NCBI GenBank assembly: GCA_903884375.1
Contig: CAISER010000025.1
Coordinates: forward strand, 1,637 to 65,636
DNA from: Candidatus Collierbacteria bacterium
GTDB lineage: Bacteria > Patescibacteriota > Microgenomatia > UBA1400 > MFAQ01
Direction of reading: 5' to 3'
Length of the DNA: 64,000 nt
The position numbers and the translations under genes are program-made. Numbering within the stretch: position 1 is the first letter of the stretch; each line of letters begins with the position of its first letter. Positions 1-64,000 of the stretch are shown piece after piece. The notes under the pieces are model-generated. The model had not been told where the DNA came from. It searched no databases and was given only the letters and a program-made list of their open reading frames with translations.

Positions 1-336
1 GATTTTGCACAATATACTGCCTATGGAATGGTAAGTGAATTAAATAACTCAAAAAATAAGATCGAAGATAGACTTGGTATCACAATAAATTCAATTTCAT
101 GGCCATTAGAAAGTTGCCCTGTTTTTGCAAGTGACCTGGTTAAAATAGGCTATCGATACGCTTTTGGAGGCTATTCGAGAGATAAAGTAATAGATCTCGC
201 GGTTAAGAAAGCAGACAAAAATCCGTTCTGTTTACCGAGAATTTTTCCTCCTAACGAAGAAGGTATCTCAATGAGGCCAAAAGGTCTCACTCTAAAAGAA
301 ATTATGGAGTTATATATTGGCGAAGAGATATCTTAG
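1..336 (+). CDS. polysaccharide deacetylase-like protein, C-terminal fragment (5' end outside window)
   Basis: Frame 1 is open from base 1 (DFAQYTAYG precedes the first Met at 28), so the CDS enters from the left edge. The pattern IEDRLGITINSISWPLESCPVFASDLVKIGYRYAFGG...NPFCLPRI resembles the C-terminal half of NodB-type deacetylases. A hairpin terminator follows. Confidence 0.4.
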   Translation, partial: DFAQYTAYGMVSELNNSKNKIEDRLGITINSISWPLESCPVFASDLVKIGYRYAFGGYSRDKVIDLAVKKADKNPFCLPRIFPPNEEGISMRPKGLTLKEIMELYIGEEIS

Positions 337-354
337 TAAAATTGTTAAAAAAAT

Positions 355-378
355 ACCCCCGGCGTTTATGCTGGGGGT
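355..378. terminator. bidirectional intrinsic terminator between convergent genes
   Basis: Stem ACCCCCGG / CTGGGGGT (one G-U pair) with an 8-nt loop. It is flanked by an A-run on the left and TTTTTGTTTTTT on the right, and lies between the stop at 336 (+) and the stop at 388 (-). Confidence 0.6.
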
Positions 379-387
379 TTTTGTTTT

Positions 388-1101
388 TTATTGAAAGGGA
401 CTGCCGTCCTTTACCTCCGCGCCAACGGCATCAAATATGGTGACGTAGAGAAACTCTGGCTTTGACTGCCCTTTAATTTTGGGGTCGAAAGTGGAGAGGT
501 TCCATTTATTATCACCAAGATACTTATACATCCCCGCTACTTGGTGTAGCGTCCTTCCTAAACGAGGGCCTTTTTGCATTGAGGGAACAAATTCTGCAAA
601 AATTGGTTCTCCCTTTTTGTTATAGCCTAATAAGATTACGACATGGCTATATTCATTGTTCCCATTGTGATTAATCCTTGTTTGAAAATAGATTAATGCA
701 CCGGGATTGATACTGCCCCACAATTTTCCATCAAGTAAATCATTAACGGTTACTTTTATTACTTGGTTGGGGACATTTTTTTCTAGCCAAGCGACTTGCA
801 TGACAGTACTTGCCCAAGGAAATTCTTTTACATCTGCATTGGCATAGTCTTCAGGCCGACTGACAGCCAAGCCAAGTTTTTCAATATACCGACTGGCATA
901 GGTACTACAATGGGCATTTTTCTCCCAGTTATACCCTTGGCCGTTGAAGGAATTTGCAGCATCGTTTGCTGCCTTTACAGCCGTCTTTGTGTATCCTTGA
1001 GGGTCATCTACCAAATCGAATGGCAGAAGACCTTGTCCGTGAACTGGACTAGCTGCCGTCAATACAAGCACGGCAACGATAAATATCACTAATTTCCTCA
1101 C
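388..1101 (-). CDS. secreted protein, possible papain-fold (NlpC/P60 or CHAP-like) cell-wall hydrolase
   Basis: N-terminal signal peptide MRKLVIFIVAVLVLTAASPVHGQG. Candidate Cys (AHCSTYASRYI) and downstream His (EYSHVVILLGY...PIFAEF) are spaced as in NlpC/P60-type enzymes. GTG start at 1101 is preceded by the strong SD AAGGAGGA 4 nt upstream. Confidence 0.45.
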   Translation of the reverse strand: MRKLVIFIVAVLVLTAASPVHGQGLLPFDLVDDPQGYTKTAVKAANDAANSFNGQGYNWEKNAHCSTYASRYIEKLGLAVSRPEDYANADVKEFPWASTVMQVAWLEKNVPNQVIKVTVNDLLDGKLWGSINPGALIYFQTRINHNGNNEYSHVVILLGYNKKGEPIFAEFVPSMQKGPRLGRTLHQVAGMYKYLGDNKWNLSTFDPKIKGQSKPEFLYVTIFDAVGAEVKDGSPFQ

Positions 1102-1283
1102 TTTATCCTCCTTTAAGGTGCTAGTTTTGATTAAACTGCGAGAATTATACCCATTACGAGCTTAATAGTTAACTATATAGGTTATTGCCGAAATTACTCA
1201 AATGCTTGGAAGTGGTGGTTGGTCTGGAAAAATATTATAAAGATAGGTCTTATTATTCGAAATAATTAAGATAAAATTAAATA

Positions 1284-2228
1284 ATGAAAATTTTAGTAAC
1301 AGGAGGCGCCGGTTTTATTGGCTCACATCTTTGTAAAAGATTGTTGGCCGAAGGAAACGAAGTGATTTGTGTAGATAATTTTTTTACCGGACGAATTAAA
1401 AATATAAAGGAATTAAAGAAAACTGACAATTTTTTGGTTGTTAAGCAAGATATTACAAAACCTTTGAAGTTTTCCGGTCTGGATAGAATATACAACTTGG
1501 CTTGTCCGGCTTCTCCTCCTGCTTACCAAAAAGATCCAGTTTTTACTTGGAAAACATGTGTTCTTGGTATGTTGAATGTATTAGAACTGGCAAAGAAAAA
1601 TGACGGTTGTATTGTTTTACAAGCTTCAACATCAGAAGTGTATGGAGATCCCTTGCAACACCCACAAACGGAAAATTATCGTGGAAATGTTAACCCCGTT
1701 GGGATTCGCTCTTGTTATGACGAAGGGAAAAGGGCAGCCGAAACATTGATGATGGATTACCATCGAAAATATAAAATACCGGTAAGGATAATTCGAATAT
1801 TTAATACCTATGGGCCTAATATGGATCCAAAAGACGGCAGAGTGGTAAGTAACTTTGTGGTTCAAGCGTTGACCAACAGAAATATTACGATTTATGGTAA
1901 CGGAACACAAACGAGAAGCTTTCAATATATTGATGATTTACTTGAGGGAATGATAAAAATGATGGAAAACAAAGTTAATTTTTCCGGTCCAGTAAATATT
2001 GGGAATCCGGTAGAGTTTAGTGTAAAAAAATTGGCAATAACTGTTTTACAAATGATCCCTAAATCAAAAAGTAAGATTGTTTATAAAAATATCCCTGATG
2101 ATGATCCAAAACTAAGAAGGCCTGATATCACTTTGGCTAAGGAAAAATTATTATGGGAACCAACCGTAAAATTAGAAGACGGACTGATTCCTACAATCGC
2201 CTATTTCAAGTCTGAAGTGCTGGGGTAA
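1284..2228 (+). CDS. UDP-glucuronate decarboxylase (UDP-xylose synthase) / NAD-dependent sugar epimerase-dehydratase family
   Basis: Rossmann motif [20 protein letters not shown], then [19 protein letters not shown], and the catalytic YDEGKR motif typical of UXS-type short-chain dehydrogenases. Confidence 0.8.
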
Positions 2229-3133
2229 ATAATTGGTTGGCCATAGTCATATATTTTTATAGGAAAGATTTCTTTTTTGATAAGAATATTGTCTTTGTAG
2301 GTTATTTTTAATATCTCTCCGAGACGGGTTTCGTCTGACCACATTTGATCAAAAATGAGATTCCCGAGAGAGTAATATATTGGTTTTCCTTGATAGATTT
2401 CATCAGTTTGAACCCAGTGAGGATGATGGCCAACAACAATATCAGCACCGGAATCTATTGCAAGATGACCTAGAAATATTTGGCGGTTGTTTGGTTTGTT
2501 TTGATATTCCCATCCCCAGTGGAAGGTAGCAATAACAATATCTGCAGAGAGTGCGGCTTCGGATATTTGAGCCGACATAAAATTTTCGTCTAATTGGGGG
2601 AAATCAGAAAATGATATTAGAGCAATTTTCACATTCTTTACTGTATTAAAGACCGGTTTGCCAAGACCAATCGGGGTGATACCGTTATTGGTGAGTATAG
2701 AGATTGTTTCATCAACTCCTTTTTGTCCCTGATTGCCGATGTGATTATTAGCAAGAGAAGCGAAATCCACTCCAGCGTAAACCAAACCAAATACACTTTT
2801 GGGGTCAGCACAAAAAATCATGCCTTTATCGGTTGGACGACAATCCGTAATAAATGGAGATTCCAAATTGATGATGGATATATCTGCTTCGGATAAAAGT
2901 GAGGTGATATTTTTGAAAGGCCAAGTCGGGTCGGCGTATTTTTGGATACGGGTATTAACGGAACGACCCAGCATAACATCGCCAGTGAATATGAAAGTCA
3001 AGGGGGAAGAAATATTAGGAAAAATTAATTCCGGAAGACGACCGGTGATGGGTAATGGTTTGGCGGAATAAAAAAATATTCCAATAAATAATCCAAGGAT
3101 AAAGAGAAAAAACAGCTTTAAATAACTGCTCAT
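2201..3133 (-). CDS. CapA-family metallophosphatase-like capsule/poly-gamma-glutamate synthesis protein
   Basis: N-terminal TM segment followed by [20 protein letters not shown] and GHHPH motifs of the CapA/PGA_cap family. Start moved to the ATG at 3133 (MSSYLKLFF...) because the longer track ORF would overlap rpsI. Confidence 0.7.
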
Positions 3134-3221
3134 GAGGACATTATCCTCTATTTGATGTTTTAACTCTTTGGAGACTGACCCCGGAGTACCGAGGACGAGT
3201 TGCTCCGCAAGTCGTCCGAAA

Positions 3222-3701
3222 TTAACGTTTCGGACTTTGTTTCTTGGCACGAGCACGACCACCTTGACCGGCTTTTCTGGTTTCTTTCATTCGAGGATCA
3301 CGAGTAAGGAAGCCCTTGTCACGCATTAATTTTTTATATTTTTCCGAATCAGCTTTAACTAACGCTCTACCAATACCATGCATAATAGCTTCTGCTTGGC
3401 TCATAATGCCGGATCCAGCAACTTTGATCGAACCAGTATATTGACCAAGAACATCAGCAATCACAAATGGGGAGTGAATCATTTTTTTGATAGTTTCTCC
3501 TTTGAAGTAGGTGGAGAGGGGTTTGCCATTAATCGTAAGCTCTTGTTTACCTGGCCAGATTCGAACACGAGCAATCGCAGTTTTACGCCGACCAACAGCC
3601 GAAAAATAATCTTTGGGCATAGCCAAAAGCCCTTTTTTAACCGGTGTTGTTTTGACCGGTTTGATAGCTACTTTGGATTTTTTGGTTAGTTTTTGTGCCA
3701 T
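3222..3701 (-). CDS. rpsI: 30S ribosomal protein S9
   Basis: GRRKTAIARVRIWPG signature and a basic C-terminus ending KR. Lies directly downstream of rplM as in the conserved pair. Carries a basic N-terminal extension. Confidence 0.95.
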   Translation of the reverse strand: MAQKLTKKSKVAIKPVKTTPVKKGLLAMPKDYFSAVGRRKTAIARVRIWPGKQELTINGKPLSTYFKGETIKKMIHSPFVIADVLGQYTGSIKVAGSGIMSQAEAIMHGIGRALVKADSEKYKKLMRDKGFLTRDPRMKETRKAGQGGRARAKKQSPKR

Positions 3702-3703
3702 AT

Positions 3704-4138
3704 TTATTTTGCGGGTTTTTTGTTAAGACCAAGTTCTTGAGAATAGGGATGTTTATCATCAATGAAGATTTTTAAGCGACGTTGTCTTGTTTGTTGGTGT
3801 TTGTCTTTTGGAAGCATACCCTTGATAGCTTTTTCGATAACTTTTCGTGAGTCTTTAGCCATAAGTTGCTCAAGGGAAATTTCTTTGAGACCACCAGGAA
3901 AACCGGAGTGAGAATAATAAATTTTATCAGTTAGTTTTTTGCCGGTAACTTTAATTTTGTCGGAGTTTATGGCGACAACGTAATCACCTTGATCTAGATG
4001 AGAACCATTTAAGGCCTTACCTTTACCCATTAATAGTGTGGCAATTTTAACAGCAGCACGTCCAAGAATCTGGCCATCGAGATCAATAAGATGCCATGTT
4101 CTTTTAATATCTTGAGGTTTTAGCGTAGTTGTTTTCAT
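3704..4138 (-). CDS. rplM: 50S ribosomal protein L13
   Basis: TWHLIDLDGQILGRAAVKIATLLMGK N-terminal L13 signature. Confidence 0.95.
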   Translation of the reverse strand: MKTTTLKPQDIKRTWHLIDLDGQILGRAAVKIATLLMGKGKALNGSHLDQGDYVVAINSDKIKVTGKKLTDKIYYSHSGFPGGLKEISLEQLMAKDSRKVIEKAIKGMLPKDKHQQTRQRRLKIFIDDKHPYSQELGLNKKPAK

Positions 4139-4143
4139 AAAGG

Positions 4144-4602
4144 TTATTTAGCTTTTTTTTCTTTTTTGACAACTTTTTTGTCTTCTTTTTCCTGAGTGAC
4201 TTTAGTTTTTTTATCTATCACTTTTTTCTCAACAACCGGCGGCATAGCCATCAAACTTAGAGTGGCAATGGAAGTGGCATCACCTTTTTGAATGGACACT
4301 TTTTGGATGGTGGTAAAACCACTTTTGCGAGTACCCATAACCGGGATAATGGCATCGATAAGTTTGTTAGCTGACTTTGGTGAACCGAGAGCAGCGGCGA
4401 CATTTCGACGAGATGCGAGTGTCCCCTCTGTAGCTTTGGCGGCAAGTTTATCAAACAATCTCTTGATTATTTTAGCTTTGGTGACCGTAGTTGTTAGTTT
4501 TCCATTTTCAATGAGTGAACGTAACTGAACCCTAAACAAGGATTTTCTTGAATTTGAGTCACGGTTGAGTTTGGAAATGATTGAGTGATGACGTCGTCCC
4601 AT
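4144..4602 (-). CDS. rplQ: 50S ribosomal protein L17
   Basis: MGRRHHSIISKLNRDSNSRKSLFRVQLRSLIENGKLTTTVTKAK matches the L17 N-terminus. Follows rpoA. Lys-rich C-terminal tail. Confidence 0.9.
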   Translation of the reverse strand: MGRRHHSIISKLNRDSNSRKSLFRVQLRSLIENGKLTTTVTKAKIIKRLFDKLAAKATEGTLASRRNVAAALGSPKSANKLIDAIIPVMGTRKSGFTTIQKVSIQKGDATSIATLSLMAMPPVVEKKVIDKKTKVTQEKEDKKVVKKEKKAK

Positions 4603-4604
4603 AT

Positions 4605-5507
4605 TTATTCAATAGTAATGCCCTTTTCACCAGCTTTTTCAATAACCTGCAAAGCAGATTTTTCGCCTAAGTTTTTGACTTTTTTGAGGTCAACCAGTGA
4701 GAGAGCTTTAAGATCTGATAATTTGTTGATATCGGCTTTTTTAAGAGCATTGAGAACACGTGTCGGAAGATCAAGATCGTCTACGAAACCAGCGGTTTCA
4801 ATGATTGATTTTGATTTTACTTCCTTGATATAGGCTTGTTCGGAGTTGACATAGTCAAAGAAACTAGTAAGTATACGGGCAGCTCCTTTTACCGCTTCTT
4901 CCGGGGTGATCGTACCATTGGTTGTAAGAGCCAAACGAACCTTGTCATAATTACTGGAACGACCGACACGGGCAGCTTCGATTGTATAGTTGGCTTTGAT
5001 TACTGGTGAGAAAGAAGAATCTAAGGGAATGACACCAATTTCATCGGTAGCATTGTCTTCTGCAGCAACATAACCCATGCCTTTAGCAACAGTCACTATG
5101 GCTGAAAGTTTGGCTTTGGCTGATGTCAAATGACAGAGAATTGTGTTGGGGTTGGCTAAAGAAACATTGGCAGGGAGATCCAAATCCGACGCTTTAACAA
5201 TGGTTTGTCCTGAAGCTTTGAGCTTAATTTCTACCGGCTCATCGGAGTCAACCTGAAAATTTAGTGTTTTTAAATTGAGGATTAATTCCAAAACATCCTC
5301 TTTCATACCTGAAAGGGTGGAGAATTGATGTGTGATCCCGTCAATTTTGACACGAATAGCGGCTCCTCCTTCAAGAGAGGTTAGTAAAACACGACGAAGA
5401 GCATTACCAAGAGTATGACCAAAGTTTTGTGGAAGCGGTTCGATAATAACTTCGGCGGTGTTAACAGCGATATCTTTGACTGAAACTTTGAAATTTGGTT
5501 CTAACAT
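4605..5507 (-). CDS. rpoA: DNA-directed RNA polymerase subunit alpha
   Basis: GHTLGNALRRVLLTSLEG N-terminal-domain motif and a C-terminal helix-hairpin-helix region (LPTRVLNALKKADI). Position is between rpsD and rplQ. Confidence 0.95.
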   Translation of the reverse strand: MLEPNFKVSVKDIAVNTAEVIIEPLPQNFGHTLGNALRRVLLTSLEGGAAIRVKIDGITHQFSTLSGMKEDVLELILNLKTLNFQVDSDEPVEIKLKASGQTIVKASDLDLPANVSLANPNTILCHLTSAKAKLSAIVTVAKGMGYVAAEDNATDEIGVIPLDSSFSPVIKANYTIEAARVGRSSNYDKVRLALTTNGTITPEEAVKGAARILTSFFDYVNSEQAYIKEVKSKSIIETAGFVDDLDLPTRVLNALKKADINKLSDLKALSLVDLKKVKNLGEKSALQVIEKAGEKGITIE

Positions 5508-5537
5508 TTTCTTTTGTTTTTTTAATTACTAAATTAA

Positions 5538-6161
5538 TTACCTTGAGTAGAACTCGATAATGAGATTTTCTTTAATATCACTGCCAATCTCATCACGAGT
5601 AGGAAGACGATCAATTTTACCTTCGGCTCCTTTTTTGGATAACCATTTGGCTGGGACGTTTTTTTCGGTCAGGTTGGGAGAGACAAAAGCAAATTTAGTG
5701 GATTTTTCAGAAAGTTTAATTGTTTGACCTGGTTTGGTAATGTATGAGGCAATATCGACTTTTTTGCCATCGACAGTGACATTCCCGTGAGTAACAAGCT
5801 GACGAGCCAAAGAACGGCTAGAAACAAATCCCAGACGGAAAATTATGTTATCCAAACGGGACTCGAGAAGTTGCATGAGAACTTCTCCGGTATTTTGAGC
5901 TGACTTAATAGCTGTTTCGTAGTAAGTGTGAAATTGATTTTCCAAAATTCCATATGAACGTTTGGCTTTTTGTTTCTCACGAAGTTGGATACCATATCCT
6001 GATAGACGGCCATGAGATCTTTTTTTACCATGTTGACCAGGAATTTGGGCACCTTTTTTTTCAATAGGACATTTGGGAGAGAAACAACGCTCTCCTTTTA
6101 GATAAAGTTTGACGCCTTCACGGCGACAAAGTCTGCATTTGGGGTCGATATATTTAGCCAT
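5538..6161 (-). CDS. rpsD: 30S ribosomal protein S4 (zinc-ribbon type)
   Basis: MAKYIDPKCRLCRREGVKLYLKGERCFSPKC N-terminus and the RLDNIIFRLGF S4 RNA-binding domain. Confidence 0.95.
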   Translation of the reverse strand: MAKYIDPKCRLCRREGVKLYLKGERCFSPKCPIEKKGAQIPGQHGKKRSHGRLSGYGIQLREKQKAKRSYGILENQFHTYYETAIKSAQNTGEVLMQLLESRLDNIIFRLGFVSSRSLARQLVTHGNVTVDGKKVDIASYITKPGQTIKLSEKSTKFAFVSPNLTEKNVPAKWLSKKGAEGKIDRLPTRDEIGSDIKENLIIEFYSR

Positions 6162-6182
6162 GTTTTGTTTTCGTATTATTTA

Positions 6183-6635
6183 TTAGACTCTTCTAGTTTT
6201 CTTTGGACGACAACCGTTGTGAGGAATAGGAGTGGTGTCGGCGAGTATATTAATTTCGATACCTGCAGTTTTGAGGACACGAAGGGCGGCATCTTTGCCT
6301 GGGCCTGGGCCTTTGAGGAAAACATCGACTGAAGTAAGACCTAAAGATTTGGCTTTTCTGGTGCCTTCTTCGATAATGGTGGTAGCTGCAAAAGGAGTTG
6401 AGCGTTTGGCACCTTTAAAACCACAAGTCCCAGCAGAACTCCAACAGATGACATCTCCATTCATATTAGTGAAGGAAACATAGGTTGTATTGAAAGTTGA
6501 TTTCACGTACATTTTTCCTTGACCACTTTTGAAATGAACTGCAGAAGCCTTTTTCCCCTTGGAAGTTATTTTGGTGGCAGGTTCAACAGTTACCGGTTCG
6601 GTTATGGTTGGTTCGATTGTTTTTGTTTCTGGCAT
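6183..6635 (-). CDS. rpsK: 30S ribosomal protein S11
   Basis: STFNTTYVSFTNMNGDVICWSSAG and GFKGAKRSTPFAA motifs, with the C-terminal PHNGCRPKKTRRV. Confidence 0.95.
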   Translation of the reverse strand: MPETKTIEPTITEPVTVEPATKITSKGKKASAVHFKSGQGKMYVKSTFNTTYVSFTNMNGDVICWSSAGTCGFKGAKRSTPFAATTIIEEGTRKAKSLGLTSVDVFLKGPGPGKDAALRVLKTAGIEINILADTTPIPHNGCRPKKTRRV

Positions 6636-6644
6636 GTTAGTTAT

Positions 6645-7049
6645 TTATTTCTTGGTTGCTGAGGCTTCTGTCTTGGTAGCGTCTTCTTTGGAAATGGCAC
6701 CAATCGTTTTTCTCTTTCCTTTACGGGTACGAGCATTGGTACGAGTTCTCTGACCATGAACAGGAAGACCCATGGTGTGACGAAGACCACGATAAGCTTG
6801 AATTCGTTTTAGAGTTTCGATGTTGTCGCGGACTATTTTTCGAAGTTCACCTTCGGTAGGAAGAGCTTCAATGGCGGCTTGGATACTCTTGAACTCATCC
6901 GAGGTTAGGTTTTTGGTTCTAATGTTGGGATCAACTTTGGCTGTCTTGAGAATATCTTTAGCAACTTTGTCGCCAATGCCAAAAATATAAGTAAGAGCAA
7001 TGTCTATTCTTTTTTCGTTTGGGATATCGATACCGGCAATTCTAGGCAT
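6645..7049 (-). CDS. rpsM: 30S ribosomal protein S13
   Basis: MPRIAGIDIPNEKRIDIALTYIFGIG N-terminus and GLPVHGQRTRTNARTRKG. Confidence 0.95.
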   Translation of the reverse strand: MPRIAGIDIPNEKRIDIALTYIFGIGDKVAKDILKTAKVDPNIRTKNLTSDEFKSIQAAIEALPTEGELRKIVRDNIETLKRIQAYRGLRHTMGLPVHGQRTRTNARTRKGKRKTIGAISKEDATKTEASATKK

Positions 7050-7062
7050 ATTTTATTTTTAG

Positions 7063-7176
7063 TTATCCTTGACGCTGTTTATGGCGTGGGTTGGTACAAA
7101 TAATGAACACCTTCCCATGGCGTTTAATAATTTTGCAGTTTTTGCATCTGGGTCTGACTGACGATTGAACGCGCAT
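7063..7176 (-). CDS. rpmJ: 50S ribosomal protein L36 (zinc-binding form)
   Basis: Not in the ORF track (37 aa). Manual minus-strand translation from the ATG at 7176 gives [37 protein letters not shown] then TAA. Sits between infA and rpsM as expected. Confidence 0.9.
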
Positions 7177-7241
7177 GCGTGTTTAGTATTTAGTTAATAA
7201 ATAGTTTTTGTATTATAAAGCAAACGGGGAGTTGAAATAGG

Positions 7242-7460
7242 TCAACCTTGCCGATAAGTGATTCTGCCTTTGTCGGTGTCGTAAGGGCTCATTTCAACCT
7301 TTACTTTGTCACCGGGCATTACACGAATGCGATATAGTCGCATTTTACCTGCAAGATGAGCCAAGATTTCTCTGCCGTCTTCGAGAGTTACCCGAAATTG
7401 TGTGTTGGGTAAAGCTTCGGAAACGACTCCGTTTACCTCAGTCATCTGGTTTTTAGCCAT
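7242..7460 (-). CDS. infA: translation initiation factor IF-1
   Basis: [54 protein letters not shown]1-like fold signature. Start placed at the internal ATG (MAKNQ...) rather than the longer track ORF. Confidence 0.9.
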
Positions 7461-7591
7461 ATTTTGTTGTACGAGCGTTATTGTATCAAATATAGGCATG
7501 TTTTGCTAGTGCCTTTTTGATACCGCTTTATTGGTTTGATTTTACTATAATTCCCTAAAAAATAGCCATCTCATTTAGGGATAATTATTAA

Positions 7592-8326
7592 TTATTTTAT
7601 GCCTGTGAGAACGAGTGGTCCATTGGCGGTAAGATAGACTGTTTCTTCATAATAGCCTGTAATGGATTTATCTTGGGTTGAAAGTGTCCAACCATCAGGA
7701 TCTTCAACCAAGTGCGAATCTCCCATGGCATACATAGCCTCAATAGCGATTGTTTGGTCTGTTTGGAGTATGTCTTTTTTGTTTTGATTGTCGGCAAACA
7801 CCGGGATGTAGGGATCCATGTGTAGTTTGCGGCCAATCCCATGACCTGTGAGGTCACGAATGACACTATAACCCCCAGCTTCGATAATTTGCTGCATAGC
7901 CAGACTTATATCAAAAACGGAGTTGCCTGGGAGAGCCATGGTTATGGCTTTTTGGAGAGCTTTTTGACCTATTTCAAGGAATTGGCTGATTTTGATATCT
8001 TTTGGCTCGATTTGAACCGTAATGGCAGTATCAAGATGATAACCATTATGGAAAAGTCCCATATCGATTTTGACAACATCACCGGGCTTGAAGGGGGTGG
8101 CATTTGGAATTCCGTGGACCATGCCTTCATTAATATTGATACAAGTAGCATGGTGGTAGCCTGGTTCCATTTTGAAAGAGGCTTTGTCACCACCTTCAGT
8201 AATCAATTTATCAGCCAACGCTTCAATTTCAATTGGAGTGATTCCGACTTTTGCGGCTTTTACAAGCTGAGTTTTAATCTCGGCAAGTCGGGCGCCACCT
8301 TCAGTCATAGCTTCCAACTTTGTCAT
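7592..8326 (-). CDS. map: type I methionine aminopeptidase
   Basis: Metal-ligand regions VVKIDMG, LTGHGIGRKLH, AIEAMYA and YYEETV. Position is between adk and infA. Confidence 0.9.
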   Translation of the reverse strand: MTKLEAMTEGGARLAEIKTQLVKAAKVGITPIEIEALADKLITEGGDKASFKMEPGYHHATCININEGMVHGIPNATPFKPGDVVKIDMGLFHNGYHLDTAITVQIEPKDIKISQFLEIGQKALQKAITMALPGNSVFDISLAMQQIIEAGGYSVIRDLTGHGIGRKLHMDPYIPVFADNQNKKDILQTDQTIAIEAMYAMGDSHLVEDPDGWTLSTQDKSITGYYEETVYLTANGPLVLTGIK

Positions 8327-8886
8327 TTTATTATTGTCAATTTACTAACAATATCATTGAAAATGGTCTGGATATCCGGTGTTCCATCTATTACCAAGAG
8401 TTTTCCTTGAGAACGATAATTTTCGATAATAGGAAGTGTAGTTTCTTCGTAAATTTTAAGTCTTTCGTTAATGGCGATTGGAGTGTCGTCTGTACGGTGT
8501 TCGATTTCGGCTCTTTTTCCGAGACGACGGAGACTTTCTTCTTTGGGAATTTCCAATAATATTACTTTGTCGATTTCGATTTTCTTTTCTTTAAAAAATG
8601 AATTCAAATACTCCGCTTGTTGAGAATCGCGGGGCGTTCCATCCAAAACAAAACCGGAAATAGCAGATAACAGTGCCGGTTCAAGAACTGAAACGATAGT
8701 TTCAAAAGGCATAAGTTTACCTGTTGTTAGAATTTTGGCAATAATTTTGCCTTTTTCTGAACCACTTTCCGCTTCATTTCGCAATAGTTCACCAGTAGAA
8801 ATGTGTTTTAGACCAAATTTTTCTGAAAGTAGTTTGGCTTGAGTGCCTTTGCCAGAGCCTTGGGGACCTAAGATTATTAAATTCAT
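8323..8886 (-). CDS. adk: adenylate kinase (short form)
   Basis: P-loop ILGPQGSGKGTQAKLLSEKFGLKHISTGELLR. At 187 aa it has no Cys4 lid. Confidence 0.9.
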   Translation of the reverse strand: MNLIILGPQGSGKGTQAKLLSEKFGLKHISTGELLRNEAESGSEKGKIIAKILTTGKLMPFETIVSVLEPALLSAISGFVLDGTPRDSQQAEYLNSFFKEKKIEIDKVILLEIPKEESLRRLGKRAEIEHRTDDTPIAINERLKIYEETTLPIIENYRSQGKLLVIDGTPDIQTIFNDIVSKLTIIK

Positions 8887-8887
8887 T

Positions 8888-10174
8888 CTAATCCAAGAAT
8901 TTATCGTAACTGTACATGAAAAGTTGAGAGTTGATGGTTTTTAAAATCTCAAGAACAACCGAGACAACGATGAGAATGCTGGTACCGCCAATGGCTAACG
9001 ATGCTATACCAGTAAAGCCTGACATTATCGAGGGAAGAATGGCAACCAATCCGAGAAAACTGGCGCCAACCAAAGTAATACGGGTGAGAACAAAATTAAG
9101 ATAGTCTACGGTATTTGGGCCTGGTCTGATTCCCGGAATAAACGAGCCGGAAGAACGAAGATCTTTGGCAATTTTTTCCGGATTGAATACAACGGCAGTA
9201 TAGAAATAGGTAAAAGCAACAACAAGAACAAAGTAAAGAATATTGTAGAGAGCAGAACTGGGAGTAAGAAGACGACTAATCGTGGTAGCAAAACCAGCAA
9301 GAGCAGGTTGATTTACCCTACCCAATATCTGACTAAGCATCCCCGGAATAAGCATAAAAGAAACTGCAAAGATGATGGGAATAACACCGGCTTGGTTTAA
9401 ACGAAGAGGTAAATGAGAACTGGCGACAGCACTGTATGACGAAGAACCTCCACGACGAGCCGACTGAATAGGAATTTCACGAACTGCTTCTCCGGTTCTC
9501 ACAATCGCATAGATAGCGGCGATAGCAAAAATAAGAAAAATTAGATAGGAAAATATTTTAGTCTGATCTATAGTAGTAAGAGTTTGCATAAGATTTATCG
9601 GAATACGACTAACGATGCCAACAAAGATAATTAAACTAATACCGTTTCCCAGACCGTAATCGTTTAACTGTTCACCCATCCAAATAAGGAGAGAGGTTCC
9701 GGCGGCTAAGGTAAAAACGATTGAAGCCAGTTGTAGAGGATCTACTGTAGTAGTTAATCCCTGCTTTTGAAGAAGAAAAATAAGTGCTATACCTTGAAGA
9801 AAACAGAGAGGAATAGTGAGAAGACGAGTATATTGATTAATTTTTTGACGACCATAATCCCCTTCTTTTTGAAGAGCTTCAAGCTTGGGGATAACCATGC
9901 CGAGCATCTGGAAAATAATTGAGGCGTTGATGTAAGGGTTTAGACCAAGGGCCATAATGGAAAAGTTACCTAAAGTGCCACCAGAAAAGACGTCAAGAAG
10001 TGAGAGAAAGGCAGAGGAATTGAACATCTCTTTGAGGGCAGCGAGATTGATCCCTGGTGCCGGAACGTGGGCTACCAGGCGGAAAATAGCGATGATTATG
10101 GCAGTAAAAATTAGACGATTGCGTAGCTCTTTGATTTTTATGAGAGCACGTAGCGGAGCTAATATATTATTCAT
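8888..10174 (-). CDS. secY: preprotein translocase subunit SecY
   Basis: Multi-TM protein with the typical SecY N-terminus (LRNRLIFTAIIIAIFRL) in the spc-operon position. Start placed at the ATG at 10174 (MNNILAPL...); the track start at 10204 is a TTG. Confidence 0.9.
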   Translation of the reverse strand: MNNILAPLRALIKIKELRNRLIFTAIIIAIFRLVAHVPAPGINLAALKEMFNSSAFLSLLDVFSGGTLGNFSIMALGLNPYINASIIFQMLGMVIPKLEALQKEGDYGRQKINQYTRLLTIPLCFLQGIALIFLLQKQGLTTTVDPLQLASIVFTLAAGTSLLIWMGEQLNDYGLGNGISLIIFVGIVSRIPINLMQTLTTIDQTKIFSYLIFLIFAIAAIYAIVRTGEAVREIPIQSARRGGSSSYSAVASSHLPLRLNQAGVIPIIFAVSFMLIPGMLSQILGRVNQPALAGFATTISRLLTPSSALYNILYFVLVVAFTYFYTAVVFNPEKIAKDLRSSGSFIPGIRPGPNTVDYLNFVLTRITLVGASFLGLVAILPSIMSGFTGIASLAIGGTSILIVVSVVLEILKTINSQLFMYSYDKFLD

Positions 10175-10187
10175 TGGTTTTATTTTA

Positions 10188-10691
10188 TCAGGTTCGTAGT
10201 GCAATTAAGGCAATGTTGTAAACAAAATTGATGGGTGTTCGTTCTAGAATAATACCAGCACTTGCACAAGTGGCAAAAAGATTTACCCCTAAAGCTTCTG
10301 GATTAAAAATGACGTCACCTTGAATATCGGGCCTACCTGGAAGTTCGTTTTCAAGAAAATGTCTAAGTTCACTGCGGAGATGGTTTTGCCAGTGACGGGG
10401 ATTTCTTAGGGCTCTATCCGTCCAGTCGGGATGTTTTTCTCTTTTTTGGGCCAAGTATTCGGCAAAATTAAAACGGATTGCAGCAATATGTGCTTCTTTT
10501 TGATAAATGTCGGGAAAGTATGGAACATGGGGAGGACAACCAGTTTTGTAATTCCAGTTTGGACAGCCTTGGGGATGATTGTAGTAAGCATCACGGCAAT
10601 GGGCTTTGATTCGAGGATCACAAACAACTTCAACCGGACCAATAAATAATTTTTCTCTTTCGATAAATTTAATTTCTTTTTCAACAGACAT
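10188..10691 (-). CDS. Cys/His/Trp-rich protein of unknown function, possibly DUF2284-like metal-binding protein
   Basis: 167-aa ORF between rplO and secY. The motif HCRDAYYNHPQGCPNWNYKTGCPPHVP recalls the C...GCP.Y....CPP.P pattern I associate with DUF2284. It is not a known member of the spc operon. Confidence 0.5.
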   Translation of the reverse strand: MSVEKEIKFIEREKLFIGPVEVVCDPRIKAHCRDAYYNHPQGCPNWNYKTGCPPHVPYFPDIYQKEAHIAAIRFNFAEYLAQKREKHPDWTDRALRNPRHWQNHLRSELRHFLENELPGRPDIQGDVIFNPEALGVNLFATCASAGIILERTPINFVYNIALIALRT

Positions 10692-10712
10692 CGTGGTGAA
10701 ATTTTACACCAT

Positions 10713-10740
10713 AAAAAAGACCCCTTGAGGGGCCTTTTTT
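10713..10740 (-). terminator. intrinsic terminator after rplO
   Basis: AAAAAAGACCCCTTGAGGGGCCTTTTTT: a short GC stem (CCCC/GGGG plus an outer G-C) around a TTGA loop, flanked by A6 and T6. On the minus strand the T-run follows the hairpin. Confidence 0.6.
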
Positions 10741-10754
10741 GTTTTTAATTCTAG

Positions 10755-11204
10755 TTACTTAGAAAAGGTGTATTTTCCACCAGCTTTTTCGATGGCTTTG
10801 ATAGCTCCGGCCGTGGCTAGAACATTGACTTCAAGAGCTTTTTCGAGCTTACCTGTGGCAATGATCTTGAAGCCACGTTTGGCTTCTTTGTCACTTACTT
10901 TGAAAGTTTTGACGAGGAGTGCAGCGTCAATGACGTCTTTGTCGTTGAAATATTTGGAGAGGATATCAAAGTTAACAGTGATTGGCTGAAGGTTAATGAC
11001 TTGGAATCTGTGTTTACCTTTAATGAAAGGGGTACGACGGACGATTGGAAGCTGTCCACCTTCAAACCAAAGGGGCATAACACCACGGGTCTTTTGGCCC
11101 TTTTGGCCACGACCAACGGTGTGACCGCCAACTCCTGAACCATAACCTCGACCAAGGCGTTTTTTACCGGTTTTGACTGATTTGGGTAGATTAGATAAGT
11201 TCAT
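10755..11204 (-). CDS. rplO: 50S ribosomal protein L15
   Basis: GRGYGSGVGGHTVGRGQKGQKTR motif. Confidence 0.95.
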   Translation of the reverse strand: MNLSNLPKSVKTGKKRLGRGYGSGVGGHTVGRGQKGQKTRGVMPLWFEGGQLPIVRRTPFIKGKHRFQVINLQPITVNFDILSKYFNDKDVIDAALLVKTFKVSDKEAKRGFKIIATGKLEKALEVNVLATAGAIKAIEKAGGKYTFSK

Positions 11205-11209
11205 AGGAT

Positions 11210-11743
11210 TTAGGCTTTGGTTTTAAGTTCTTTTAAGAGTTTGTATTTCTTGGCAAGTGACTCAACCTGTTTTAAAGCTTTGAAGGTGGCTCTAGCGTTG
11301 GTAGTCTTGTTGTTTGATCCAAGGGCTTTACAGACAATATCAGTGACTCCTGCGGCCTCAACAACGGCACGGATTGAAGAACCGGCGATGATGCCTGTAC
11401 CTTTAGGAGCTGGACGGAAGAGAACTTTACTGGCACCAAATTTAGAAATGGTCTCGTAAGGGATGGTACCGTTGACCAATGGAACTTGAACCAGATCACG
11501 ATTTCCAAGACGAATGGCTTTTTTTATTGCATCGGCAACGTTTGGGGCTTTGGCCAGACCAAGACCGACTTTACCTTTTTTGTCACCGGTAACGACTAAG
11601 GCAGAGAAAGAAACGTTGGAACCACCTTGAGTCTTTTTACTAACACGGCGAATTTGAAGGACTTGCTCGAAACCATCAGACTGAGGACGTTCTCCTCGGC
11701 CACCACGGTTACTGTTGTTGTTTGAGTTGTTTGAAGGATTCAT
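11210..11743 (-). CDS. rpsE: 30S ribosomal protein S5
   Basis: RRVSKKTQGGSNVSFSALVVTGDKKGKVGLGLAKA motif, with an Asn-rich N-terminal extension. Confidence 0.95.
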   Translation of the reverse strand: MNPSNNSNNNSNRGGRGERPQSDGFEQVLQIRRVSKKTQGGSNVSFSALVVTGDKKGKVGLGLAKAPNVADAIKKAIRLGNRDLVQVPLVNGTIPYETISKFGASKVLFRPAPKGTGIIAGSSIRAVVEAAGVTDIVCKALGSNNKTTNARATFKALKQVESLAKKYKLLKELKTKA

Positions 11744-11748
11744 AAAAT

Positions 11749-12096
11749 TTAAAATTTGATTCCTGATTCGCGAACGGATTCGGCTAAGATTTTAACTCGG
11801 CCATGGAAACGATAAGAACCGCGATCAAAAATGACGTTTTCGATTTTAGCTTCTTTGGCGGCTTTTCCTAATAAAGTTCCAATTTCTTTGGCTTGTTCCA
11901 TTTTGTTACCCTTAAAATTTTTAAGAGTTTGGGAAGTTGCTGCAGCTAAGACATGTCCGTCTTTTCTAATAATTTGGGCGCCGATGTGCTGGTTTGAACG
12001 GAGCACGGTCAAGCGAGGTAAATTGGTTCCGGCTAAAAGCTTGGCACGAACACGATGCTGTCTTTTGGCCTTAGAGGTTAAGGTGTTTTGAATCAT
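11749..12096 (-). CDS. rplR: 50S ribosomal protein L18
   Basis: RLTVLRSNQHIGAQII and the C-terminal FDRGSYRFHGRVKILAESVRESGIKF. Confidence 0.95.
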   Translation of the reverse strand: MIQNTLTSKAKRQHRVRAKLLAGTNLPRLTVLRSNQHIGAQIIRKDGHVLAAATSQTLKNFKGNKMEQAKEIGTLLGKAAKEAKIENVIFDRGSYRFHGRVKILAESVRESGIKF

Positions 12097-12113
12097 TTTT
12101 GTTAATAAATTAA

Positions 12114-12665
12114 TTAAGCGGCAGTAGTTTTTGTGGCTGTCTTACCTTGTTTTTTGATAACAACTTCATCAGCGTAGCGAATACCTTTACCTTTATATGG
12201 TTCAGGTTTTTTGAGCTCACGGATATTGGCGGCAACTTGACCGACAAGTTGTTTGTCGATACCCGAGATGTGAATTTTGTCTTGACCTTCAACTATCATA
12301 TTGACGCCTTCAACTTTTTTGAAAATGACGGGGTGACTGAAACCTAAAGATAGAGAAAGACCTTCAGCTGTAGCGGCTACACGATAACCTGTGCCTAAGA
12401 GCTGAAGATGTTTTTCGTATCCTTCGGTAACTCCAGTAACGCAGTTTTGGGCTAAACGACGAGCGAGGCCATGAAGGGCTCTAACTGATGGAATATCGTT
12501 TTCGCGAGTAAAGTTTATAACATTGTCTTTTTGTTCGACTTTAATTCCCTTGGGAACAACGGATTCAAGAGTACCTTTTGGTCCAGTGAATTTAAGCGAA
12601 GTATCAAGCATTTCTACTTTAACAGTTTCGGGGAGATATAGAGGTTTTCTTCCTATGCGGCTCAT
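12114..12665 (-). CDS. rplF: 50S ribosomal protein L6
   Basis: MSRIGRKPLYLPETVKV N-terminus. Start placed at the ATG at 12665. Confidence 0.95.
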   Translation of the reverse strand: MSRIGRKPLYLPETVKVEMLDTSLKFTGPKGTLESVVPKGIKVEQKDNVINFTRENDIPSVRALHGLARRLAQNCVTGVTEGYEKHLQLLGTGYRVAATAEGLSLSLGFSHPVIFKKVEGVNMIVEGQDKIHISGIDKQLVGQVAANIRELKKPEPYKGKGIRYADEVVIKKQGKTATKTTAA

Positions 12666-12669
12666 ATTT

Positions 12670-13059
12670 TTACCAAATTTGACAAATAACTTCACCACCG
12701 AGATGTTTTTCTCGAGCGGTTTTTCCGGTCATGAGACCTTGTGATGTAGAAACAATGGTGGTACCAGCACCGGATAAGGCTTGAGGAATTTTGTCGAAGC
12801 CGGAATAGATTCTTACACTGCCTTTACTAATACGTTTAATACCAGTAACGGCAGGAAGATCTTTTTCGAAATAACGAAGGTCAAGAATAATTTTTTTTGA
12901 TGGTTTGGTGTTTTCTACAGAGTAATCAGTAATGTAACCGTCGGCCTTAAGAAGTTTTGCGATTCCTTCACAAACTATAGTGTGTTTGGCTATGACGGTA
13001 TCTTTTTTTGCGAGATAGCCGTTTCTTATAATGGTGATGAAGTCAGCAATTGTATCCAT
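12670..13059 (-). CDS. rpsH: 30S ribosomal protein S8
   Basis: MDTIADFITIIRNGY N-terminus and GGEVICQIW C-terminus. Start placed at the ATG at 13059. Confidence 0.95.
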   Translation of the reverse strand: MDTIADFITIIRNGYLAKKDTVIAKHTIVCEGIAKLLKADGYITDYSVENTKPSKKIILDLRYFEKDLPAVTGIKRISKGSVRIYSGFDKIPQALSGAGTTIVSTSQGLMTGKTAREKHLGGEVICQIW

Positions 13060-13060
13060 A

Positions 13061-13246
13061 TTATTTTGACATTTTGTAGACGCCCGGAAGTTCACCTTTG
13101 TGGGCTAATTCTCTAAAGCACAAGCGACATAATCCGAAGATTCGAATGACACCTCGAGGTCTGCCACATAATTGACAACGACGACGATCTCTAGTCGAGT
13201 GACCAACTAATCTTTTTGATTTTTCGATTTTACTTGTTTTAGCCAT
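13061..13246 (-). CDS. rpsN: 30S ribosomal protein S14 type Z (zinc-binding, 61 aa)
   Basis: [33 protein letters not shown]. Confidence 0.95.
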
Positions 13247-13254
13247 GGTTTAAC

Positions 13255-13806
13255 TTAGTTTGCGTCTTTGGTAAAAGGCATACCGAGAGCAGTAAGAAGC
13301 ATCAGGGAAGTTTTTGCGTCTTTGGCACTTGTTGAAATAGTAATTTCCAAGCCTTGAATCCTGCCTATTTTATCATATTCGACCTCGGGAAACACAATTT
13401 GTTCGGAAAGCCCGAGAGTGTAGTTGCCATTTTGATCAACGGTTTTTTGAGAAACACCTTGGAAGTCTTTAATACGAGGCAGAACAATGGAAGTGAGTTT
13501 TTGGAAAAAGTCATACATACGATTACCTCTAAGAGTAACTTTGATTCCAACAACTTCTCCTTCACGAAGATTAAAGGCAGCGATACTGTGTTTGGCTTTA
13601 GTTTCAACAGGTGCTTGGCCGGTGATTTGGGTGATCCATGCCTTGGTTTTGGCGAGAAGCTCTTTGTCTGTTTTGAAGTCTCTGGATGAAGTATTTAATG
13701 TAATTTTCACCAATTTTGGGGTAGCTTCAATCGAAGAAAGTCCTAGCTCTTTTTGTAAAGCCGGTCTGATTGTTTTTTGATAGTTTTCTTTTAGTGTTTG
13801 AGTCAT
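13255..13806 (-). CDS. rplE: 50S ribosomal protein L5
   Basis: LKENYQKTIRPALQKELG N-terminus and GLEITISTSAKDAKTSLMLLTALGMPF. Confidence 0.95.
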   Translation of the reverse strand: MTQTLKENYQKTIRPALQKELGLSSIEATPKLVKITLNTSSRDFKTDKELLAKTKAWITQITGQAPVETKAKHSIAAFNLREGEVVGIKVTLRGNRMYDFFQKLTSIVLPRIKDFQGVSQKTVDQNGNYTLGLSEQIVFPEVEYDKIGRIQGLEITISTSAKDAKTSLMLLTALGMPFTKDAN

Positions 13807-14129
13807 TTTTTCTTGGTTTCGCTGGTGATAACTTGACGACAGAGGTGACAGACGCGAACCTTAGGAGTCTGTGAGGCATCAAAACCTATCCTGGTAGCCT
13901 TACCGCAGCTCGGGCAGACAAGTGCGACCGAAGCGGTGGAAATGGCACGAGGAAGAGTAACTATCGAACCGGCTTCGTTGCCTTTGGGTTTGAGATGTTT
14001 TTTATAGACATTTAAACCTTCGACTAAAACTTTTTGATCTCCTGGAAGAACTTTAATGATTTTTCCAGTACGACCTTTATCTTTACCGGCGGTTATTTTT
14101 ATGGTATCTCCAATTTTAAATTTAAACAT
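13803..14129 (-). CDS. rplX: 50S ribosomal protein L24 (with four-Cys C-terminal segment)
   Basis: KOW motif KFKIGDTIKITAGKDKGRTGKIIKV and C-terminal CPSCGKATRIGF...VRVCHLCRQ. Confidence 0.95.
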   Translation of the reverse strand: MFKFKIGDTIKITAGKDKGRTGKIIKVLPGDQKVLVEGLNVYKKHLKPKGNEAGSIVTLPRAISTASVALVCPSCGKATRIGFDASQTPKVRVCHLCRQVITSETKKK

Positions 14130-14135
14130 ATTCTT

Positions 14136-14510
14136 TTAAACAACTTCGGGTGCTAAAGAGGCAATTTTGGCAAATCCAGCATCTTTGACTTCACGGGCGA
14201 TGGGTCCAAAAATACGGGTGCCGAGAGGTTGTTTGCCAGCAATTGAGTCAATAATAACAACAGCGTTGTCATCAAAACGAACATAAGTACCGTCGGGACG
14301 ACGAGTTTCTTTGCGACATCTCACGATGACGGCTTTAACGACTTGTTTGTCCTTGACTGTACCGTTTGTGTCTGAACCTTCAACGGCGGCGGTGACGATA
14401 TCACCCACAAAACCGAATCGTCTGCGAGAACCACCATGAACCAGAATAACTTTAACTAGTTTGGCACCAGAGTTGTCGGCAACATTGAGGACTGATCTTA
14501 GTTGAATCAT
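14136..14510 (-). CDS. rplN: 50S ribosomal protein L14
   Basis: [18 protein letters not shown]-terminus. Confidence 0.95.
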
Positions 14511-14734
14511 AATACTTTAGTTATTTGCCAATGTTTATTTTTACTTATGGGTCTCGTATCTTTGAGTTGAACTTTGTCGCCTTCTTTTGCACCAATTTCG
14601 TTGTGAGCAGAATATGATTTATTTACCTTGATACGTTTGAGGTATTTCGGGTGAACTTGAAAATGAACCACGTCAACCACAGCAGTTTTCATCATCTTAG
14701 CGCTTTTGACAGTTCCAATTAGTTGTTTTTTCAT
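14507..14734 (-). CDS. rpsQ: 30S ribosomal protein S17
   Basis: [18 protein letters not shown]...[31 protein letters not shown]. Confidence 0.9.
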
Positions 14735-14735
14735 A

Positions 14736-14933
14736 TTATTTATTATTTGATTTTCCTCCAGAGGCGGATCCGACTTTGGCGGATGATAGCAATTGAGCGA
14801 TTTGAACTTTGGTTTTTTTGTGAGCGTTGGTATTTTTTTCTTGATTAGCTTTAATCTTTAGTTTGATATCAGCCAATTTAATTTTTAACTCGTCAAGGGT
14901 TTCGATGGTGTTCTCCGTCTTTGTTTTAGGCAT
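14736..14933 (-). CDS. rpmC: 50S ribosomal protein L29
   Basis: 65-aa helical Lys-rich protein in the invariant slot between rplP and rpsQ (LDELKIKLADIKLKIKANQ...). Confidence 0.8.
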   Translation of the reverse strand: MPKTKTENTIETLDELKIKLADIKLKIKANQEKNTNAHKKTKVQIAQLLSSAKVGSASGGKSNNK

Positions 14934-15339
14934 TTTCTTTTTCTATAAATTTTGTTTTAACGGACAATTTGTGACCTGCAAGTCGAATCGCTTCTGCAGC
15001 AATTTCTCGACTGACACCGGAGATTTCCATAAGAATTTGACCAGGTTTAACGACGGCAACATAAGCTGAAACATCGGATTTTCCTGAACCCATACGCGCC
15101 CCGGGTGTTTTCCAACCGATTGGCTTGTGAGGAAAAACTCTTAAAAAGAATTTACCCATACGTTTGGTGTGGTGAGTAATAGTACGACGTGCTGACTCGA
15201 TTTCAGCGGCGGTAACCCAACCACAAACTTCGGATTTGATTCCATATTCACCATAGGCTAAGAAGTTGCTTCTGGTAGCAACACCACCCATAGAACCTCG
15301 GAACTCTTTTCTGTATTTGCGTCTTGATGGTTGTAGCAT
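14926..15339 (-). CDS. rplP: 50S ribosomal protein L16
   Basis: MLQPSRRKYRKEFRG N-terminus and RMGSGKS motif. Confidence 0.95.
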   Translation of the reverse strand: MLQPSRRKYRKEFRGSMGGVATRSNFLAYGEYGIKSEVCGWVTAAEIESARRTITHHTKRMGKFFLRVFPHKPIGWKTPGARMGSGKSDVSAYVAVVKPGQILMEISGVSREIAAEAIRLAGHKLSVKTKFIEKENA

Positions 15340-15354
15340 AGTCTTTAAATTAAA

Positions 15355-16008
15355 TTAGATGATGATATCTCCGGTATAGATCCAAACTTTGATGCCCACA
15401 TAACCGGAACGAGTGAGGGCGGGTTTTTCGACATAATCGATATTGGCACGAAGAGTTTGTGTAGGGATACGGCCCTGTTTAAATTTTTCGGTACGGGCGA
15501 TTTCAGCTCCATCGATACGACCGGCGAAGACGATTTTGACACCCTTGGCTCCAGCAGCCATAACTTTTTCGATGGCTTGGTTAGCGGCTCTGCGGAAAGG
15601 ATAACGGTGTTCCAGCTGATTCGCTAAACGGTCGACAATAATCCCCGCGGAGAGTTCTGGATTTTTAATTTCCATCGGATGGAGATTAATTTTGATAGCG
15701 TTTTTAGCCTTCAAATCAATCTTTAATAGTTTTTCAACATCTTTTTTGAGCTGTTCTAAAGAAGAACCGCCGCGTCCAATGACGACACCAGGTCGTGAAA
15801 CATACATAAAAATATCAACAGTGTTGATACTTCGTTTGATTTCAATATTGGTAATACCAGCTAGTTTCAATTTTTCCTCAAGAAAACGTCTGATTTTATT
15901 GTCTTCAAGAACAAACTTGGCGTAATTTCGAAAATTGCTGTACCAAACAGATCTCGTAGGGAACGTGTAGCCGGTTCTAAAAATGGTAGGATTGACTTTT
16001 TTACCCAT
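15355..16008 (-). CDS. rpsC: 30S ribosomal protein S3
   Basis: MGKKVNPTIFRTGY N-terminus and KH motif GRGGSSLEQLKKDVEKL. Start placed at the ATG at 16008. Confidence 0.95.
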   Translation of the reverse strand: MGKKVNPTIFRTGYTFPTRSVWYSNFRNYAKFVLEDNKIRRFLEEKLKLAGITNIEIKRSINTVDIFMYVSRPGVVIGRGGSSLEQLKKDVEKLLKIDLKAKNAIKINLHPMEIKNPELSAGIIVDRLANQLEHRYPFRRAANQAIEKVMAAGAKGVKIVFAGRIDGAEIARTEKFKQGRIPTQTLRANIDYVEKPALTRSGYVGIKVWIYTGDIII

Positions 16009-16009
16009 G

Positions 16010-16426
16010 TTATTTAGTTTTTTTAGTGGTTGCTGCTTTGGCCTCAACTTTTGGAGTTACTACTTTTGGAGAAGCAACTCTTAATTTTAAGGTTAGATGA
16101 GAAGAAATTCTTTCATATGGTTTGGTACGGCCACGACCGCCAATATGGGCTCGTTTGACGGTACGACCCTTAGTGGCGAAAGCGGAGTCGATAATGAGAG
16201 TGTCCGGTGAGAGTTGTTTTTGAGAAACGGCGTTACCAATGGCTTGTTTTATAAGCTTGGCAATGGGATCTGAAGCTCTTTTTTGGATAACCGAAAGTTG
16301 TTTAATAGCTAATAGTGCGGGTCGACCAACCAAAGCCTTAAGGATAAGGTTTGTTTTGCGGGGAGAGGAGAGTACATGACTCTCACGAGCAACGATTAGA
16401 TTGGTGTTTTCTTTATTAGTAGCCAT
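16010..16426 (-). CDS. rplV: 50S ribosomal protein L22
   Basis: ARESHVLSSPRKTNLILKALVGRPALLAIKQL with the GGRGRTKPY loop region. Confidence 0.9.
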   Translation of the reverse strand: MATNKENTNLIVARESHVLSSPRKTNLILKALVGRPALLAIKQLSVIQKRASDPIAKLIKQAIGNAVSQKQLSPDTLIIDSAFATKGRTVKRAHIGGRGRTKPYERISSHLTLKLRVASPKVVTPKVEAKAATTKKTK

Positions 16427-16431
16427 ATTTT

Positions 16432-16716
16432 TTATGTTTTGGTTAAGAGTCTCTTAACAATTCGTCCATGTCCTCTAAAGTTTCTTGTGGCCGAAAATTC
16501 ACCCAAGCGATGGCCAACCATATCTTCGGTAATAAAAACGTCTTTAAAAACTTTGCCATTATGGACTAAAAAGGTGTAACCAACAAATTCCGGAGGAATC
16601 TGTGAAGATCTTGCCCAGGTTTTAATAGGTTCTTTTTTACCCGAGTTTTTCATACGCTCAACTTTAGCGATAAGCTTCTCGGCTACATATGGTCCTTTGA
16701 TCGAACTTCTGGACAT
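16432..16716 (-). CDS. rpsS: 30S ribosomal protein S19
   Basis: [11 protein letters not shown] and [17 protein letters not shown]. Confidence 0.95.
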
Positions 16717-16718
16717 AA

Positions 16719-17477
16719 TTAATGGTTATAACGATGTTTAATAATTGATTTATTGCTATATTTCTTTTTGTTTCTGGTTCTTTTACCCATGGTTCTTTTA
16801 CCCCAAGGAGATTTTGGAGATTTCATACCGACACCGGAACGACCTTCACCACCACCGTGGGGGTGAGATCTTGGATCTTGAGCAACACCACGAACTGTGG
16901 GACGGATACCCATATGGCGTTTGCGTCCGGCTTTTCCAAGGATTTCTTCTTTGTGATGTTCGTTTGTTAAACTTCCAATTGTGGCCTTACAAGCACCTTT
17001 GAAAATGCGAATTTCACCTGATGGTAATTTAACCGAAACCAATTCTCCTTCTTTGGACTGAACTGTGGCTGAGTTACCGGCGCTTCTGACCATTTGGGCA
17101 CCTTTTCCGGGGGTGATTTCCAGATTATGAATCTGAATACCAATTGGAATGTTTTTTAATGGCAGACAATTGCCAATTTTGATTTCGGCAGTTTCGGAAG
17201 AAATAATGATATCTCCGACTTTGAGACCTTGAGGGGCCAGAATATAGTCTTTGACACCATTTCCATAGACTAAAAGTGCAATATCGGCTGTACGATTTGG
17301 ATCGTACTCGATAGAAGCCACCTTAGCGGACAACGCCAAACTACGCTTCCAGTCGATATGACGAAGAAAGCGTTTTTCGCGGCCACCTTGATGACGAACT
17401 GTTATTTTACCAGAAAAATTTCGGCCTGACGATTTTGGATTAATTGATTTAAGTTTTTTAGATGAATTTGTCTTCAT
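16719..17477 (-). CDS. rplB: 50S ribosomal protein L2
   Basis: [30 protein letters not shown] and [11 protein letters not shown] motifs. The N-terminus is shorter than in model bacteria. Confidence 0.95.
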
Positions 17478-17482
17478 AGGCT

Positions 17483-17791
17483 TTAAGACTTAAGTGCGGA
17501 AAAGAGATCAATTTTTTGACCTGCTTTTATTTTAACGATAGCTTTTTTGTCGGTTGGTCTGGTAATATGTCGACCAGTTTTTCTTGATTTTTCACTTCTG
17601 GCGTTGTGTTTTACTGTGTTGATACTTAATACATTTACTTTGAATAGATCTTCAACAGCTTTTTTTATCTGATATTTACTGGAAGCTGGATCAACTTTAA
17701 AAACGTATTTATCAAGCGCTGAAAGAACATAACTTTTTTCGGTGACAACAGGGCTAATAATAGTGTTTTGGTGAATAAGTGGTGTAGACAT
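17483..17791 (-). CDS. rplW: 50S ribosomal protein L23
   Basis: Position between rplD and rplB. ISPVVTEKSYVLSALDKYVFKVDPASSKYQIKKAVEDLFKVNV matches L23. Confidence 0.9.
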   Translation of the reverse strand: MSTPLIHQNTIISPVVTEKSYVLSALDKYVFKVDPASSKYQIKKAVEDLFKVNVLSINTVKHNARSEKSRKTGRHITRPTDKKAIVKIKAGQKIDLFSALKS

Positions 17792-17793
17792 AT

Positions 17794-18411
17794 TTATTTA
17801 GATTTGGCGGATAAAACGGTTTTAAGTCTTTCTGTTAAGTGGATATAGGCACTGGGGGTTATGACAAGTTTGGGGCTTTGAACCACCTTGTAGACGTTTA
17901 AACGATTGGCTGAAAGTAATACAACATTTTTAAGATTACCAATAGCTTGGAGGGTTTTTGTTTCTTCATGGAAATGAACAAGACCAAGATTTTCGGAACC
18001 AAGAGCTTTAAGTGCAGATTTGGTGGAGTGGTCTTTGATACTATCAATGTCGAGCAATGAAAGACGGCCTTCTTTGTTGTAAAGGGACAAAGCGCCAAGA
18101 AGTGCCTTTATTTTCATTTTTTTATTGAGAGATTTTGGTGTAAGTTTTAAGCCACGAGGACCAAAAACGACTCCTCCTCCCACAAAGATTGGAGCAGACT
18201 TGGCTCCATGACGAGCATTTCCAGTACCTTTTTGTTTGTAAACTTTCTTTTTGGTATAGTCTATTTCACCACGAGTTTTGACTTTGGATACTCCAACGTG
18301 AGAGTTTTCTTGATAAACATAAATTGCTTGAGCAAGAAGAGAAGGAGTTACCTCGATATTAAATATCGAAAGATCGGGCATAGTTTTGGTTTGAACTTTT
18401 TTTGTAGCCAT
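17794..18411 (-). CDS. rplD: 50S ribosomal protein L4
   Basis: KQKGTGNARHGAKSAPIFVGGGVVFGP motif. Confidence 0.95.
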   Translation of the reverse strand: MATKKVQTKTMPDLSIFNIEVTPSLLAQAIYVYQENSHVGVSKVKTRGEIDYTKKKVYKQKGTGNARHGAKSAPIFVGGGVVFGPRGLKLTPKSLNKKMKIKALLGALSLYNKEGRLSLLDIDSIKDHSTKSALKALGSENLGLVHFHEETKTLQAIGNLKNVVLLSANRLNVYKVVQSPKLVITPSAYIHLTERLKTVLSAKSK

Positions 18412-18414
18412 AGT

Positions 18415-19017
18415 TTATAGAATAGTGATCTTGGTAACTGCTCCACGGCCACCAGGAATAGCTCCGGTTATTTGAAGTATGCCTGACTCGTTATCAAAAG
18501 AGTGAATTCTTAAGTTTTCGATAGTAACGTTGACATCGCCCATATGACCAGCCATATGTTTGCCTTTGACAACTCTTCCGGGGGTTGTTCCACGGGCGAT
18601 AGATCCAGGAGCGCGACCTCTATCAGATTGGCCATGAGTGCGTGGACCACCAGCAAAACCCCAACGTTTCATAACACCAGAGGTACCCTTGCCTTTTGAA
18701 GTTGCAGTAACATTAATTAATGTTCCCGGAACTAATATTTCGGCAAGATTATAATTTTCCGATTCCTGAAGAGAAATTTCTCTGATTATTTTTGGAGTAA
18801 TTCCAATACCGGTTTTTTTGAGATAACCAGCAAGAGGTTTGTTGGCTTTTTTTCGATTACCGATGCCAATTATTTGTGCCTCATAACCATCTTTTTCAAT
18901 AGTTTTTTGAGAAATAACCACGTGAGGATCTACCGAGAGAACGGTCAAGGGGATCCGCTTACCTTCTACGAAGGTTTGAGACATAGCTCTTTTGATTGCG
19001 TATACTTGTTTTGTCAT
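18415..19017 (-). CDS. rplC: 50S ribosomal protein L3
   Basis: FAGGPRTHGQSDRGRAPGSIARGTTPGRVVKGKHMAGHMG motif. Confidence 0.95.
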   Translation of the reverse strand: MTKQVYAIKRAMSQTFVEGKRIPLTVLSVDPHVVISQKTIEKDGYEAQIIGIGNRKKANKPLAGYLKKTGIGITPKIIREISLQESENYNLAEILVPGTLINVTATSKGKGTSGVMKRWGFAGGPRTHGQSDRGRAPGSIARGTTPGRVVKGKHMAGHMGDVNVTIENLRIHSFDNESGILQITGAIPGGRGAVTKITIL

Positions 19018-19104
19018 TTTTATTAATAGATTACCCGACCCGATTATCGGGGAAACCGAAAACCGGAAAGGGAAGTTTTAGTTATTTAAAGATAGCGACA
19101 TTTG

Positions 19105-19422
19105 TTACATCTTGATTTCAATACCAACACCAGCTGGAAGATCAAGGTGCTGAAGAGAATCAATTGTCTTATTGGTTGGGTTCACAATATCAATAAGTCT
19201 CTTGTGAGTGAGGATGGCAAATTGTTCACGAGAGTCTTTGTCGGTGTGAGGAGAAGCGGTAACGACAACAACTTTCTTCTTGGTGGGCAATGGCACAGGA
19301 CCAACCACCTGAGCGCCAGAAACTAAGGCTGCTTGAATAATTTTTTTGGCAGCTTCATCGATAACACGATGATCAAATGATTTTAGTTTGACGCGAATAC
19401 GTGGTTGGTCTGTCATGTTCAA
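19105..19422 (-). CDS. rpsJ: 30S ribosomal protein S10
   Basis: [21 protein letters not shown] and [23 protein letters not shown]. Confidence 0.95.
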
Positions 19423-19445
19423 GAAGAATAAATGTGCGATTTTGG

Positions 19446-19464
19446 GCCTAAATCGAATTTAGGC
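19446..19464 (-). other. perfect 8-bp hairpin spanning the tuf stop codon
   Basis: GCCTAAAT-CGA-ATTTAGGC on the plus strand. The tuf stop (19459-19461) lies inside the 3' arm, and no U-tract follows on the minus strand. Confidence 0.4.
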
Positions 19465-20634
19465 GATAACCTTGGTAATAACACCAGCGCCAACTGTAAG
19501 TCCACCTTCGCGGATAGCGAAGTTTTGGCCTTCCATCATAGCGATTGGCTGAATAAGTTCAACATTCATCTTGGCATTGTCACCAGGCATAATCATCTCA
19601 ACGCCTTCGGGAAGTTTAACTTCTCCAGTGACGTCGGTGGTTCTGATAAAGAATTGAGGTTTGTAACCTGTGAACATTGGAGTGTGGCGACCACCCTCAT
19701 CTTTGCCTAAGATATAAGCTTCGGCTTCAAATTTAGTGTGAGGAGTGATTGAGCCAGGCTTGGCCAAAACTTGACCTCTTTGGACATCATCTTTTTCAAC
19801 ACCTCTAAGTAATAGACCAACATTGTCTCCTGCTTGGCCTTGCTCGAGTTGTTGGTGGAACATTTCAACTCCGGTAACGACTGATTTAGTGGTATCTTTG
19901 ATACCAACAATTTCAATTTCATCTCCGATTTTGACGATTCCGGTTTCAATACGTCCAGTAACAACTGTACCGCGACCTTTGATAGAAAAAACGTCTTCAA
20001 CAGGCATAAGGAAAGGTTTGTCGAGATCACGAACTGGATCTGGGATCCATTCATCAACCGTATCCATTAGTTTCATAATTCCTGCTTGAGCTTCTTTGTC
20101 TCCTTCGAGAGCTTTGAGTGCTGACACACGAACGATTGGAGTGTCTTCCTCAAATTTATATTTTTTCAATAACTCTTTAATTTCCATTTCGACCAGCTCA
20201 AGAAGTTCTGGATCTGAAACGGCATCAACTTTATTTAAGGCAACTACCAATCGAGGAACGTTAACTTGGTGAGCCAAAAGTAAATGTTCTTTGGTTTGAG
20301 GCATTGGACCGTCTGTAGCAGCAACAACCAAAATACCTCCATCCATCTGGGCTGCACCGGTGATCATATTTTTGATGTAGTCGCGGTGACCTGGACAGTC
20401 AATATGTGCATAATGACGTTTGGATGTCTCATAAGGAACGTGAGAAATATTGATTGTAACTCCTCGTTCTCTTTCTTCGGGAGATTTATCAATTTGATCA
20501 AAAGGAAGAGCTTCTGCAAGTCCTTGAGCTGCTAATGTGGTGGTAATAGCGGCAGTAAGAGTGGTCTTGCCGTGGTCGACGTGACCGATAGTGCCGATAT
20601 TAACGTGAGGTTTGGTTCTTTGGTATGTAGCCAT
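19459..20634 (-). CDS. tuf: elongation factor Tu
   Basis: [15 protein letters not shown] and NKVD GTPase motifs. 391 aa. Confidence 0.97.
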
Positions 20635-20706
20635 TTTTGTTAATTTTTTTTAATTATTTATAATTGCGCTTTTTCAAGCCTATTTATTTTAGCAGATTTT
20701 ACTCTA

Positions 20707-22827
20707 TTATGCGGGATTTTTCAACAACTTGGAAGCAATATTGTTTGGTAGTTCTTGATAATGACTTGGTTCCATATAATATGAGGCACGACCGGCAGTA
20801 AGTGAACGAATAGCAGTAGCATAAGATGAAAGTTCTGAAAGAGGAACAGTTGCCGTAATAACACGTGCGTTGCCTCTTTGGGCAGTACCACCAATTTGAG
20901 CACGTCTGGCTGATAGATCTCCAATAATATCGCCCATATTGGCTTCCGGCGTGGTAACTTCGACTTTCATAATTGGTTCGAGAATAACCGGACCGGCTTG
21001 TTTGACAGCGTCTTGAAGAGCCATAGATCCCGCGATTTTGAAGGACATTTCCGAAGAATCGACTTCGTGGAAACTTCCATCGACAACTGCTACATCGAGA
21101 TCAACCATCGTAAAACCAGCGATAATACCGTTGTCAAGGGCTTCACGAACACCTTTTTCGATAGGATTAATAAATTCACGAGGAATCGTGCCACCAACAA
21201 TTTTATTAGTAAATGTGAAGCCTTCTCCGCGAGATTTTGGAGTAACAATTAAAATACAATGTCCATATTGTCCTCGACCACCCGATTGACGAATGTATTT
21301 TCCCTCGCCTCGAGCTTCTTTGGTAATAGTTTCACGATAAGCAACTTGAGGAGCCCCCGTGGTAGCGTCAACTTTAAATTCACGACGAAGACGATCAACT
21401 AATATTTCCAAATGTAATTCACCCATACCGGCGATGACAGTTTGGCCTGTTTCATGATTTGTTTTAATCTTGAAAGTTGGATCTTCTTCCGCCAATCGTC
21501 CAAGAGCAATATCCAATTTTTCTTGATCTGCTTTTGTTTTTGGTTCAATAGCTAGTGATATAACCGGATCCGGGAAGTCGATTGACTCAAGAACGATAGG
21601 TTTTGATTCGTCACAAAGAGTATCGCCTGTTTTAGTAGCTTTTAAACCAACAATACCAACAATTTCACCTGCTTTGGCTTCTTGAATTTCTTCTCGAGTA
21701 TTAGCATGCATGAGCATTAAACGACCAAGGCGCTCTCTTTCTGACTTACTGGCGTTGAAAACATATGAACCTGCTTGGATTTTCCCTGAGTAAAGACGTA
21801 CATAGGTAACTTTTCCAACATGAGGATCTGCTTGGATTTTGAATGCTAAACCCACAAAGGATTCATCAGGACTGGGTTTTCTTGTTTCGGCTTCTTTGGT
21901 TTTGGGGTTGATCCCTTCTGTGTCGGCAATATCGAGAGGAGAAGGGAGAAAATCGACAACAGCGTCAAGGAGAGGCTGGACACCTTTATTGCGTAGCGAA
22001 GAGCCAGGAAAAACTGGAACAATTTCGTTATTGATGGTAGCTTTGCGAAGAGCCGTTTTAAGATCTGCCATTGAAGGTTCCTCGCCATTTAAGTATTTTT
22101 CCATTAAGACTTCATCGGTTTCGACAATTGACTCGATGAGCTTACCTCTTTCACTTTCACACTCCGACTTCATGTCTTCGGGGAAACCATCGGTAACATC
22201 ATATTTGGCACCGGTTTCGTCACCTTGCCAAATAATAGTTTTTCTTTCCAAAAGAAGCGCGACCCCCTTGAAAGTATTTTCAACTCCAATAGGAAGCGCC
22301 ATGATGGCAGTTTTGGCTCCAAGTTTTTCATGGACATCTTTTATGGTAGCCATAAAATCGGCTCCCAAGACATCCATTTTGTTGATTAGAGCAATACGAG
22401 GTACTTTGTATTTATCAGCTTGACGCCAAACAGTTTCTGTTTGAGACTGAACTCCGCTTCCTGCATCAAGAACAATAATGCCACCATCAAGTACGCGGAG
22501 GGAGCGTTCCACTTCAGCTGTAAAGTCTACATGTCCTGGGGTATCAATAATATTAAAACGACAGTCCTCCTTGATGTTGGCATCAGCTAAAACAGGAGTC
22601 CAAAAAGTTGTGGTGGCAGCAGATACTATGGTGATACCACGTTCACGCTCTTGATCCATCCAATCCATTTGAGTATCTCCTTCATCAATATCACCAATTT
22701 TATAAGTTTTTCCAGTATAAAAAAGAATACGTTCGGTGGTTGTGGTTTTTCCAGCGTCAATGTGAGCAATGACACCAATATTTCTAACACGATCAAGTGG
22801 TACTTGTTTTGAGACGGGTGCAGCCAT
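20707..22827 (-). CDS. fusA: elongation factor G
   Basis: AHIDAGKTTTTERILFYTG, DTPGHVDF and NKMD motifs. 706 aa. Confidence 0.97.
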   Translation of the reverse strand: MAAPVSKQVPLDRVRNIGVIAHIDAGKTTTTERILFYTGKTYKIGDIDEGDTQMDWMDQERERGITIVSAATTTFWTPVLADANIKEDCRFNIIDTPGHVDFTAEVERSLRVLDGGIIVLDAGSGVQSQTETVWRQADKYKVPRIALINKMDVLGADFMATIKDVHEKLGAKTAIMALPIGVENTFKGVALLLERKTIIWQGDETGAKYDVTDGFPEDMKSECESERGKLIESIVETDEVLMEKYLNGEEPSMADLKTALRKATINNEIVPVFPGSSLRNKGVQPLLDAVVDFLPSPLDIADTEGINPKTKEAETRKPSPDESFVGLAFKIQADPHVGKVTYVRLYSGKIQAGSYVFNASKSERERLGRLMLMHANTREEIQEAKAGEIVGIVGLKATKTGDTLCDESKPIVLESIDFPDPVISLAIEPKTKADQEKLDIALGRLAEEDPTFKIKTNHETGQTVIAGMGELHLEILVDRLRREFKVDATTGAPQVAYRETITKEARGEGKYIRQSGGRGQYGHCILIVTPKSRGEGFTFTNKIVGGTIPREFINPIEKGVREALDNGIIAGFTMVDLDVAVVDGSFHEVDSSEMSFKIAGSMALQDAVKQAGPVILEPIMKVEVTTPEANMGDIIGDLSARRAQIGGTAQRGNARVITATVPLSELSSYATAIRSLTAGRASYYMEPSHYQELPNNIASKLLKNPA

Positions 22828-22946
22828 ACTTTTTGTTGTTTTGTTTAATTGTATATTTTGACGAAATAAATCTGTCCGTTATTGGGACATATTTCACGAG
22901 CTTAATTTTACCATAACACTATAGCTATGGGTATAAATAATGGCGA

Positions 22947-25007
22947 TTAATGACGGAATCGGTGGCGGGAGAAGTGTTTCGAATTTTGAGATTTTTTTTC
23001 TTGCCGTTTTTGGTGTTTCCCAAAATTACGAAATAGATCCGGAAGATAATCTTTTAACCAATCTTTTTTTACTTCCAAGCAGGTACAAGCAAAAGTTTTT
23101 CCTTGAGGGTTGATAAAGATTTCATTGGCCACTAAGAATGAACCTTTGGATGGATAGCTGTTGAAATAGACAGAGTTGGGATGAATATAAATGTTAGACT
23201 TGGTTCCATCAACTTTTTTATAATAAAATTTATCAGACTTTTGAATTAGATTGCCAATAAGACCAGCCGTAATTGCTTGATGAATGGCATCTTTTCTGAT
23301 AATCGGCTTAGTGTTGGGATCAATATTGATTTGATGGTTGGCTAAGACAGTCAAAATATCCAAACGAACGTTTTTGGCTTCTTCAAGAACTTTTTCGTTG
23401 AAATAATTTTGTTTTGCCCAATCGTCACTGTAACCACTGGCGGCATATGCTTTCCAAATATTGAGCAGAACAATAAAATCTGAGTCGTTATTATTGATAT
23501 ATTGATCATGAGCTTTGTCAGCGAGGATTGCCTGGGCAGCTTCTTGAGGTCTGATAAATAAATTTTTCCCATCTAGAAGAGAAGCAATTATGACTATTTC
23601 ATTGACACAATTTATTTTTGGATCTAACGATTCAATAATCATGCGACCCAAACAAGGTTCTACCGCCAACTCAACTAACCAATCGCCTATTTCGGTAATT
23701 TGGCCTGATTCGTCCAAAGCACCAAGAGAAGTAAGAAGATTTAGAGCTTGAATGAGATTCTCGCTGCCTGGGTGATCCATAAAATCAAAGTTTCCAACAT
23801 TTTCGATGCCGACTTTTTTCATTGCGAGAACAACTTGGGACAAGTTGGAGCGTTGAATTTCAGGCGTTTGATACTGAGGGCGGTGTTTTAAACTTTCTTC
23901 AGTAAATAATCGATAACAATAGCCTGGTGCAGTGCGACCTGCTCTTCCTTTGCGTTGCTCTAAACCACTTATGGCGTGTTCAATAAGTTCTAACTTTTCA
24001 ATCCCGGATTTTGGATCAAACTTTGTTTGTTTAATTAGTCCGGAGTCGATAACGTGAATAACCCCATCGATAGTTACAGAGGTTTCGGCAATATTGGTAG
24101 CAATAATTATTTTTCTTTTGGGTGTAATAGTAAAAATATTGTCTTGCTCTTCTGGGGGTAGCTCTGCATGAAGAGGAAGAATTTCGACATCTGAAGAGCC
24201 CAACATTGCTTCAATTTTTTCAACTGTATCAGCAATTTCCTTTTTACCTGGCATAAAAATGAGAATATCTCCTTCGAGTTTTTGGTCGATGATCATTTTG
24301 ACTTTTTCGGCAGCGCCTTTGGTAAAGTCATAGTTGTAGGGAATTTCATTTTCGTAAAATATTTTTACGGGATACATTTTCCCAGGAATTTCAACCGAGT
24401 TATTGTTATCCTTCATGCCAATGTATTCAGCAAATCTATTCCGCTCAATAGTAGCCGAGGTAACAATGACACGAATAGGATCAACTCCAGCACCCAAACG
24501 ACGTTCGTTGACATCTTTAAGAAGTCCAAGGCAGAGATCAATGTTCAAACTGCGCTCATGAGCTTCGTCAACCATGACAATGGCGTAGTCAGTGAGCAAT
24601 GGGTCAAATTGAATTTTCCTTAATAAAATACCATCCGTCATAAAAGTAATGTCGGTGTTGTCCGTTGTCATGTCTTCAAAACGAATATGGAAACCTACCT
24701 GATCACCAACTTCACATTGCATCATTTCGGAAACACGACTAGTAACACTTCTTGTGGCGATTCTTCTGGGTTGAGTAACTGCGATTCCCCCCTTAAGTTT
24801 GAGCTCGTTTCGAAGTTCAAGGAGAAGAGGCGGTAAACAAGTGGTTTTGCCTGAACCGGTTTCTCCGATAAGAACAAAGTTTTGATGCTGTCTTATTTCT
24901 TGACGCAATAAATTTCTGAGATTGGCGACAGGAAGCCTATCCAAATTTTCAAGAGCATATTCCGACGAACAAATTTGTCGATTAATAGTATTTATTTCAG
25001 GTTTCAT
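22947..25007 (-). CDS. DEAH/RHA-family ATP-dependent RNA helicase (compact HrpA/HrpB/DHX-like)
   Basis: Motif I GETGSGKTT, motif II DEAHER, motif III TSAT, motif V TNIAETSVTI and motif VI QRKGRAGR. These are followed by an HA2-like region (LGALDESGQITEIGDWLVELAVEP) and an OB-like C-terminus with a basic tail. Confidence 0.85.
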   Translation of the reverse strand: MKPEINTINRQICSSEYALENLDRLPVANLRNLLRQEIRQHQNFVLIGETGSGKTTCLPPLLLELRNELKLKGGIAVTQPRRIATRSVTSRVSEMMQCEVGDQVGFHIRFEDMTTDNTDITFMTDGILLRKIQFDPLLTDYAIVMVDEAHERSLNIDLCLGLLKDVNERRLGAGVDPIRVIVTSATIERNRFAEYIGMKDNNNSVEIPGKMYPVKIFYENEIPYNYDFTKGAAEKVKMIIDQKLEGDILIFMPGKKEIADTVEKIEAMLGSSDVEILPLHAELPPEEQDNIFTITPKRKIIIATNIAETSVTIDGVIHVIDSGLIKQTKFDPKSGIEKLELIEHAISGLEQRKGRAGRTAPGYCYRLFTEESLKHRPQYQTPEIQRSNLSQVVLAMKKVGIENVGNFDFMDHPGSENLIQALNLLTSLGALDESGQITEIGDWLVELAVEPCLGRMIIESLDPKINCVNEIVIIASLLDGKNLFIRPQEAAQAILADKAHDQYINNNDSDFIVLLNIWKAYAASGYSDDWAKQNYFNEKVLEEAKNVRLDILTVLANHQINIDPNTKPIIRKDAIHQAITAGLIGNLIQKSDKFYYKKVDGTKSNIYIHPNSVYFNSYPSKGSFLVANEIFINPQGKTFACTCLEVKKDWLKDYLPDLFRNFGKHQKRQEKKSQNSKHFSRHRFRH

Positions 25008-25120
25008 TTAGGCTGAATTAGATTAACATAAGAAGGTGAAAATATGTATAGGTGTTGTATATATGTATCTAGTGTCGTTAATTAATGATTGATGCGCTTG
25101 ACTGACGGAAAATACAAAAT

Positions 25121-25142
25121 AAGCGCCCAATTAAGGGCGCTT
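25121..25142 (-). terminator. intrinsic terminator downstream of the 61-aa gene
   Basis: AAGCGCCC-AATTAA-GGGCGCTT, a perfect 8-bp stem. On the minus strand it is followed by ATTTTGTATTTT. Confidence 0.7.
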
Positions 25143-25148
25143 TTTAAT

Positions 25149-25334
25149 TTATTCCGGTTCAGAAGGAAATTGAGCCGGGCAGTCGAATTGTCGAAAATCT
25201 GGTTTGGTTTCGGGGAGAGCCTGGTTCTTTGGTAACGATAACAAATCATCGTTACTGTTTTGGGAATTGGTGGCGGGTGCTGCTGGGGCAACGGGTTCGT
25301 TCTTTATAGATTTATTCGGTAGGCGTTTAGACAT
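25149..25334 (-). CDS. small (61 aa) Pro/Asn-rich acidic protein of unknown function
   Basis: The ATG at 25334 is preceded by the strong SD AAGGAGGT. Protein is MSKRLPNKSIKNEPVAPAAPATNSQNSNDDLLSLPKNQALPETKPDFRQFDCPAQFPSEPE. Flanked by its own promoter-like element and terminator. Confidence 0.6.
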   Translation of the reverse strand: MSKRLPNKSIKNEPVAPAAPATNSQNSNDDLLSLPKNQALPETKPDFRQFDCPAQFPSEPE

Positions 25335-25366
25335 TAATACCTCCTTAAGGTGCAAGATTTGGAGAT

Positions 25367-25375
25367 ATTTTAGCA
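25367..25375 (-). promoter_or_regulatory. extended -10 promoter element (TGCTAAAAT) for the 61-aa gene
   Basis: The minus strand reads TGcTAAAAT about 32 nt upstream of the ATG at 25334, downstream of the rpsG terminator. Confidence 0.4.
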
Positions 25376-25517
25376 CAAACACTTATTTGCTAGGTAGGAT
25401 ACAACACAATTTCCTTTTGTCTTTTTAATATCGCTCTCGGTGAAACGAATTATTTGATACATATATCCATAATAAACCCAAACATTTAACTAATCAATAC
25501 CGAATCAATATATAACA

Positions 25518-25541
25518 AAACACCCCGTTTCCGAGGTGTTT
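25518..25541 (-). terminator. intrinsic terminator after rpsG
   Basis: On the minus strand: AACACC-TCGGAAACGG-GGTGTT followed by TTGTTATATATT. It lies about 25 nt after the rpsG stop. Confidence 0.5.
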
Positions 25542-25565
25542 CTAATTATTCTATATATTATAGGA

Positions 25566-26041
25566 CTACCATCTAAAATGAGCGAAGGCCTTGTTACTTT
25601 CAGCCATTTTGTGTGTATCTAGCTTTTTCTTGATTGCTGAGCCTGTGTTTTCATGAGCTTCCATGACTTCAGCAGCAAGTTTATCAGCCAGAGTTCTGGT
25701 TGGGTTGTTGGATCTGGCCTTGGCAGCATTCAATATCCAACGAATAGCAAGTGAATCGCGACGCTCCGGACGAATGGGAGTTGGGACCTGATAAGAGGCT
25801 CCTCCAACACGACGAGAACGAACTTCAATGTTTGGTTTGACATTTTCGATAGCTTCAGAAAGAAACTCTAGGCCGTTTTTGCCTGATTTTCGGCAATGAT
25901 ATCAATGGCGGTATAAATTTGTTTGGCAGCAACTGATTTTTTGCCTTCGAGCATACAACCATTAATGATCTTGGATACCAACTCACTTCCGTAAATTGGA
26001 TCAAGTTGAATTTTTTTAGTTGGGGTTTTTTTTGATCTCAT
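25566..26041 (-). pseudogene. rpsG: 30S ribosomal protein S7 gene interrupted by a 1-nt deletion in an A4 run (probable assembly artefact)
   Basis: Manual translation from the ATG at 26041 gives MRSKKTPTKKIQLDPIYGSELVSKIINGCMLEGKKSVAAKQIYTAIDIIAE, then a premature TAG at 25870-25868. The adjacent frame continues KSGKNGLEFLSEAIENVKPNIEVRSRRVGGASYQVPTPIRPERRDSLAIRW...HKMAESNKAFAHFRW to the stop at 25566. The span is 476 nt (3n+2). Confidence 0.85.
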
Positions 26042-26046
26042 ATTTT

Positions 26047-26466
26047 TTATTTAGCAGGAGCTGGACGTTTGGTACCATATTTACTGCGACTGGTGCGACG
26101 TTTTTCAATACCGGCAGTATCAAGCTTTCCTCTTATAATGTGATATTTAACACCAGGTAGATCACGAACACGTCCTCCCCTGATCATCACGATACTGTGT
26201 TCGGCTAAATTATGGCCTTCACCCATGATGTAAGCTGTGACTTCTTGCTTATTTGATAGTCTGACACGAGCAATTTTACGTAGAGCCGAGTTTGGTTTTT
26301 TGGGAGTCATTGTTTTGACTTGAAGACAAACTCCAGCTTTTTGAGGAGATTGAGTCTCGACCATGCGCCGTTTGACTGAGTTAAAACTCTTACGAAGAGC
26401 AGTGGTTTTCACCTTTCGTGCACTAGTAAGACGACCCTTCTTGATTAATTGATTTGTTGTAGGCAT
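26047..26466 (-). CDS. rpsL: 30S ribosomal protein S12
   Basis: [13 protein letters not shown]-terminus and [18 protein letters not shown]. Confidence 0.97.
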
Positions 26467-26485
26467 AGATGCGTTGTGTATTTTA

Positions 26486-29400
26486 TCAGATATTTTCGAT
26501 TTTTGCTCTCAGTTTGCTCGTGGGAACCAACCGACCAATAATAACGTTTTCTTTCATGCCAATAAGGTGATCTATTTTCCCTTGAACTGCGGAGTCAGTT
26601 AAAACGGAAGTTGTATCTTGGAAAGAGGCAGCCGAAAGCCAGGAATCAGTATGTAAAGCAGCTCTTATAGCACCAAGGATTAAATTGGTAGCGGTAGCCG
26701 GTTCTCCTCCTTGAGCGATAACGGCTTCGTTGGCCATTTCATATAAACCTCGACTAATAACATCTCCTGCGACCAAAGCCGTATCACCGACAGCATCAAT
26801 TCTGACGTAGTCACACATTTTGCGTAGAATAACTTCAAAATGTTTGTCATGAATACTAATACCCTGAGACTCATAAATGGATTGAATTTCTCCAATGAGA
26901 TAGTTTTGAGTTGTACGAAGGCCTTTAATCTTTAAGAGTTGTTTGATATCTACTCCTCCTGAGGCCAATTGAGTGCCAACAGAAATTAAGTCTCCGTCAG
27001 CAACTTTAAGCGACATGGCAAGAGGAATAAGATATTCTTTTCGATCTTCTTTGGCTTTGCTACTTGGAGTGATAGTAACCAAATTACCGTTTTCTGTTTC
27101 AACAACTTTTACTTTTCCAGAAACTTCAGCAATTGGAGCAACCAACTTGGGAGTTCTGACTTCCAATAATTCTGTTACGCGAGGAAGTCCTTGGGTAACG
27201 TCGACGCCTGCAGCACCTCCTGAGTGTTTGGTACGCATAGTGAGCTGAGTTCCAGGTTCACCAATGGATTGGGCGGCAATGACACCAACCGGATCGCCAA
27301 CAATGGCAAGAGAATTGGTGGCTGTGTTATGACCATAACATTTGGCACAGAGTCCAAAACGTAGCTTACAGGTTATCGGGGAACGAACTTCGACCTCTTT
27401 AACTCCAGCTGCTTCAATTGCGGAGGCAATTTCTTCTGTTATTAATTCTCCAGCATCAACCAGTACTTTTTTCGTCTCTGGGGCAACAACTTTTTTAACT
27501 ACATAACGATAAACAATACGTTTAGCAAAAATCTTTGGTCTTTCTTCTGAAGTTATTGTAATAAATTCATCAGTACCACATTCTTCGGCACGGATAATGG
27601 CATCATGGCTAACGTCGACCAAACGACGGGTTAAGTAACCTGCGTCGGCGGTACGAAGAGCTGTGTCGGTAAGACCTTTTCTTGAACCTCTAATGGAAGT
27701 AACATACTCGAAGATTGAAAGACCTTCGCGGAAGTTGCCTTTAATTGGAAGTTCAATTAAATTGCCTAATGGATCAGCAATAAGACCACGCATGGCGGAA
27801 AGTTGTTCGATTGAGTTTTTGGTAACACGACCGGAGGCAGAGTCAATAACTAGACGAATTGGATTAACTTTTGAGAACGTTGCCCAGGTTTTTTCTGCCA
27901 AATCAGAAGCTGTTTCTCGCCACATATTAATGGTTAATTTGCTTCTTTCACTGTCGGTTATCAAACCTTGTTTGTAGTTATCTTCAATTTCTTCGGCTTT
28001 TTTGTTTCCTGAAGAAATAAGTTCCGATTTTTGGGGATAAACTTCGTTATCGGAGATGGCAAATGAGAAACTACTGATAGTGGCATATTCAAAACCAATA
28101 TTCTTAACAGCGTCAATCAATTTAACAACACGTTTGGTGTCACAAGTTTTGATAGCGCGGGTGAAGAGGGCGGAAATTTCTTTACCGGTAAAACTCTTGT
28201 TCTGGAAATCCCATTCTTTGGGAAGAATGTGATTAAAGATAATACGACCGACGGTAGTGTTGGTCATAACCATCTGTTCCGGATCAAGACGAACATCAAT
28301 TGGTTGACGAACTTCTACAACTTTATTTTGATATGCGGTAATCGCTTCCGTTGGACTACCAAAAGGATATTTATAAGGAGTTAAAGTTTCATCAATTGAA
28401 GTGAGATAGTAAACACCAACGGCCATTTCTTTACGTGAAGGAATATTGACACTTTGTCCCGAAGAGGGTTTAAGAAGATTGAATTGGGGCAACATGAATT
28501 TTTTGGCCTCACGAATAGCTTTTTTGGTTAATGGTACATGAACAGCCATTTGGTCTCCATCAAAATCAGCGTTGAAACCTTCACAAACAACAGGATGTAA
28601 TCGAATAGCAGAGCCATCGACCAGTACAGGTAAAAAGGCAAGAATTGAAAGTTTGTGGAGTGTGGGAGCGCGGTTTAAGAGTATTGGATGTTTTTTGGTA
28701 ATTCTTTCCAAAATGTCGAAAACCTCAGGTTGACGTTTTTCGATGAGAGCTTTTGCAGCTTTGACGTTTGGCGCCAAGTCTTGCTTGATGATCTCGTGAA
28801 GAACAAATGGTTTGAACATTTCAAGAGCCATATCTTTGGGAAGGCCACATTGATTAAGTTTAAGTTCCGGACCAACGATGATAACGGAACGACCTGAGTA
28901 ATCAACACGTTTTCCAAGAAGGTTTTGACGGAAACGGCCCTGTTTTCCACGAAGCATGTCTGAAAGGGACTTGAGAGTTTTACCCGTTCTGGATCTTCTG
29001 GTAGAACGTGCCTGTGAAGAGTCAATTAAAGAGTCAACAGCTTCTTGAAGCATTCGTTTTTCGTTTCTTAATATAATTTCAGGAGCTCCAAGATCAATTA
29101 AATGTTTTAAGCGGTTGTTGCGGTTGATGACACGACGATATAAATCGTTTAGGTCGGAAGCAGCAAAACGACCACCCGAGAGCTGAACCATCGGACGAAG
29201 ATCAGGAGGAATAACAGGAAGAACTTCCAAGACCATCCATTCTGGTTTTACTTTTGAATCAAGAAGGCCTCTTACTACCTGAAGACGCTTGGTGGCTCTG
29301 ACACGTTTCGCTTCTGAGCTTGAGAGAGATTCTTCTTTAAGCTTGACGGCCATCTCTTCAAGATTAACTTTCTTAAGGGCGTCCAAAATTGCCTCTGAAC

Positions 29401-30193
29401 CCATACCGGCAGTCATCCAATCTACAAGGTTATATTCGGCGAGTTTGGCGTATTCCGAGTCAGACAGAAGAGAATTAACTTGAATTTTTTCAATAATGAT
29501 AGCGAGTTTACTGTAGATTTCTTCAGTGAATGCCAATTCGACGACCATTTGTTCACGGAGACTGGCAATTTTTTGTTTGGTTTCGACTTTTAAGTCTTCT
29601 GACTTAAGTTCGCGTTCGTCTTTGGCTTTGGATTTTTTCTTTACTTCAGTAAGTTCTTTTTTACCTTCGTCTTTTATTTCTTCAATTTGCTTGTCAAAAT
29701 TAGCGCGAACTTCTTCAAGTTTGGCATCTTTTTGGATTGTAATATCTTTTAGAGCTGCTTCTCTTTTTTCTTCATCAACTGACATGATGAGGAACTTACT
29801 AAAATAAATTACCGAGGTAAGTGCTTTAGGAGAAATATCCAATAGTAGAGAAAGTTTACTGGGGGCGCCTTTGAAAAACCAAACATGGGCTACTGGAGCT
29901 GCTAAATTAATGTGACCCATGCGTTCACGACGAACACGACTGAGTGTTACTTCAACACCACATTTGTCACAAATGATACCCTTGAATCTGACTCTTTTAT
30001 ATTTACCACAATAACACTCCCAGTCCTTAACTGGACCAAAAATTCTTTCACAAAAAAGACCATCTTTTTCCGGTTTTTGAGTTCGATAGTTAATGGTTTC
30101 CGGTTTGGTAACTAAACCGTGTGACCATTTTCTAACGTCATCCGGACTGGCAAGTCTGATTTGTAATCCTGAAAAATCGACTATGTTATTCAT
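26486..30193 (-). CDS. rpoC: DNA-directed RNA polymerase subunit beta-prime
   Basis: N-terminal zinc motif [23 protein letters not shown] and the catalytic [15 protein letters not shown]. 1235 aa. Confidence 0.97.
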
Positions 30194-30198
30194 GTGAT

Positions 30199-33100
30199 TT
30201 ATTGATTTTGTTCTTCATTAGTAACACCCGCTTCAGCGGCCTCTTCCGAAACTTCTTCTTTTTCAATATCGGCCTCTTCTTCATCTTCAAAAGTGGCGGC
30301 TTGAAGTTCTTCGCTCATAGCTGTTGCTTCGGAAATTACAGCGGCAACTTCCGGTTTTATAGAAACGGCTTCTTCTTCTGCAACTTCAACTGAACCGGTG
30401 GGAACAATGGCAAGGCCAAGAGAATTTAATTCTTTAACAAGAACTTTAAAAGACTCTGGAACCGATGACATTGGAATGGTTTCGCCTTTAACTATTGATT
30501 CAAAAGCTTTGGAACGGCCAACTACATCGTCGGATTTGATTGTAAGCATTTCTTGAAGTGAGTAGGCAGCTTTGTGTGCTTCGAGAGCCCAGACCTCCAT
30601 TTCTCCCAAACGCTGACCACCCATTTGAGCTTTACCTCCTAATGGTTGCTGAGTAACAAGACTATAAGGTCCTATCGAACGGGCATGAGTCTTGTCTTCG
30701 ACCATGTGATTTAACTTGATGATGTAGGAAACACCAACAGCGGTTTCTGCTTCAAATGGTTCACCAGAACGACCGTCAAATAGTTGAATTTTCCCGGAAA
30801 CTGGAAGGTTGGCTTCTTTTAAGGCGTCAGCGATTTTGGCTTCAGATACATTTTCAAATACTGGAACAGAATAACGTTTGTTTAATTTACTTCCGGCAAA
30901 ACCGAGCTGAGCTTCAAGCAATTGACCTAAGTTCATACGAGCCAGTACGGAAAGCGGAGAAATAATAATATCAACAGGAGTACCATCAGCCATGTGAGGC
31001 ATATCGGCGGTGGAAACTATTTTACTGATAACTCCTTTATTTCCATGTCGTCCGGCGACTTTATCTCCAACGGTAATTTTTCTTAGTTGAGCAACTTTTA
31101 TTTTGATTTGTTTGATGACACCGGCGTCAAGTTCATCTCCCTCATCACGGTCTAAAATACGAACGGAGATAACGACTCCTTGTTCACCATGAGGCATACG
31201 AAGTGAGGTGTCTCTCACCTCTCTTGCCTTTTCACCAAAGATAGCACGAAGTAATCTTTCTTCTGCAGTAAGTTCAGTTTCTCCTTTGGGGGCAATTTTC
31301 CCGATAAGAATATCGTTTGGGCCAACAACGGATCCAATAGCGATAATCCCTTCGTGATCAAGATTTCGAAGGTCTGTTTCGGCAACATTAGGAATGTCTC
31401 GTGTCAACTCTTCAGGTCCTAGTTTGGTATCCATAACATCACAAGTGTGTTCGTGAATGTGAACTGAGGAGAGTAAATCCTGACTTACACAACGATCAGA
31501 AACAACAATGGCATCTTCATAACCCAAACCCTCAAAAGCGGCATAGGCGATTAAAAGATTTTGTCCAAGAGCTAGTTCACCTTTTTCAGCCGCAGGACCG
31601 TTGATAATAACATCACCTTTTTTAATTTTATCGCCAACATCAACGAGAGGATGTTGGTTGTAAGAAGTATCTTGAGAAGAGTTGTGATATTTTCTGATAT
31701 TGTAGGTAACTATGTCTTTGTTTATTTCGACAAAGCCATAATCAAAAGGCGAGATACTGGATGTAGCAGTTTTGGCATCAATATCAGAAAGTTTAAGAGA
31801 AATATGATCAGCATCAACAGAAATTACTTCGCCGGCAAAAAGAGATTTAATTGACCAACCCATACTTTGAGCAACAACGTTTTCCATACCTGTTCCAACG
31901 ATAGGAGCAGATGGTTTTACCAAGGGTAATGCTTGAGTTAGGTGGTGAGTGCCCATGAGAGCACGAGTGCCTTCGTCTTGTTGGATGAAAGGAATAAGAG
32001 AAGCAGAAGTACCAACAACCTGACGAGGAACGACATCGATATATTGAATTAAGTCAGCGTCAACTTCAATATATTTTCCTCTAAAACGAGCCGGAACCCA
32101 TTTTTGAGTGATGACGTCACCTTCACGTTCAATACCGGCATGAGTGATATAAGCATCTTCTTCGTCATCAGCAGCTAGATAAGTAATCTCTTTACCGATA
32201 ACCATTTTACTTTTACCTCCCTTGGTAATTTTTTCGACTTTAAGATAGGGTGATTCCAAGAAACCATAATCATTAACTCGGGTGTAGAGAGCAAGATAAG
32301 TAACCAAACCAATGTTTGGACCTTCTGGAGATCTAACCGGGCAGATACGAGAGTACTGAGAAGCATGAATATCACGCATGGAGAAACTGGCTCTTTCTCT
32401 GGTGATACCTCCCGGTCCCATAACGGAGATACGACGAAGGTTATCAATTTCGGATAATGGATTAACTTGATCAAGAATAGAAGAAAGTCTGTTTCGTCTA
32501 AAAAATTCAGTAATGGCAGAGATAATAGGACGAGGGTTAACAAAAGCGGCGGGGGTAGGAAGTTCATCTGGTTTGGCAAGAGACATCTTTTCTTTAATTG
32601 AACGTTCAAGCCTTAATAGTCCTGCCTTAAAAGCAGTTTGATTGACTAACTCGCCCACACAACGCAATCGACGATTAGCCAAGTGATCGATATCATCAAC
32701 CTTGCCATGACCGTTTTGTAAACCAATGAGATATTTAATAGAACCAACAAAATCATCGATGGTCAAAGTAATATGCTGTTTATCTACTGGAGTCGCTAAG
32801 CCAAGTTTACGACTCATCTTGTAACGACCGACAAGTCCTAGGTTGTAACGGCGAGAATCAAAAAACATTTGATGGAGTAAAGCTTTGGCATTTTCGAGAA
32901 CAGCCGGTTCACCGGGACGAACTTTTTGATAAAACTCGAGAAGAGCTTCTTCGGTGTTTGTAGTGGTGTCTTTTTGAAGAGTGGTGGCGATATATTGATG
33001 GTCTTTGTCGACATCAACGTCGGTAAAAAGTGCCAAAATTTCTTCGTTGGTACTAAAGCCTAATGCACGAAGTAGTGTGGTCGCAGATACTTTACGATGG

Positions 33101-33642
33101 CGGTCAATCCTGACAGAAACGTGATCATTACGACTGACAAGTACTTCCAACCAAGAACCGCGCATTGGCCGTATTTCAGCTTGGTGAATAGCACGACCAG
33201 AGTGAGGGTCAACTTCACGGGTGAAGTAGGCTCCTGGAGATCGAACTAACTGGTCAACGACTACACGTTCGACACCATTAATAATAAAGGTGCCTGTGGT
33301 TGTCATCATGGGAATATCGCCAAGGAAGATTTCCTGTTGCTGACTATCTTTTGAATGAAGGTTAGTAAGTTTGACGGTTGCCCAAAGAGGAGCTTCAAAA
33401 GTAACACCTTTTTCAATGGCTTGTTTGGGGGTTATTTTGGGAAGTCCAACACGATTGGAAAGAAATTCAAATTCAAAAACCTTACCAGTAAAATCTCTAA
33501 TTGGATTTAACTCGATCAACGATTCACGTATACCATCTTCGATAAATTGTTTGTATGAGTCTAATTGAATTTGAGTCAAATTCAATTCTGGTAATACCGG
33601 GTTTATAGTTCCCCAGTTTTCACGATTGGTTTGTTTATTCAT
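30199..33642 (-). CDS. rpoB: DNA-directed RNA polymerase subunit beta
   Basis: GRHGNKGVISKIV and GGQRLGEMEVWALEAH motifs with an acidic C-terminal tail. Start placed at the ATG at 33642 (MNKQTNRENW...). Confidence 0.95.
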   Translation of the reverse strand: MNKQTNRENWGTINPVLPELNLTQIQLDSYKQFIEDGIRESLIELNPIRDFTGKVFEFEFLSNRVGLPKITPKQAIEKGVTFEAPLWATVKLTNLHSKDSQQQEIFLGDIPMMTTTGTFIINGVERVVVDQLVRSPGAYFTREVDPHSGRAIHQAEIRPMRGSWLEVLVSRNDHVSVRIDRHRKVSATTLLRALGFSTNEEILALFTDVDVDKDHQYIATTLQKDTTTNTEEALLEFYQKVRPGEPAVLENAKALLHQMFFDSRRYNLGLVGRYKMSRKLGLATPVDKQHITLTIDDFVGSIKYLIGLQNGHGKVDDIDHLANRRLRCVGELVNQTAFKAGLLRLERSIKEKMSLAKPDELPTPAAFVNPRPIISAITEFFRRNRLSSILDQVNPLSEIDNLRRISVMGPGGITRERASFSMRDIHASQYSRICPVRSPEGPNIGLVTYLALYTRVNDYGFLESPYLKVEKITKGGKSKMVIGKEITYLAADDEEDAYITHAGIEREGDVITQKWVPARFRGKYIEVDADLIQYIDVVPRQVVGTSASLIPFIQQDEGTRALMGTHHLTQALPLVKPSAPIVGTGMENVVAQSMGWSIKSLFAGEVISVDADHISLKLSDIDAKTATSSISPFDYGFVEINKDIVTYNIRKYHNSSQDTSYNQHPLVDVGDKIKKGDVIINGPAAEKGELALGQNLLIAYAAFEGLGYEDAIVVSDRCVSQDLLSSVHIHEHTCDVMDTKLGPEELTRDIPNVAETDLRNLDHEGIIAIGSVVGPNDILIGKIAPKGETELTAEERLLRAIFGEKAREVRDTSLRMPHGEQGVVISVRILDRDEGDELDAGVIKQIKIKVAQLRKITVGDKVAGRHGNKGVISKIVSTADMPHMADGTPVDIIISPLSVLARMNLGQLLEAQLGFAGSKLNKRYSVPVFENVSEAKIADALKEANLPVSGKIQLFDGRSGEPFEAETAVGVSYIIKLNHMVEDKTHARSIGPYSLVTQQPLGGKAQMGGQRLGEMEVWALEAHKAAYSLQEMLTIKSDDVVGRSKAFESIVKGETIPMSSVPESFKVLVKELNSLGLAIVPTGSVEVAEEEAVSIKPEVAAVISEATAMSEELQAATFEDEEEADIEKEEVSEEAAEAGVTNEEQNQ

Positions 33643-33778
33643 CCGTTTTTGGATTGTAAGGAAAGCTAAATAACAATGGACAACATACAAAAACCTGACC
33701 GACACAAAATCCAGCCAAGTTTATAGCAGTGGCACAAGGATATCATAATATTGAGGCCGTTGTCAACCTGGAAATTTC

Positions 33779-34768
33779 TTAATTATTACAGTCTTTTTGA
33801 AGATAGACACAAATGTTATTGTGGTGCTGTTCTATTGTATTGGCAAAGTGAATAATGCCTTTTGTATCATGAAGATAAAACCAGGCAGAAGTTTTTTTAG
33901 GAGAAGCTGCAGCTTTTATGGCAGCGGCGCCAGGATTACATATTGGTTTTGGTGGTAGACCTTGATTTTGATATGTATTGTAGAGAGATTTTATTTGAAG
34001 ATCGGTATTTGAAAGACTTTTAGGCCACCAGTCACAGACTAAGTTTTTGCATCGGGCGGAAGAAAGAGCAAACTGAATAGTGGCATCAATCTGAAGAGGC
34101 CATTTGGCAGCGAGTCTGTTTTCTATTACTCCGGCAATTTCAGGCATTTCTTCTGCTGTGGCGGCTTCCCTTTCTAGAAGTGAAGCTAATATAAGAATAC
34201 TGTTTTGATCTTGTATATTAATTTTCGCTTCATTTAATACATCATTAAATCGGTTTTCCAAACGAGTGATAATGTCCGAAGTGCTGTCTTTGGGATCAAA
34301 ATCGTAAGTATCTGGAAATAACTTGCCTTCTTTGTTTTCAGTTTGATTCATAAATTCCGTCAAGGAAAAAGTTTTTCCTTCAATGTTTTTGAAGGCGTTG
34401 TCAAAAATGAGAGCGATTTCTTGGCGTCTTAAACCTTCCGGAATTGTAACTCTAACTTGTTTGGTACTGGCATGAGTGAGTGCTTTGGCAATGTCGGTAA
34501 TACTCATATTGGGAGAAAGACGAAAATATCCGGCTTGGACATTACTGCTAATTCCCATGGTAACAACGGTAATTTTAAATGCACTTCTGGATCTTATTAA
34601 TTGTTTGGTGCTTAGTTCCTGACCGATGCGATCGATACCCCATCCTGACACAATTTCGAACTCGACAGAAGGCAGCTGTTTGTACGTAACCGGTCTAGTG
34701 GCAAGGTAAAACCAACCAAAAAATGCGATGGCGATAAAAACAAGGGCGATAAAAAGACGTTTAAACAT
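33779..34768 (-). CDS. mltG: endolytic murein transglycosylase MltG (YceG-like)
   Basis: N-terminal TM helix, LILASLLEREA, and YNTYQNQGLPPKPICNPG motifs of the YceG family. Confidence 0.85.
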   Translation of the reverse strand: MFKRLFIALVFIAIAFFGWFYLATRPVTYKQLPSVEFEIVSGWGIDRIGQELSTKQLIRSRSAFKITVVTMGISSNVQAGYFRLSPNMSITDIAKALTHASTKQVRVTIPEGLRRQEIALIFDNAFKNIEGKTFSLTEFMNQTENKEGKLFPDTYDFDPKDSTSDIITRLENRFNDVLNEAKINIQDQNSILILASLLEREAATAEEMPEIAGVIENRLAAKWPLQIDATIQFALSSARCKNLVCDWWPKSLSNTDLQIKSLYNTYQNQGLPPKPICNPGAAAIKAAASPKKTSAWFYLHDTKGIIHFANTIEQHHNNICVYLQKDCNN

Positions 34769-34772
34769 GTGA

Positions 34773-34979
34773 CTAAACTTCGCTTAAAAGGGCACGTCTG
34801 TAGGTTTTTGTCTTTGGGTTATAGATAAAAATACGGCCACATTTACAAGTAACCTGATTGCATCCTTTTATTTTATTTGAAGGAGTACTTTCGCCTTCAA
34901 TTAAAGGTGTGCCACAACCAACGCAGGAACCCTTGGAAAGAAGCCAGGCTTGAACCGGAGCAATAATATTCTTAAACAT
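34773..34979 (-). CDS. small zinc-ribbon protein
   Basis: 68 aa with CVGC...CKCG cysteine pairs. Sits between ruvX and mltG with 4-nt spacing to mltG. Confidence 0.5.
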   Translation of the reverse strand: MFKNIIAPVQAWLLSKGSCVGCGTPLIEGESTPSNKIKGCNQVTCKCGRIFIYNPKTKTYRRALLSEV

Positions 34980-35001
34980 ATTTATATTGTATCAGTAGTG
35001 A

Positions 35002-35400
35002 TTATGACAAAAGATTTTCGAGGTAATCTTCCAGAATAATGGCGGCGGCGGTTTGATGTTCACTTTTTTTTCTTTTGACGATGGTTTTTCCGGTTACTTT
35101 TAAAAGACTTCTCGCTGAACGAGAAGAAAGATCTTCGGAAAAGAGAACTATCTCGCCGGAGAAAATTTTTTCCAGTTCGGATTTGACGGCATCAGCATAC
35201 TCAACCAATGGACCATGAGGGGGAATGCCGATAACAATAGTATCAGGATGGGTCTTGACGATTAAGGGGAGAAGTTTACCTATGAGCTTATCAATCTTTG
35301 ATTCAAAGATTGTCGCCAAAGGTTCTGCCAATATTCCTTCACGAGAAATGGCTAAACCGGTGTGGACAGTACCGACATCAAGACAAAGAATTGTGGGCAT
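35002..35400 (-). CDS. ruvX: putative pre-16S rRNA nuclease / Holliday-junction-resolvase-like YqgF
   Basis: ILCLDVGTVHTGLAIS N-terminus and the C-terminal SEHQTAAAIILEDYL, typical of the YqgF/RuvX family. Confidence 0.8.
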   Translation of the reverse strand: MPTILCLDVGTVHTGLAISREGILAEPLATIFESKIDKLIGKLLPLIVKTHPDTIVIGIPPHGPLVEYADAVKSELEKIFSGEIVLFSEDLSSRSARSLLKVTGKTIVKRKKSEHQTAAAIILEDYLENLLS

Positions 35401-35502
35401 AATTTATTATAGTGTAGATGATTATCCCATCTTTTCTTTCCCTGTCCATTATTCCTTTATCTATCGGCTCAAAGAGTGTTAGAAATAATTTAGCGAGGGA
35501 GG

Positions 35503-36255
35503 TTAGTTTTCGATTAAGGAACCCTCAACTACCAAGCGACGTAGTGTGGTTCCAGGAGGGACACAGGTCACTACTTTTATCGTTTTGGAATTGTAATTTT
35601 GTTTTAATACCCAGAGTTCAGAGGGTTTTACTTCAATTACTTTGGTAACCCGGTAGGTGTACTCTTTGTCATTGTATTTGACGAATATGTCCGAGCCAGG
35701 TTTTATTTTTGGAAGATTGGAAAAAATAGTGGTGTATTTTTGTGCATCAAAAAATTGGGGAAGGGTGGAATGGCCAAAAATAACCGGTGAGCCGACCTGC
35801 CCAGGAAGAGCTGTTTGAGGATACTGAACCAGATGTTTAGTAAGATCTTCATCAAAAAGACTAACTTTTGCTTCTGCTAGACCGAGAGAGGGAATCGAAA
35901 TGGTATAAAATTCCGGAATTTCTCCATCATTTTCGATAGGTGAATTGAAAAGCTGATTTTGAGTACTACCTGGGAACCAACTACTGGCTTTGGTGTAGTC
36001 TAAATCACTTAATACTTTGGGTTCACTATCCGAATTTGCTTTTGATTCGTAGTAAACAGGTGACAACAAACCTTGGTCTTTTGAGTTGAAAAGATTTATA
36101 TCTTTAAGCTGATAACTGACAACCGGATAAATAACTGCACCAAGAATCCCAAGCCCCAAAGCAGAAATTAGAGTAGGAATTGTTTTTAGATAGATAGGAA
36201 TTTTTTTCCCGGGATGCGGATTTTTTGCCGTAGCCTTTTTGTACCCGTAGAGCAT
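35503..36255 (-). CDS. sortase-family transpeptidase
   Basis: N-terminal TM anchor, catalytic His context VIFGHSTLP, the Cys motif KVVTCVPPG and a downstream Arg (TTLRRLVV). Confidence 0.75.
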   Translation of the reverse strand: MLYGYKKATAKNPHPGKKIPIYLKTIPTLISALGLGILGAVIYPVVSYQLKDINLFNSKDQGLLSPVYYESKANSDSEPKVLSDLDYTKASSWFPGSTQNQLFNSPIENDGEIPEFYTISIPSLGLAEAKVSLFDEDLTKHLVQYPQTALPGQVGSPVIFGHSTLPQFFDAQKYTTIFSNLPKIKPGSDIFVKYNDKEYTYRVTKVIEVKPSELWVLKQNYNSKTIKVVTCVPPGTTLRRLVVEGSLIEN

Positions 36256-36256
36256 A

Positions 36257-38419
36257 TTATTTCTCTTTCAGCTCAAACTTGATGTTTTTTAGAGGAATAT
36301 AGTTGGCAAAAACAGGAATTTTGGGAGATATTCTGATGGTCAGATGGTCAAAACCTTGGATTGTGGTAAAAAAAGGACGAATATCGGCGGCCGGTTTCCC
36401 TTTGATAAATCCAGCAGTTTTTATCTCATCAATTTTAGGAAAAAGACTGGTTTCCACATTTATTTTGGCTTCATAGAAACTTCCTTTATTGGTGGGAGTT
36501 TCAAGTTTCATGGAAGTGTTACCGGGAAAAATTTCCGAACCGGAAGAAATTTTTGGAGAAAGCTGATTCGAAACTAACTGAAATAATCCGTCTTCGGAAT
36601 AAACAAGTGTTTCAACAGAACCTTCTAAATCAAGGTTGAGAACGGTGGCTTCTTCACCAACATTTTTATCAAAAGTTTTTTTGGTATAGGTAAAATCAGA
36701 CAGGGCTAAGGATTTATAACCCGTTGTTTGATCCCCTGTCGATGATTGAATCTGGGACGTTATCTTTTCACCAGCGATTTGAAGTAATTTTTCTTGATCA
36801 ATTTTCGAAACTGCTTGAACAGCTCTCGACGTACCACCGGAAAAGTCTGAGTCCGCCACAGCTACAATGGTGTTTTTTGAGTAGTTATCAACTGAAAAAG
36901 CAGAATTTTTGGGTAGATTGTGATCGGCACCAATTTTAGTAGCAGTTACTTTTACGCCTGAGGCAATTCCATAAGCACCCTGAACAATACCGACATCGGC
37001 GCTTTTGGAAGCGATGGTAATAGCCTCAGTAATGAGATAAGAATATTTGCCATTATCAGATAAGATTGAAGCACCTGATTTTAGAATAATCGGAGCAGTT
37101 GATTTGTTGGCGACAGTGATAATACCATTAGCTTTATCACCAACTGTTGCTTCTCCAGTGGTTGGAATTTGTTCTTTGGCGGAACCGAAAACTGTTTTTT
37201 TGGTGGCAAGTAGAGTTGGCGAACCGGAAATAGTGCTCTCGGCTATTGAAATTGAAAATTGATCGTTAATTTTTTCAGGTTTGAAATATATAGAGATGAT
37301 TGCTTGGCCGGTAAAAAGATAAAAAACAAAGCCTAAAATCAAAAATGCGGGAATAATAAGAAGATATAACCAGGAAAATTTACTTATTTTTAAGTTTGGA
37401 AAGTGAAATTTGGGTAATGAAGGAAGGGGTAGGGTATATTTTTGTTTGGGAGTTTTTATAAGAAGCGGTTCTTCGGGTTCAATAGCATATTCCGATTCTT
37501 CAGGTTCCGTTACCGATTCTATAATTGGCTCGGGCGGAGCTTTTTCAAGTGAGTCTGGAGCGGTTGATTCTTCGTAAGAAAAACCCAATTCACTTATAGA
37601 AGATGGTGTAACTTCGGGGATATAAATATTTGTTTCTTCTCGCGGAAGACTTTCTTCGTGAGTGTCTTCGATAACTTGCCCGGTAAGGTACTGAACAGCT
37701 TCGGTTCCTCCGGTGAGAGCAATGGCTTTAATACTAAAATCAACTGCCAATACTTCAACTTTTGGCATGTGCTGAAAAGGAAGGCGTTCTTGCCACGGAT
37801 GTGAAGTTATTCGTTGTTCCTCTTCTTCCAAGACTCCACCGTTAGTGAGAATAAAACGAGTGGGAAGTTTTTCGTGGCCGATCACGGTAAGCCCTTCTTC
37901 TACATCTTGTGCGAGGTCATCTGACCTTGCAGCTTCTTCTGAAGAAGTAATTTCACCTTTTTCTATAATTGAAACAACAACTTTGGTGGTATAAATCTCT
38001 AACAGAATAGCTGTCGGAGGAATACCTTCAAGTTTTTTCATGTAATGGGCAATTGCCGAGTTTATGGGAACCATACCAATCGGGTTAAGGCCCAACTCTT
38101 TTACCAGTCTGGCAATAAGTTTCGTTTTTGAAGGATGTATTTTGCCGTCATGTATCCAAGAATCCGGCAAACCAAAAATGACTTTACGCGGTTCTGCTTT
38201 AATTATTTTGACAGCTTGTTCGAGAGAGGCATCAACACCATTAATAAGTGAGTCTTCATCGGTCCAAGACTCAAATGAACCGACACTTACAACCGAAGGA
38301 TTGCCATTGGCAATTTCCCAAAGGGCGGTTTTGATTAAAGATTCATGGATTTCGATGGCCAAAAAATATTCCGGTTCTGTGGATTTTGATTTGTTCCCAA
38401 ATAGATTTACAAGATTCAT
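36257..38419 (-). CDS. bitopic membrane protein: cytoplasmic PilM/FtsA-like actin-fold domain, acidic/Pro linker, TM helix, large beta-rich external domain
   Basis: The N-terminus FLAIEIHESLIKTALWEI...LGLNPIGMVPINSAIAHY...LEIYTTKVVVSII resembles PilM/FtsA ATPase folds. TM helix is FSWLYLLIIPAFLILGFVFYLF. The C-terminal ~350 aa is Ser/Thr/Gly-rich. Start placed at the ATG at 38419 (the track start is a TTG). Confidence 0.5.
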   Translation of the reverse strand: MNLVNLFGNKSKSTEPEYFLAIEIHESLIKTALWEIANGNPSVVSVGSFESWTDEDSLINGVDASLEQAVKIIKAEPRKVIFGLPDSWIHDGKIHPSKTKLIARLVKELGLNPIGMVPINSAIAHYMKKLEGIPPTAILLEIYTTKVVVSIIEKGEITSSEEAARSDDLAQDVEEGLTVIGHEKLPTRFILTNGGVLEEEEQRITSHPWQERLPFQHMPKVEVLAVDFSIKAIALTGGTEAVQYLTGQVIEDTHEESLPREETNIYIPEVTPSSISELGFSYEESTAPDSLEKAPPEPIIESVTEPEESEYAIEPEEPLLIKTPKQKYTLPLPSLPKFHFPNLKISKFSWLYLLIIPAFLILGFVFYLFTGQAIISIYFKPEKINDQFSISIAESTISGSPTLLATKKTVFGSAKEQIPTTGEATVGDKANGIITVANKSTAPIILKSGASILSDNGKYSYLITEAITIASKSADVGIVQGAYGIASGVKVTATKIGADHNLPKNSAFSVDNYSKNTIVAVADSDFSGGTSRAVQAVSKIDQEKLLQIAGEKITSQIQSSTGDQTTGYKSLALSDFTYTKKTFDKNVGEEATVLNLDLEGSVETLVYSEDGLFQLVSNQLSPKISSGSEIFPGNTSMKLETPTNKGSFYEAKINVETSLFPKIDEIKTAGFIKGKPAADIRPFFTTIQGFDHLTIRISPKIPVFANYIPLKNIKFELKEK

Positions 38420-38430
38420 GACGACAGTCG

Positions 38431-40269
38431 TCAAACAAATTGTAAATAAAGGCGGCGTGTCCCTGCGCCAAGCGACTCTTGTTTGACTATCTTTATCTTA
38501 GCAAGTTCTTCAGTGTTCGTCACGTGGGGACCTCCACAAATCTCTTTGGAAAACGGATTATTTTTGTTCCCGATGGTGTAGACACTAACAATATCAGGAT
38601 ATTTTTGTCCAAAAAAGGCCATGGCACCTTCTTTTATTGCTTTTTCTTTAGGCATTTCTTCGCGGGTGACCGCTTGTTTTTCTGCGATAGTTTTATTAAT
38701 TAATTCTTCGACCTGTAGGAGCTCTCCGTCTGTTAATTTTTCTGGGTGAGAAAAATCAAACCTTAGTCTTTGCGCTGTTAAATTTGAACCTTTTTGACCA
38801 ATATGGTTTCCAAGTATTTGACGTAGAGCCGAGTGAAGAAGATGAGTAACAGTATGATAAGCGGTGACTGTTTTTGAGTTGTCTTCAAGACCACCCTTAA
38901 ACATACCAACAGAAGCAGTCCGACTAAGTTCTTTGTGTTTTTCAAATTCGGTTTCAAATTGATTGGTATCGATTTTAATATCCATTTGAGACAAAATCTC
39001 TGTGGTAATTTCAATGGGGAAACCGTAGTTTTGGTAAAGGTCAAAGGCTGTTTTCCCATCAATGTGGGGGTTTTTTTGAAGTTCTTTAATTCCTTTATCG
39101 AGTGAGAAACCAAATTTTTTTATTTCTACCCTTATCGTTTCAAAAATAACCGGAATATCTTTTTTTATTTCAAAATATATGGGTGAGTAAAATTGACAGA
39201 CAAGTGAACTTATTGGAGCCATCTTTTCCAGTATTTCGAGATTGCCTGTAAGAAAATACATTTTTACAGCTGCGCGGCGAAGTAGTCTTCTTAAAACATA
39301 GCCTTGAGCTTTATTTGTGGGGAAAACTCCGTCTTTAATCAAAAAAGTTGCAGCAGTTAAATGGTCTGCAATAACTCGCATTGAGGGCTGATTGATAACA
39401 TCAGAGTAAGACTTACCAGATATTTTTTCGATTTCTTGAATCAGGGGGTATAGGCTGCTAATTTTAAACATATCCGGTTCGGAATTGGTAACTGCTTCGA
39501 GTCTGGTAAGCCCACCACCAAAATCAATATTTTTTCGAGGAAGCTCCACCAAAGAACCGTCTTCATTTTTAATATATTGCATAAAAACAGAATTACCAAT
39601 TTCCAAGAAACGTCCACATTCACAGTTGGGGTGACATTTTTCATTTTTAAATGGTGATTTTTCATGAAGCAGACGATTTTCACCAAAATCAAAGAAAACT
39701 TCAGAATCTGGACCGCCTGGTTCACCTGGGGGCATATTTTCCGGCACCCCTGCTCTAGACCACCAATTTTTATTTGACTGATAGGCAAAAATGCGCTCAC
39801 CTTCTTTTGCCGTAAGACCGACTTTTTTAAATAAATCTTGCCAGATGGCAATTGATTCAATATCCTTACCCACTCCAGAACCACCCCCAAATACCGTGAT
39901 AAATAATTTTTTAGGGTCAAGACCAAGACCTTCATCTTTTTTTGTTAAAAATGTAAAAAACCATTCGAGCTGTTTGTCTTTAAAATAATCGCCTAAAGAC
40001 CAGTTCCCTAACATTTCAAAAAAAGTGGTATGACGATTATCACCAATTTCATCAATGTCACCAGAACGGAAACATTTTTGAGAATCAACCAGACGGGTAC
40101 CAAGGGGATGTTTTTGACCTAATAGATAAGGCATCATGGGTTGCATCCCAGCGGAAGTAAAGAGAGTAGTGGCGTCACCTTCTGGAACTAACGAAGAAGA
40201 GGGAATAATGGAATGACCTCGTTTTTCCATAAATAAGAGATATTTCTGCCTTATTTCATTGATGGTCAT
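38431..40269 (-). CDS. alaS: alanine--tRNA ligase lacking the C-Ala domain
   Basis: FTSAGMQPMMPYLLG class II motif. Editing-domain metal motifs HTVTHLLHSALR and CGGPHV. The protein ends right after the editing domain (612 aa). Confidence 0.9.
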   Translation of the reverse strand: MTINEIRQKYLLFMEKRGHSIIPSSSLVPEGDATTLFTSAGMQPMMPYLLGQKHPLGTRLVDSQKCFRSGDIDEIGDNRHTTFFEMLGNWSLGDYFKDKQLEWFFTFLTKKDEGLGLDPKKLFITVFGGGSGVGKDIESIAIWQDLFKKVGLTAKEGERIFAYQSNKNWWSRAGVPENMPPGEPGGPDSEVFFDFGENRLLHEKSPFKNEKCHPNCECGRFLEIGNSVFMQYIKNEDGSLVELPRKNIDFGGGLTRLEAVTNSEPDMFKISSLYPLIQEIEKISGKSYSDVINQPSMRVIADHLTAATFLIKDGVFPTNKAQGYVLRRLLRRAAVKMYFLTGNLEILEKMAPISSLVCQFYSPIYFEIKKDIPVIFETIRVEIKKFGFSLDKGIKELQKNPHIDGKTAFDLYQNYGFPIEITTEILSQMDIKIDTNQFETEFEKHKELSRTASVGMFKGGLEDNSKTVTAYHTVTHLLHSALRQILGNHIGQKGSNLTAQRLRFDFSHPEKLTDGELLQVEELINKTIAEKQAVTREEMPKEKAIKEGAMAFFGQKYPDIVSVYTIGNKNNPFSKEICGGPHVTNTEELAKIKIVKQESLGAGTRRLYLQFV

Positions 40270-40329
40270 TTGAATATGAATTATAACAAGCTCTTTAAGA
40301 GAAAGTATAAGTAAAAGAATCCTGATTCA

Positions 40330-40668
40330 TTATATTGGCCGAAAGGGGCGAACAGAAGGAGGTGCCGGGGGAGGAACTTCCCCCAAAGAAACATTGGGGC
40401 CTAATACTTCAGTACTGTGAAAATCATAGGTAGAATGATGAGGTGTTTCCTCCGGAATTATTATAGGAGTTCGTGGAAGTTCTGGTTTATCTTGATGAAT
40501 TAAATTATCAGGAATTTTTTTATATTTTTCAGGTATGGAATCAAGAACTTTTTTGACAACCTTACGGCCTTCTTCAGTGCCAAAAAGTAAGGCAGCAATG
40601 ATACCTATAGTGGCTCCCATAGCAAAGGAAGAAAAATGATGATCGGTGGCTTTATTAGATGGAGTCAT
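40330..40668 (-). CDS. small membrane protein (YtxH-like) with Pro-rich C-terminus
   Basis: GATIGIIAALLFGTEEGRKVVKKV resembles the YtxH-type helix. ATG at 40668. Confidence 0.4.
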   Translation of the reverse strand: MTPSNKATDHHFSSFAMGATIGIIAALLFGTEEGRKVVKKVLDSIPEKYKKIPDNLIHQDKPELPRTPIIIPEETPHHSTYDFHSTEVLGPNVSLGEVPPPAPPSVRPFRPI

Positions 40669-40954
40669 TGTTTTCAAGATTTACCGGGGGAGTTGGCTGA
40701 TCTTTACCCAGAAGATGTTGAACCATCTCAACGATTTTGCCTGACTGGCGGAAACCCTCGATGATGGCAAAAAGTCCAACTGCTGGTTGAGAAAGTTTTT
40801 GGAGAGTATCATCGGCAGTGTCGAGAGTGTGATTGATTCTGGTAAGGGAACTTTTCATTTCTTTTAAAACAACTATTAGCTCAATGCCGACGATAACGGC
40901 AACAATAGTCAGTACGGACATAGAGATTAAGGAAACAATTTGGGGCAGTGTCAT
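40655..40954 (-). CDS. small membrane protein (DUF948-like)
   Basis: An N-terminal TM helix followed by a coiled region (LKEMKSSLTRINHTLDTADDTLQKL), as in DUF948 proteins. Confidence 0.4.
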   Translation of the reverse strand: MTLPQIVSLISMSVLTIVAVIVGIELIVVLKEMKSSLTRINHTLDTADDTLQKLSQPAVGLFAIIEGFRQSGKIVEMVQHLLGKDQPTPPVNLENNDSI

Positions 40955-41006
40955 GTATTAATAATAACAAATTTCAAGTAGCAATGATTTAATAACTAAA
41001 AACTCT

Positions 41007-41636
41007 TCAGTTTGAAATAACGGTAAGGGGTAATTCGATAAAAGAGGAACGAGAAAAACGGTTGGTCGTTTTTATTTTTATTATTGTCTCCCCCACCGGA
41101 AGGCTAAGTCTCAACTGAAAGTGGCCATTTTGGTCTGGCTTTACCACATTATCATCATTAATAGTAACTAATGAATCGGTGGAAGTTTCCCCCAGTATTT
41201 CAACAGGAGAGGCTAATACTGTATCTTTTTGGGGTTTGCTTATTTCCAGAGGTGGTGGAGTGAGAATGACCCGAAACTGGAAAGCCAAATAGATAATAAA
41301 AACAACAATACCAAGGATAATAGAGAAAAATTGTGGTGATAATCCAGATAGGATCTTTTTGGATGATCGATTATTATTTTTTAAAAAATTGTTATTATCA
41401 AAATTACGATAATCTCTTCTGAAAATAGCAATGTTTTCTTCGGGGTTGCATCCTAGATTTAAAGAGAGATTTCTGATAAAACCCTTAGCAAAGGTTTCTG
41501 ATGGAAGAAGATCATATTTGTCGGCTTCAAGAGCTTTTATGTATTTAACGTCAATCTTTGTAGCGAGAGATAGCTCTTCAACGGAAATATTTTTTATATT
41601 TCTTTCTTTGTAAAGTAACTGGCCGACTGTTTTCAT
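41007..41636 (-). CDS. RodZ-like helix-turn-helix membrane protein
   Basis: An N-terminal HTH (ISVEELSLATKIDVKYIKALEADKYDLLPSETFAKGFIRN), a central TM helix and a C-terminal beta domain. Confidence 0.6.
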   Translation of the reverse strand: MKTVGQLLYKERNIKNISVEELSLATKIDVKYIKALEADKYDLLPSETFAKGFIRNLSLNLGCNPEENIAIFRRDYRNFDNNNFLKNNNRSSKKILSGLSPQFFSIILGIVVFIIYLAFQFRVILTPPPLEISKPQKDTVLASPVEILGETSTDSLVTINDDNVVKPDQNGHFQLRLSLPVGETIIKIKTTNRFSRSSFIELPLTVISN

Positions 41637-41641
41637 AACAG

Positions 41642-43762
41642 TTATTCTTCCAAAGTTTCGTTTTGGGGCAGATATTCATCAAAACTGCTAACAATAATTT
41701 CACGGGGTTTGTTGCCTTCAGCATGGGCCAAAATACCGGCATTTTCCAACTGGTCGAGGATTCTGGCTGCTCTGGCGTAGCCGACTTCGAGACGCCGTTG
41801 AAGAAGGGAGGCCGAACCCTTGCCTTCGGCGATACAGAGTCTGGCAGCTTCTTCAAATTTTTCGTCAACGTTACCTAAGTCTTGACCATTGGTGGACATG
41901 GTCCCTTTAGTAGAAACATTCCGAGTAATAGTGTCATCAACCTTTGCTTCAACTCCCATGCTCTTTATGTATCTAATTAGGTCGCCAATTTCTCGTTCAG
42001 AAACGAAGGCTCCTTGAATACGTTTGGGTTTGGCAACGTCTGGAGGAATAAATAACATATCGCCTTTACCTAATAGTTTTTCGGCACCTGGTGAGTCAAT
42101 AATGACACGAGAATCGATCATGGAAGTGACTTGGAAAGCAATACGGGCAGGGACATTGGCCTTGATAATACCAGTCAAAACGTTAACTGATGGACGTTGG
42201 GTGGCAAGAACCAAGTGAATACCAACGGCACGAGCCATCTGGGCTAACCTAACAATGCGATTTTCAACTTCCCCGGCATTTTTACTCATCATAATATCGG
42301 CAATTTCATCAATAACAATGACAATATAAGGCATGGATTGAAAGGCTTTACTTTCGTTGTAACCAGCAATATTTTTAACACCAACCTCTTGGAATATTTT
42401 GTAACGAGTTTCCATTTCTTTGACAGCCCAACCAAGAGCGTTGACTACTTTATCAACATCTACAATAACATCGGTAAGAAGATGAGGAATTCCACTGTAA
42501 GGAGTAAGTTCGACACGTTTTGGGTCAACCATGATAAATTTAACTTCTTCAGGAGAAGCACGGAAAAGAATTGAGGCGATAAAGGCATTAATTAAAACGG
42601 ATTTTCCGGAACCTGTAGTTCCGGCTATAAGAACGTGAGGCATTTTGGCTATATCAACAGTACAAGCTGTGCCAGAAACATCAAGACCTAACGAAACCAT
42701 GGTTTTTGATTTACTGCTTTGCATGGCCGGAGAACTTAGCATGTCTCTCAGAGAAACAAATTCAAGTGAGCGATTAGGTATTTCGATACCGACCAAGTCT
42801 CTCCCGGGGATGGGGGCTTCAATACGAATTTGACCTTGGGGAGCTGACAGAGCCAAGGCCAGATCTGATTGAAGTGCGTTTATTTTACTTAGCTTTGTCC
42901 CCATAGCGATAGTGAGAGCATACTGAGTGACTGCAGGACCTTTGTGAACTTCGGAAACTTGAGCTTCAATTGAAAATGATTTCAAAGTATTTTGAATGAT
43001 TTCAATATTTTTGTTGATATCACCACGATCGGCTTTGCCAAGTTTTTGATCAGAGAGAAGATTAATGGGAGGATATTGCCAAATAGTAGCCGTAGCTCCT
43101 TCGAGTAGTGGCTTGGGCGGAAGCTGACTTACTGGTTGAGTCTTGATTTTTGCTTCTTGATGAATAACCGGTGTGGTTGGTGTAAATGTATCCTCTCCAC
43201 CAGTAATTTTGACTGAACCAGGTTTACTAACGAAAACGGTGCCATTTCTTTTTCCTAGAGTTTGAAGTTTATTTCCAGCATCACCAACTTTTTTGGCACC
43301 TTCCTGAATAAAAAGGACTAGGTCTTCGATTGAAGTCTCAAAAAGAATAAATAAACCGATGGCGGTACCGACAACAAAAAAGAGAATGGCTCCAGGTGTT
43401 GAGATCAGAGAAACAATAGAGTCTTTTATACCAACACCAATACTGCCCGAACCTGTAAGACCAGATAACGAAATCATCGTTACAACACTACCCAATAGAA
43501 CATGAGCAGATGCAATGGCTAGTTTAACATGAGTCAACATTAAGCCACCAGAAATAAGAATAAAAGGAATAAAAAGAAGTGGCCAACCGAGTAACCCGCG
43601 GCCAACTTCATTGACCTTGGTTAAAAAGACGCCTTGTTGGGAGAAAGAAATAGCGATTAAACCACCTATTCCCATAATTAGAACGGCCATGATGGAATTC
43701 ATGGTGTCTTTTTTAAGATTTAGTTTGTAAGGTTTTGAACGGCGACCTTTTTTACGAGCCAT
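41642..43762 (-). CDS. ftsK: DNA translocase FtsK/SpoIIIE
   Basis: N-terminal TM helices, Walker A LIAGTTGSGKSVLIN, Walker B VIVIDEIADIM, and the gamma winged-helix ASLLQRRLEVGYARAARILDQLE. Confidence 0.92.
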   Translation of the reverse strand: MARKKGRRSKPYKLNLKKDTMNSIMAVLIMGIGGLIAISFSQQGVFLTKVNEVGRGLLGWPLLFIPFILISGGLMLTHVKLAIASAHVLLGSVVTMISLSGLTGSGSIGVGIKDSIVSLISTPGAILFFVVGTAIGLFILFETSIEDLVLFIQEGAKKVGDAGNKLQTLGKRNGTVFVSKPGSVKITGGEDTFTPTTPVIHQEAKIKTQPVSQLPPKPLLEGATATIWQYPPINLLSDQKLGKADRGDINKNIEIIQNTLKSFSIEAQVSEVHKGPAVTQYALTIAMGTKLSKINALQSDLALALSAPQGQIRIEAPIPGRDLVGIEIPNRSLEFVSLRDMLSSPAMQSSKSKTMVSLGLDVSGTACTVDIAKMPHVLIAGTTGSGKSVLINAFIASILFRASPEEVKFIMVDPKRVELTPYSGIPHLLTDVIVDVDKVVNALGWAVKEMETRYKIFQEVGVKNIAGYNESKAFQSMPYIVIVIDEIADIMMSKNAGEVENRIVRLAQMARAVGIHLVLATQRPSVNVLTGIIKANVPARIAFQVTSMIDSRVIIDSPGAEKLLGKGDMLFIPPDVAKPKRIQGAFVSEREIGDLIRYIKSMGVEAKVDDTITRNVSTKGTMSTNGQDLGNVDEKFEEAARLCIAEGKGSASLLQRRLEVGYARAARILDQLENAGILAHAEGNKPREIIVSSFDEYLPQNETLEE

Positions 43763-43795
43763 ATTTAATCTAAGTATAGCTTAATGAATTAAATT

Positions 43796-45454
43796 TTAAA
43801 CCTCAAGAAGAATGGCTATAACCAGAGGACGTCTTTGGGTATGATCGAAAGCAAATTTCTCAAGTTGGCCTTCAATCTTTTTTCTAATAAATCCCCAATC
43901 TGTAGCTTGACCTTTGAGATCTTTAAGACATGCATAGACATGTTTCCGAGCATCGTTTATCAACTCTTGCGATTCTTTTTGATAAACGAAACCTCTGGAA
44001 ATAATTTCAATATCTCCGGTTACCTGAGAGTTATCTCGACGCATGGGAACAATGGCCAGTAATATGCCGTCGGCGGACATGACTTGTCGGTCTCTTAAAA
44101 CAACCGTTCCAACATCACCAATACCTAAGCCATCTACGTAAACGTTTCTGGTTTCGATTTTGGGACCTTGTTTGACGATTCCTCCTTCCAATACAATGGA
44201 CTGGCCGTCGGAGAGAACAAAAACTTTTTCAGGGTCAAAGTTCATTTCTTTGGCTAGGTCTTTATAAATCATCATGTGACGAAGATTGCCGCCAATAGGA
44301 ATAATGTTTTTGGGTTTTATCAAACGGGCAAGGAGAGTTAAATCACCTCGATATCCATGACCAGAAACATGAAGATTTTCGGAAGTGCCTGAGTATGTTA
44401 CTTGAATACCTCTTTTGTAGAGAGTGTCGAGTAAATCGAAAATGTCACCTTCATTCCCGGGAATAGCATCGGAACTAATGAGTACTTTGTCACCTTTTTT
44501 TAACTTTATCTGAGTATGTTCGTCATTGGCAAGACGATGCATAGCGGAACCAACCTGGCCTTGAGAACCGGAGACAATAACCGTTACTTGGTGTGCGGGA
44601 AGTGTGGAAACTTGCTGACTTTTAATAAATATTCCTTTGGGGATTTTGATAAAACCATTTTTGGCGGCGGCTTCGACATTTTGTTCGACACTACGCCCAA
44701 TGATGGCTACACGACGATGATATTTGGCACTGGCATCGATGGCCATCTGAATACGAGAAATCGAAGAAGACATGGTAGTAAATATCATTTTGCCTTCGGT
44801 GGAGCGAACTTCACTGTCTATGGCTGTGAGTAAAGAACGTTCCGATGGACAGAAGCCGTTTTTTTCAACACGAAGACAGTCGGTAAGCATCAAGTCAACA
44901 CCGTTATTCCCGGCAACGGCCATGGCACCCATATCCGGAGGAAGATTATCTATTGGTGTTAAATCAAACTTAAAATCGGCACCATGATATACGGTTCCGG
45001 CGGGAGTTTTGATGAGAACATGAAAACAGTTGGGGACGGAGTGAGTGATATGAATGAATTCCAAGTGGAAAGGTCCAAGATTTAGAACTCCTTCAACAGG
45101 TGTCATTTTGTTAGTTATGCCAAACTCGCGAACTTTGATTTCGGCAATAGCGATAGCCAATTTGCTTCCATAAACTTCGATGCCTTTAAGACGAGGAAGA
45201 ATGTAAGGCAAACCACCAACATGATCTTGATGGGCGTGGGTTAGAACAATTCCATGAAGCTTTTTATTGGAGTGCTCAAGATAACTAATATCGGGAATAA
45301 CGGCATCGACGCCAAGGGCGTCATCTTTGGGGAAACCCATACCACAATCAATCACAATTTGATCGTTGCCATATTCATATACGTACATATTTTTGGTGAC
45401 GTCACCGACGCCTCCCAAAGGAATAATTTTTAAAGGAATTTTTTTAAAATCCAT
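43796..45454 (-). CDS. rnj: ribonuclease J (metallo-beta-lactamase / beta-CASP)
   Basis: HAHQDHVGG motif, N-terminal IIPLGGVGDVTKNMYVYEY, and HVSGHG. Confidence 0.9.
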   Translation of the reverse strand: MDFKKIPLKIIPLGGVGDVTKNMYVYEYGNDQIVIDCGMGFPKDDALGVDAVIPDISYLEHSNKKLHGIVLTHAHQDHVGGLPYILPRLKGIEVYGSKLAIAIAEIKVREFGITNKMTPVEGVLNLGPFHLEFIHITHSVPNCFHVLIKTPAGTVYHGADFKFDLTPIDNLPPDMGAMAVAGNNGVDLMLTDCLRVEKNGFCPSERSLLTAIDSEVRSTEGKMIFTTMSSSISRIQMAIDASAKYHRRVAIIGRSVEQNVEAAAKNGFIKIPKGIFIKSQQVSTLPAHQVTVIVSGSQGQVGSAMHRLANDEHTQIKLKKGDKVLISSDAIPGNEGDIFDLLDTLYKRGIQVTYSGTSENLHVSGHGYRGDLTLLARLIKPKNIIPIGGNLRHMMIYKDLAKEMNFDPEKVFVLSDGQSIVLEGGIVKQGPKIETRNVYVDGLGIGDVGTVVLRDRQVMSADGILLAIVPMRRDNSQVTGDIEIISRGFVYQKESQELINDARKHVYACLKDLKGQATDWGFIRKKIEGQLEKFAFDHTQRRPLVIAILLEV

Positions 45455-45697
45455 ATTTATTTATTTAATTACTAAACTTTCAACACAGAATCACTGCTTG
45501 AATACGCCACAATAAGGTGGCAAAACTTAATTTATTTTACACTTACTAAGGGGATTGTTTTCGGAACCAAAGCTGCAATAAACTTGGGGTCAAAGATACT
45601 TTTCTTAGTCAAGCCAAAACTTAATATAGGACTATTATACCACAATAATAAATAATTAGTGTTTACATTGAAGAGAAAAAGAGTAAACTATTTTTGA

Positions 45698-47062
45698 ATG
45701 GAAAAATTGGTGAAAGAAAGAGTGATTCGAATATTTAATTTATCAGAGGATGTTTGGCCTTTTATTGAAACGATGGGCAACAAAAAGGCAAGAATGTCGG
45801 AGATTGAGGAAAACGCAAACTTGGCCGACCGTGATTTGTTTTCAATGGCTGAGGAGTTTGAGTTTACCTTTATCACTCCCAAAAAACTGGATCCCCATTT
45901 CGTAAACTACTTTATCAAAGTTTGTATGATGCGGGAAATGGAAGTATTGGTTCCCAAAAAAAATAGTGGACTTATTTGTGAGGATATTTTGGCGGATAAG
46001 GAGATTATGAAGAGGCTTGTTAAACTGGGGAAGAGCTGTAAAAGATTGGTGCTTACCGCCTACTCTACTTCGCCATATTTTTTACACTTGGTTGGCGAGT
46101 TACGGAAAAAGGGAATTGAAGTACGAACACCAGAAGCTCCAGATGAGGCTAATGCTTGGACGGTAAATTTTTACGGAAGCAAATCGGGGATAAGACAACT
46201 GACACAGATAAACGGGGCAATTAGAGCGGACTTGAAAATGCCTAATGGAGTTGTTTCCTCGGGAGTGTTGGACTCTGCAAGGATAGCGGCAAATAAATAT
46301 ATAAAGGAAAATGGAGTAGTAATCAAAACAAACAAAGGCCACTCAGGAATGGGAGTACTTATTTTCCGTAAAGGTGATTTGCCGAAAAAATATCGAGAGT
46401 GTCAGAAAAAAATTATTGAAATATTTAACGGAGACAGTTACTGGGAAAAATTTCCGATCGTGGTGGAGTCTTTGGTAAAACCCAATCCTCGGATCGGAGG
46501 AGGTTTTCCAAATGCGGAGTTTTTGATAAAAAAAGATGGCGAGGTAAAACTTTTGTATTACTGTGGAATGCGAGTAGACGACAAGGGCGTTTTTGGCGGA
46601 GTGGAGATAGGAGAAGAAGTATTGCCTCGTCGTGTGACTTCCAGAATTACCGATATCGGTTATCTAATTGGCGAACAGTATGCCGAAGACGGTTATCGTG
46701 GTTTTTTTGATATTGATTTTATTGCCGGAAAAGGTGGAGAGATATTTGTGAATGAGTCGAATGTAAGAGTCACTGGAGGAACACATGTGTATCAAGCAGC
46801 AGTAGAACTGGCTGGGCGAGAGTTTATGAAGAAAGTCTATGTGTTGTCGAATAATAACTACGATATTCCAAACAAAAAAATCTTTACTTTCGACAGACTT
46901 CATAAACTAATGAAACCGATACTTTTTGACAGAAAAACGCGTGAGGGATTGGTGATTGCATCGTCAAATCTATTGGCAATGGGAAAACTGGCTTACATTA
47001 TTTTTGGAAAAAATAAACGTAGAGCTTTGGCCGTCGAGGAAGAGATGACGAGATTATTATAA
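45698..47062 (+). CDS. ATP-grasp ligase with pre-ATP-grasp domain (PGM1-like peptide-ligase family, tentative)
   Basis: YGSKSGIRQL..., the central strand VVIKTNKGHSGMGVLIF, and the Mg/ATP-site region FFDIDFIAGKGGEIFVNESNVRVTGGTH. One of only four plus-strand genes. Confidence 0.55.
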   Translation: MEKLVKERVIRIFNLSEDVWPFIETMGNKKARMSEIEENANLADRDLFSMAEEFEFTFITPKKLDPHFVNYFIKVCMMREMEVLVPKKNSGLICEDILADKEIMKRLVKLGKSCKRLVLTAYSTSPYFLHLVGELRKKGIEVRTPEAPDEANAWTVNFYGSKSGIRQLTQINGAIRADLKMPNGVVSSGVLDSARIAANKYIKENGVVIKTNKGHSGMGVLIFRKGDLPKKYRECQKKIIEIFNGDSYWEKFPIVVESLVKPNPRIGGGFPNAEFLIKKDGEVKLLYYCGMRVDDKGVFGGVEIGEEVLPRRVTSRITDIGYLIGEQYAEDGYRGFFDIDFIAGKGGEIFVNESNVRVTGGTHVYQAAVELAGREFMKKVYVLSNNNYDIPNKKIFTFDRLHKLMKPILFDRKTREGLVIASSNLLAMGKLAYIIFGKNKRRALAVEEEMTRLL

Positions 47063-47193
47063 ATATAGAATGGACCCCTCTCCCGCTCAACCAGGTTTGT
47101 TACAAAACTGGTTTCGCAATCGTCGCAAATTCCTTATGCTATGTTTTTTATAATCTGCACAAGGCATATTATGAAAAACCGGGAATTTACTCC

Positions 47194-48255
47194 TCACCAC
47201 TTTGGTAGAAATGATTTTATATTTTCGGGCGTGAGAGATATTGTCTTGGCTTGACCGGTAACAATTAATAGAGCAACTTTACGGACAATACCTTCGATCG
47301 TGCGATTTAGGGTACGAATACCGGCGTCGTAACCTAGAGGACGAATAATCATCGGCCAGAGAGCAGGGTCAATGGTAATGATTGAGGGATCCATACCGGC
47401 GGCTTCCAAAGCTTTGGGGAATAGATATTCGAGGGCAATATGAGTTTTTTCATCGTCGGAGTAAGAAGGCATTTGAATTGGTTCCAAACGATCCATAACG
47501 GCGGTCGCTAAATTGCCCGTGTTGTTGGCCGTGGCGATAAACATAACTTCGGAAAGGTCAACGGGGTAATCAATAAAGTGATCGAGAAAACGATTGTTTT
47601 GCGTTGGATCAAGAAGCTCGACCAAAACACCCATAATATCAGCTCTGGCTTCTTCGGTAACACGGTCGATTTCATCCAGAAGAATAATGGGGTTTTTAAC
47701 TCCCGTATCACAAAGAGCTCTGACCACATAACCAGGTTCGGCTTCAAGATGTAGACGAGACTGGCCACGTAAGTCTTTAGCTGAACCCAAACCTCCAAAA
47801 GGAATACGGGCAATGGGGCGGCCAAGCGCTTCAGAGAGGGCATAAGCAAAAGTAGTTTTACCGGTACCAACAAGACCAACTAAGCAAACAATCGGAGCTC
47901 TCCCCGCTCCAAGGTTTCTGGTGGTACGGAGTTTTAAGATAGACATATATTCAAGAATTCGTTCCTTGACCTCGTTCATGCCGTAGTGATTTTTATCAAG
48001 TGTGGCCTTGATAGCAGTTAAGTCAATCGGGCGTTCGACTCTTTTTGTCCAAGGAACTTTGGCAACCCAAGAAATATAGTGGCTGATTTTTTCGTATTCT
48101 TCAGAAAAAAATCCTTGGGTGGAAAGACGCTCGAGACGAGCAATCATATCAAGAGTATTTTCTTTTAACTCTGGGGGTGTTTCGATACTTTCAATTTTTT
48201 GACGAAGATCATCAAGAAGAGTATTGGCTTTTGTGGTGATTGGAGCAGGATCCAT
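47194..48255 (-). CDS. stand-alone Lon-type AAA+ ATPase module (no LAN N-domain, no protease domain)
   Basis: Collinear with the Lon ATPase region: VPWTKR, HYGMNEVKERILEYM, Walker A GLVGTGKTT, Walker B IILLDEIDR, FIATAN, MDRLE and YDAGIRTL. The ORF stops (…SFLPKW) where Lon proteins continue into the Ser-Lys peptidase domain. Confidence 0.75.
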   Translation of the reverse strand: MDPAPITTKANTLLDDLRQKIESIETPPELKENTLDMIARLERLSTQGFFSEEYEKISHYISWVAKVPWTKRVERPIDLTAIKATLDKNHYGMNEVKERILEYMSILKLRTTRNLGAGRAPIVCLVGLVGTGKTTFAYALSEALGRPIARIPFGGLGSAKDLRGQSRLHLEAEPGYVVRALCDTGVKNPIILLDEIDRVTEEARADIMGVLVELLDPTQNNRFLDHFIDYPVDLSEVMFIATANNTGNLATAVMDRLEPIQMPSYSDDEKTHIALEYLFPKALEAAGMDPSIITIDPALWPMIIRPLGYDAGIRTLNRTIEGIVRKVALLIVTGQAKTISLTPENIKSFLPKW

Positions 48256-48367
48256 AGTTTCATTATATCCGTTTTAAAAAATACTTAGATCAGAATAAAT
48301 CACACACTCTATCTAAGAAAAGGATCTTTATCGAGGATATTATTAAATAGGGCTGCTGTTAATTTTA

Positions 48368-49363
48368 TTATCGAATATTGTAGGTTGGTGGCTTAGTGCT
48401 GCCGCTACCGGTGTTAATTCTGCACAAACTATCGTTAGTACAAGTGCTTTTAGGACATGTTGAGCTAATATTGACAGTTTTTGATATTGATTTACAAAGA
48501 TTGTTACTACATGTTTTGTAAATACAAACTTTTGTGTTTGCCACTCCTGATCCCACTGTCGAGCATTTACATGTAATGCTCCCATCTTTACAGGTACACA
48601 CTCTGCTCTTTGATTGTCCTGTTCCACAACCTAATGATGCCGGACAATTACCGGAACATTGATTATATGATTGACCGCTGGCAAAAGTATAACCATCACT
48701 GGTAGTGCAAGTGCCAGGCTTAATGATGGTACCGGCACAAGTATTATCATTTGAGCCTTTGCATGTACTAGTAGGACAGGTCGAACTTTGTTTAAAGGTC
48801 ATGTTATATGACTTACACTGACCCTGATAACACTGGGACCATTTACATTCTTTAGTCCCTGAGGGAACGGGCTCTTTATCGGCTATGCATTGGCCGACTG
48901 CGGAACTGGCGGTATAGTTTAAGGCAATTTTTCCATTACCACAGTGATAACCAGAGCAACACTGCCGGACATCATTCCAAGAAAAAACTCCACAGTGTCC
49001 ACCTTCTTCCACACACCTATTTGAAGTTGGTCGAGGTTTTTCAGTGCAATTCGATGGTTTACAGCTCGCGGTAAACGCTCTGCTCTCGCCTCCACCAGTG
49101 TAAGCGCAAATTTCTCCGGTTTTGCAGCCACCTTCCCAACCACATTTATTTGCGGTTGCCAGGCTGCTGCCACAAGTAACGTTTGCCGCTGCTGGTTCAC
49201 TTTCTGGAGCATTGGGGGCTACGGCTTGTCTGGCAGTTAATTGAGCAGCAATAAAAAGAACGGCACCAAGAATAGCAGCAAAAATTAAGACAGGAAAAAA
49301 CTTTTTCAAAAAAGGATTAGTATGCTGTTTGACAATCGTCTTCTTGGGCATCTTCTTGGCCAT
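48368..49363 (-). CDS. membrane-anchored/exported cysteine-rich protein (32 Cys) with internal repeats
   Basis: Basic N-terminus plus TM/signal anchor FFPVLIFAAILGAVLFIAAQL, then 32 Cys in about 270 aa. Two paralogous modules carry the pattern C..CKS.....T....SSTCP.STC. Confidence 0.6.
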   Translation of the reverse strand: MAKKMPKKTIVKQHTNPFLKKFFPVLIFAAILGAVLFIAAQLTARQAVAPNAPESEPAAANVTCGSSLATANKCGWEGGCKTGEICAYTGGGESRAFTASCKPSNCTEKPRPTSNRCVEEGGHCGVFSWNDVRQCCSGYHCGNGKIALNYTASSAVGQCIADKEPVPSGTKECKWSQCYQGQCKSYNMTFKQSSTCPTSTCKGSNDNTCAGTIIKPGTCTTSDGYTFASGQSYNQCSGNCPASLGCGTGQSKSRVCTCKDGSITCKCSTVGSGVANTKVCIYKTCSNNLCKSISKTVNISSTCPKSTCTNDSLCRINTGSGSTKPPTYNIR

Positions 49364-49409
49364 ATTAGTGTGAGTTAATTATTAATTAAATTAATTAACC
49401 TCTGTTTTA

Positions 49410-49437
49410 ATAATAACTGTTTTTTTGTAAAGGTCAA
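49410..49437 (-). promoter_or_regulatory. candidate sigma-70-type promoter of the Cys-rich gene
   Basis: The minus strand reads TTGACC (49437-49432), a 16-nt spacer, then TATTAT (49415-49410). It lies just downstream of the pnp terminator. Confidence 0.35.
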
Positions 49438-49444
49438 ATTAACA

Positions 49445-49469
49445 AAACGCCCCGAGAATCGGAGCGTTT
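49445..49469 (-). terminator. intrinsic terminator after pnp
   Basis: On the minus strand: AACGCTCCGA-TTC-TCGGGGCGTT (10-bp stem with one mismatch) followed by TTGTTAATTT. Confidence 0.65.
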
Positions 49470-49499
49470 ATTGCTAAGGCCTAACTTTATTATTCTACA

Positions 49500-51677
49500 T
49501 TAACGAGAGTCTCTAAAATTGCGGAAGTTTGGACGACCACCACCTCTTTGACCGCCTCGATCACCACCGCCAAATCTTGGCCTGTCTCCTCCGCCACCCA
49601 TAGGTCGCTGTGCTCTTATTGGTTCCTCGCCTTCTTTGAGCATGGTGAGATTTACGCGACCCATGGAGTCTACTTCGTAACATCTGACTTCAACTTTGTC
49701 GCCGATTTTCATTGTTTTGAAAACTTCTGGTTGGACTTGGGAAATATGAACTAAACCATCTTTCCCCGGAAGAATATTGACGAATGCGCCAAAAGCTTCA
49801 ACTCTAGCAACAGTACCTTGATAGGTCATGCCAACTTCGGCTTCGGCAACAATGGAATCAATGAAAGCTCTGGCTGCATCTACCTTGGATTGATCTGTAC
49901 CGGTAACGGTAACAGTACCATCATCTTCGATGTTGACTTCAACTAAGAAATCATCTTGGATTTGGTGAATGATCTTGCCACCTGAACCAATAACGTCACC
50001 AATCTTGGCAACCGGGACTTTGGTGGAAACAATTTTAGGAGCGTACTGAGATAGTTTTTCGCGTGGAACAGAAATGGATTCGACCATGAGGTCTAGAATC
50101 TTCATTCTGGCACGTTTGGCTTGTTCAACAGCTTGGGTTAGGACTTCGGCTTTGATACCCGTAACCTTGACGTCCATTTGGAGAGCGGTGATACCGTCTT
50201 TGGTTCCAGCGACTTTGAAATCCATGTCACCTAGGTGATCTTCGAGACCACAGATGTCGGTGAGGGTGACAAAATCTTTGCCTTCGGTAATTAGTCCCAT
50301 GGCAGTACCGGCAACAGGTTTTTTAATTGGAACACCAGCGTCCATGAGAGACAAGGTAGAACCACAAATTGAGGCTTGAGAAGTAGAGCCATTTGAAGAC
50401 ATAACTTCAGAGACAACACGAATGGTATACGGGAAAACGGCGGTGTCTGGAAGGACAGGAACCAAGGCTCTTTCGGCAAGATTCCCATGACCAATCTCAC
50501 GGCGACCTGTACCTGGGCGACCAACTTCACCGGCTGCGTAGCCTGGCATGTTGTAGTGATGCATATAGCGCTTGGTGGTTTCACCCTTCATACCATCGAT
50601 AAGCATTTCTCTGGCTGGAGAAGCTAGAGTAACAACCGAAAGTACATGAGTAAGTCCTCTTTGGAAAAAGGCAGAGCCGTGAGTACGAGGAAGCAAACCA
50701 ATCTCGATATTGATAGGGCGAATATCCTCGATTCCACGTCCGTCTGGTCTGGTTTTGGTTTCGAGAATGGTTTTTCTAGCCTCGTCACGAAGCATATGAT
50801 CAGCGGTTTCGGCAATGTGACTAGCATTGTATTCTGGATGAGCGGCGATAATGCCGTCGACGATTTCTCTAGCTTGGATTCCAGTTTTGGTAGCTTCGTT
50901 TTTCAAGATTACTTGAAGATCTCCAATTTCGGCGCTAACAAACTTTTTAATTTCAGAATCTATAACGATTTCAGGGATAGTACGTTTGGCTTTGCCGTTT
51001 TCTTTGGCAAATTTGTCAATTCCTTCGGCAATGATGTCGACATATTTTTGAGCGTAGGCAAGGGCGCCGGTCATCTTTTCTTCGGAAACTTCATTGGCTC
51101 CGGCCTCAACCATACAAATGCCCCCCTTAGGACCAGAAACGACAAGATCGAGAGGAGAAACAAGCTTTTCTTGCTCATTTGGGTTGATGATGTACTCACC
51201 TTCTGGGGTCATACCAACACGAACAGCACCAACCGGTCCGGCCCATGGATAGTCAGAAAGAGATACAGCAGCTGAAGAAGCAATAATGGCTAAAATTTCT
51301 GGCTCTTCGACTCCATCGATGGAGAGAGGATAAGACATGATCTGAACTTCATTTCTTGAAGCTTGATCAAACAAAGGACGGAGAGAGCGATCGATCACAC
51401 GACCAACAAGGATTTCACCTTCTGAAGGACGTCCTTCACGTTTTATAAAACGACTGGAAGAAATAACTCCACCTGCGTAGAATTTTTCTTGGTAATCAAT
51501 GGAAAGAGGAAAATAATCAATTCCTTCTTTAACTCTGTTTGTGGCTACTACTGAAGCAACAACTATAGTGTCGCCGCATCTTGCAGTAACAGAACCTGAG
51601 GCCTGGGCACCAAAACGGCCGGTTTCGATTGTAATTGTTTTACCATTGAGAACAATGGTAGTTTGAGGATGTGTCAT
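49500..51677 (-). CDS. pnp: polyribonucleotide nucleotidyltransferase (PNPase) with RGG-rich C-terminal tail
   Basis: Two RNase PH domains, KH motif IGDVIGSGGKIIHQIQ and an S1 domain. Start placed at the ATG at 51677 (MTHPQTT...), which is preceded by AAGGA. The track start is a GTG. Confidence 0.93.
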   Translation of the reverse strand: MTHPQTTIVLNGKTITIETGRFGAQASGSVTARCGDTIVVASVVATNRVKEGIDYFPLSIDYQEKFYAGGVISSSRFIKREGRPSEGEILVGRVIDRSLRPLFDQASRNEVQIMSYPLSIDGVEEPEILAIIASSAAVSLSDYPWAGPVGAVRVGMTPEGEYIINPNEQEKLVSPLDLVVSGPKGGICMVEAGANEVSEEKMTGALAYAQKYVDIIAEGIDKFAKENGKAKRTIPEIVIDSEIKKFVSAEIGDLQVILKNEATKTGIQAREIVDGIIAAHPEYNASHIAETADHMLRDEARKTILETKTRPDGRGIEDIRPINIEIGLLPRTHGSAFFQRGLTHVLSVVTLASPAREMLIDGMKGETTKRYMHHYNMPGYAAGEVGRPGTGRREIGHGNLAERALVPVLPDTAVFPYTIRVVSEVMSSNGSTSQASICGSTLSLMDAGVPIKKPVAGTAMGLITEGKDFVTLTDICGLEDHLGDMDFKVAGTKDGITALQMDVKVTGIKAEVLTQAVEQAKRARMKILDLMVESISVPREKLSQYAPKIVSTKVPVAKIGDVIGSGGKIIHQIQDDFLVEVNIEDDGTVTVTGTDQSKVDAARAFIDSIVAEAEVGMTYQGTVARVEAFGAFVNILPGKDGLVHISQVQPEVFKTMKIGDKVEVRCYEVDSMGRVNLTMLKEGEEPIRAQRPMGGGGDRPRFGGGDRGGQRGGGRPNFRNFRDSR

Positions 51678-51731
51678 CCTTAAATCCTTTCTTTTTCGCG
51701 CCACCCTTCTTGAGAAGAAAACAGAAGATAC

Positions 51732-51747
51732 CCAAGGACACCCTTGG
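51732..51747 (-). promoter_or_regulatory. hairpin in the rpsO-pnp intergenic leader
   Basis: CCAAGG-ACAC-CCTTGG, a perfect 6-bp stem, nested inside the outer complementary arms CTTGAG (51709-51714) and CTCAAG (51769-51774). Confidence 0.4.
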
Positions 51748-51775
51748 ACGGATATACTCTATTTACTCCTCAAGC

Positions 51776-52066
51776 TTATTTTGCTGAGTCGCGCAACTGA
51801 CTGTTAATGTTTAGAGACTTGGTAACTTCAAGATAATCTTTTGAATTGGATTTTAGAAGATAATTTAGGAGGCGGCGTCTTTTGGAAATAATCTTTAAGA
51901 GGCCACGTCTGGAATGATTATCTTTATTGTGAACTTTTAGATGATTGGTGAGTTCTTCGATTTGGGCAGTGAGAAGGGCAATTTGCACACGAGGAGAACC
52001 AGTGTCTTTGTCACTGGCAGCGAAGGATTTTATGATATCTACTTTTGTTTCGGATTTAAGAGCCAT
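51776..52066 (-). CDS. rpsO: 30S ribosomal protein S15
   Basis: [48 protein letters not shown]. Start placed at the ATG at 52066 (the track start is a TTG). Confidence 0.92.
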
Positions 52067-52131
52067 ATCGGGTTGTATTGTAACAGATGTATTTCGTTTT
52101 GCCAAGACTGAACTGTGCGTAAAGAAAAAAT

Positions 52132-52389
52132 TTAATCATCGGAATCAAGGTCTTTGTCTTTGGTTGGTTGAGATTTCCAGATACCACCCTTGTCTTCAGG
52201 CTCAACTGGTTCAAGTTCATTACCCCAGGCTCTAAACATTCTTACTTGTCTGGGGGTAAGTTTCCGGATCAAGACAACCCTTTCCCCTGTTTCGGGGACA
52301 ATCCCTGTTTCATAAGTACCGTCGGGTCCTTTTATCTTAAAAGGACGCGTAATATCGTCGTCTTGTTCGTATTCTGGTATTCCACCCAT
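52132..52389 (-). CDS. small acidic protein of unknown function (85 aa)
   Basis: ORF with an ATG start in the operon between the DHH-like gene and rpsO. I recognise no motif. Confidence 0.45.
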
Positions 52390-52404
52390 ATTAACTATAT
52401 TATA

Positions 52405-53319
52405 TCAACCATTGTCACCAACACGGAAGATTTTAGGTTTGTTCCAGTCTGCCGGGATTGAGGTACCAGCTTCATTGGTAGATAGGTTTTCTTCTTCCGG
52501 AAGAGGAATGTTTTCTTCGGTAGGAGCCGATGGAACATCGGGCACTTCAAAAAATGGCGCTTGGGAAAAACGAGGAGTTTGAACTTTTGTTTTTGGAAGA
52601 TGAGCACCGGAGCGCATAAGGAAAGCAATGGCTTCAAAGGTGTCTGCCGTTAGATTGCCTGTGGATAAATTATTGGAACTTTCGTAAATATTGGTTAATA
52701 GATTTTGAGAAACAGAAGTGTTTAGTTTTAATTTTAATTCCTTGAGAAGACCAATAACCAACTCAGAAAAAGAACCCATGTTTTTGTGATAAAGATTGCC
52801 GGTAAATGCGGCTGGTCGAAGAGTATTGTTGAGATTTAGAATGGTGGCATTATCCAAAAAGTTTTTTTCATCGGCATAAATTTTTCCTAATTCTTCGAGA
52901 GAATTAATACCAAGAGTAATGACTAAGTCGGCTTGAGCTCCTGAGTAAGAGTATTTAACACCGCCGATATCGGGAACGGGAGCACCAGTTTTGGGTTTTA
53001 CCAATAGATAAAATTTGCCGTCATCTCTGACATCGTAGTCAACTTTATCCAAATCTTCTTCACGATAATCAAAGGAGATAATTAAGTTACGACTACCAAT
53101 GGAGTCGGGGATGTTTTTTATACCATTAGTTTCGTCATCAACTTCGACTTCACTTCCACAACCGATTTGAGAAATTTTCCCTGATTGTTTTAGAGCAAGA
53201 TGAAGACTGATTCCGGCGGTAACAAGATCTTTTCCTGGATCGGGAGGAAGAATAATAATAATAGACTTGGCAGATTTAATTAAATTATTAACGTTTATTT
53301 CCGATTTGTTGTCTTCCAT
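52405..53319 (-). CDS. DHH-fold (NrnA-like) protein with all catalytic motifs substituted and no DHHA1 domain
   Basis: Collinear with the NrnA DHH domain, but motif I is PPDPGKD (for PDPD), motif II is ITLGINS (for VCDTAN), motif III is LNLNNT (for IDHH) and motif IV is YESSNNL (for VGDTGRF). The C-terminus is a Pro/Glu-rich tail. Confidence 0.55.
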   Translation of the reverse strand: MEDNKSEINVNNLIKSAKSIIIILPPDPGKDLVTAGISLHLALKQSGKISQIGCGSEVEVDDETNGIKNIPDSIGSRNLIISFDYREEDLDKVDYDVRDDGKFYLLVKPKTGAPVPDIGGVKYSYSGAQADLVITLGINSLEELGKIYADEKNFLDNATILNLNNTLRPAAFTGNLYHKNMGSFSELVIGLLKELKLKLNTSVSQNLLTNIYESSNNLSTGNLTADTFEAIAFLMRSGAHLPKTKVQTPRFSQAPFFEVPDVPSAPTEENIPLPEEENLSTNEAGTSIPADWNKPKIFRVGDNG

Positions 53320-53320
53320 T

Positions 53321-54724
53321 TTAGTTTTCTATAGTTGTGGCCGTCATTATATCACCAGTTTTAAACTCAATATTGGGAGTTAAAACCAAACCACATTCCT
53401 GATCTTTTTTGGCCTCCAAAACATCTTCTTTGCCGATTTTAAGGGAAGTAATTTTTGAGTTATCAACCGTGTCGCCAATTTTAAATTTACCTGAGGTAAT
53501 ACTACAACCATAGACGATGGTCCCGCCAAAATTAAAGACTTTGAGAACACTGGCTTCCCCTGTCGTAATTATCTTGGGAGCGGCTTGTGCCGATTTGGTT
53601 GTTTGCAGTTCTTTTAGATAATCAAATAGTTGATAAATTATTTTGAAATTGGTGAATTTGATATGTTCGATTTCCGCCAAACGGGCAACTGAGGCCGACA
53701 TTTTGGAGTTGAAGCCTAAAATTTCGGCTTTGGTGGCAATAGCTGTTTCAATATCGGAATCAGTGACCAAACCAACGGAACTACTAACAATATTGGCTTT
53801 ATCTTTGATTGTTTCTGAGATGGCTTCAAGTGAACCTTGGACATCGGCTTTGAGAATAATGGTAGGAATTTCTTCACTAATAACATCCGAAACACCAAAA
53901 GTATTATTTGTTTTTTGGTTGATGCAGGGTTTGCTGGTGATAATGTCGCCAACATTGGGAACTTTGGCAAAACCAATTACTTGAAAAGGAGTCGAGGGGG
54001 TTGCCTTGGAAAGAAATTTACCGGAGTAGTCCAACATGGAGCGGATTTTGCCGAAATCAATTTTACCGTTGTAGAGAGGATCGTTTTTATCAAAAACACC
54101 ACTTTTTACTAATAGAGTTGCCAAAGGACCTTTTTGCGGATGCATTGACGACTCAATAACAAGAGCCGTGGCCGGACAGTCATCCGAATTGTCTTTTAGC
54201 TCTTCCAGCTCAGCCAATAGAAGAATAATTTCCAGTAAATCATCTACGCCCTCACCGGTTTTGGCGGAAATGTTGACTATGGGAATATTCCCTCCATAGC
54301 CTTCAACAAAAACGCCTTCGTTTGCTAGATCTGTTTTGACTCTTTCAGGATTTACTCCTGCAAGGTCGGTTTTATTAACGGCAACAACAAAAGGAATACC
54401 GGCAGATTTGATGTGTTCGATGGATTCTTTCGTCTGGGGCATCACCGAGTCGTCGGCAGCAATAATAAGGATAGCTACATCAGCAGCTTGGCCACCTCTT
54501 CGACGCATTGCCGAAAAAGCCGCATGACCGGGGGTATCGATAAAGGTAATTATTTTGCCTTGATGTTCAATTTGATAAGCACCAATGGCTTGAGTAATGC
54601 CACCAACTTCACCTGAAGCAACCGAAGCATGACGAATCCTGTCTAATAAAGAGGTCTTTCCATGATCTACGTGTCCTAAAATAGTAACCACCGGTGGCCT
54701 GGTGGCAATTGTTTTTTCGGCCAT
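53321..54724 (-). CDS. infB: translation initiation factor IF-2 (G domain to C-terminus only)
   Basis: It starts directly at [23 protein letters not shown], followed by DTPGHAAF and NKTD. 467 aa. Confidence 0.92.
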   Translation of the reverse strand: MAEKTIATRPPVVTILGHVDHGKTSLLDRIRHASVASGEVGGITQAIGAYQIEHQGKIITFIDTPGHAAFSAMRRRGGQAADVAILIIAADDSVMPQTKESIEHIKSAGIPFVVAVNKTDLAGVNPERVKTDLANEGVFVEGYGGNIPIVNISAKTGEGVDDLLEIILLLAELEELKDNSDDCPATALVIESSMHPQKGPLATLLVKSGVFDKNDPLYNGKIDFGKIRSMLDYSGKFLSKATPSTPFQVIGFAKVPNVGDIITSKPCINQKTNNTFGVSDVISEEIPTIILKADVQGSLEAISETIKDKANIVSSSVGLVTDSDIETAIATKAEILGFNSKMSASVARLAEIEHIKFTNFKIIYQLFDYLKELQTTKSAQAAPKIITTGEASVLKVFNFGGTIVYGCSITSGKFKIGDTVDNSKITSLKIGKEDVLEAKKDQECGLVLTPNIEFKTGDIMTATTIEN

Positions 54725-54732
54725 GATTTAAT

Positions 54733-55941
54733 TTAGTTTTTGTAAACAGCCAACTGCGATTTGATTTTTTCAAGAGTCTTGGGGCCAAGACCTTTGACTG
54801 AGTCGAGTTTATCAGAGGTGAGATCCTCAATATGAGTTAGCTCTGCTTCCAAAAGAATATTTCTGGTTTTGGTGTCTAAACCTAGTTGGTCAATTTCGTA
54901 TTCTTCTGTACCGGTAACAACAATCCCTGCATCTTTATCTTTGGTTTCTTCAGAAATTATTCTCAATTTTGTTTGAGTAAGCTTGGCAGCCAATTTAACA
55001 TTTTGACCACCACGACCGATCGCCAATGAAAGCTGGTCTGCAGGAACGGTAACAATTGTTTCGCCAGTTGTTTTGTCGTATTTTATTTCCAATCCTTCAG
55101 CGGGGGCTAAAGCAGACTTAATATATTTGTCTTTGTCTTCTGAGAACTGAATAATGTCAATTTTTTCGTTATTTAATTCATTAATGACTGCTTGAACGCG
55201 AACTCCTTTTTGACCAACGCAAGAACCTACTGGATCGACTCCGGGTTGTGTAGACTCAACGGCAACCTTGGAACGACTTCCTGGTTCACGAGCAACCCCT
55301 TTTATGATGACACTACCAGCACTAACTTCAGGAACTTCTCTTTCGAAAAGACCTGAAAGTAAATTGTCATCGGCTCGAGATACAATAATTTGACGGCCTT
55401 TAGCTGTTTCGGCAATTTCTTTCAAATAAACTGCAAGACGAGAATTTAAACGATAAAACTCAGTTGGAGATTGTTCTTCGGGAGGCATGACTGCTTGGCC
55501 ACGACCTAAATCAATAATTACACTACGTCCGTCCATGCGTTGGACCATACCGGTCATGACTTCACCAATGTGGTCTTGGTAATCAGCGAGAACGGAGTCA
55601 CGTTCGGCTTCGCGAATAGTTTGGAGAATAACAAATTTGGCGGCTTGAGCAGCAATACGACCGAAGCCAGGAGGAGTAATGTCTTTTAAATCTTTTTTCT
55701 TGGCACCTTCCTCACCAACAAACAAACGGAATTGGCCGTTATCGGAATCGACATCGGCAGTAATCATTTTGCCTTCTTCTTCAAGTTTTAGTGCCTGTTC
55801 TGGATAGTCTTTTTTAAATGAAGCTATGAGAGCAGTATTGATGGCGCCCAACACAGTTTCCGGAGCGATGCCCCGTTCGGAACAAATTTGATTTATGGCT
55901 GCGGCGAACTCGGTTCTTGCCGATAGTGTTTGTGTATCCAT
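54733..55941 (-). CDS. nusA: transcription termination/antitermination factor NusA
   Basis: An N-terminal domain, an S1 domain, KH motifs (VGSCVGQKGVRVQ and IGRGGQNVKLAAKL) and a C-terminal HhH region. Confidence 0.92.
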   Translation of the reverse strand: MDTQTLSARTEFAAAINQICSERGIAPETVLGAINTALIASFKKDYPEQALKLEEEGKMITADVDSDNGQFRLFVGEEGAKKKDLKDITPPGFGRIAAQAAKFVILQTIREAERDSVLADYQDHIGEVMTGMVQRMDGRSVIIDLGRGQAVMPPEEQSPTEFYRLNSRLAVYLKEIAETAKGRQIIVSRADDNLLSGLFEREVPEVSAGSVIIKGVAREPGSRSKVAVESTQPGVDPVGSCVGQKGVRVQAVINELNNEKIDIIQFSEDKDKYIKSALAPAEGLEIKYDKTTGETIVTVPADQLSLAIGRGGQNVKLAAKLTQTKLRIISEETKDKDAGIVVTGTEEYEIDQLGLDTKTRNILLEAELTHIEDLTSDKLDSVKGLGPKTLEKIKSQLAVYKN

Positions 55942-55992
55942 GTTAGATGTTTTAAATTTTATGTTTTACGTTTAATATTTTTGACTAAGTTT

Positions 55993-56017
55993 AAAAAAGG
56001 ACGGTCAAACGCCGCCC
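55993..56017 (-). terminator. hairpin plus T6: dnaJ terminator and/or nusA leader attenuator
   Basis: On the minus strand: GGGCGG-CGTTTGA-CCGTCC (6-bp stem including one G-U pair) followed by TTTTTT. It lies between the dnaJ stop (56091) and the nusA ATG (55941). Confidence 0.5.
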
Positions 56018-56090
56018 AAAATACACTTAATCGAGGTTATTATAGCACGTTGAAGCCAAATCGAGAAAGAATTTAAATGGTGAAATTGAT

Positions 56091-56939
56091 TTAGGATTCC
56101 TCGAATTTATTAAGAAGATCCTTTTGCTTATTAGAAAGATGAGTGGGGAGTTTTATGACAAAACGAATATATAAATCGCCATGTTGATTGCCTTTGAGAT
56201 GTTTAATGCCTTTCCCGGTTAGTCGAAGTGTGGTACCGGGTTGAGTGCCGGAGCGAACTTTGATCTTTAAATCTCCGTTTAAGGTAGGGATTGTGGTGTT
56301 ACCGCCCAGGATAGCTTGTGTGAAAGAAATTTCATGATTAACAATAACGTCATAGCCTTCGCGTTGGAAAATTTTGCTGGGACGGACAACAAAACTAATA
56401 TCAAAATCGGAGTAACGAATTTGGGTTCCCTCGTCTGCTCCTGCAGGAATTTTGACAGTGTATTCTTTTCCTTGGTGAACAATGGTTTTTTCGGCACCTT
56501 TGACAGCGTCGTCAAAATCAATTTTAAGTGAGTAATGAGTCTTTTGTGGTCTTCTTTGTCCACCAAAACCTCCGCCAAAGAAACCACTAAAAATATCAAA
56601 GGGGTCGGAAAAACCACCGGCTCCACCAAATAAATCTTCAAAATTAATATTGCCACCTTGCTGATAGTAACCACCGAAGGGATTTCCTCCAGCACCGAAG
56701 GGATTTCCTCCACCTTGGCTAAAAGCAGCATGACCAAACTGATCATATTTAGCTTTTTTATCAGAGTTGCTTAAAACTTCGTAGGCTTCATTGATTTCTT
56801 TGAATTTTTCATGAGTATCGCTATCTTTATTTCTGTCGGGGTGCCACTTGAGCGCTAGTTTTCTATAAGCAGATTTAATCTCTGCAGCTGTGGCAGATTT
56901 ATTTACTCCGAGAATGTCATAGTAATCTCTTGTTGTCAT
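56091..56939 (-). CDS. dnaJ: DnaJ-family co-chaperone, class B (CbpA-like, no zinc-finger domain)
   Basis: J domain DYYDILGV...WHPDRN, a G/F-rich region and C-terminal substrate-binding domains. The protein contains no cysteine at all. Confidence 0.85.
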   Translation of the reverse strand: MTTRDYYDILGVNKSATAAEIKSAYRKLALKWHPDRNKDSDTHEKFKEINEAYEVLSNSDKKAKYDQFGHAAFSQGGGNPFGAGGNPFGGYYQQGGNINFEDLFGGAGGFSDPFDIFSGFFGGGFGGQRRPQKTHYSLKIDFDDAVKGAEKTIVHQGKEYTVKIPAGADEGTQIRYSDFDISFVVRPSKIFQREGYDVIVNHEISFTQAILGGNTTIPTLNGDLKIKVRSGTQPGTTLRLTGKGIKHLKGNQHGDLYIRFVIKLPTHLSNKQKDLLNKFEES

Positions 56940-56980
56940 TTGTTATTTAGATATCATAATAAGAGCTTTCTCGTTTTCTT

Positions 56981-57001
56981 TTCAATAATTTTATTATTGA
57001 A
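56981..57001. promoter_or_regulatory. perfect 9-bp inverted repeat upstream of dnaJ (possible operator overlapping a -35 box)
   Basis: TTCAATAAT-TTT-ATTATTGAA. On the minus strand the 3' arm supplies TTGAAA (56985-56980), with TATTAT (56961-56956) 18 nt downstream. Confidence 0.35.
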
Positions 57002-57110
57002 ATATCCAAACTGCGCTTCCTCTTATATTCGCTCATAGTTCGTTTCACTTCACTATGATGCTTGAATATAGTCTCTCGTGGTAGCCATATTAATTCAACA
57101 ACCATTTTAA

Positions 57111-57136
57111 CAGGGGCTTGAATCGTCAAGCCCCTG
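57111..57136 (-). terminator. strong hairpin immediately after dnaK
   Basis: CAGGGGCTTGA-ATCG-TCAAGCCCCTG, a perfect 11-bp stem, 14 nt after the dnaK stop. The trailing sequence TTAAAATGGTTGTTG is only moderately U-rich. Confidence 0.6.
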
Positions 57137-57149
57137 AAATTAATTGGTT

Positions 57150-59051
57150 TTATTCGACAACCTCGCCTTCCTCGGCAGTTTTGGCATCAGTCTTTGCTTC
57201 TTCAGCTTTGCCGTCTTCAGGTTTACTTTCTTCTTTCTTGTCTTTTTCACCGGCGGCTTTGTATAGCGCTTCTGCATGTTTTTGAACCAGTTCGGTGGCG
57301 GTTTTTAGTTTGGCATCAACAGATTCCAAAGTAGTATCGGCTTTTTTCAGTTCTTCTTCCAACTCCGAAAGTGATTTTTCGATTTCTTCTTTGGCAGCAC
57401 TATCGAATTTGTCTCCCGAGTCTTTGAGAACTTTTCTTGTTTGAATGATTAAAGTGTCGGCTTCGTTTTTCTTGTCGACCAACTCTTTCTTCTTTTTATC
57501 GTCTTCGGCATACTTCTCGGCTTCTTGTTTCATTCTTTCGACTTCTTCATCGGAAAGGTTGGTAGCGTTTTTTATCGTAATCTTTTGTTCTTTGCCGGTG
57601 GCCTTATCCTTGGCCGAAACATTTAAGATACCGTTGGCGTCGATGTCAAAAGTAACTTCAATCTGAGGAATACCTCGAGGTGCAGCCGGAATACCATCAA
57701 GGATGAAACTACCTAGTGTCTTGTTGTCTGCGGCCATTGGTCGCTCACCTTGGAGAATATGAATCTCAACTTGGGGCTGATTGTCACTGGCTGTTGAAAA
57801 TACTTGAGATTTACTGGAAGGAACCGTGGTGTTTCTTTCGATTAGAGGAGTCATCACTTGGCCCATGGTTTCGATACCAAGAGTTAGAGGAGTAACGTCT
57901 AGAAGTAGGACATCTTTGACGTCTCCGGAGATAACACCTCCCTGAATGGCGGCACCAAGAGCAACGGCTTCGTCCGGATTAACGGATTTGTTTGGCTCTT
58001 TGCCAAAGAAGTCTTTGACTACTTGCTGAACCTTGGGCATACGAGTCATTCCACCGACCAAAATGATTTCGGCAATAGCAGATTTTTCAATCTTGGCATC
58101 AGCCAAAGCTTTTTTACACGGTTCAATGGTTTTTTGAATTAAATCATCAACTAATTCTTCAAGTTTGGCTCTGGTTATCTTCATAGTTAAGTGAAGTGGG
58201 TTGCCATCACGTTGAGTGATAAAAGGTTGATTAATTTCTGTTTCGGTAGCACTGGAAAGTTCGATTTTGGCCTTTTCGGCGGCGTCTTTAATACGCTGAA
58301 GCGCTTGTTTGTCTTGAGCAAGGTCAACACCATTTTCCTTTTTGAATTCGGAAACAATGTATTCAATTATTTTGTGATCAAAATCATCACCACCAAGGAA
58401 AGTGTCGCCGTTGGTTGATTTGACTTCAAAAACGCCATCGCCCAGTTCGAGAATAGAAACGTCAAAAGTACCACCACCTAAGTCATAGACCACGACAACT
58501 TCATTTTTTCCTTTATCCAACCCATAGGCCAAAGCGGCGGCGGTTGGTTCGTTTACAATGCGCTTTACATTTAATCCGGCAATCTCACCTGCTTGTTTGG
58601 TGGCTTGGCGTTGAGAATCATCAAAATAGGCAGGAACAGTAATGACAACGTCGGTTACGGGTCCTCCAAGATAGGCTTCGGCGTCTGCTTTGGCTTTTTG
58701 GAGAATTTTGGCAGAAATTTCCTGTGGTGTGTATGTTTTCCCTCCAATTTTTATAATAGCCAGACCATCTTTACCCGCTTCAATATCGTAAGGAGCAATT
58801 TCTTTGGTTTTTTGGGCTTGTTTGCCGGAATATTTTTGGCCCATCAATCTTTTAACGCTAAAAATCGTGTTTTCCGAGTTTAAGACCATTTGACGTTTGG
58901 CAACATCACCAACAAGATTTTTTAGAGGTTCAACAATTGAAGGAAAGGTGTTTTTCCCTTCAGCCGTGGGGATAATTTTGGCTTTTCCAGCCTCCATGAC
59001 CGCAATGGCACTATTGGTGGTGCCTAGATCGATGCCGATTATTTTTGACAT
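57150..59051 (-). CDS. dnaK: molecular chaperone DnaK (Hsp70)
   Basis: [20 protein letters not shown] and [11 protein letters not shown] motifs. 633 aa. Confidence 0.97.
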
Positions 59052-59084
59052 ATGTTTTTGTTTAATTAATTTATTAATACTTGA

Positions 59085-59534
59085 TTATTTTTCTCCTGAG
59101 CCGACATTTACTTTAGCAGGACGGAGAACCTTATCGAAAAGATAATAGCCTTTGGTAAGGGTAGAAATGACATGGTCTTTTTTGCCCGGAACGACTTCGA
59201 GACAATCCATAGTGAGTGGATCAAAGAGTTTCCCATCCGATTCAATTAATTGAAGTCCTTCTGTTTTTAGAGTTTCATGAAGTTGTTTGATAACCATTTC
59301 CAAACCGGCATCATGGAGATGATTTTGCGCCATTTCCAATGAATCGAGATTGAGAAGAATTTTTTCAAGAAGCACCGCATTGGCGAATTTGACTATTTGA
59401 GTCTGAGTTTCTTTAAAGCGACGGTCTTGATTTTGATAATCAGCCAATACTCGTTTGTAGTTTTGTTCGTGTTCATCAGCACGAGCGATGATTTTTTCTA
59501 TTTCTTTGCTGGAGGGATGTGTTTTTTTTACCAT
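59085..59534 (-). CDS. grpE: nucleotide exchange factor GrpE
   Basis: YKRVLADYQNQDRRFKE coiled coil and the C-terminal GYYLFDKVLRPAKV. Sits between hrcA and dnaK. Confidence 0.85.
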   Translation of the reverse strand: MVKKTHPSSKEIEKIIARADEHEQNYKRVLADYQNQDRRFKETQTQIVKFANAVLLEKILLNLDSLEMAQNHLHDAGLEMVIKQLHETLKTEGLQLIESDGKLFDPLTMDCLEVVPGKKDHVISTLTKGYYLFDKVLRPAKVNVGSGEK

Positions 59535-60253
59535 TCTTGTGCAATTTGATTTACTAAATTAGCGATATAGCGAACGAAGGGAATATTGCGGTCATATTCC
59601 TGACGACTGGAGCCGATGATACCGAGACTGCCACGATGACCACCAATGTTTAGATCGGCAAAGACACAACTGGCAGGGCGAAGGAGGGTGATACCCATTT
59701 CGTCACCAACTAAAATATGAATTGGAGAGTTGTTTCCTGCCCGATTAAATATATCCAAAAGACGTTGGTGTTGATCTAATAGATAGAATACTTCTTTTGC
59801 GGTAGTAAAATCTTGAAACTCAATCTCATTAAAAATATTGGCATAACCGGCATGATACATTTGACCTTCTTCGGTGGTGGCGATACAAAGTGACTTGGTT
59901 CTTTCGGAGAGAACTTTGGTAGCTTCACGGAGAAGATCATCTCTGTTATAGCGATGATCCCAAACTCTTGATTTCACATTAACCTCTTCAGCAACAGAAA
60001 GATCTTTTTCTTTCATTAATTCATTAACATAAAACTTGATGGCCATGGGGGTGGGGATGCGACCGGCAGAGGTGTGTGGTTGGGTGAGAAAACCTTTTTC
60101 TTCCAGAACAGCCATTTCATTTCGAAGAGTTGCCGGAGATACACCAAGACGGTATTTGTTTTCCAGAGTGACCGAACCGACCGCTTCGGCAGTCTGGGTA
60201 AACTCTTCAACAATCGTTTTAATTATTTGTATCTGTCTTTCGGTTAGATCCAT
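59528..60253 (-). CDS. hrcA: heat-inducible transcription repressor HrcA (short form)
   Basis: LTERQIQIIKTIVEEF...VSPATLRNEMAVLEEKGFLTQPHTSAGRIPT winged-helix N-terminus. Start placed at the ATG at 60253 (the track start is a GTG). Confidence 0.85.
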   Translation of the reverse strand: MDLTERQIQIIKTIVEEFTQTAEAVGSVTLENKYRLGVSPATLRNEMAVLEEKGFLTQPHTSAGRIPTPMAIKFYVNELMKEKDLSVAEEVNVKSRVWDHRYNRDDLLREATKVLSERTKSLCIATTEEGQMYHAGYANIFNEIEFQDFTTAKEVFYLLDQHQRLLDIFNRAGNNSPIHILVGDEMGITLLRPASCVFADLNIGGHRGSLGIIGSSRQEYDRNIPFVRYIANLVNQIAQEW

Positions 60254-60264
60254 AATTTTTTTGT

Positions 60265-60315
60265 TTATCACTCTAGTTAGGAAAGTGATTAGCAGTACTA
60301 TATCATGAGTGATAA
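60265..60315 (-). promoter_or_regulatory. two overlapping CIRCE-like inverted repeats (HrcA operator candidates)
   Basis: The minus strand reads TTATCACTC-N9-TACTGCTAA (60315-60289) and TAATCACTT-N9-GAGTGATAA (60291-60265), against the consensus TTAGCACTC-N9-GAGTGCTAA. The outermost arms TTATCACTC and GAGTGATAA are perfectly complementary. Confidence 0.5.
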
Positions 60316-60326
60316 TTGGTCGTCAA
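60297..60326 (-). promoter_or_regulatory. candidate promoter of the hrcA-grpE-dnaK operon
   Basis: Minus strand: TTGACG (60326-60321), an 18-nt spacer, then TATAGT (60302-60297). The -10 box lies inside the first CIRCE-like element. Confidence 0.45.
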
Positions 60327-60351
60327 GTCTTTTTTGTTGTAAAGTTATTTC

Positions 60352-61743
60352 ATGGCTAGAAAAAGTGAGTTGTTTAAAAGCTTGATACCGTTGATTTTTG
60401 GATTAATAGTGATAGTCATTGTGGTAGAAGTAATCCCAAACGCGGTTAAGTTGGTTAGCAAAGCTTCGGGACAAAAAGCTGATTTAGTTTTTAATCTTGA
60501 AGGTGTTATCGGAAAGATGCCTACACCTTGGAGAAACTTGGCACAGGGAGGAGAAGAACAGGGTGATATGATTTCCAAAGTAATACCGGAAGTTCGGGCA
60601 CTAAAACCTGAGTATATTCGTATTGACCATATATATGACGCATATAAAGTAGTATCCAGAAATGAGGGGCAGCTCGTTTATGACTGGTCGCGTCTTGATA
60701 GTGCAGTAGCTTCAATCATGGCAACTGGTGCTAAGCCATTTTTATCTTTGTCTTATATGCCGGAAGTTATTGCCAAAGGAGATATAGTGTCGGCAGCTCG
60801 TGACTGGAGTGAGTGGGGACAGGTAGTGGGAGCAACAATTCAACATTACAGTGGCATAAATCAAAAAAATATTGATGGCGTAATTTATGAAGTGTGGAAT
60901 GAACCTGATTTGTTTGGCGGTTTTAAAACATACGGAGAGAAAAATTATCTTGATATGTATGCCGCCTCGGCTCGAGCGGCCGCTAATGTTCGTGGAACAA
61001 ATTTATTTGAAATTGGAGGACCGGCAACTACCGGACTTTATCAAAACTGGCTGGAAAGATTAATTAAATTTGTGGAAGCTAATAGTTTGAGAATGGATTT
61101 TATTAGTTGGCATAAATACACAACCGATCTTGAACAGTTCGAAAAAGATGTTACTTCCGCTAGATCTTGGGCAGAAAACATTCCAGCATTAATAAATCTA
61201 AAGTACTACGTAACAGAGTGGGGTTTTGATAGTGAAAACAACAAAGGATATGACGAGAGAAGCGGAGCTATCCATTTATTGGCGGCAACTAGAACTATGG
61301 TGGGAACTGTCGACCGTGCCTTTGTATTTGAAATAAAAGATGGTCCGGGACCGGAAAAATACTGGGGGCGATGGGGAGTTCTCACCAATGAAAAATTCGG
61401 TACACCCGAGAAAAAGCCTCGATATGAAGCGATCGAGTTTATCAATAGCTTGTATCCGTATCGTATAAGCGTTTCCGGTGAAGGATCTTGGATTAAGAGT
61501 TTGGCAACAGCAAATGAAAATGGTGATATTAAAATTTTGGTGACCAACTACGATTCAAAGAACAGCCATGTTGAAGCAGTGCCAATAACTTTGGAAAATT
61601 TACCAAAGAGTAAGTTCACAATTGTTCGAGATAACTTTATGGGAGAAAGTAGAAGTTTAAAAGTGGCTACAACAAGTGCGACATGGAAAACCAGTGAGTA
61701 TTTTGAACCAAACTCGGCGGCAATATTTACGATAAATTTTTAA
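60352..61743 (+). CDS. membrane-anchored clan GH-A glycoside hydrolase (GH39/GH5-like)
   Basis: N-terminal TM helix LIPLIFGLIVIVIVVEVI. Acid/base motif YEVWNEPDL and nucleophile motif YYVTEWGF, spaced as in (beta/alpha)8 clan GH-A enzymes. Confidence 0.6.
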   Translation: MARKSELFKSLIPLIFGLIVIVIVVEVIPNAVKLVSKASGQKADLVFNLEGVIGKMPTPWRNLAQGGEEQGDMISKVIPEVRALKPEYIRIDHIYDAYKVVSRNEGQLVYDWSRLDSAVASIMATGAKPFLSLSYMPEVIAKGDIVSAARDWSEWGQVVGATIQHYSGINQKNIDGVIYEVWNEPDLFGGFKTYGEKNYLDMYAASARAAANVRGTNLFEIGGPATTGLYQNWLERLIKFVEANSLRMDFISWHKYTTDLEQFEKDVTSARSWAENIPALINLKYYVTEWGFDSENNKGYDERSGAIHLLAATRTMVGTVDRAFVFEIKDGPGPEKYWGRWGVLTNEKFGTPEKKPRYEAIEFINSLYPYRISVSGEGSWIKSLATANENGDIKILVTNYDSKNSHVEAVPITLENLPKSKFTIVRDNFMGESRSLKVATTSATWKTSEYFEPNSAAIFTINF

Positions 61744-61752
61744 GAAAATATA

Positions 61753-63522
61753 TTAGACCTTAACTACAGCGAGGAAAGCAGACTGGGGAAGTTGAACTTT
61801 GCCGAATTGTTTCATACGAGCTTTACCTTTTTTCTGTTTGTTTAAAAGTTTTAGATTTCTGGTAAAGTCGCCGCCATGGAGCTTAGCATCCACATCTTTT
61901 CTGTATGCTTTGATAGTTTCACGAGCAATAATTTGACCGCCGATGGCAACTTGAATGGGGATTTCGAATTGTTGACGAGGAATGGCTTCTCTCAGTTTTT
62001 CGGCAATAGCTTTAGCCTTAAAGCCCGATTTTTGCTTGACCGTAATAATGCTCATTGGAGTAAAGACTTCGTGATTTAACAATACATCCAGACGAACCAG
62101 CTCAGCTTTTTGCCAGCCGGAAAGTTCGTAGTCGAGGGAGGCAAAGCCTTGAGAGACACTTTTTAAACTATCGTGAAGTGCGGTAATGACTTCGATTAGA
62201 GGTAAGAGATAGTCGATTTCGACAAGCTGATCAAGATAGCTGACATTAGTCATATTGCCACGAAGATCTTGACAAAGTTGCATGACAGCACCGACATAAT
62301 TATCGGTTACCACAATTTTGACATTGGCCATTGGTTCATAACCCTCGGCGATAATAGCCGGGTCGGGAAAATCAGCTGCCGAACTAAAGATTTTCTCTAT
62401 GCCATTTCTTTGGACTACTTTATATTCAACTGATGGCGAAACGGCAATAACCGGTAAATTAAATTCACGTTCAAGACGTTCGCCAACAACTTCTGAATGT
62501 AATAACCCAAGGAAACCGACTTTAACACCTTGACCAAGGATAGGAGAGTTGATTCCTTGAGTAGTAAGAGCCGAGTCATTTAATTTTAGTTTTTCCAACG
62601 CATCAACTAAGTCTCTATATTGAGAACCATCAGATGGATACATATCCAAGTAAACATTGGGGTGAATTTTGCGGAAACCGGGGAGCGGAGTAACTTCTTT
62701 GCTTTGTGATGCCAAACAAAGAGTGTCCCCGACCAAAATACGACGAATATCTTTTAGACCAGTAATGATGTAACCAACATTCCCAGCAGTAATGATTTTT
62801 CTTTCTTCACGTTTGGGACTAAACACACCAATTTCGGATGCCATAATAACTTGACCAGAGTTTAAAAACTCCAGTTTGTCATTAGTATGAAGATCACCTG
62901 TAATGATACGGCAAAAGGCAATGACACCAAGATGAATATCGTAGACCGAGTTAAAAACGAGTGCTTGAAGAGGTTTGTCTTCCGTTTTTGGTGAAGGTAG
63001 GTCAGAAATTATCTTGTCTAGTAAATCGGCTACTCCCTCACCAGTTTTGGCGGAAACAAAAAAGGGTTCTGTGGAGATATTTAATAACTGTTTTATTTGC
63101 CTGGTGGCTGCGGCTACATCGGCAAGAGGAGCATCAATTTTATTGATGACAGGAATAATTGTAAGTCCTAAGTGTTTGGCAAGTCTTAGGTTGGCGACTG
63201 TTTGGGCTTGTACTCCTTTGGTGGCATCAACCAGAAGAATAGCGCCGTCACAGGCTTCTAGTGCCCTTTCGACTTCATAATTAAAATCCACATGTCCGGG
63301 AGTGTCGATAAGATTTAGAGTGAAACCTTTGTAATGCATGGTCACTGGAGCAAGTTTTATGGTGATGCCACGCTCTCTTTCAATGGGGTTGCTGTCGAGA
63401 AGCTGGGGAATGATTTTGTCTTTATCGACGGTTCCGGTAATTTCCAACATCCGGTCGGCCAAAGTGGATTTACCGGCATCAATATGGGCAATGATAGAAA
63501 AATTTCTGATTTTGTTTTCCAT
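61753..63522 (-). CDS. lepA: elongation factor 4 (LepA)
   Basis: IRNFSIIAHIDAGKSTLADRMLEITG, DTPGHVDF and NKID motifs, plus the LepA C-terminal region (KLLNKQKKGKARMKQFGKVQLPQSAF). Confidence 0.93.
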   Translation of the reverse strand: MENKIRNFSIIAHIDAGKSTLADRMLEITGTVDKDKIIPQLLDSNPIERERGITIKLAPVTMHYKGFTLNLIDTPGHVDFNYEVERALEACDGAILLVDATKGVQAQTVANLRLAKHLGLTIIPVINKIDAPLADVAAATRQIKQLLNISTEPFFVSAKTGEGVADLLDKIISDLPSPKTEDKPLQALVFNSVYDIHLGVIAFCRIITGDLHTNDKLEFLNSGQVIMASEIGVFSPKREERKIITAGNVGYIITGLKDIRRILVGDTLCLASQSKEVTPLPGFRKIHPNVYLDMYPSDGSQYRDLVDALEKLKLNDSALTTQGINSPILGQGVKVGFLGLLHSEVVGERLEREFNLPVIAVSPSVEYKVVQRNGIEKIFSSAADFPDPAIIAEGYEPMANVKIVVTDNYVGAVMQLCQDLRGNMTNVSYLDQLVEIDYLLPLIEVITALHDSLKSVSQGFASLDYELSGWQKAELVRLDVLLNHEVFTPMSIITVKQKSGFKAKAIAEKLREAIPRQQFEIPIQVAIGGQIIARETIKAYRKDVDAKLHGGDFTRNLKLLNKQKKGKARMKQFGKVQLPQSAFLAVVKV

Positions 63523-63530
63523 AGAGAATA

Positions 63531-64000
63531 TTAACTACCAGAAACCGGAGTCTCGATGACTTCATCGGTTTCAGCAAATACTTGTCTCCAGTTGCCTAGT
63601 TTCCCAAAAAGCCGTTGGACGTCAATGAATTGATTGATTTTGAGTAGATAAGCGAGACCAAAATAAACAGTAAGACCGGTGATACTAACAATTGCTGTCA
63701 GGATTAGAAGAGGAACGGTGCGAGTAGTGTCAAAAACGAATTGATCCAAGAGTTTCATGGGTATCCACAAAGCGATAGCAGTGAGAGAAGATACCAGAAG
63801 CATTTTGATTATTTCTTTGGTGATTTTTAAGCTTGGTAATCCAGCACGAATAACTAAGTAAAGAACAAAAAAGTTTAAAGCGTTGCTAAGACTCATGGCA
63901 AAACTCATACCCAACACTCCCCAGGCAAAGGTATCGGTAAACAAATATGACGATACAACGAAGAGAATTAAGGTGGCGATATTAATAATAAGAGGCGTCT
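63531..64000 (-). CDS. murJ: polytopic membrane protein, probably the C-terminal part of lipid II flippase MurJ (5' end outside window)
   Basis: The frame stays open to base 64000 (the track start is an internal TTG). The fragment has several TM helices and resembles MurJ/MviN C-termini, but it is only a fragment. Confidence 0.45.
   Translation of the reverse strand, partial: TPLIINIATLILFVVSSYLFTDTFAWGVLGMSFAMSLSNALNFFVLYLVIRAGLPSLKITKEIIKMLLVSSLTAIALWIPMKLLDQFVFDTTRTVPLLILTAIVSITGLTVYFGLAYLLKINQFIDVQRLFGKLGNWRQVFAETDEVIETPVSGS

Follow-up and report, generated by a model that had tools for sequence, protein, structure and literature searches.

A stand-alone Lon-type AAA+ ATPase without peptidase domain or LON N-domain, shared across Patescibacteria (CPR)

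The 64-kb stretch of DNA analysed here (the window) carries a 353-aa gene product, designated LonAAA, that constitutes a genuine Lon AAA+ module, complete in itself but lacking both N-domain and peptidase domain. LonAAA belongs to a monophyletic, CPR-wide family in which both the peptidase domain and the LON N-domain are missing, an assignment that is firmly supported. Since it has no peptidase domain, LonAAA cannot by itself be a protease.

Domain architecture of LonAAA

The gene, its subdomains and the stretch behind its stop codon are located in the window as follows:

47194..48255, minus strand: LonAAA, a stand-alone Lon-type AAA+ ATPase gene, complete, 353 aa, with an ATG start
48058..48240, minus strand: N-terminal three-helix bundle, aa 6-66 (AlphaFold helices 6-22, 28-44 and 50-66)
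47476..47889, minus strand: AAA+ alpha/beta core, aa 123-260 (Pfam PF00004, E 6.6e-16)
47245..47403, minus strand: Lon-type lid, the alpha-helical small subdomain (PF22667 Lon_lid, residues 285-337, 6.9e-8)
47063..47193, no strand assigned: non-coding tail of 131 nt from the stop codon to the convergent gene, with no protease remnant

A preliminary description of this DNA had taken the 353-aa ORF for the ATPase segment of Lon only, and the Pfam domains, the range of the TIGR00763 match and the alignment to PDB chains all agreed with this. Pfam recognised AAA and Lon_lid and nothing else; neither Lon_C (PF05362) nor LON_substr_bdg (PF02190), for which the preliminary description had proposed an HMM domain scan, gave a match in the ORF. 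The 'lon' model TIGR00763 aligned over positions 250-571 of its 795, with a score of 307.2 bits that lies below its cut-off of 608.05, and PRK10787 scored 229 bits (cut-off, 891). The closest PDB matches were Lon chains (E ~1e-68, 35-40% identity), to which residues 14-352 of LonAAA aligned from the helical bundle ahead of the AAA+ core up to the start of the protease domain; the alignment opened at LonAAA residue ~14, i.e., residue ~246 of MtaLonA. In the AlphaFold monomer (mean pLDDT 75), three helices at the N-terminus were followed by an AAA+ alpha/beta core and a lid made of helices; the N-terminal helices are the equivalent of the bundle in front of the AAA+ core in LonA. When this model was submitted to Foldseek, the top matches were LONP1 and LonA chains, PDB entry 6N2I among them. 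Translation located every motif that had been quoted from the ORF and confirmed the coordinates. The protein terminates in NIKSFLPKW followed directly by the stop codon and, as had been proposed and as the alignment to Lon structures bore out, it does so where LonA enters its peptidase domain.

A peptidase domain was also sought beyond the ORF. The 131-nt tail had been described as non-coding and followed by a convergent gene; on three-frame translation, two of the frames were interrupted by stops and the third could be read through for 43 codons only, and a 454-aa ORF does converge on LonAAA from the other side. A tblastn search of all six frames of the 64-kb window with 20 Lon_C domains and 20 Lon N-regions returned nothing (best E 0.03), as did an HMM built from 20 Lon_C domains (best E 1.1). 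Since the tail is too short and contains stops, and since both searches of the window were negative, an in-frame or frameshifted protease remnant was ruled out. The finding that would have overturned the preliminary description, a protease domain in the ORF or in frame with it, was thus looked for in all frames and not found. Its claim that the N-domain is absent stood as well, given the missing Pfam match, the alignment that begins at MtaLonA residue ~246 and the negative tblastn search of the window. In relatives, for which the neighbourhood was taken as ~10 kb around each gene, no Lon_C was detected within ~10 kb of short-family loci L001-L017 by tblastn or of L088-L092 in the Pfam annotations as listed; in L018-L024, the canonical controls, the same tblastn screen did find Lon_C right behind the AAA module. 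The C-terminal tails of two relatives, P0171 and P0159, were considered as degenerate Lon_C domains and rejected, as they are S/N-rich and of low complexity and have no similarity to Lon_C.

The relatives of LonAAA among characterised systems are the LonA proteins (endopeptidase La, MEROPS S16, TIGR00763), e.g., the Lon of Meiothermus taiwanensis, B. subtilis and E. coli and human LONP1. Common to both are the three-helix bundle, the AAA+ core and the Lon lid, which are homologous at 35-40% identity, and also Walker A and B, sensor-1, the Arg finger, sensor-2 and the pre-sensor-1 hairpin region. Unlike LonA, LonAAA has neither the LON N-domain nor the Ser-Lys peptidase, both of its pore loops are replaced and it falls in a separate clade; Walker A reads GL.G.GKT in the LonAAA family and GPPGVGKT in LonA. 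LonAAA therefore agrees with LonA in the AAA+/lid module only and departs from it in peptidase domain, N-domain, curated score and pore loops.

An engineered E. coli Lon AAA+ fragment (PDB 6N2I, a 344-residue chain) has practically the same domain content, and residues 16-350 of LonAAA align to residues 13-339 of its chain; however, 6N2I was made in the laboratory by truncating a protease, whereas LonAAA occurs naturally as a conserved gene and its pore loops are altered. LonC is a Lon-like protease without ATP-powered unfolding (PMC3391209, PMC13069640), so that LonC and LonAAA are both Lon relatives minus one of the two activities. The two are mirror images: in LonC the protease remains and the ATPase is dead, whereas in the LonAAA family the ATPase site remains and the protease is missing altogether. 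Plant FtsHi (PMC8197885) resembles LonAAA as a relative of an AAA+ protease that has lost proteolysis and been retained for another role, although FtsHi keeps a degenerate peptidase domain and LonAAA has none at all.

Conservation of the short form in Patescibacteria

A homology search with LonAAA recovered 120 clusters at 66-93% identity, all of which contained AAA and Lon_lid domains only. Nearly all were ~351-375 aa long (median, 354 aa; range, 310-455 aa, which includes partial and longer calls). A second search, seeded with P0168, added 120 further clusters of 342-507 aa with the same two domains only, and an exhaustive search of 50%-identity representatives yielded more short forms, with identities of 36-52% and lengths of 348-669 aa. 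These short forms stop at the lid; where a sequence runs on, the addition is rich in Q, P, S and N, of low complexity and without a domain. In an alignment of 25 sequences, the C-terminal FLPK, usually followed by W, was kept, and it coincided with the boundary between lid and protease domain in LonA. The short architecture of LonAAA is shared by >150 relatives from Microgenomates, Dojkabacteria and Parcubacteria. Source names of the close clusters were Collierbacteria and 'Microgenomates group', those of the distant clusters Dojkabacteria, Nomurabacteria and Patescibacteria; Levybacteria and Shapirobacteria occurred among the matches listed. The NCBI taxonomy has a Microgenomates group, treats Dojkabacteria (WS6) as a separate candidate phylum and places Nomurabacteria in the Parcubacteria group. 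The window itself has a GC content of ~40%, and its nearest relatives are named Collierbacteria or Microgenomates, so that it most likely derives from a Collierbacteria-like genome.

A phylogeny of the ATPase module had been suggested as a check. In a neighbour-joining tree of AAA modules, with 75 canonical LonA representatives as the comparison set, the 21 protease-less sequences were monophyletic, forming one clade in 59/60 bootstraps. The canonical Lons nearest to this clade came from Eubacteriales and Deinococcus, i.e., from outside the CPR; none was a specific sister, and their placement is weakly informative. Lon proteins with tandem AAA modules were considered as a 'Rosetta stone' for stacking on canonical Lon. 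Since these were mostly singletons, together with one Brassica gene model, they are likely gene-model fusions, and the idea was abandoned.

LonAAA covers only the middle third of LonA and scores below the TIGR00763 cut-off (307 vs 608 bits), as a decaying fragment or an assembly artefact of a normal lon gene also would. However, the independent assemblies ERZ18643896 and ERZ27313369 encode a protein identical to LonAAA that ends at the same stop codon and is followed by the same convergent neighbour and, further on, by RNase J; the ERZ18643896 contig was seen in 6 samples. Misassembly, which the preliminary description had wished to see checked, is therefore excluded as the source of the truncation. 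The dN/dS of LonAAA was 0.045 and 0.047 against relatives at 93% and 89% aa identity, compared to 0.075-0.095 for pnp, 0.03-0.04 for rnj and ~0.05 for ftsK, all of these figures being approximate since dS is high (1.2-1.5). Wherever compared, the identity of LonAAA to its relatives was the highest or near-highest among conserved neighbours (e.g., to L001: DnaK, 79%; LonAAA, 71%; S15, 69%; RNase J, 64%; PNPase, 58%), ranking behind only DnaK in L001-L004 and narrowly below S15 in L009. LonAAA is under strong purifying selection, and its dN/dS together with the invariance of its motifs rules out a pseudogene. Decay, the other outcome that would have counted against the preliminary description, was thus not borne out: more than 150 relatives have the same length and C-terminus, no frame holds a protease remnant and the catalytic residues are invariant. 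Considering all of this, we regard a decaying fragment or an artefact as extremely improbable.

Nucleotide site and pore loops

The motifs of the AAA+ core and the lid are, in order of translation:

47854..47877, minus strand: Walker A, GLVGTGKT, identical in 119/120 close relatives
47731..47769, minus strand: pore loop 1, RGQSRLHLEAEPG (alignment to MtaLonA and BsuLon)
47665..47688, minus strand: Walker B, IILLDEID (translation, motif census)
47638..47664, minus strand: pore loop 2, RVTEEARAD (alignment, motif census)
47521..47535, minus strand: sensor-1 region, ATANN (translation, motif census)
47482..47496, minus strand: trans-acting Arg finger, MDRLE, R256 (translation, alignments, census)
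47308..47328, minus strand: sensor-2, DAGIRTL, R314, inside the lid (translation, motif census)

All nucleotide-site residues of a classical HCLR-type AAA+ protein (PF00004) are present in LonAAA. Kept across the 152 clade members of the census were the Lys and Thr of Walker A, which are retained clade-wide, the Asp-Glu of Walker B, the sensor-1 Asn, the DR[LM]E motif and the sensor-2 Arg. The Arg of the Arg finger was invariant in two alignments (A1 and A2) and appeared in every motif variant tabulated for the 152 members. This finger works across the subunit interface, and its invariance argues, indirectly, that LonAAA still works as an oligomeric ring. Judged from these residues, LonAAA likely forms a ring with ATPase activity. 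Much of the stability of the LonA hexamer comes from its peptidase ring, and the protease-less module may therefore assemble differently. The earlier statement that all ATPase motifs look intact holds for the nucleotide site, but not for the two pore loops, which are not Lon-like.

MtaLonA contacts the translocating substrate through Tyr397 in pore loop 1 and Trp431 in pore loop 2, and degradation requires both (PMC8503904). The alignment equates these residues with His169 and Ala203 of LonAAA. Pore loop 1 reads RGHRRTY[IV]GAMPG in almost all canonical LonA representatives and RGQSRLHLEAEPG in LonAAA, where the Tyr is replaced by His169 (followed by Leu170) and two Glu are added. The Tyr position was occupied by His in 120/120 close relatives and by F, H, S, N, K, I, R, Y, E, Q or D in distant members of the clade, in which the next residue is usually Pro. 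Pore loop 2 has a bulky residue in LonA, Trp431 in MtaLonA and Met or Phe elsewhere; the position of Ala203 was mostly Ala in close relatives and distant members alike. An acidic [DE][AS]EPG motif in pore loop 1, EAEPG in LonAAA, is common to the whole clade. AlphaFold confidence was low over residues 155-173, the region of pore loop 1. The substrate-gripping pore loops of LonAAA are thus rebuilt.

A processive polypeptide translocase is expected to retain its aromatic paddle. Since the clade has not retained one, and since each subunit places two acidic residues in the pore, the sequence does not support an intact Lon ring that acts as an unfoldase. A canonical Lon-type threading unfoldase is doubtful and 'remodeller' is the safer word; a ring driven by ATP, with a client that is re-specified and possibly basic, fits better. 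According to the preliminary description, an intact Lon ring with no peptidase would be an unfoldase or remodeller and not a protease. The absence of proteolysis stands; the unfoldase part is made doubtful by the replacement of the pore loops, and the ring is an inferred one.

Genomic neighbourhood and possible function

The genes on either side of LonAAA in the window are:

49500..51704, minus strand: pnp (polynucleotide phosphorylase), the conserved upstream neighbour (Pfam, synteny)
48368..49363, minus strand: Cys-rich 331-aa ORF with a hydrophobic N-terminus, between pnp and LonAAA, a lineage-specific insertion
45698..47062, plus strand: convergent 454-aa ATP-grasp-like gene, between LonAAA and rnj (weak PGM1_C, Pre-ATP-grasp and BesA/LdmS-like matches)
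43796..45454, minus strand: rnj (RNase J), the conserved downstream neighbour (Pfam, synteny)

The minus strand reads hrcA, grpE, dnaK, dnaJ, nusA, infB, an unknown 304-aa gene, rpsO and pnp upstream, and from pnp it continues with the Cys-rich ORF, LonAAA, rnj (beyond the ATP-grasp-like gene on the opposite strand), ftsK, an HTH gene and, further on, alaS. The Cys-rich ORF had no Pfam or PADLOC match and no tblastn match in L001-L024. In close Collierbacteria the slot between pnp and LonAAA is variable, being filled by the 331-aa Cys-rich ORF in the window and by other ORFs in L091 (1134 aa) and L092 (99 aa). A convergent gene of similar size was found in the close relatives L086 and L087 (454 aa there), L091 (91% aa identity to that of the window) and L092 (67%).

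In relatives at 65-73% identity, pnp, LonAAA and rnj abut, with gaps of 13-45 nt. Among 12 loci at 47-57% identity, pnp was directly upstream in seven and 5.6 kb upstream in an eighth; rnj-ftsK lay downstream in six of these eight pnp-bearing loci and in two without detected pnp, and Lon_C was found within 10 kb of none of the 12. The arrangement rpsO-pnp-LonAAA-UDG-(...)-rnj also occurred in one Dojkabacteria and one Nomurabacteria genome, at ~40% protein identity, and a uracil-DNA glycosylase (UDG) gene was present downstream of LonAAA in four lineages. Synteny of the form rpsO-pnp-LonAAA-(UDG)-rnj-ftsK thus extends over Microgenomates, Dojkabacteria and Nomurabacteria, the loci with pnp upstream being L001-L005, L007, L009, L011, L012, L015-L017, L088, L089, L091 and L092. 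In most loci from these three CPR lineages, LonAAA stands immediately or a short way behind pnp, at the 3' end of the nusA-infB-rpsO-pnp cluster, and ahead of rnj. Elsewhere, LonAAA is divergent from an adjoining groES-groEL pair (L013 and L014) or lies between nusA/infB and dnaJ, without pnp (L090).

Two further roles were considered and rejected. Control by HrcA/CIRCE was discarded since a pattern scan of the window found no CIRCE element upstream of LonAAA, its sole match being at hrcA; visual inspection of the sequence between groES and LonAAA in L013 and L014 revealed none either. A component of anti-phage defence was discarded since PADLOC gave LonAAA weak generic AAA matches only (best, DolB, 8.7e-6, 23 bits) and the neighbours are housekeeping genes.

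Our best reading, which we hold to be somewhat probable, is that LonAAA is a complete, functional, Lon-derived stand-alone AAA+ ATPase that serves as an ATP-driven remodeller or chaperone-like factor. Such a ring would form and hydrolyse ATP, would degrade nothing itself and would grip polypeptides in a manner unlike that of LonA. It would remodel a narrowed set of clients, possibly basic ones, and clients in RNA decay or ribosome metabolism would be the leading guess. LonAAA may have a part in the metabolism of RNA or ribosomes. Speculatively, it could act on basic proteins or on RNPs with a link to PNPase and RNase J, or it could have a role in the chaperone network, at which its groESL and dnaK neighbourhoods hint.

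The main rival to this is a split protease, in which LonAAA would feed a peptidase encoded elsewhere, whether a Lon_C-only protein, ClpP or HslV. ClpX and HslU, which belong with Lon to one AAA+ clade, operate in just this way with the peptidases ClpP and HslV, and the nucleotide site and Arg finger of LonAAA are intact. ClpX, HslU and ClpB, as free-standing ring ATPases without a peptidase of their own, are a possible functional analogy to LonAAA, but one with no homology beyond the AAA+ fold; moreover, ClpX and HslU have aromatic pore loops, known docking elements and partner peptidases, none of which was seen for LonAAA. No peptidase gene was found within ~10 kb at ~20 loci from three CPR lineages, and the aromatic residue of pore loop 1 used for threading is not kept in the clade. 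The C-termini, which end in FLPKW, FVQAW, FTSEV, IRDFK or VREYL, form no clade-wide docking motif, and no member of the clade has a peptidase fusion, its extensions being of low complexity only. On this indirect evidence, we consider a split protease unlikely.

Alternatively, LonAAA could work physically with PNPase and/or RNase J as an accessory of RNA decay, for example by removing basic proteins from RNA or by remodelling RNPs, in the place of E. coli deaD. This overlaps with a remodeller or chaperone-like factor, and the two readings do not strictly exclude each other. Across Microgenomates, Dojkabacteria and Nomurabacteria, at ~40% protein identity, pnp and LonAAA are same-strand neighbours 13-57 nt apart, and rnj follows downstream. 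The E. coli order rpsO-pnp-nlpI-deaD, which we confirmed, likewise has a DEAD-box RNA helicase gene downstream of pnp, although the likeness of deaD and LonAAA in their placement after pnp would be a positional analogy only. Basic RNA-binding proteins would be a good match for the acidic pore loops; these loops count against direct threading of RNA, and LonAAA has no RNA-binding domain. However, pnp-LonAAA-rnj sits in a larger conserved block (hrcA-grpE-dnaK-dnaJ-nusA-infB-x-rpsO-pnp-...-rnj-ftsK), so that its synteny may reflect inheritance and not function, and LonAAA is found away from pnp in L013, L014 and L090. In the window, pnp and LonAAA are separated by inserted sequence and by a terminator-like hairpin behind pnp (49445-49469; promoter and terminator scan counts were at chance level), and their co-transcription is therefore not assured there. 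Considering both sides, a physical partnership with PNPase or RNase J appears rather improbable.

A bolder proposal is that a Lon motor was freed from its protease and its N-domain alike early in the evolution of Patescibacteria and repurposed as the ATPase of a PNPase/RNase J machine for RNA decay or ribosome quality control, its acidic, non-aromatic loops stripping basic RNA-binding proteins. We give this little credence as it stands; if true, LonAAA would be an AAA+ counterpart to the DEAD-box helicase of the degradosome, and many CPR bacteria would have been scored 'Lon-positive' without having any Lon protease.

Reviews present Lon as always ATPase and protease on one chain (PMC9569914). 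Searches for a protease-less Lon, or for Lon in CPR, turned up no such protein in the full-text literature, a scope outside which most subscription papers fall, and a CPR protein-family survey makes no mention of Lon. Databases label members of the family 'AAA family ATPase', or else 'ATP-dependent Lon protease' or 'Lon protease' (JGI, UniRef and some NCBI MAG records). As a consequence of the latter labels, reconstructions of CPR metabolism and proteostasis may wrongly credit these bacteria with Lon proteolysis. The family is large and deeply conserved in bacteria, consists of the motor only, has rebuilt its gripping loops and is held by selection as tight as that on PNPase, RNase J and FtsK. 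As a natural minimal Lon AAA+ module, LonAAA lends itself to structural work, and the conserved pnp-LonAAA-rnj arrangement provides a concrete hypothesis for testing. The family thereby raises the testable question of what job a Lon motor performs without its protease.

Genes and putative transcription signals on either side of the ATPase gene

Between pnp and the gene for the stand-alone Lon AAA+ module (LonAAA, the ATPase gene), and on the other side of the latter, the window carries the following features:

49445-49469, minus strand: terminator-like hairpin (11-bp stem, T-rich tail) just past the pnp stop codon
49410-49437: promoter-like site (10/12 match) after the hairpin
48368-49363, minus strand: ORF of 331 aa, hydrophobic at its N-terminus and very rich in Cys along its body, inserted after pnp and before the ATPase gene
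45698-47062, plus strand: 454-aa ATP-grasp-like protein, convergent with the ATPase gene

Since the pnp stop codon is followed by both a hairpin and a promoter-like site, the genes downstream of pnp may, as read from these sequence elements, be transcribed here as a unit of their own. The Cys-rich ORF had no matches in Pfam or PADLOC, and a tblastn search with it gave no match across the relatives' loci L001-L024. What fills this position varies among close relatives: L091 has an ORF of 1134 aa there, and L092 one of 99 aa. The ATP-grasp-like protein showed weak matches to PGM1_C, Pre-ATP-grasp, and a BesA/LdmS-type amino-acid ligase, and a convergent gene of similar size lies in the same place in the close relatives L086, L087, L091, and L092, a correspondence based on sequence comparison for L091 and L092 and on size and position for L086 and L087. 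Comparison with the L091 copy gave a dN/dS of ~0.035, and tblastn with this protein found no match in the more distant loci L001-L024.

Other features of the window, including an RNA helicase

Elsewhere in the window, four features were considered:

52405-53319, minus strand: 304-aa ORF between infB and rpsO
22947-25007, minus strand: 686-aa DEAH/HrpA-like RNA helicase (DEAD, Helicase_C, HA2, and OB_NTP_bind domains)
59528-60271, minus strand: HrcA-domain ORF
60289-60315, plus strand: CIRCE-like inverted repeat TTAGCAGTACTATATCATGAGTGATAA, 3 mismatches vs. consensus

Whereas E. coli has rbfA and truB between infB and rpsO, the window has the 304-aa ORF, which had no match in a Pfam search and is kept in nearly all related loci at 27-39% identity; in one distant locus, L090, a DHH-family gene adjoins infB. 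The helicase gene sits between rpoC and fusA, and the genome therefore encodes an RNA-remodelling ATPase besides LonAAA. The CIRCE-like repeat (chance expectation, 0.01) lies directly upstream of the HrcA-domain ORF, which is followed by grpE, dnaK, and dnaJ, and is probably the HrcA operator of this heat-shock operon.

The ATPase gene in other neighbourhoods

Two more distant Patescibacteria genomes have the gene for the protease-less Lon ATPase beside groES-groEL instead of after pnp, oriented divergently across a gap of ~90-160 nt (L013, 7866-11017; L014, 7760-11035), and no CIRCE element was evident in the groES/ATPase-gene spacer of either. In four lineages, a uracil-DNA glycosylase gene (PF03167) directly follows the ATPase gene:

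L005, 9083-9742
L088, 8217-8873
L089, 8137-8748
L090, 8029-8556, overlapping the ATPase stop codon

The window has no such gene at this position.

The MAGs of L007, L008, L009, L012, L013, and L015 are titled "uncultured Gammaproteobacteria bacterium". They carry pnp-LonAAA-rnj-ftsK, a gene block of the CPR type, on contigs as long as about 650 kb, and are probably mislabelled Patescibacteria.

Tandem Lon AAA+ modules

The search of representative proteins also returned long proteins (P0121, P0123, P0125, and P0129) in which the Lon AAA+ module occurs two or three times in tandem ahead of one Lon_C. Because at least one such protein, P0127, comes from a Brassica napus gene model, some tandem-AAA Lon proteins may be gene-model fusions. 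The P0129 cluster has three members, and their contigs reach 494 kb. Other tandem-AAA proteins could be real double-ring Lon proteases.

Follow-up and report, generated by a model that had tools for sequence, protein, structure and literature searches.

The variant-specific surface proteins (VSPs) of Giardia join a conserved anchor and leader to a hypervariable ectodomain of about 10% Cys; as type I proteins they have their anchor at the C-terminus, and they carry CXXC motifs and are switched by expression control. Chlamydial OmcA/OmcB are Cys-rich envelope proteins of a reduced-genome, host-dependent bacterium, and sortase-anchored Gram-positive proteins of the YSIRK type have a specialised N-terminal signal and, at the C-terminus, LPxxG followed by a hydrophobic segment and a tail. 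At the level of single domains, the knottins tachystatin B, wrightide R1 and mu-agatoxin-I are free eukaryotic peptides, and CBM1 is, to our knowledge, an essentially eukaryotic module. For the CPR (Patescibacteria) we are aware of very little on cell recognition and attachment, and apart from a few cultivated Saccharibacteria hardly any of their surface molecules has, as far as we know, been described. Our literature searches gave a single match, a 'secreted cysteine-rich protein' mentioned in passing in Roizmanbacteria (PMC6509639), and nothing was found on disulfide formation in the CPR. Here we analyse a gene for a Cys-rich protein in a 64 kb window (the whole stretch of DNA considered) of a Microgenomates (CPR) bacterium. 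Two facts about it are the most informative, and both are absent from the preliminary description of this locus: the ectodomain is a cassette replaced between near-identical strains, and the N-terminal region is that of a lineage-specific family.

Gene and composition

The gene lies on the reverse strand at 48368..49363 (996 nt, ATG start, complete including the stop codon) and encodes 331 aa, in which translation confirms the 32 Cys counted earlier. This amounts to 9.7% of residues against a background of 0.80% (128 of 16,017 residues in the 36 window ORFs of at least 200 aa), and about 2% Cys is the ceiling for the remaining real genes of the window. GC and GC3 of the gene and of the cassette described below are the same as in neighbouring genes, in a genome of 40% GC. 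The exact protein is present in public protein collections (P0001), where it forms a cluster of one, and the identical allele is recovered in independent assemblies. The six N-x-S/T sequons are to be compared with about 4 predicted from composition (an estimate); they are at chance level and carry no weight. Neither CxxC motifs nor His partners for the cysteines are found in the 331 residues. In the intergenic region between pnp and the gene, a consensus scan gives a promoter-like site on the reverse strand (TTGACC-16-TATTAT, 49410..49437) with a terminator-like hairpin just upstream of it (49445-49469). Both are pattern matches only, and they suggest that the gene may be its own transcription unit.

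A confident match to a known domain was sought, knottin, EGF and granulin included, and none was obtained: searches of Pfam, NCBIfam, PADLOC and PDB sequences with the whole protein, the ectodomain and each module yielded nothing significant, and the EGF and granulin families of Pfam gave none to these queries even at E <= 10. Structure prediction failed for the protein as a whole: the full-length AlphaFold model, from an alignment of 4 sequences, has a pLDDT of 40 and is unusable. Phage origin was also considered and rejected, with no family relatives in the viral contigs searched and no phage match to the ectodomain.

Membrane anchor and stalk

The signal anchor proposed in the preliminary description holds well. 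Residues 1-21 (49301..49363, reverse strand, as are all parts of the protein given below) form a basic, putatively cytoplasmic tail with 7 Lys and 1 His. They are followed at residues 22-41 (49241..49300) by a hydrophobic stretch of about 20 residues, which hydrophobicity, family conservation and AlphaFold all indicate to be a single transmembrane (TM) helix in the N-in/C-out orientation; helix 17-45 is the sole segment of the full-length model with a pLDDT of about 70. A hydrophobic stretch of about 21 residues is kept in 125 family members, and on average the 20 residues preceding it hold 3.6 K+R against 1.1 D+E. In some relatives 100-160 cytoplasmic residues come before the TM segment, which is therefore likely to be an anchor and not a classical signal peptide. 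The juxtamembrane stalk QLTARQAVAPNAPESEPAAA (residues 42-60, 49184..49240) carries the family signature VAP(N/T)APESxPxA and is invariant in the alignment of P0001-P0004. Residues 22-60 fit all conserved positions of the family, and at motif position +11 Ala shows 100% conservation, although this position lies outside the search pattern.

Cys appears first at residue 64, about 23 residues past the TM helix and preceded by NVT, and the lipobox L-[ASTVI]-[GAS]-C of bacterial lipoproteins is not present at the end of the h-region. The C-terminus, ...CRINTGSGSTKPPTYNIR, contains neither an LPxxG motif nor a hydrophobic segment, so that the protein does not resemble a sortase substrate at this end. 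Export and anchoring with the Cys-rich part outside are nevertheless supported by the basic N-terminal tail, the predicted TM helix and an N-terminal region common to proteins that do carry sortase signals.

Modular ectodomain

The ectodomain is a mosaic of five modules in the order A, B, C, D, C, with 6, 6, 6, 8 and 6 Cys, separated by short linkers of Pro, Thr, Ser and Gly. Module A (residues 64-106, 49046..49174, C-x9-C-x5-C-x5-C-x14-C-x4-C, delimited by alignments) has 6 Cys and is the commonest first module in the family; an iterated HMM search located 29 copies of it, some in tandem, among which 17 are distinct. Module B (residues 117-159, 48887..49015), also with 6 Cys, is unique to this allele and absent from other family members. 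Module D (residues 219-267, 48563..48709) has 8 Cys, ends in CxC-x6-CxC and is the best-predicted part of the ectodomain in AlphaFold (pLDDT 55-66, beta strands). The C-terminal module of P0002 matches it at 54% identity and retains 8/8 Cys.

Module C occurs twice, as copy 1 (residues 173-209, 48737..48847, C-x4-C-x4-C-x12-C-x4-C-x7-C) and copy 2 (residues 280-314, 48422..48526, C-x4-C-x4-C-x12-C-x4-C-x5-C). These two segments and residues 117-159 map exactly to the nucleotides first assigned to them. The copies share the pattern CKS...SSTCP.STC, with 17 identities over 35 aligned positions and a BLOSUM62 score of 86, which none of 5,000 shuffles with fixed Cys positions reached (mean 41, z = 5.6). 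Their similarity therefore exceeds the shared Cys framework, and the paralogy claimed for them is borne out. The duplication is old, since nucleotide identity between the copies is just 55%, despite which the Cys and motif residues are conserved. Module C is also present with all six Cys in P0003 and in Collierbacteria proteins of about 620 aa. Altogether we found 7 variants in three lineages, each with 6/6 Cys, and the module never appeared in shuffled family proteins. Homologues were further checked for loss of cysteines, and the homologous modules in other genomes retain all of them.

Comparison of module B with knottins and CBM1

The spacing C-x6-C-x10-CC-x4-C-x17-C reported for residues 117-159 is confirmed, and its proposed likeness to knottins is weakly supported. 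The order C-C-CC-C-C and loops 1, 3 and 4 of 6, 0 and 4 residues fit the inhibitor cystine knot (ICK), whereas loops 2 and 5, with 10 and 17 residues, exceed what is typical of ICK peptides and lie above the usual loop-length ranges. Tachystatin B, wrightide R1 and mu-agatoxin-I share with module B this order of cysteines, C-x6-C, CC-x4-C and a CCxGYxC core, and knottins are its only neighbours in PDB and Pfam, with all scores under the family cut-offs. All 5 of its 5 PDB sequence neighbours are genuine ICK peptides, at E values of about 0.57-4.2 that are below threshold, and the best Pfam match is Tachystatin_B with 13.6 bits against a cut-off of 25 (E = 0.065). No curated knottin family in Pfam or PDB gave a significant sequence or profile match. 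In an ICK the disulfides run I-IV, II-V and III-VI, on a small three-stranded beta sheet. The AlphaFold model of module B alone has low confidence (pLDDT 57.6) and is unusable, and Foldseek found no match for it in PDB at E <= 0.001. Also, the knottins are free peptides, whereas module B is placed inside a membrane-anchored multi-module bacterial protein of 331 aa.

A second likeness is to CBM1. A CBM1 repeat protein (P0005) was the sole match from outside the family among 1.8 billion representatives, and the core G-x-C-G...W....QCC.GY.C of module B has the framework C-x10-CC-x4-C of its CC-type repeats; six-Cys CBM1s have an extra N-terminal Cys at x6, as in module B. Our home-made CBM1 profile scores 13.4 bits over 22/34 positions, a value reached by 4 of 2,000 (0.2%) shuffles with fixed Cys, although Pfam CBM_1 (PF00734) matches neither the whole protein nor module B even at E <= 10. 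In the alignment to CBM1, module B has Gly three residues before the first core Cys and a single Tyr in the last loop, which is 8 residues longer than in CBM1. The structural Trp and the G-Y motif are the only CBM1 features kept, and the aromatic triad that forms the cellulose-binding face is not conserved. It may be noted that the Cys framework itself accounts for much of the module B similarity scores. The framework of residues 117-159 fits a knottin in part, no single-domain match is significant, and a knottin fold is a possible but weakly supported assignment.

Replacement of the ectodomain between strains

The window was compared with one near-identical strain (L001) and with more distant relatives. 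Flanking DNA is 98.8% identical to L001 over 43000-48216 and 97.4% over 49183-53247, whereas the cassette 48217..49183 between them has no blastn similarity to that strain. The cassette covers the ectodomain: it runs from residue 61 through the stop codon and the intergenic region and takes in the first 13 codons of the downstream Lon-like AAA gene. Its 5′ break is sharp and falls exactly at the 3′ end of the stalk, directly after ...ESEPAAA. On the other side, sliding identity along the alignment of the window and L001 drops to about 80-90% in the 5′ part of the AAA gene (47880..48216), a tract that is probably the tail of a recombination import. The neighbouring proteins are 100% (S15), 99.7% (PNPase), 96.9% (AAA), 100% (ATP-grasp) and 100% (RNase J) identical to those of L001. 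The family protein of L001 has 182 aa and a leader that is identical at 59 of 60 positions, and the DNA for the rest of its ectodomain is unalignable; at the protein level its modules A and D are 37% and 54% identical to ours, and modules B, C and C are absent. The ectodomain has therefore been swapped wholesale between near-identical strains, with both breakpoints located. The rpsO-pnp position is occupied by a different Cys-rich family member in each of the relatives found (331, 182, 255 and 189 aa).

The donor of the cassette is likely to be a related lineage because its GC and GC3 equal those of the neighbours; at the DNA level no donor was found among 120 loci. Three other explanations of the variable tract were tried and rejected. 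For a DGR or shufflon, the region 47000-49700 has no long repeat pair or other meaningful repeats and no unassigned large ORF is nearby, and the change is a full replacement with a change of length, not a set of point substitutions. A polymorphic toxin/immunity cassette was rejected because the variable tract has no immunity ORF: it ends in the conserved Lon-like AAA gene with no small ORF between, and the Cys-rich protein has no PADLOC or toxin-domain match. A RiPP-like link to the Lon-like AAA and ATP-grasp genes was dropped since the association is confined to the closest relatives and absent in 30 genome loci.

A Microgenomates family

Judged by its N-terminal sequence, the gene belongs to an unannotated family that we define here by a predicted TM helix and an extracellular stalk VAP(N/T)APESxPxA. 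In full, the definition comprises a basic tail or cytoplasmic extension, a TM helix of about 21 residues, [ST]xQL[ST]x[RQ]Q-x-VAP[NT]APES-x-P-x-A and then a variable, usually Cys-rich ectodomain. Relatives were drawn from genomes and metagenomes by the motif and confirmed by tblastn, which gave at least 128 distinct proteins at 114 loci; an N-terminal profile search of a large protein collection returned one weak match. The family was found only in Microgenomates, and all named genomes are Collierbacteria or Woesebacteria. A complete 3′ end is available for 108 family genes; 46 of these close with LPxxG and a TM helix, i.e. a sortase sorting signal, and their products are thus expected to be envelope proteins; a sortase gene is present within the window at 35503-36255.

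Most other members adjoin pilN-like type IV pilus genes, in a cluster of PilN, a gene for about 220 aa, a gene for about 110 aa, an fn3/Big_13 TM protein, 1-3 family genes, an FAD oxidase and DUF2298. Some members thereby sit immediately behind type IV pilus alignment genes. The conserved PilN cluster is one ground for reading the family as a structural envelope or pilus-associated part, either of a wall- or S-layer-spanning apparatus around type IV pili or of a disulfide cross-linked envelope lattice like that of the chlamydial Cys-rich proteins, with the window gene as a dispersed paralogue. The sortase signals agree with this, and so does an odd ectodomain Cys count in 88 of the 108 proteins, together with a single Cys just after the stalk in 17, which suggests intermolecular disulfides in the wider family. 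Against it, the window gene lies outside the pilus cluster, its Cys count is even, and its product lacks both a sortase signal and the C-terminal domains of the pilus-cluster members. Also, a part of a conserved machine is not expected to be swapped wholesale between near-identical strains. For the window protein we regard this structural role as rather unlikely.

Less likely readings: a toxin precursor or a metal-binding protein

The protein could also be the precursor of a secreted toxin, antimicrobial or inhibitor, whereby anchor and stalk would be the leader or pro-region and cleavage near the invariant P-x-A would free the ectodomain. In one variant of this idea, further cuts in the linkers that set the modules apart would release single knottin-like peptides against competitors, hosts or host proteases. 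The conserved leader and hypervariable mature part of conotoxin and spider-toxin gene families would offer a parallel, and it is in line with this that the leader keeps 98% identity while the mature part cannot be aligned, that the sequence turns variable after the invariant Ala at motif position +11, and that module B has toxins, inhibitors and an antimicrobial peptide as its neighbours. In addition, relatives with sortase signals would need N-terminal release or else stay tethered at both ends. Yet the hydrophobic segment has the length of a TM helix and its depth within the relatives is unlike that of a signal peptide. The conserved Pro right after AVA and the Pro at -3 of P-x-A make poor sites by the established specificity of type I signal peptidase (SPase I), and the candidate site is about 20 residues off the membrane. 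The variable cassette has no immunity-like gene, and no dedicated protease or transporter is adjacent. On this evidence a precursor of either kind seems unlikely.

A metal-binding or redox protein, in which the cysteines would coordinate metal (as in zinc ribbons or metallothioneins) or buffer thiols at the surface and form no disulfides, is very improbable. No Dsb or VKOR gene for a thiol-disulfide oxidoreductase was found within the window, C-x4-C pairs are repeated in module C, and many source samples appear, from their origins, to be low-oxygen waters. Set against these, 9.7% Cys is far under the content of metallothioneins, each module has an even number of cysteines in a fixed module-specific spacing, the usual metal-site partners (CxxC motifs and His) are missing, and the extracytoplasmic location favours disulfides; the beta hairpins of the low-confidence full-length AlphaFold model place Cys on paired strands. 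That the ORF is a chance or decaying one has next to no probability, since the lack of functional annotation and the cluster of one stand against 996 nt with native GC3, syntenic homologues, residues conserved between diverged repeats and an allele recovered identically in independent assemblies.

A proposed strain-variable contact protein

The reading that we prefer, and hold with about even confidence, is that of a type II anchored, presumably disulfide-stabilised, strain-variable binding or contact protein of a Microgenomates bacterium. The short basic tail and the one TM helix would anchor it in the cytoplasmic membrane, and the conserved proline-rich stalk (QAVAPNAPESEPAAA) would raise the ectodomain off the membrane. 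Modules A, B, C, D and C would be held by 3, 3, 3, 4 and 3 internal disulfides, which is most likely given their even Cys numbers and scant hydrophobic cores, and may act as compact, protease-resistant binding units, module B possibly with a cystine-knot framework like that of small inhibitor and carbohydrate-binding peptides. The ectodomain would be assembled from a lineage-specific library of Cys modules and exchanged from strain to strain by recombination, for which the anchor- and stalk-coding sequence could serve as one homology arm, so that closely related cells would show different surfaces. Such variability would fit diversifying selection on a protein that contacts a partner or host or is exposed to phages or predators. 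Many CPR habitats are anoxic, which together with the missing thiol-disulfide oxidoreductase of the window speaks against this explanation.

A broader proposal, which we put forward as a tentative and somewhat doubtful one, is that the TM helix and the VAP(N/T)APESxPxA stalk are a Microgenomates-specific display or sorting module for a combinatorial library of small cystine-stabilised domains that are re-assorted by recombination at the stalk boundary, the window protein with its knottin/CBM1-like unit being one allele of a bacterial 'variant surface protein' system. If true, this could be what decides the host or partner specificity of ultrasmall, probably symbiotic bacteria, and knottin-type folds would here have a use that is rare among bacteria. 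Should the modules be disulfide-knotted binders, very small genomes would be spending on a fast-diversifying surface repertoire that depends on oxidative folding, and the modules could be markers for strain-level host specificity. The possible knottin- or CBM1-like module would bring to bacteria a fold class mainly of eukaryotic toxins, inhibitors and fungal cellulases. The locus in any case gives a concrete candidate for a CPR surface molecule, with an anchor and stalk signature that is searchable in any metagenome. Even if the protein were an ordinary structural envelope protein, an unannotated family with a conserved pilus-gene neighbourhood has been defined.

Comparison with known systems

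Among the systems named at the outset, the chlamydial proteins share with ours a Cys-rich character, and the odd Cys counts of the wider family hint at intermolecular cross-links in this case too. There is no homology to OmcA/OmcB, however, and the window protein is even in Cys, modular and strain-variable. Many members of the family combine N-terminal region and C-terminal sorting signal in the way of YSIRK-type proteins, but the N-terminal motif is unrelated to YSIRK or to any NCBIfam signal model and comes after a full-length TM helix. The Giardia VSPs, and more loosely the conotoxin-type gene families, offer an analogy of design, without a sequence relationship, in that a conserved anchor or leader carries a hypervariable ectodomain of similar Cys content which is not the same in closely related cells. 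In the window protein the anchor is N-terminal and the variation consists of allelic cassette replacement between strains.

Architecture of the cysteine-rich protein

The open reading frame at 48368-49363 on the minus strand begins with ATG and encodes 331 residues. The preliminary description had counted 32 cysteines in the product, and the translation has them at the implied positions; the three segments quoted there also agree exactly with their quoted nucleotides. An N-terminal tail with 7 Lys and 1 His (residues 1-21) is followed by a hydrophobic helix of transmembrane length (residues 22-41), a stalk of sequence QLTARQAVAPNAPESEPAAA (residues 42-60) and an ectodomain of five modules joined by short Pro/Thr/Ser/Gly linkers, each module having an even number of cysteines. 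These are module A (residues 64-106, 6 Cys), the commonest first module in the family, module B (residues 117-159, 6 Cys, C-x6-C-x10-CC-x4-C-x17-C), a first copy of module C (residues 173-209, 6 Cys), module D (residues 219-267, 8 Cys, with CxC-x6-CxC at its end) and a second copy of module C (residues 280-314, 6 Cys). On inspection of the sequence neither a C-terminal hydrophobic segment nor an LPxTG motif or lipobox was found. The duplication of CKS...SSTCP.STC segments claimed earlier is real, as the two copies of module C share 17 identities over 35 aligned positions with an alignment score (z = 5.6) that none of 5,000 Cys-fixed shuffles reached. Their DNA identity is only 55%, so the duplication is old and selection has kept the common residues. 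Between pnp and the gene, a terminator-like hairpin and a promoter-like site are seen as pattern matches only. Elsewhere in the window, a 167-aa ORF with 5 Cys and a weak match to DUF2284 (predicted metal-binding) lies at 10188-10691 (minus strand), with secY on one side and rplO on the other, and is an unusual insertion in the ribosomal protein operon.

Replacement of the ectodomain in a sister strain

The contig L001 (Logan SRR22250822), from a near-identical strain, was used for comparison. Its S15, ATP-grasp-like and RNase J proteins are 100% identical to those of the window, PNPase 99.7% and the Lon-like AAA protein 96.9%, and at the nucleotide level 43000-48216 is 98.8% and 49183-53247 is 97.4% identical. 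Yet between them, at 48217-49183, no DNA similarity to L001 was detectable. The 5′ break of this cassette is sharp and comes immediately past the codons for ...ESEPAAA, whereas on the 3′ side identity recovers gradually over the first ~125 codons of the AAA gene. The counterpart in the sister strain, P0002, is 182 aa long with 14 Cys and has the architecture A, PT-linker, D; its leader (N-terminal 60 residues) is identical at 59 of 60 positions, its module A is 37% and its module D 54% identical (8 of 8 Cys kept), while B and both copies of C are missing. Such a pattern is impossible by point mutation at 1-3% background divergence, which indicates replacement of the ectodomain by recombination, the partner being a divergent allele or paralogue and the conserved anchor- and stalk-coding sequence one homology arm. 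In more distant relatives other family members (255 and 189 aa) occupy the rpsO-pnp-adjacent site, and the AAA and ATP-grasp genes have extra family copies on either side. No repeats or DGR features were found around the locus, nor any phage relatives. Two further, independent assemblies, L115 (window 43194-48883) and L116 (window 43194-48820), carry the identical allele at 100% identity and both contigs end inside the Cys-rich gene; this is compatible, as an anecdotal observation, with population heterogeneity at the locus.

As regards the adjoining genes, that at 47194-48255 (minus strand), directly downstream, encodes no more of Lon than its AAA+ module and lid (matching positions 250-571 of 795), the N-domain and protease domain being absent, and the first ~125 codons of the gene belong to the tract of lowered identity beside the cassette. 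The gene at 45698-47062 (plus strand), convergent with it and 100% conserved in the sister strain, encodes an ATP-grasp-like protein of 454 aa, for which the matches to PGM1_C, pre-ATP-grasp and amino-acid ligase are weak; in Kabuno-type relatives there are further Cys-rich family genes on either side of it.

Family, anchoring and export

The whole protein matched nothing in Pfam, NCBIfam or PDB. A word-indexed search gave three relatives (P0002 to P0004), with residues 1-90 common to all and divergence beyond, and an exhaustive search of 1.8 billion representatives gave 14 proteins, all but one matching through the same N-terminal region. This region consists of a TM helix followed by [ST]xQL[ST]x[RQ]Q-x-VAP[NT]APES-x-P-x-A and usually module A. 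Scanning for the motif identified 30 loci in genomes and 79 in metagenomes, from which 128 distinct family proteins were extracted; the Ala of motif position +11, which the search pattern did not include, never varies in them. All named genomes are Microgenomates (Collierbacteria or Woesebacteria), and the labels of some TPA bins are obviously generic. The family is undescribed among the curated families, solved structures and literature searched, where a 'secreted cysteine-rich protein' in Roizmanbacteria receives a passing mention (PMC6509639).

The signal anchor placed earlier at residues ~21-41 holds. Throughout the family a hydrophobic stretch of ~21 residues follows a segment of 20 residues that is basic in character, and several members have 100-160 cytoplasmic residues ahead of the helix. 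On account of this basic flank and these extensions, the helix is a type II anchor rather than a classical signal peptide. A sortase sorting signal (LPxxG and hydrophobic tail) ends 46 of the 108 family genes that are complete at the 3′ end, and a sortase is encoded within the window at 35503-36255 (minus strand, Pfam Sortase E = 1e-20). Together these place the family, including the Cys-rich part of the window protein, outside the cytoplasm. Directly upstream of the sortase gene, a 725-aa ORF at 36257-38434 (minus strand) has no Pfam or NCBIfam match. The window also encodes a membrane-anchored GH39-like glycoside hydrolase at 60352-61743 (plus strand, E = 3e-26), another exported carbohydrate-active protein, and a PGA_cap family protein (CapA-like, poly-gamma-glutamate capsule synthesis) at 2201-3262 (minus strand, E = 2e-61).

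Modules and cysteine conservation

Module B is confined to the window allele. Outside the family, the exhaustive search gave it a single neighbour, P0005, which consists of eleven CBM1 repeats; the two align over the core G-x-C-G..W....QCC.GY.C and have the framework C-x10-CC-x4-C in common. A small CBM1 profile gives module B 13.4 bits, and 4 of 2,000 Cys-fixed shuffles score at least as high; the Pfam CBM_1 model does not report it, and the aromatic face with which CBM1 binds is not kept in it. Its five best PDB chains (wrightide R1, tachystatin B1, tachystatin B2, mu-agatoxin-I and U2-segestritoxin; E 0.57-4.2) are all true inhibitor-cystine-knot peptides, and its best Pfam match is Tachystatin_B (13.6 bits, below the cut-off of 25). 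Two AlphaFold runs were both of low confidence and a fold search with the predicted model gave no match. Of the knottin-like spacing proposed earlier, the cysteine framework stands, but two loops are longer than usual in inhibitor cystine knots and no confident match to a known domain was found. Framework and neighbours point to a knottin-type unit, as judged from sequence, no match being strong enough to place it in a known family.

Modules A, C and D, searched one by one in the databases, have no recognisable relatives outside the family. Within it, every recognisable module keeps its cysteines. Three lineages have between them seven sequence variants of module C, which occurs as two copies in the window protein and as a single copy in P0003 and in Collierbacteria proteins of ~620 aa. 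All variants retain the six Cys together with the positions TK-x-C, T-V and C-P-x-S-x-C, and the pattern does not occur in shuffled family proteins. Module A exists in at least 17 distinct versions, in tandem in some members, and other relatives carry further Cys-rich modules missing from the window protein; the modules of the family come from a library specific to the lineage. An odd number of ectodomain cysteines is found in 88 of the 108 complete family proteins from L001-L114, among them all 21 with a YxFEAQ-type C-terminal domain and 42 of the 46 with LPxxG. In seventeen small proteins, PT-rich and with LPxxG, there is just a single Cys, which lies 6-10 residues past the invariant Ala after the stalk. 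This hints at one cysteine that is unpaired, intermolecularly disulfide-bonded or in other covalent use. In the window protein's own subfamily the counts are even (32, 14, 24 and 30).

Possible function

The protein may best be explained as an array of small binding modules, probably stabilised by disulfides, that is anchored in the membrane and exposed at the surface; its composition differs from strain to strain. Such variation is characteristic of contact proteins subject to diversifying selection, and the pressure could lie in recognising a partner or host, or in being exposed to phages and predators. We thus prefer a strain-variable anchored contact protein with binding modules, a reading for which belief and doubt weigh about equally. 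We infer that disulfides form in it; no Dsb or VKOR gene is present within the 64 kb window. A lineage-specific display system, in which a recombining library of cystine-knot-like modules would set partner specificity, appears doubtful.

In most genomes the family genes (1-3, in tandem) lie within a conserved cluster (L006-L114, e.g. L006:1-12237 and L033:3102-6708) comprising PilN (PF05137), a ~220-aa protein, a ~110-aa protein, an fn3/Big_13 TM protein that has an AGPTEAP-like stalk of its own, the family genes, an FAD amine-oxidase-like gene and DUF2298, and PMT-type protein O-mannosyltransferases are found nearby in some genomes or loci. This suggests a link of the family to the type IV pilus apparatus and protein glycosylation. 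With this neighbourhood in mind a structural or pilus-associated envelope component was considered, and we hold it unlikely. A released toxin or inhibitor precursor, of which the leader would be conserved and the mature part hypervariable, is improbable, and no immunity-like ORFs lie around the locus. Cysteine makes up 9.7% of the protein as against 0.80% in the window's 36 ORFs of at least 200 aa. That it is a metal-binding protein is very improbable. GC and GC3 are those of the neighbouring genes, and that the frame is no gene at all is scarcely conceivable. As for the anchored contact protein that we prefer, a conserved anchor bearing a variable Cys-rich ectodomain is a design already known from other organisms.
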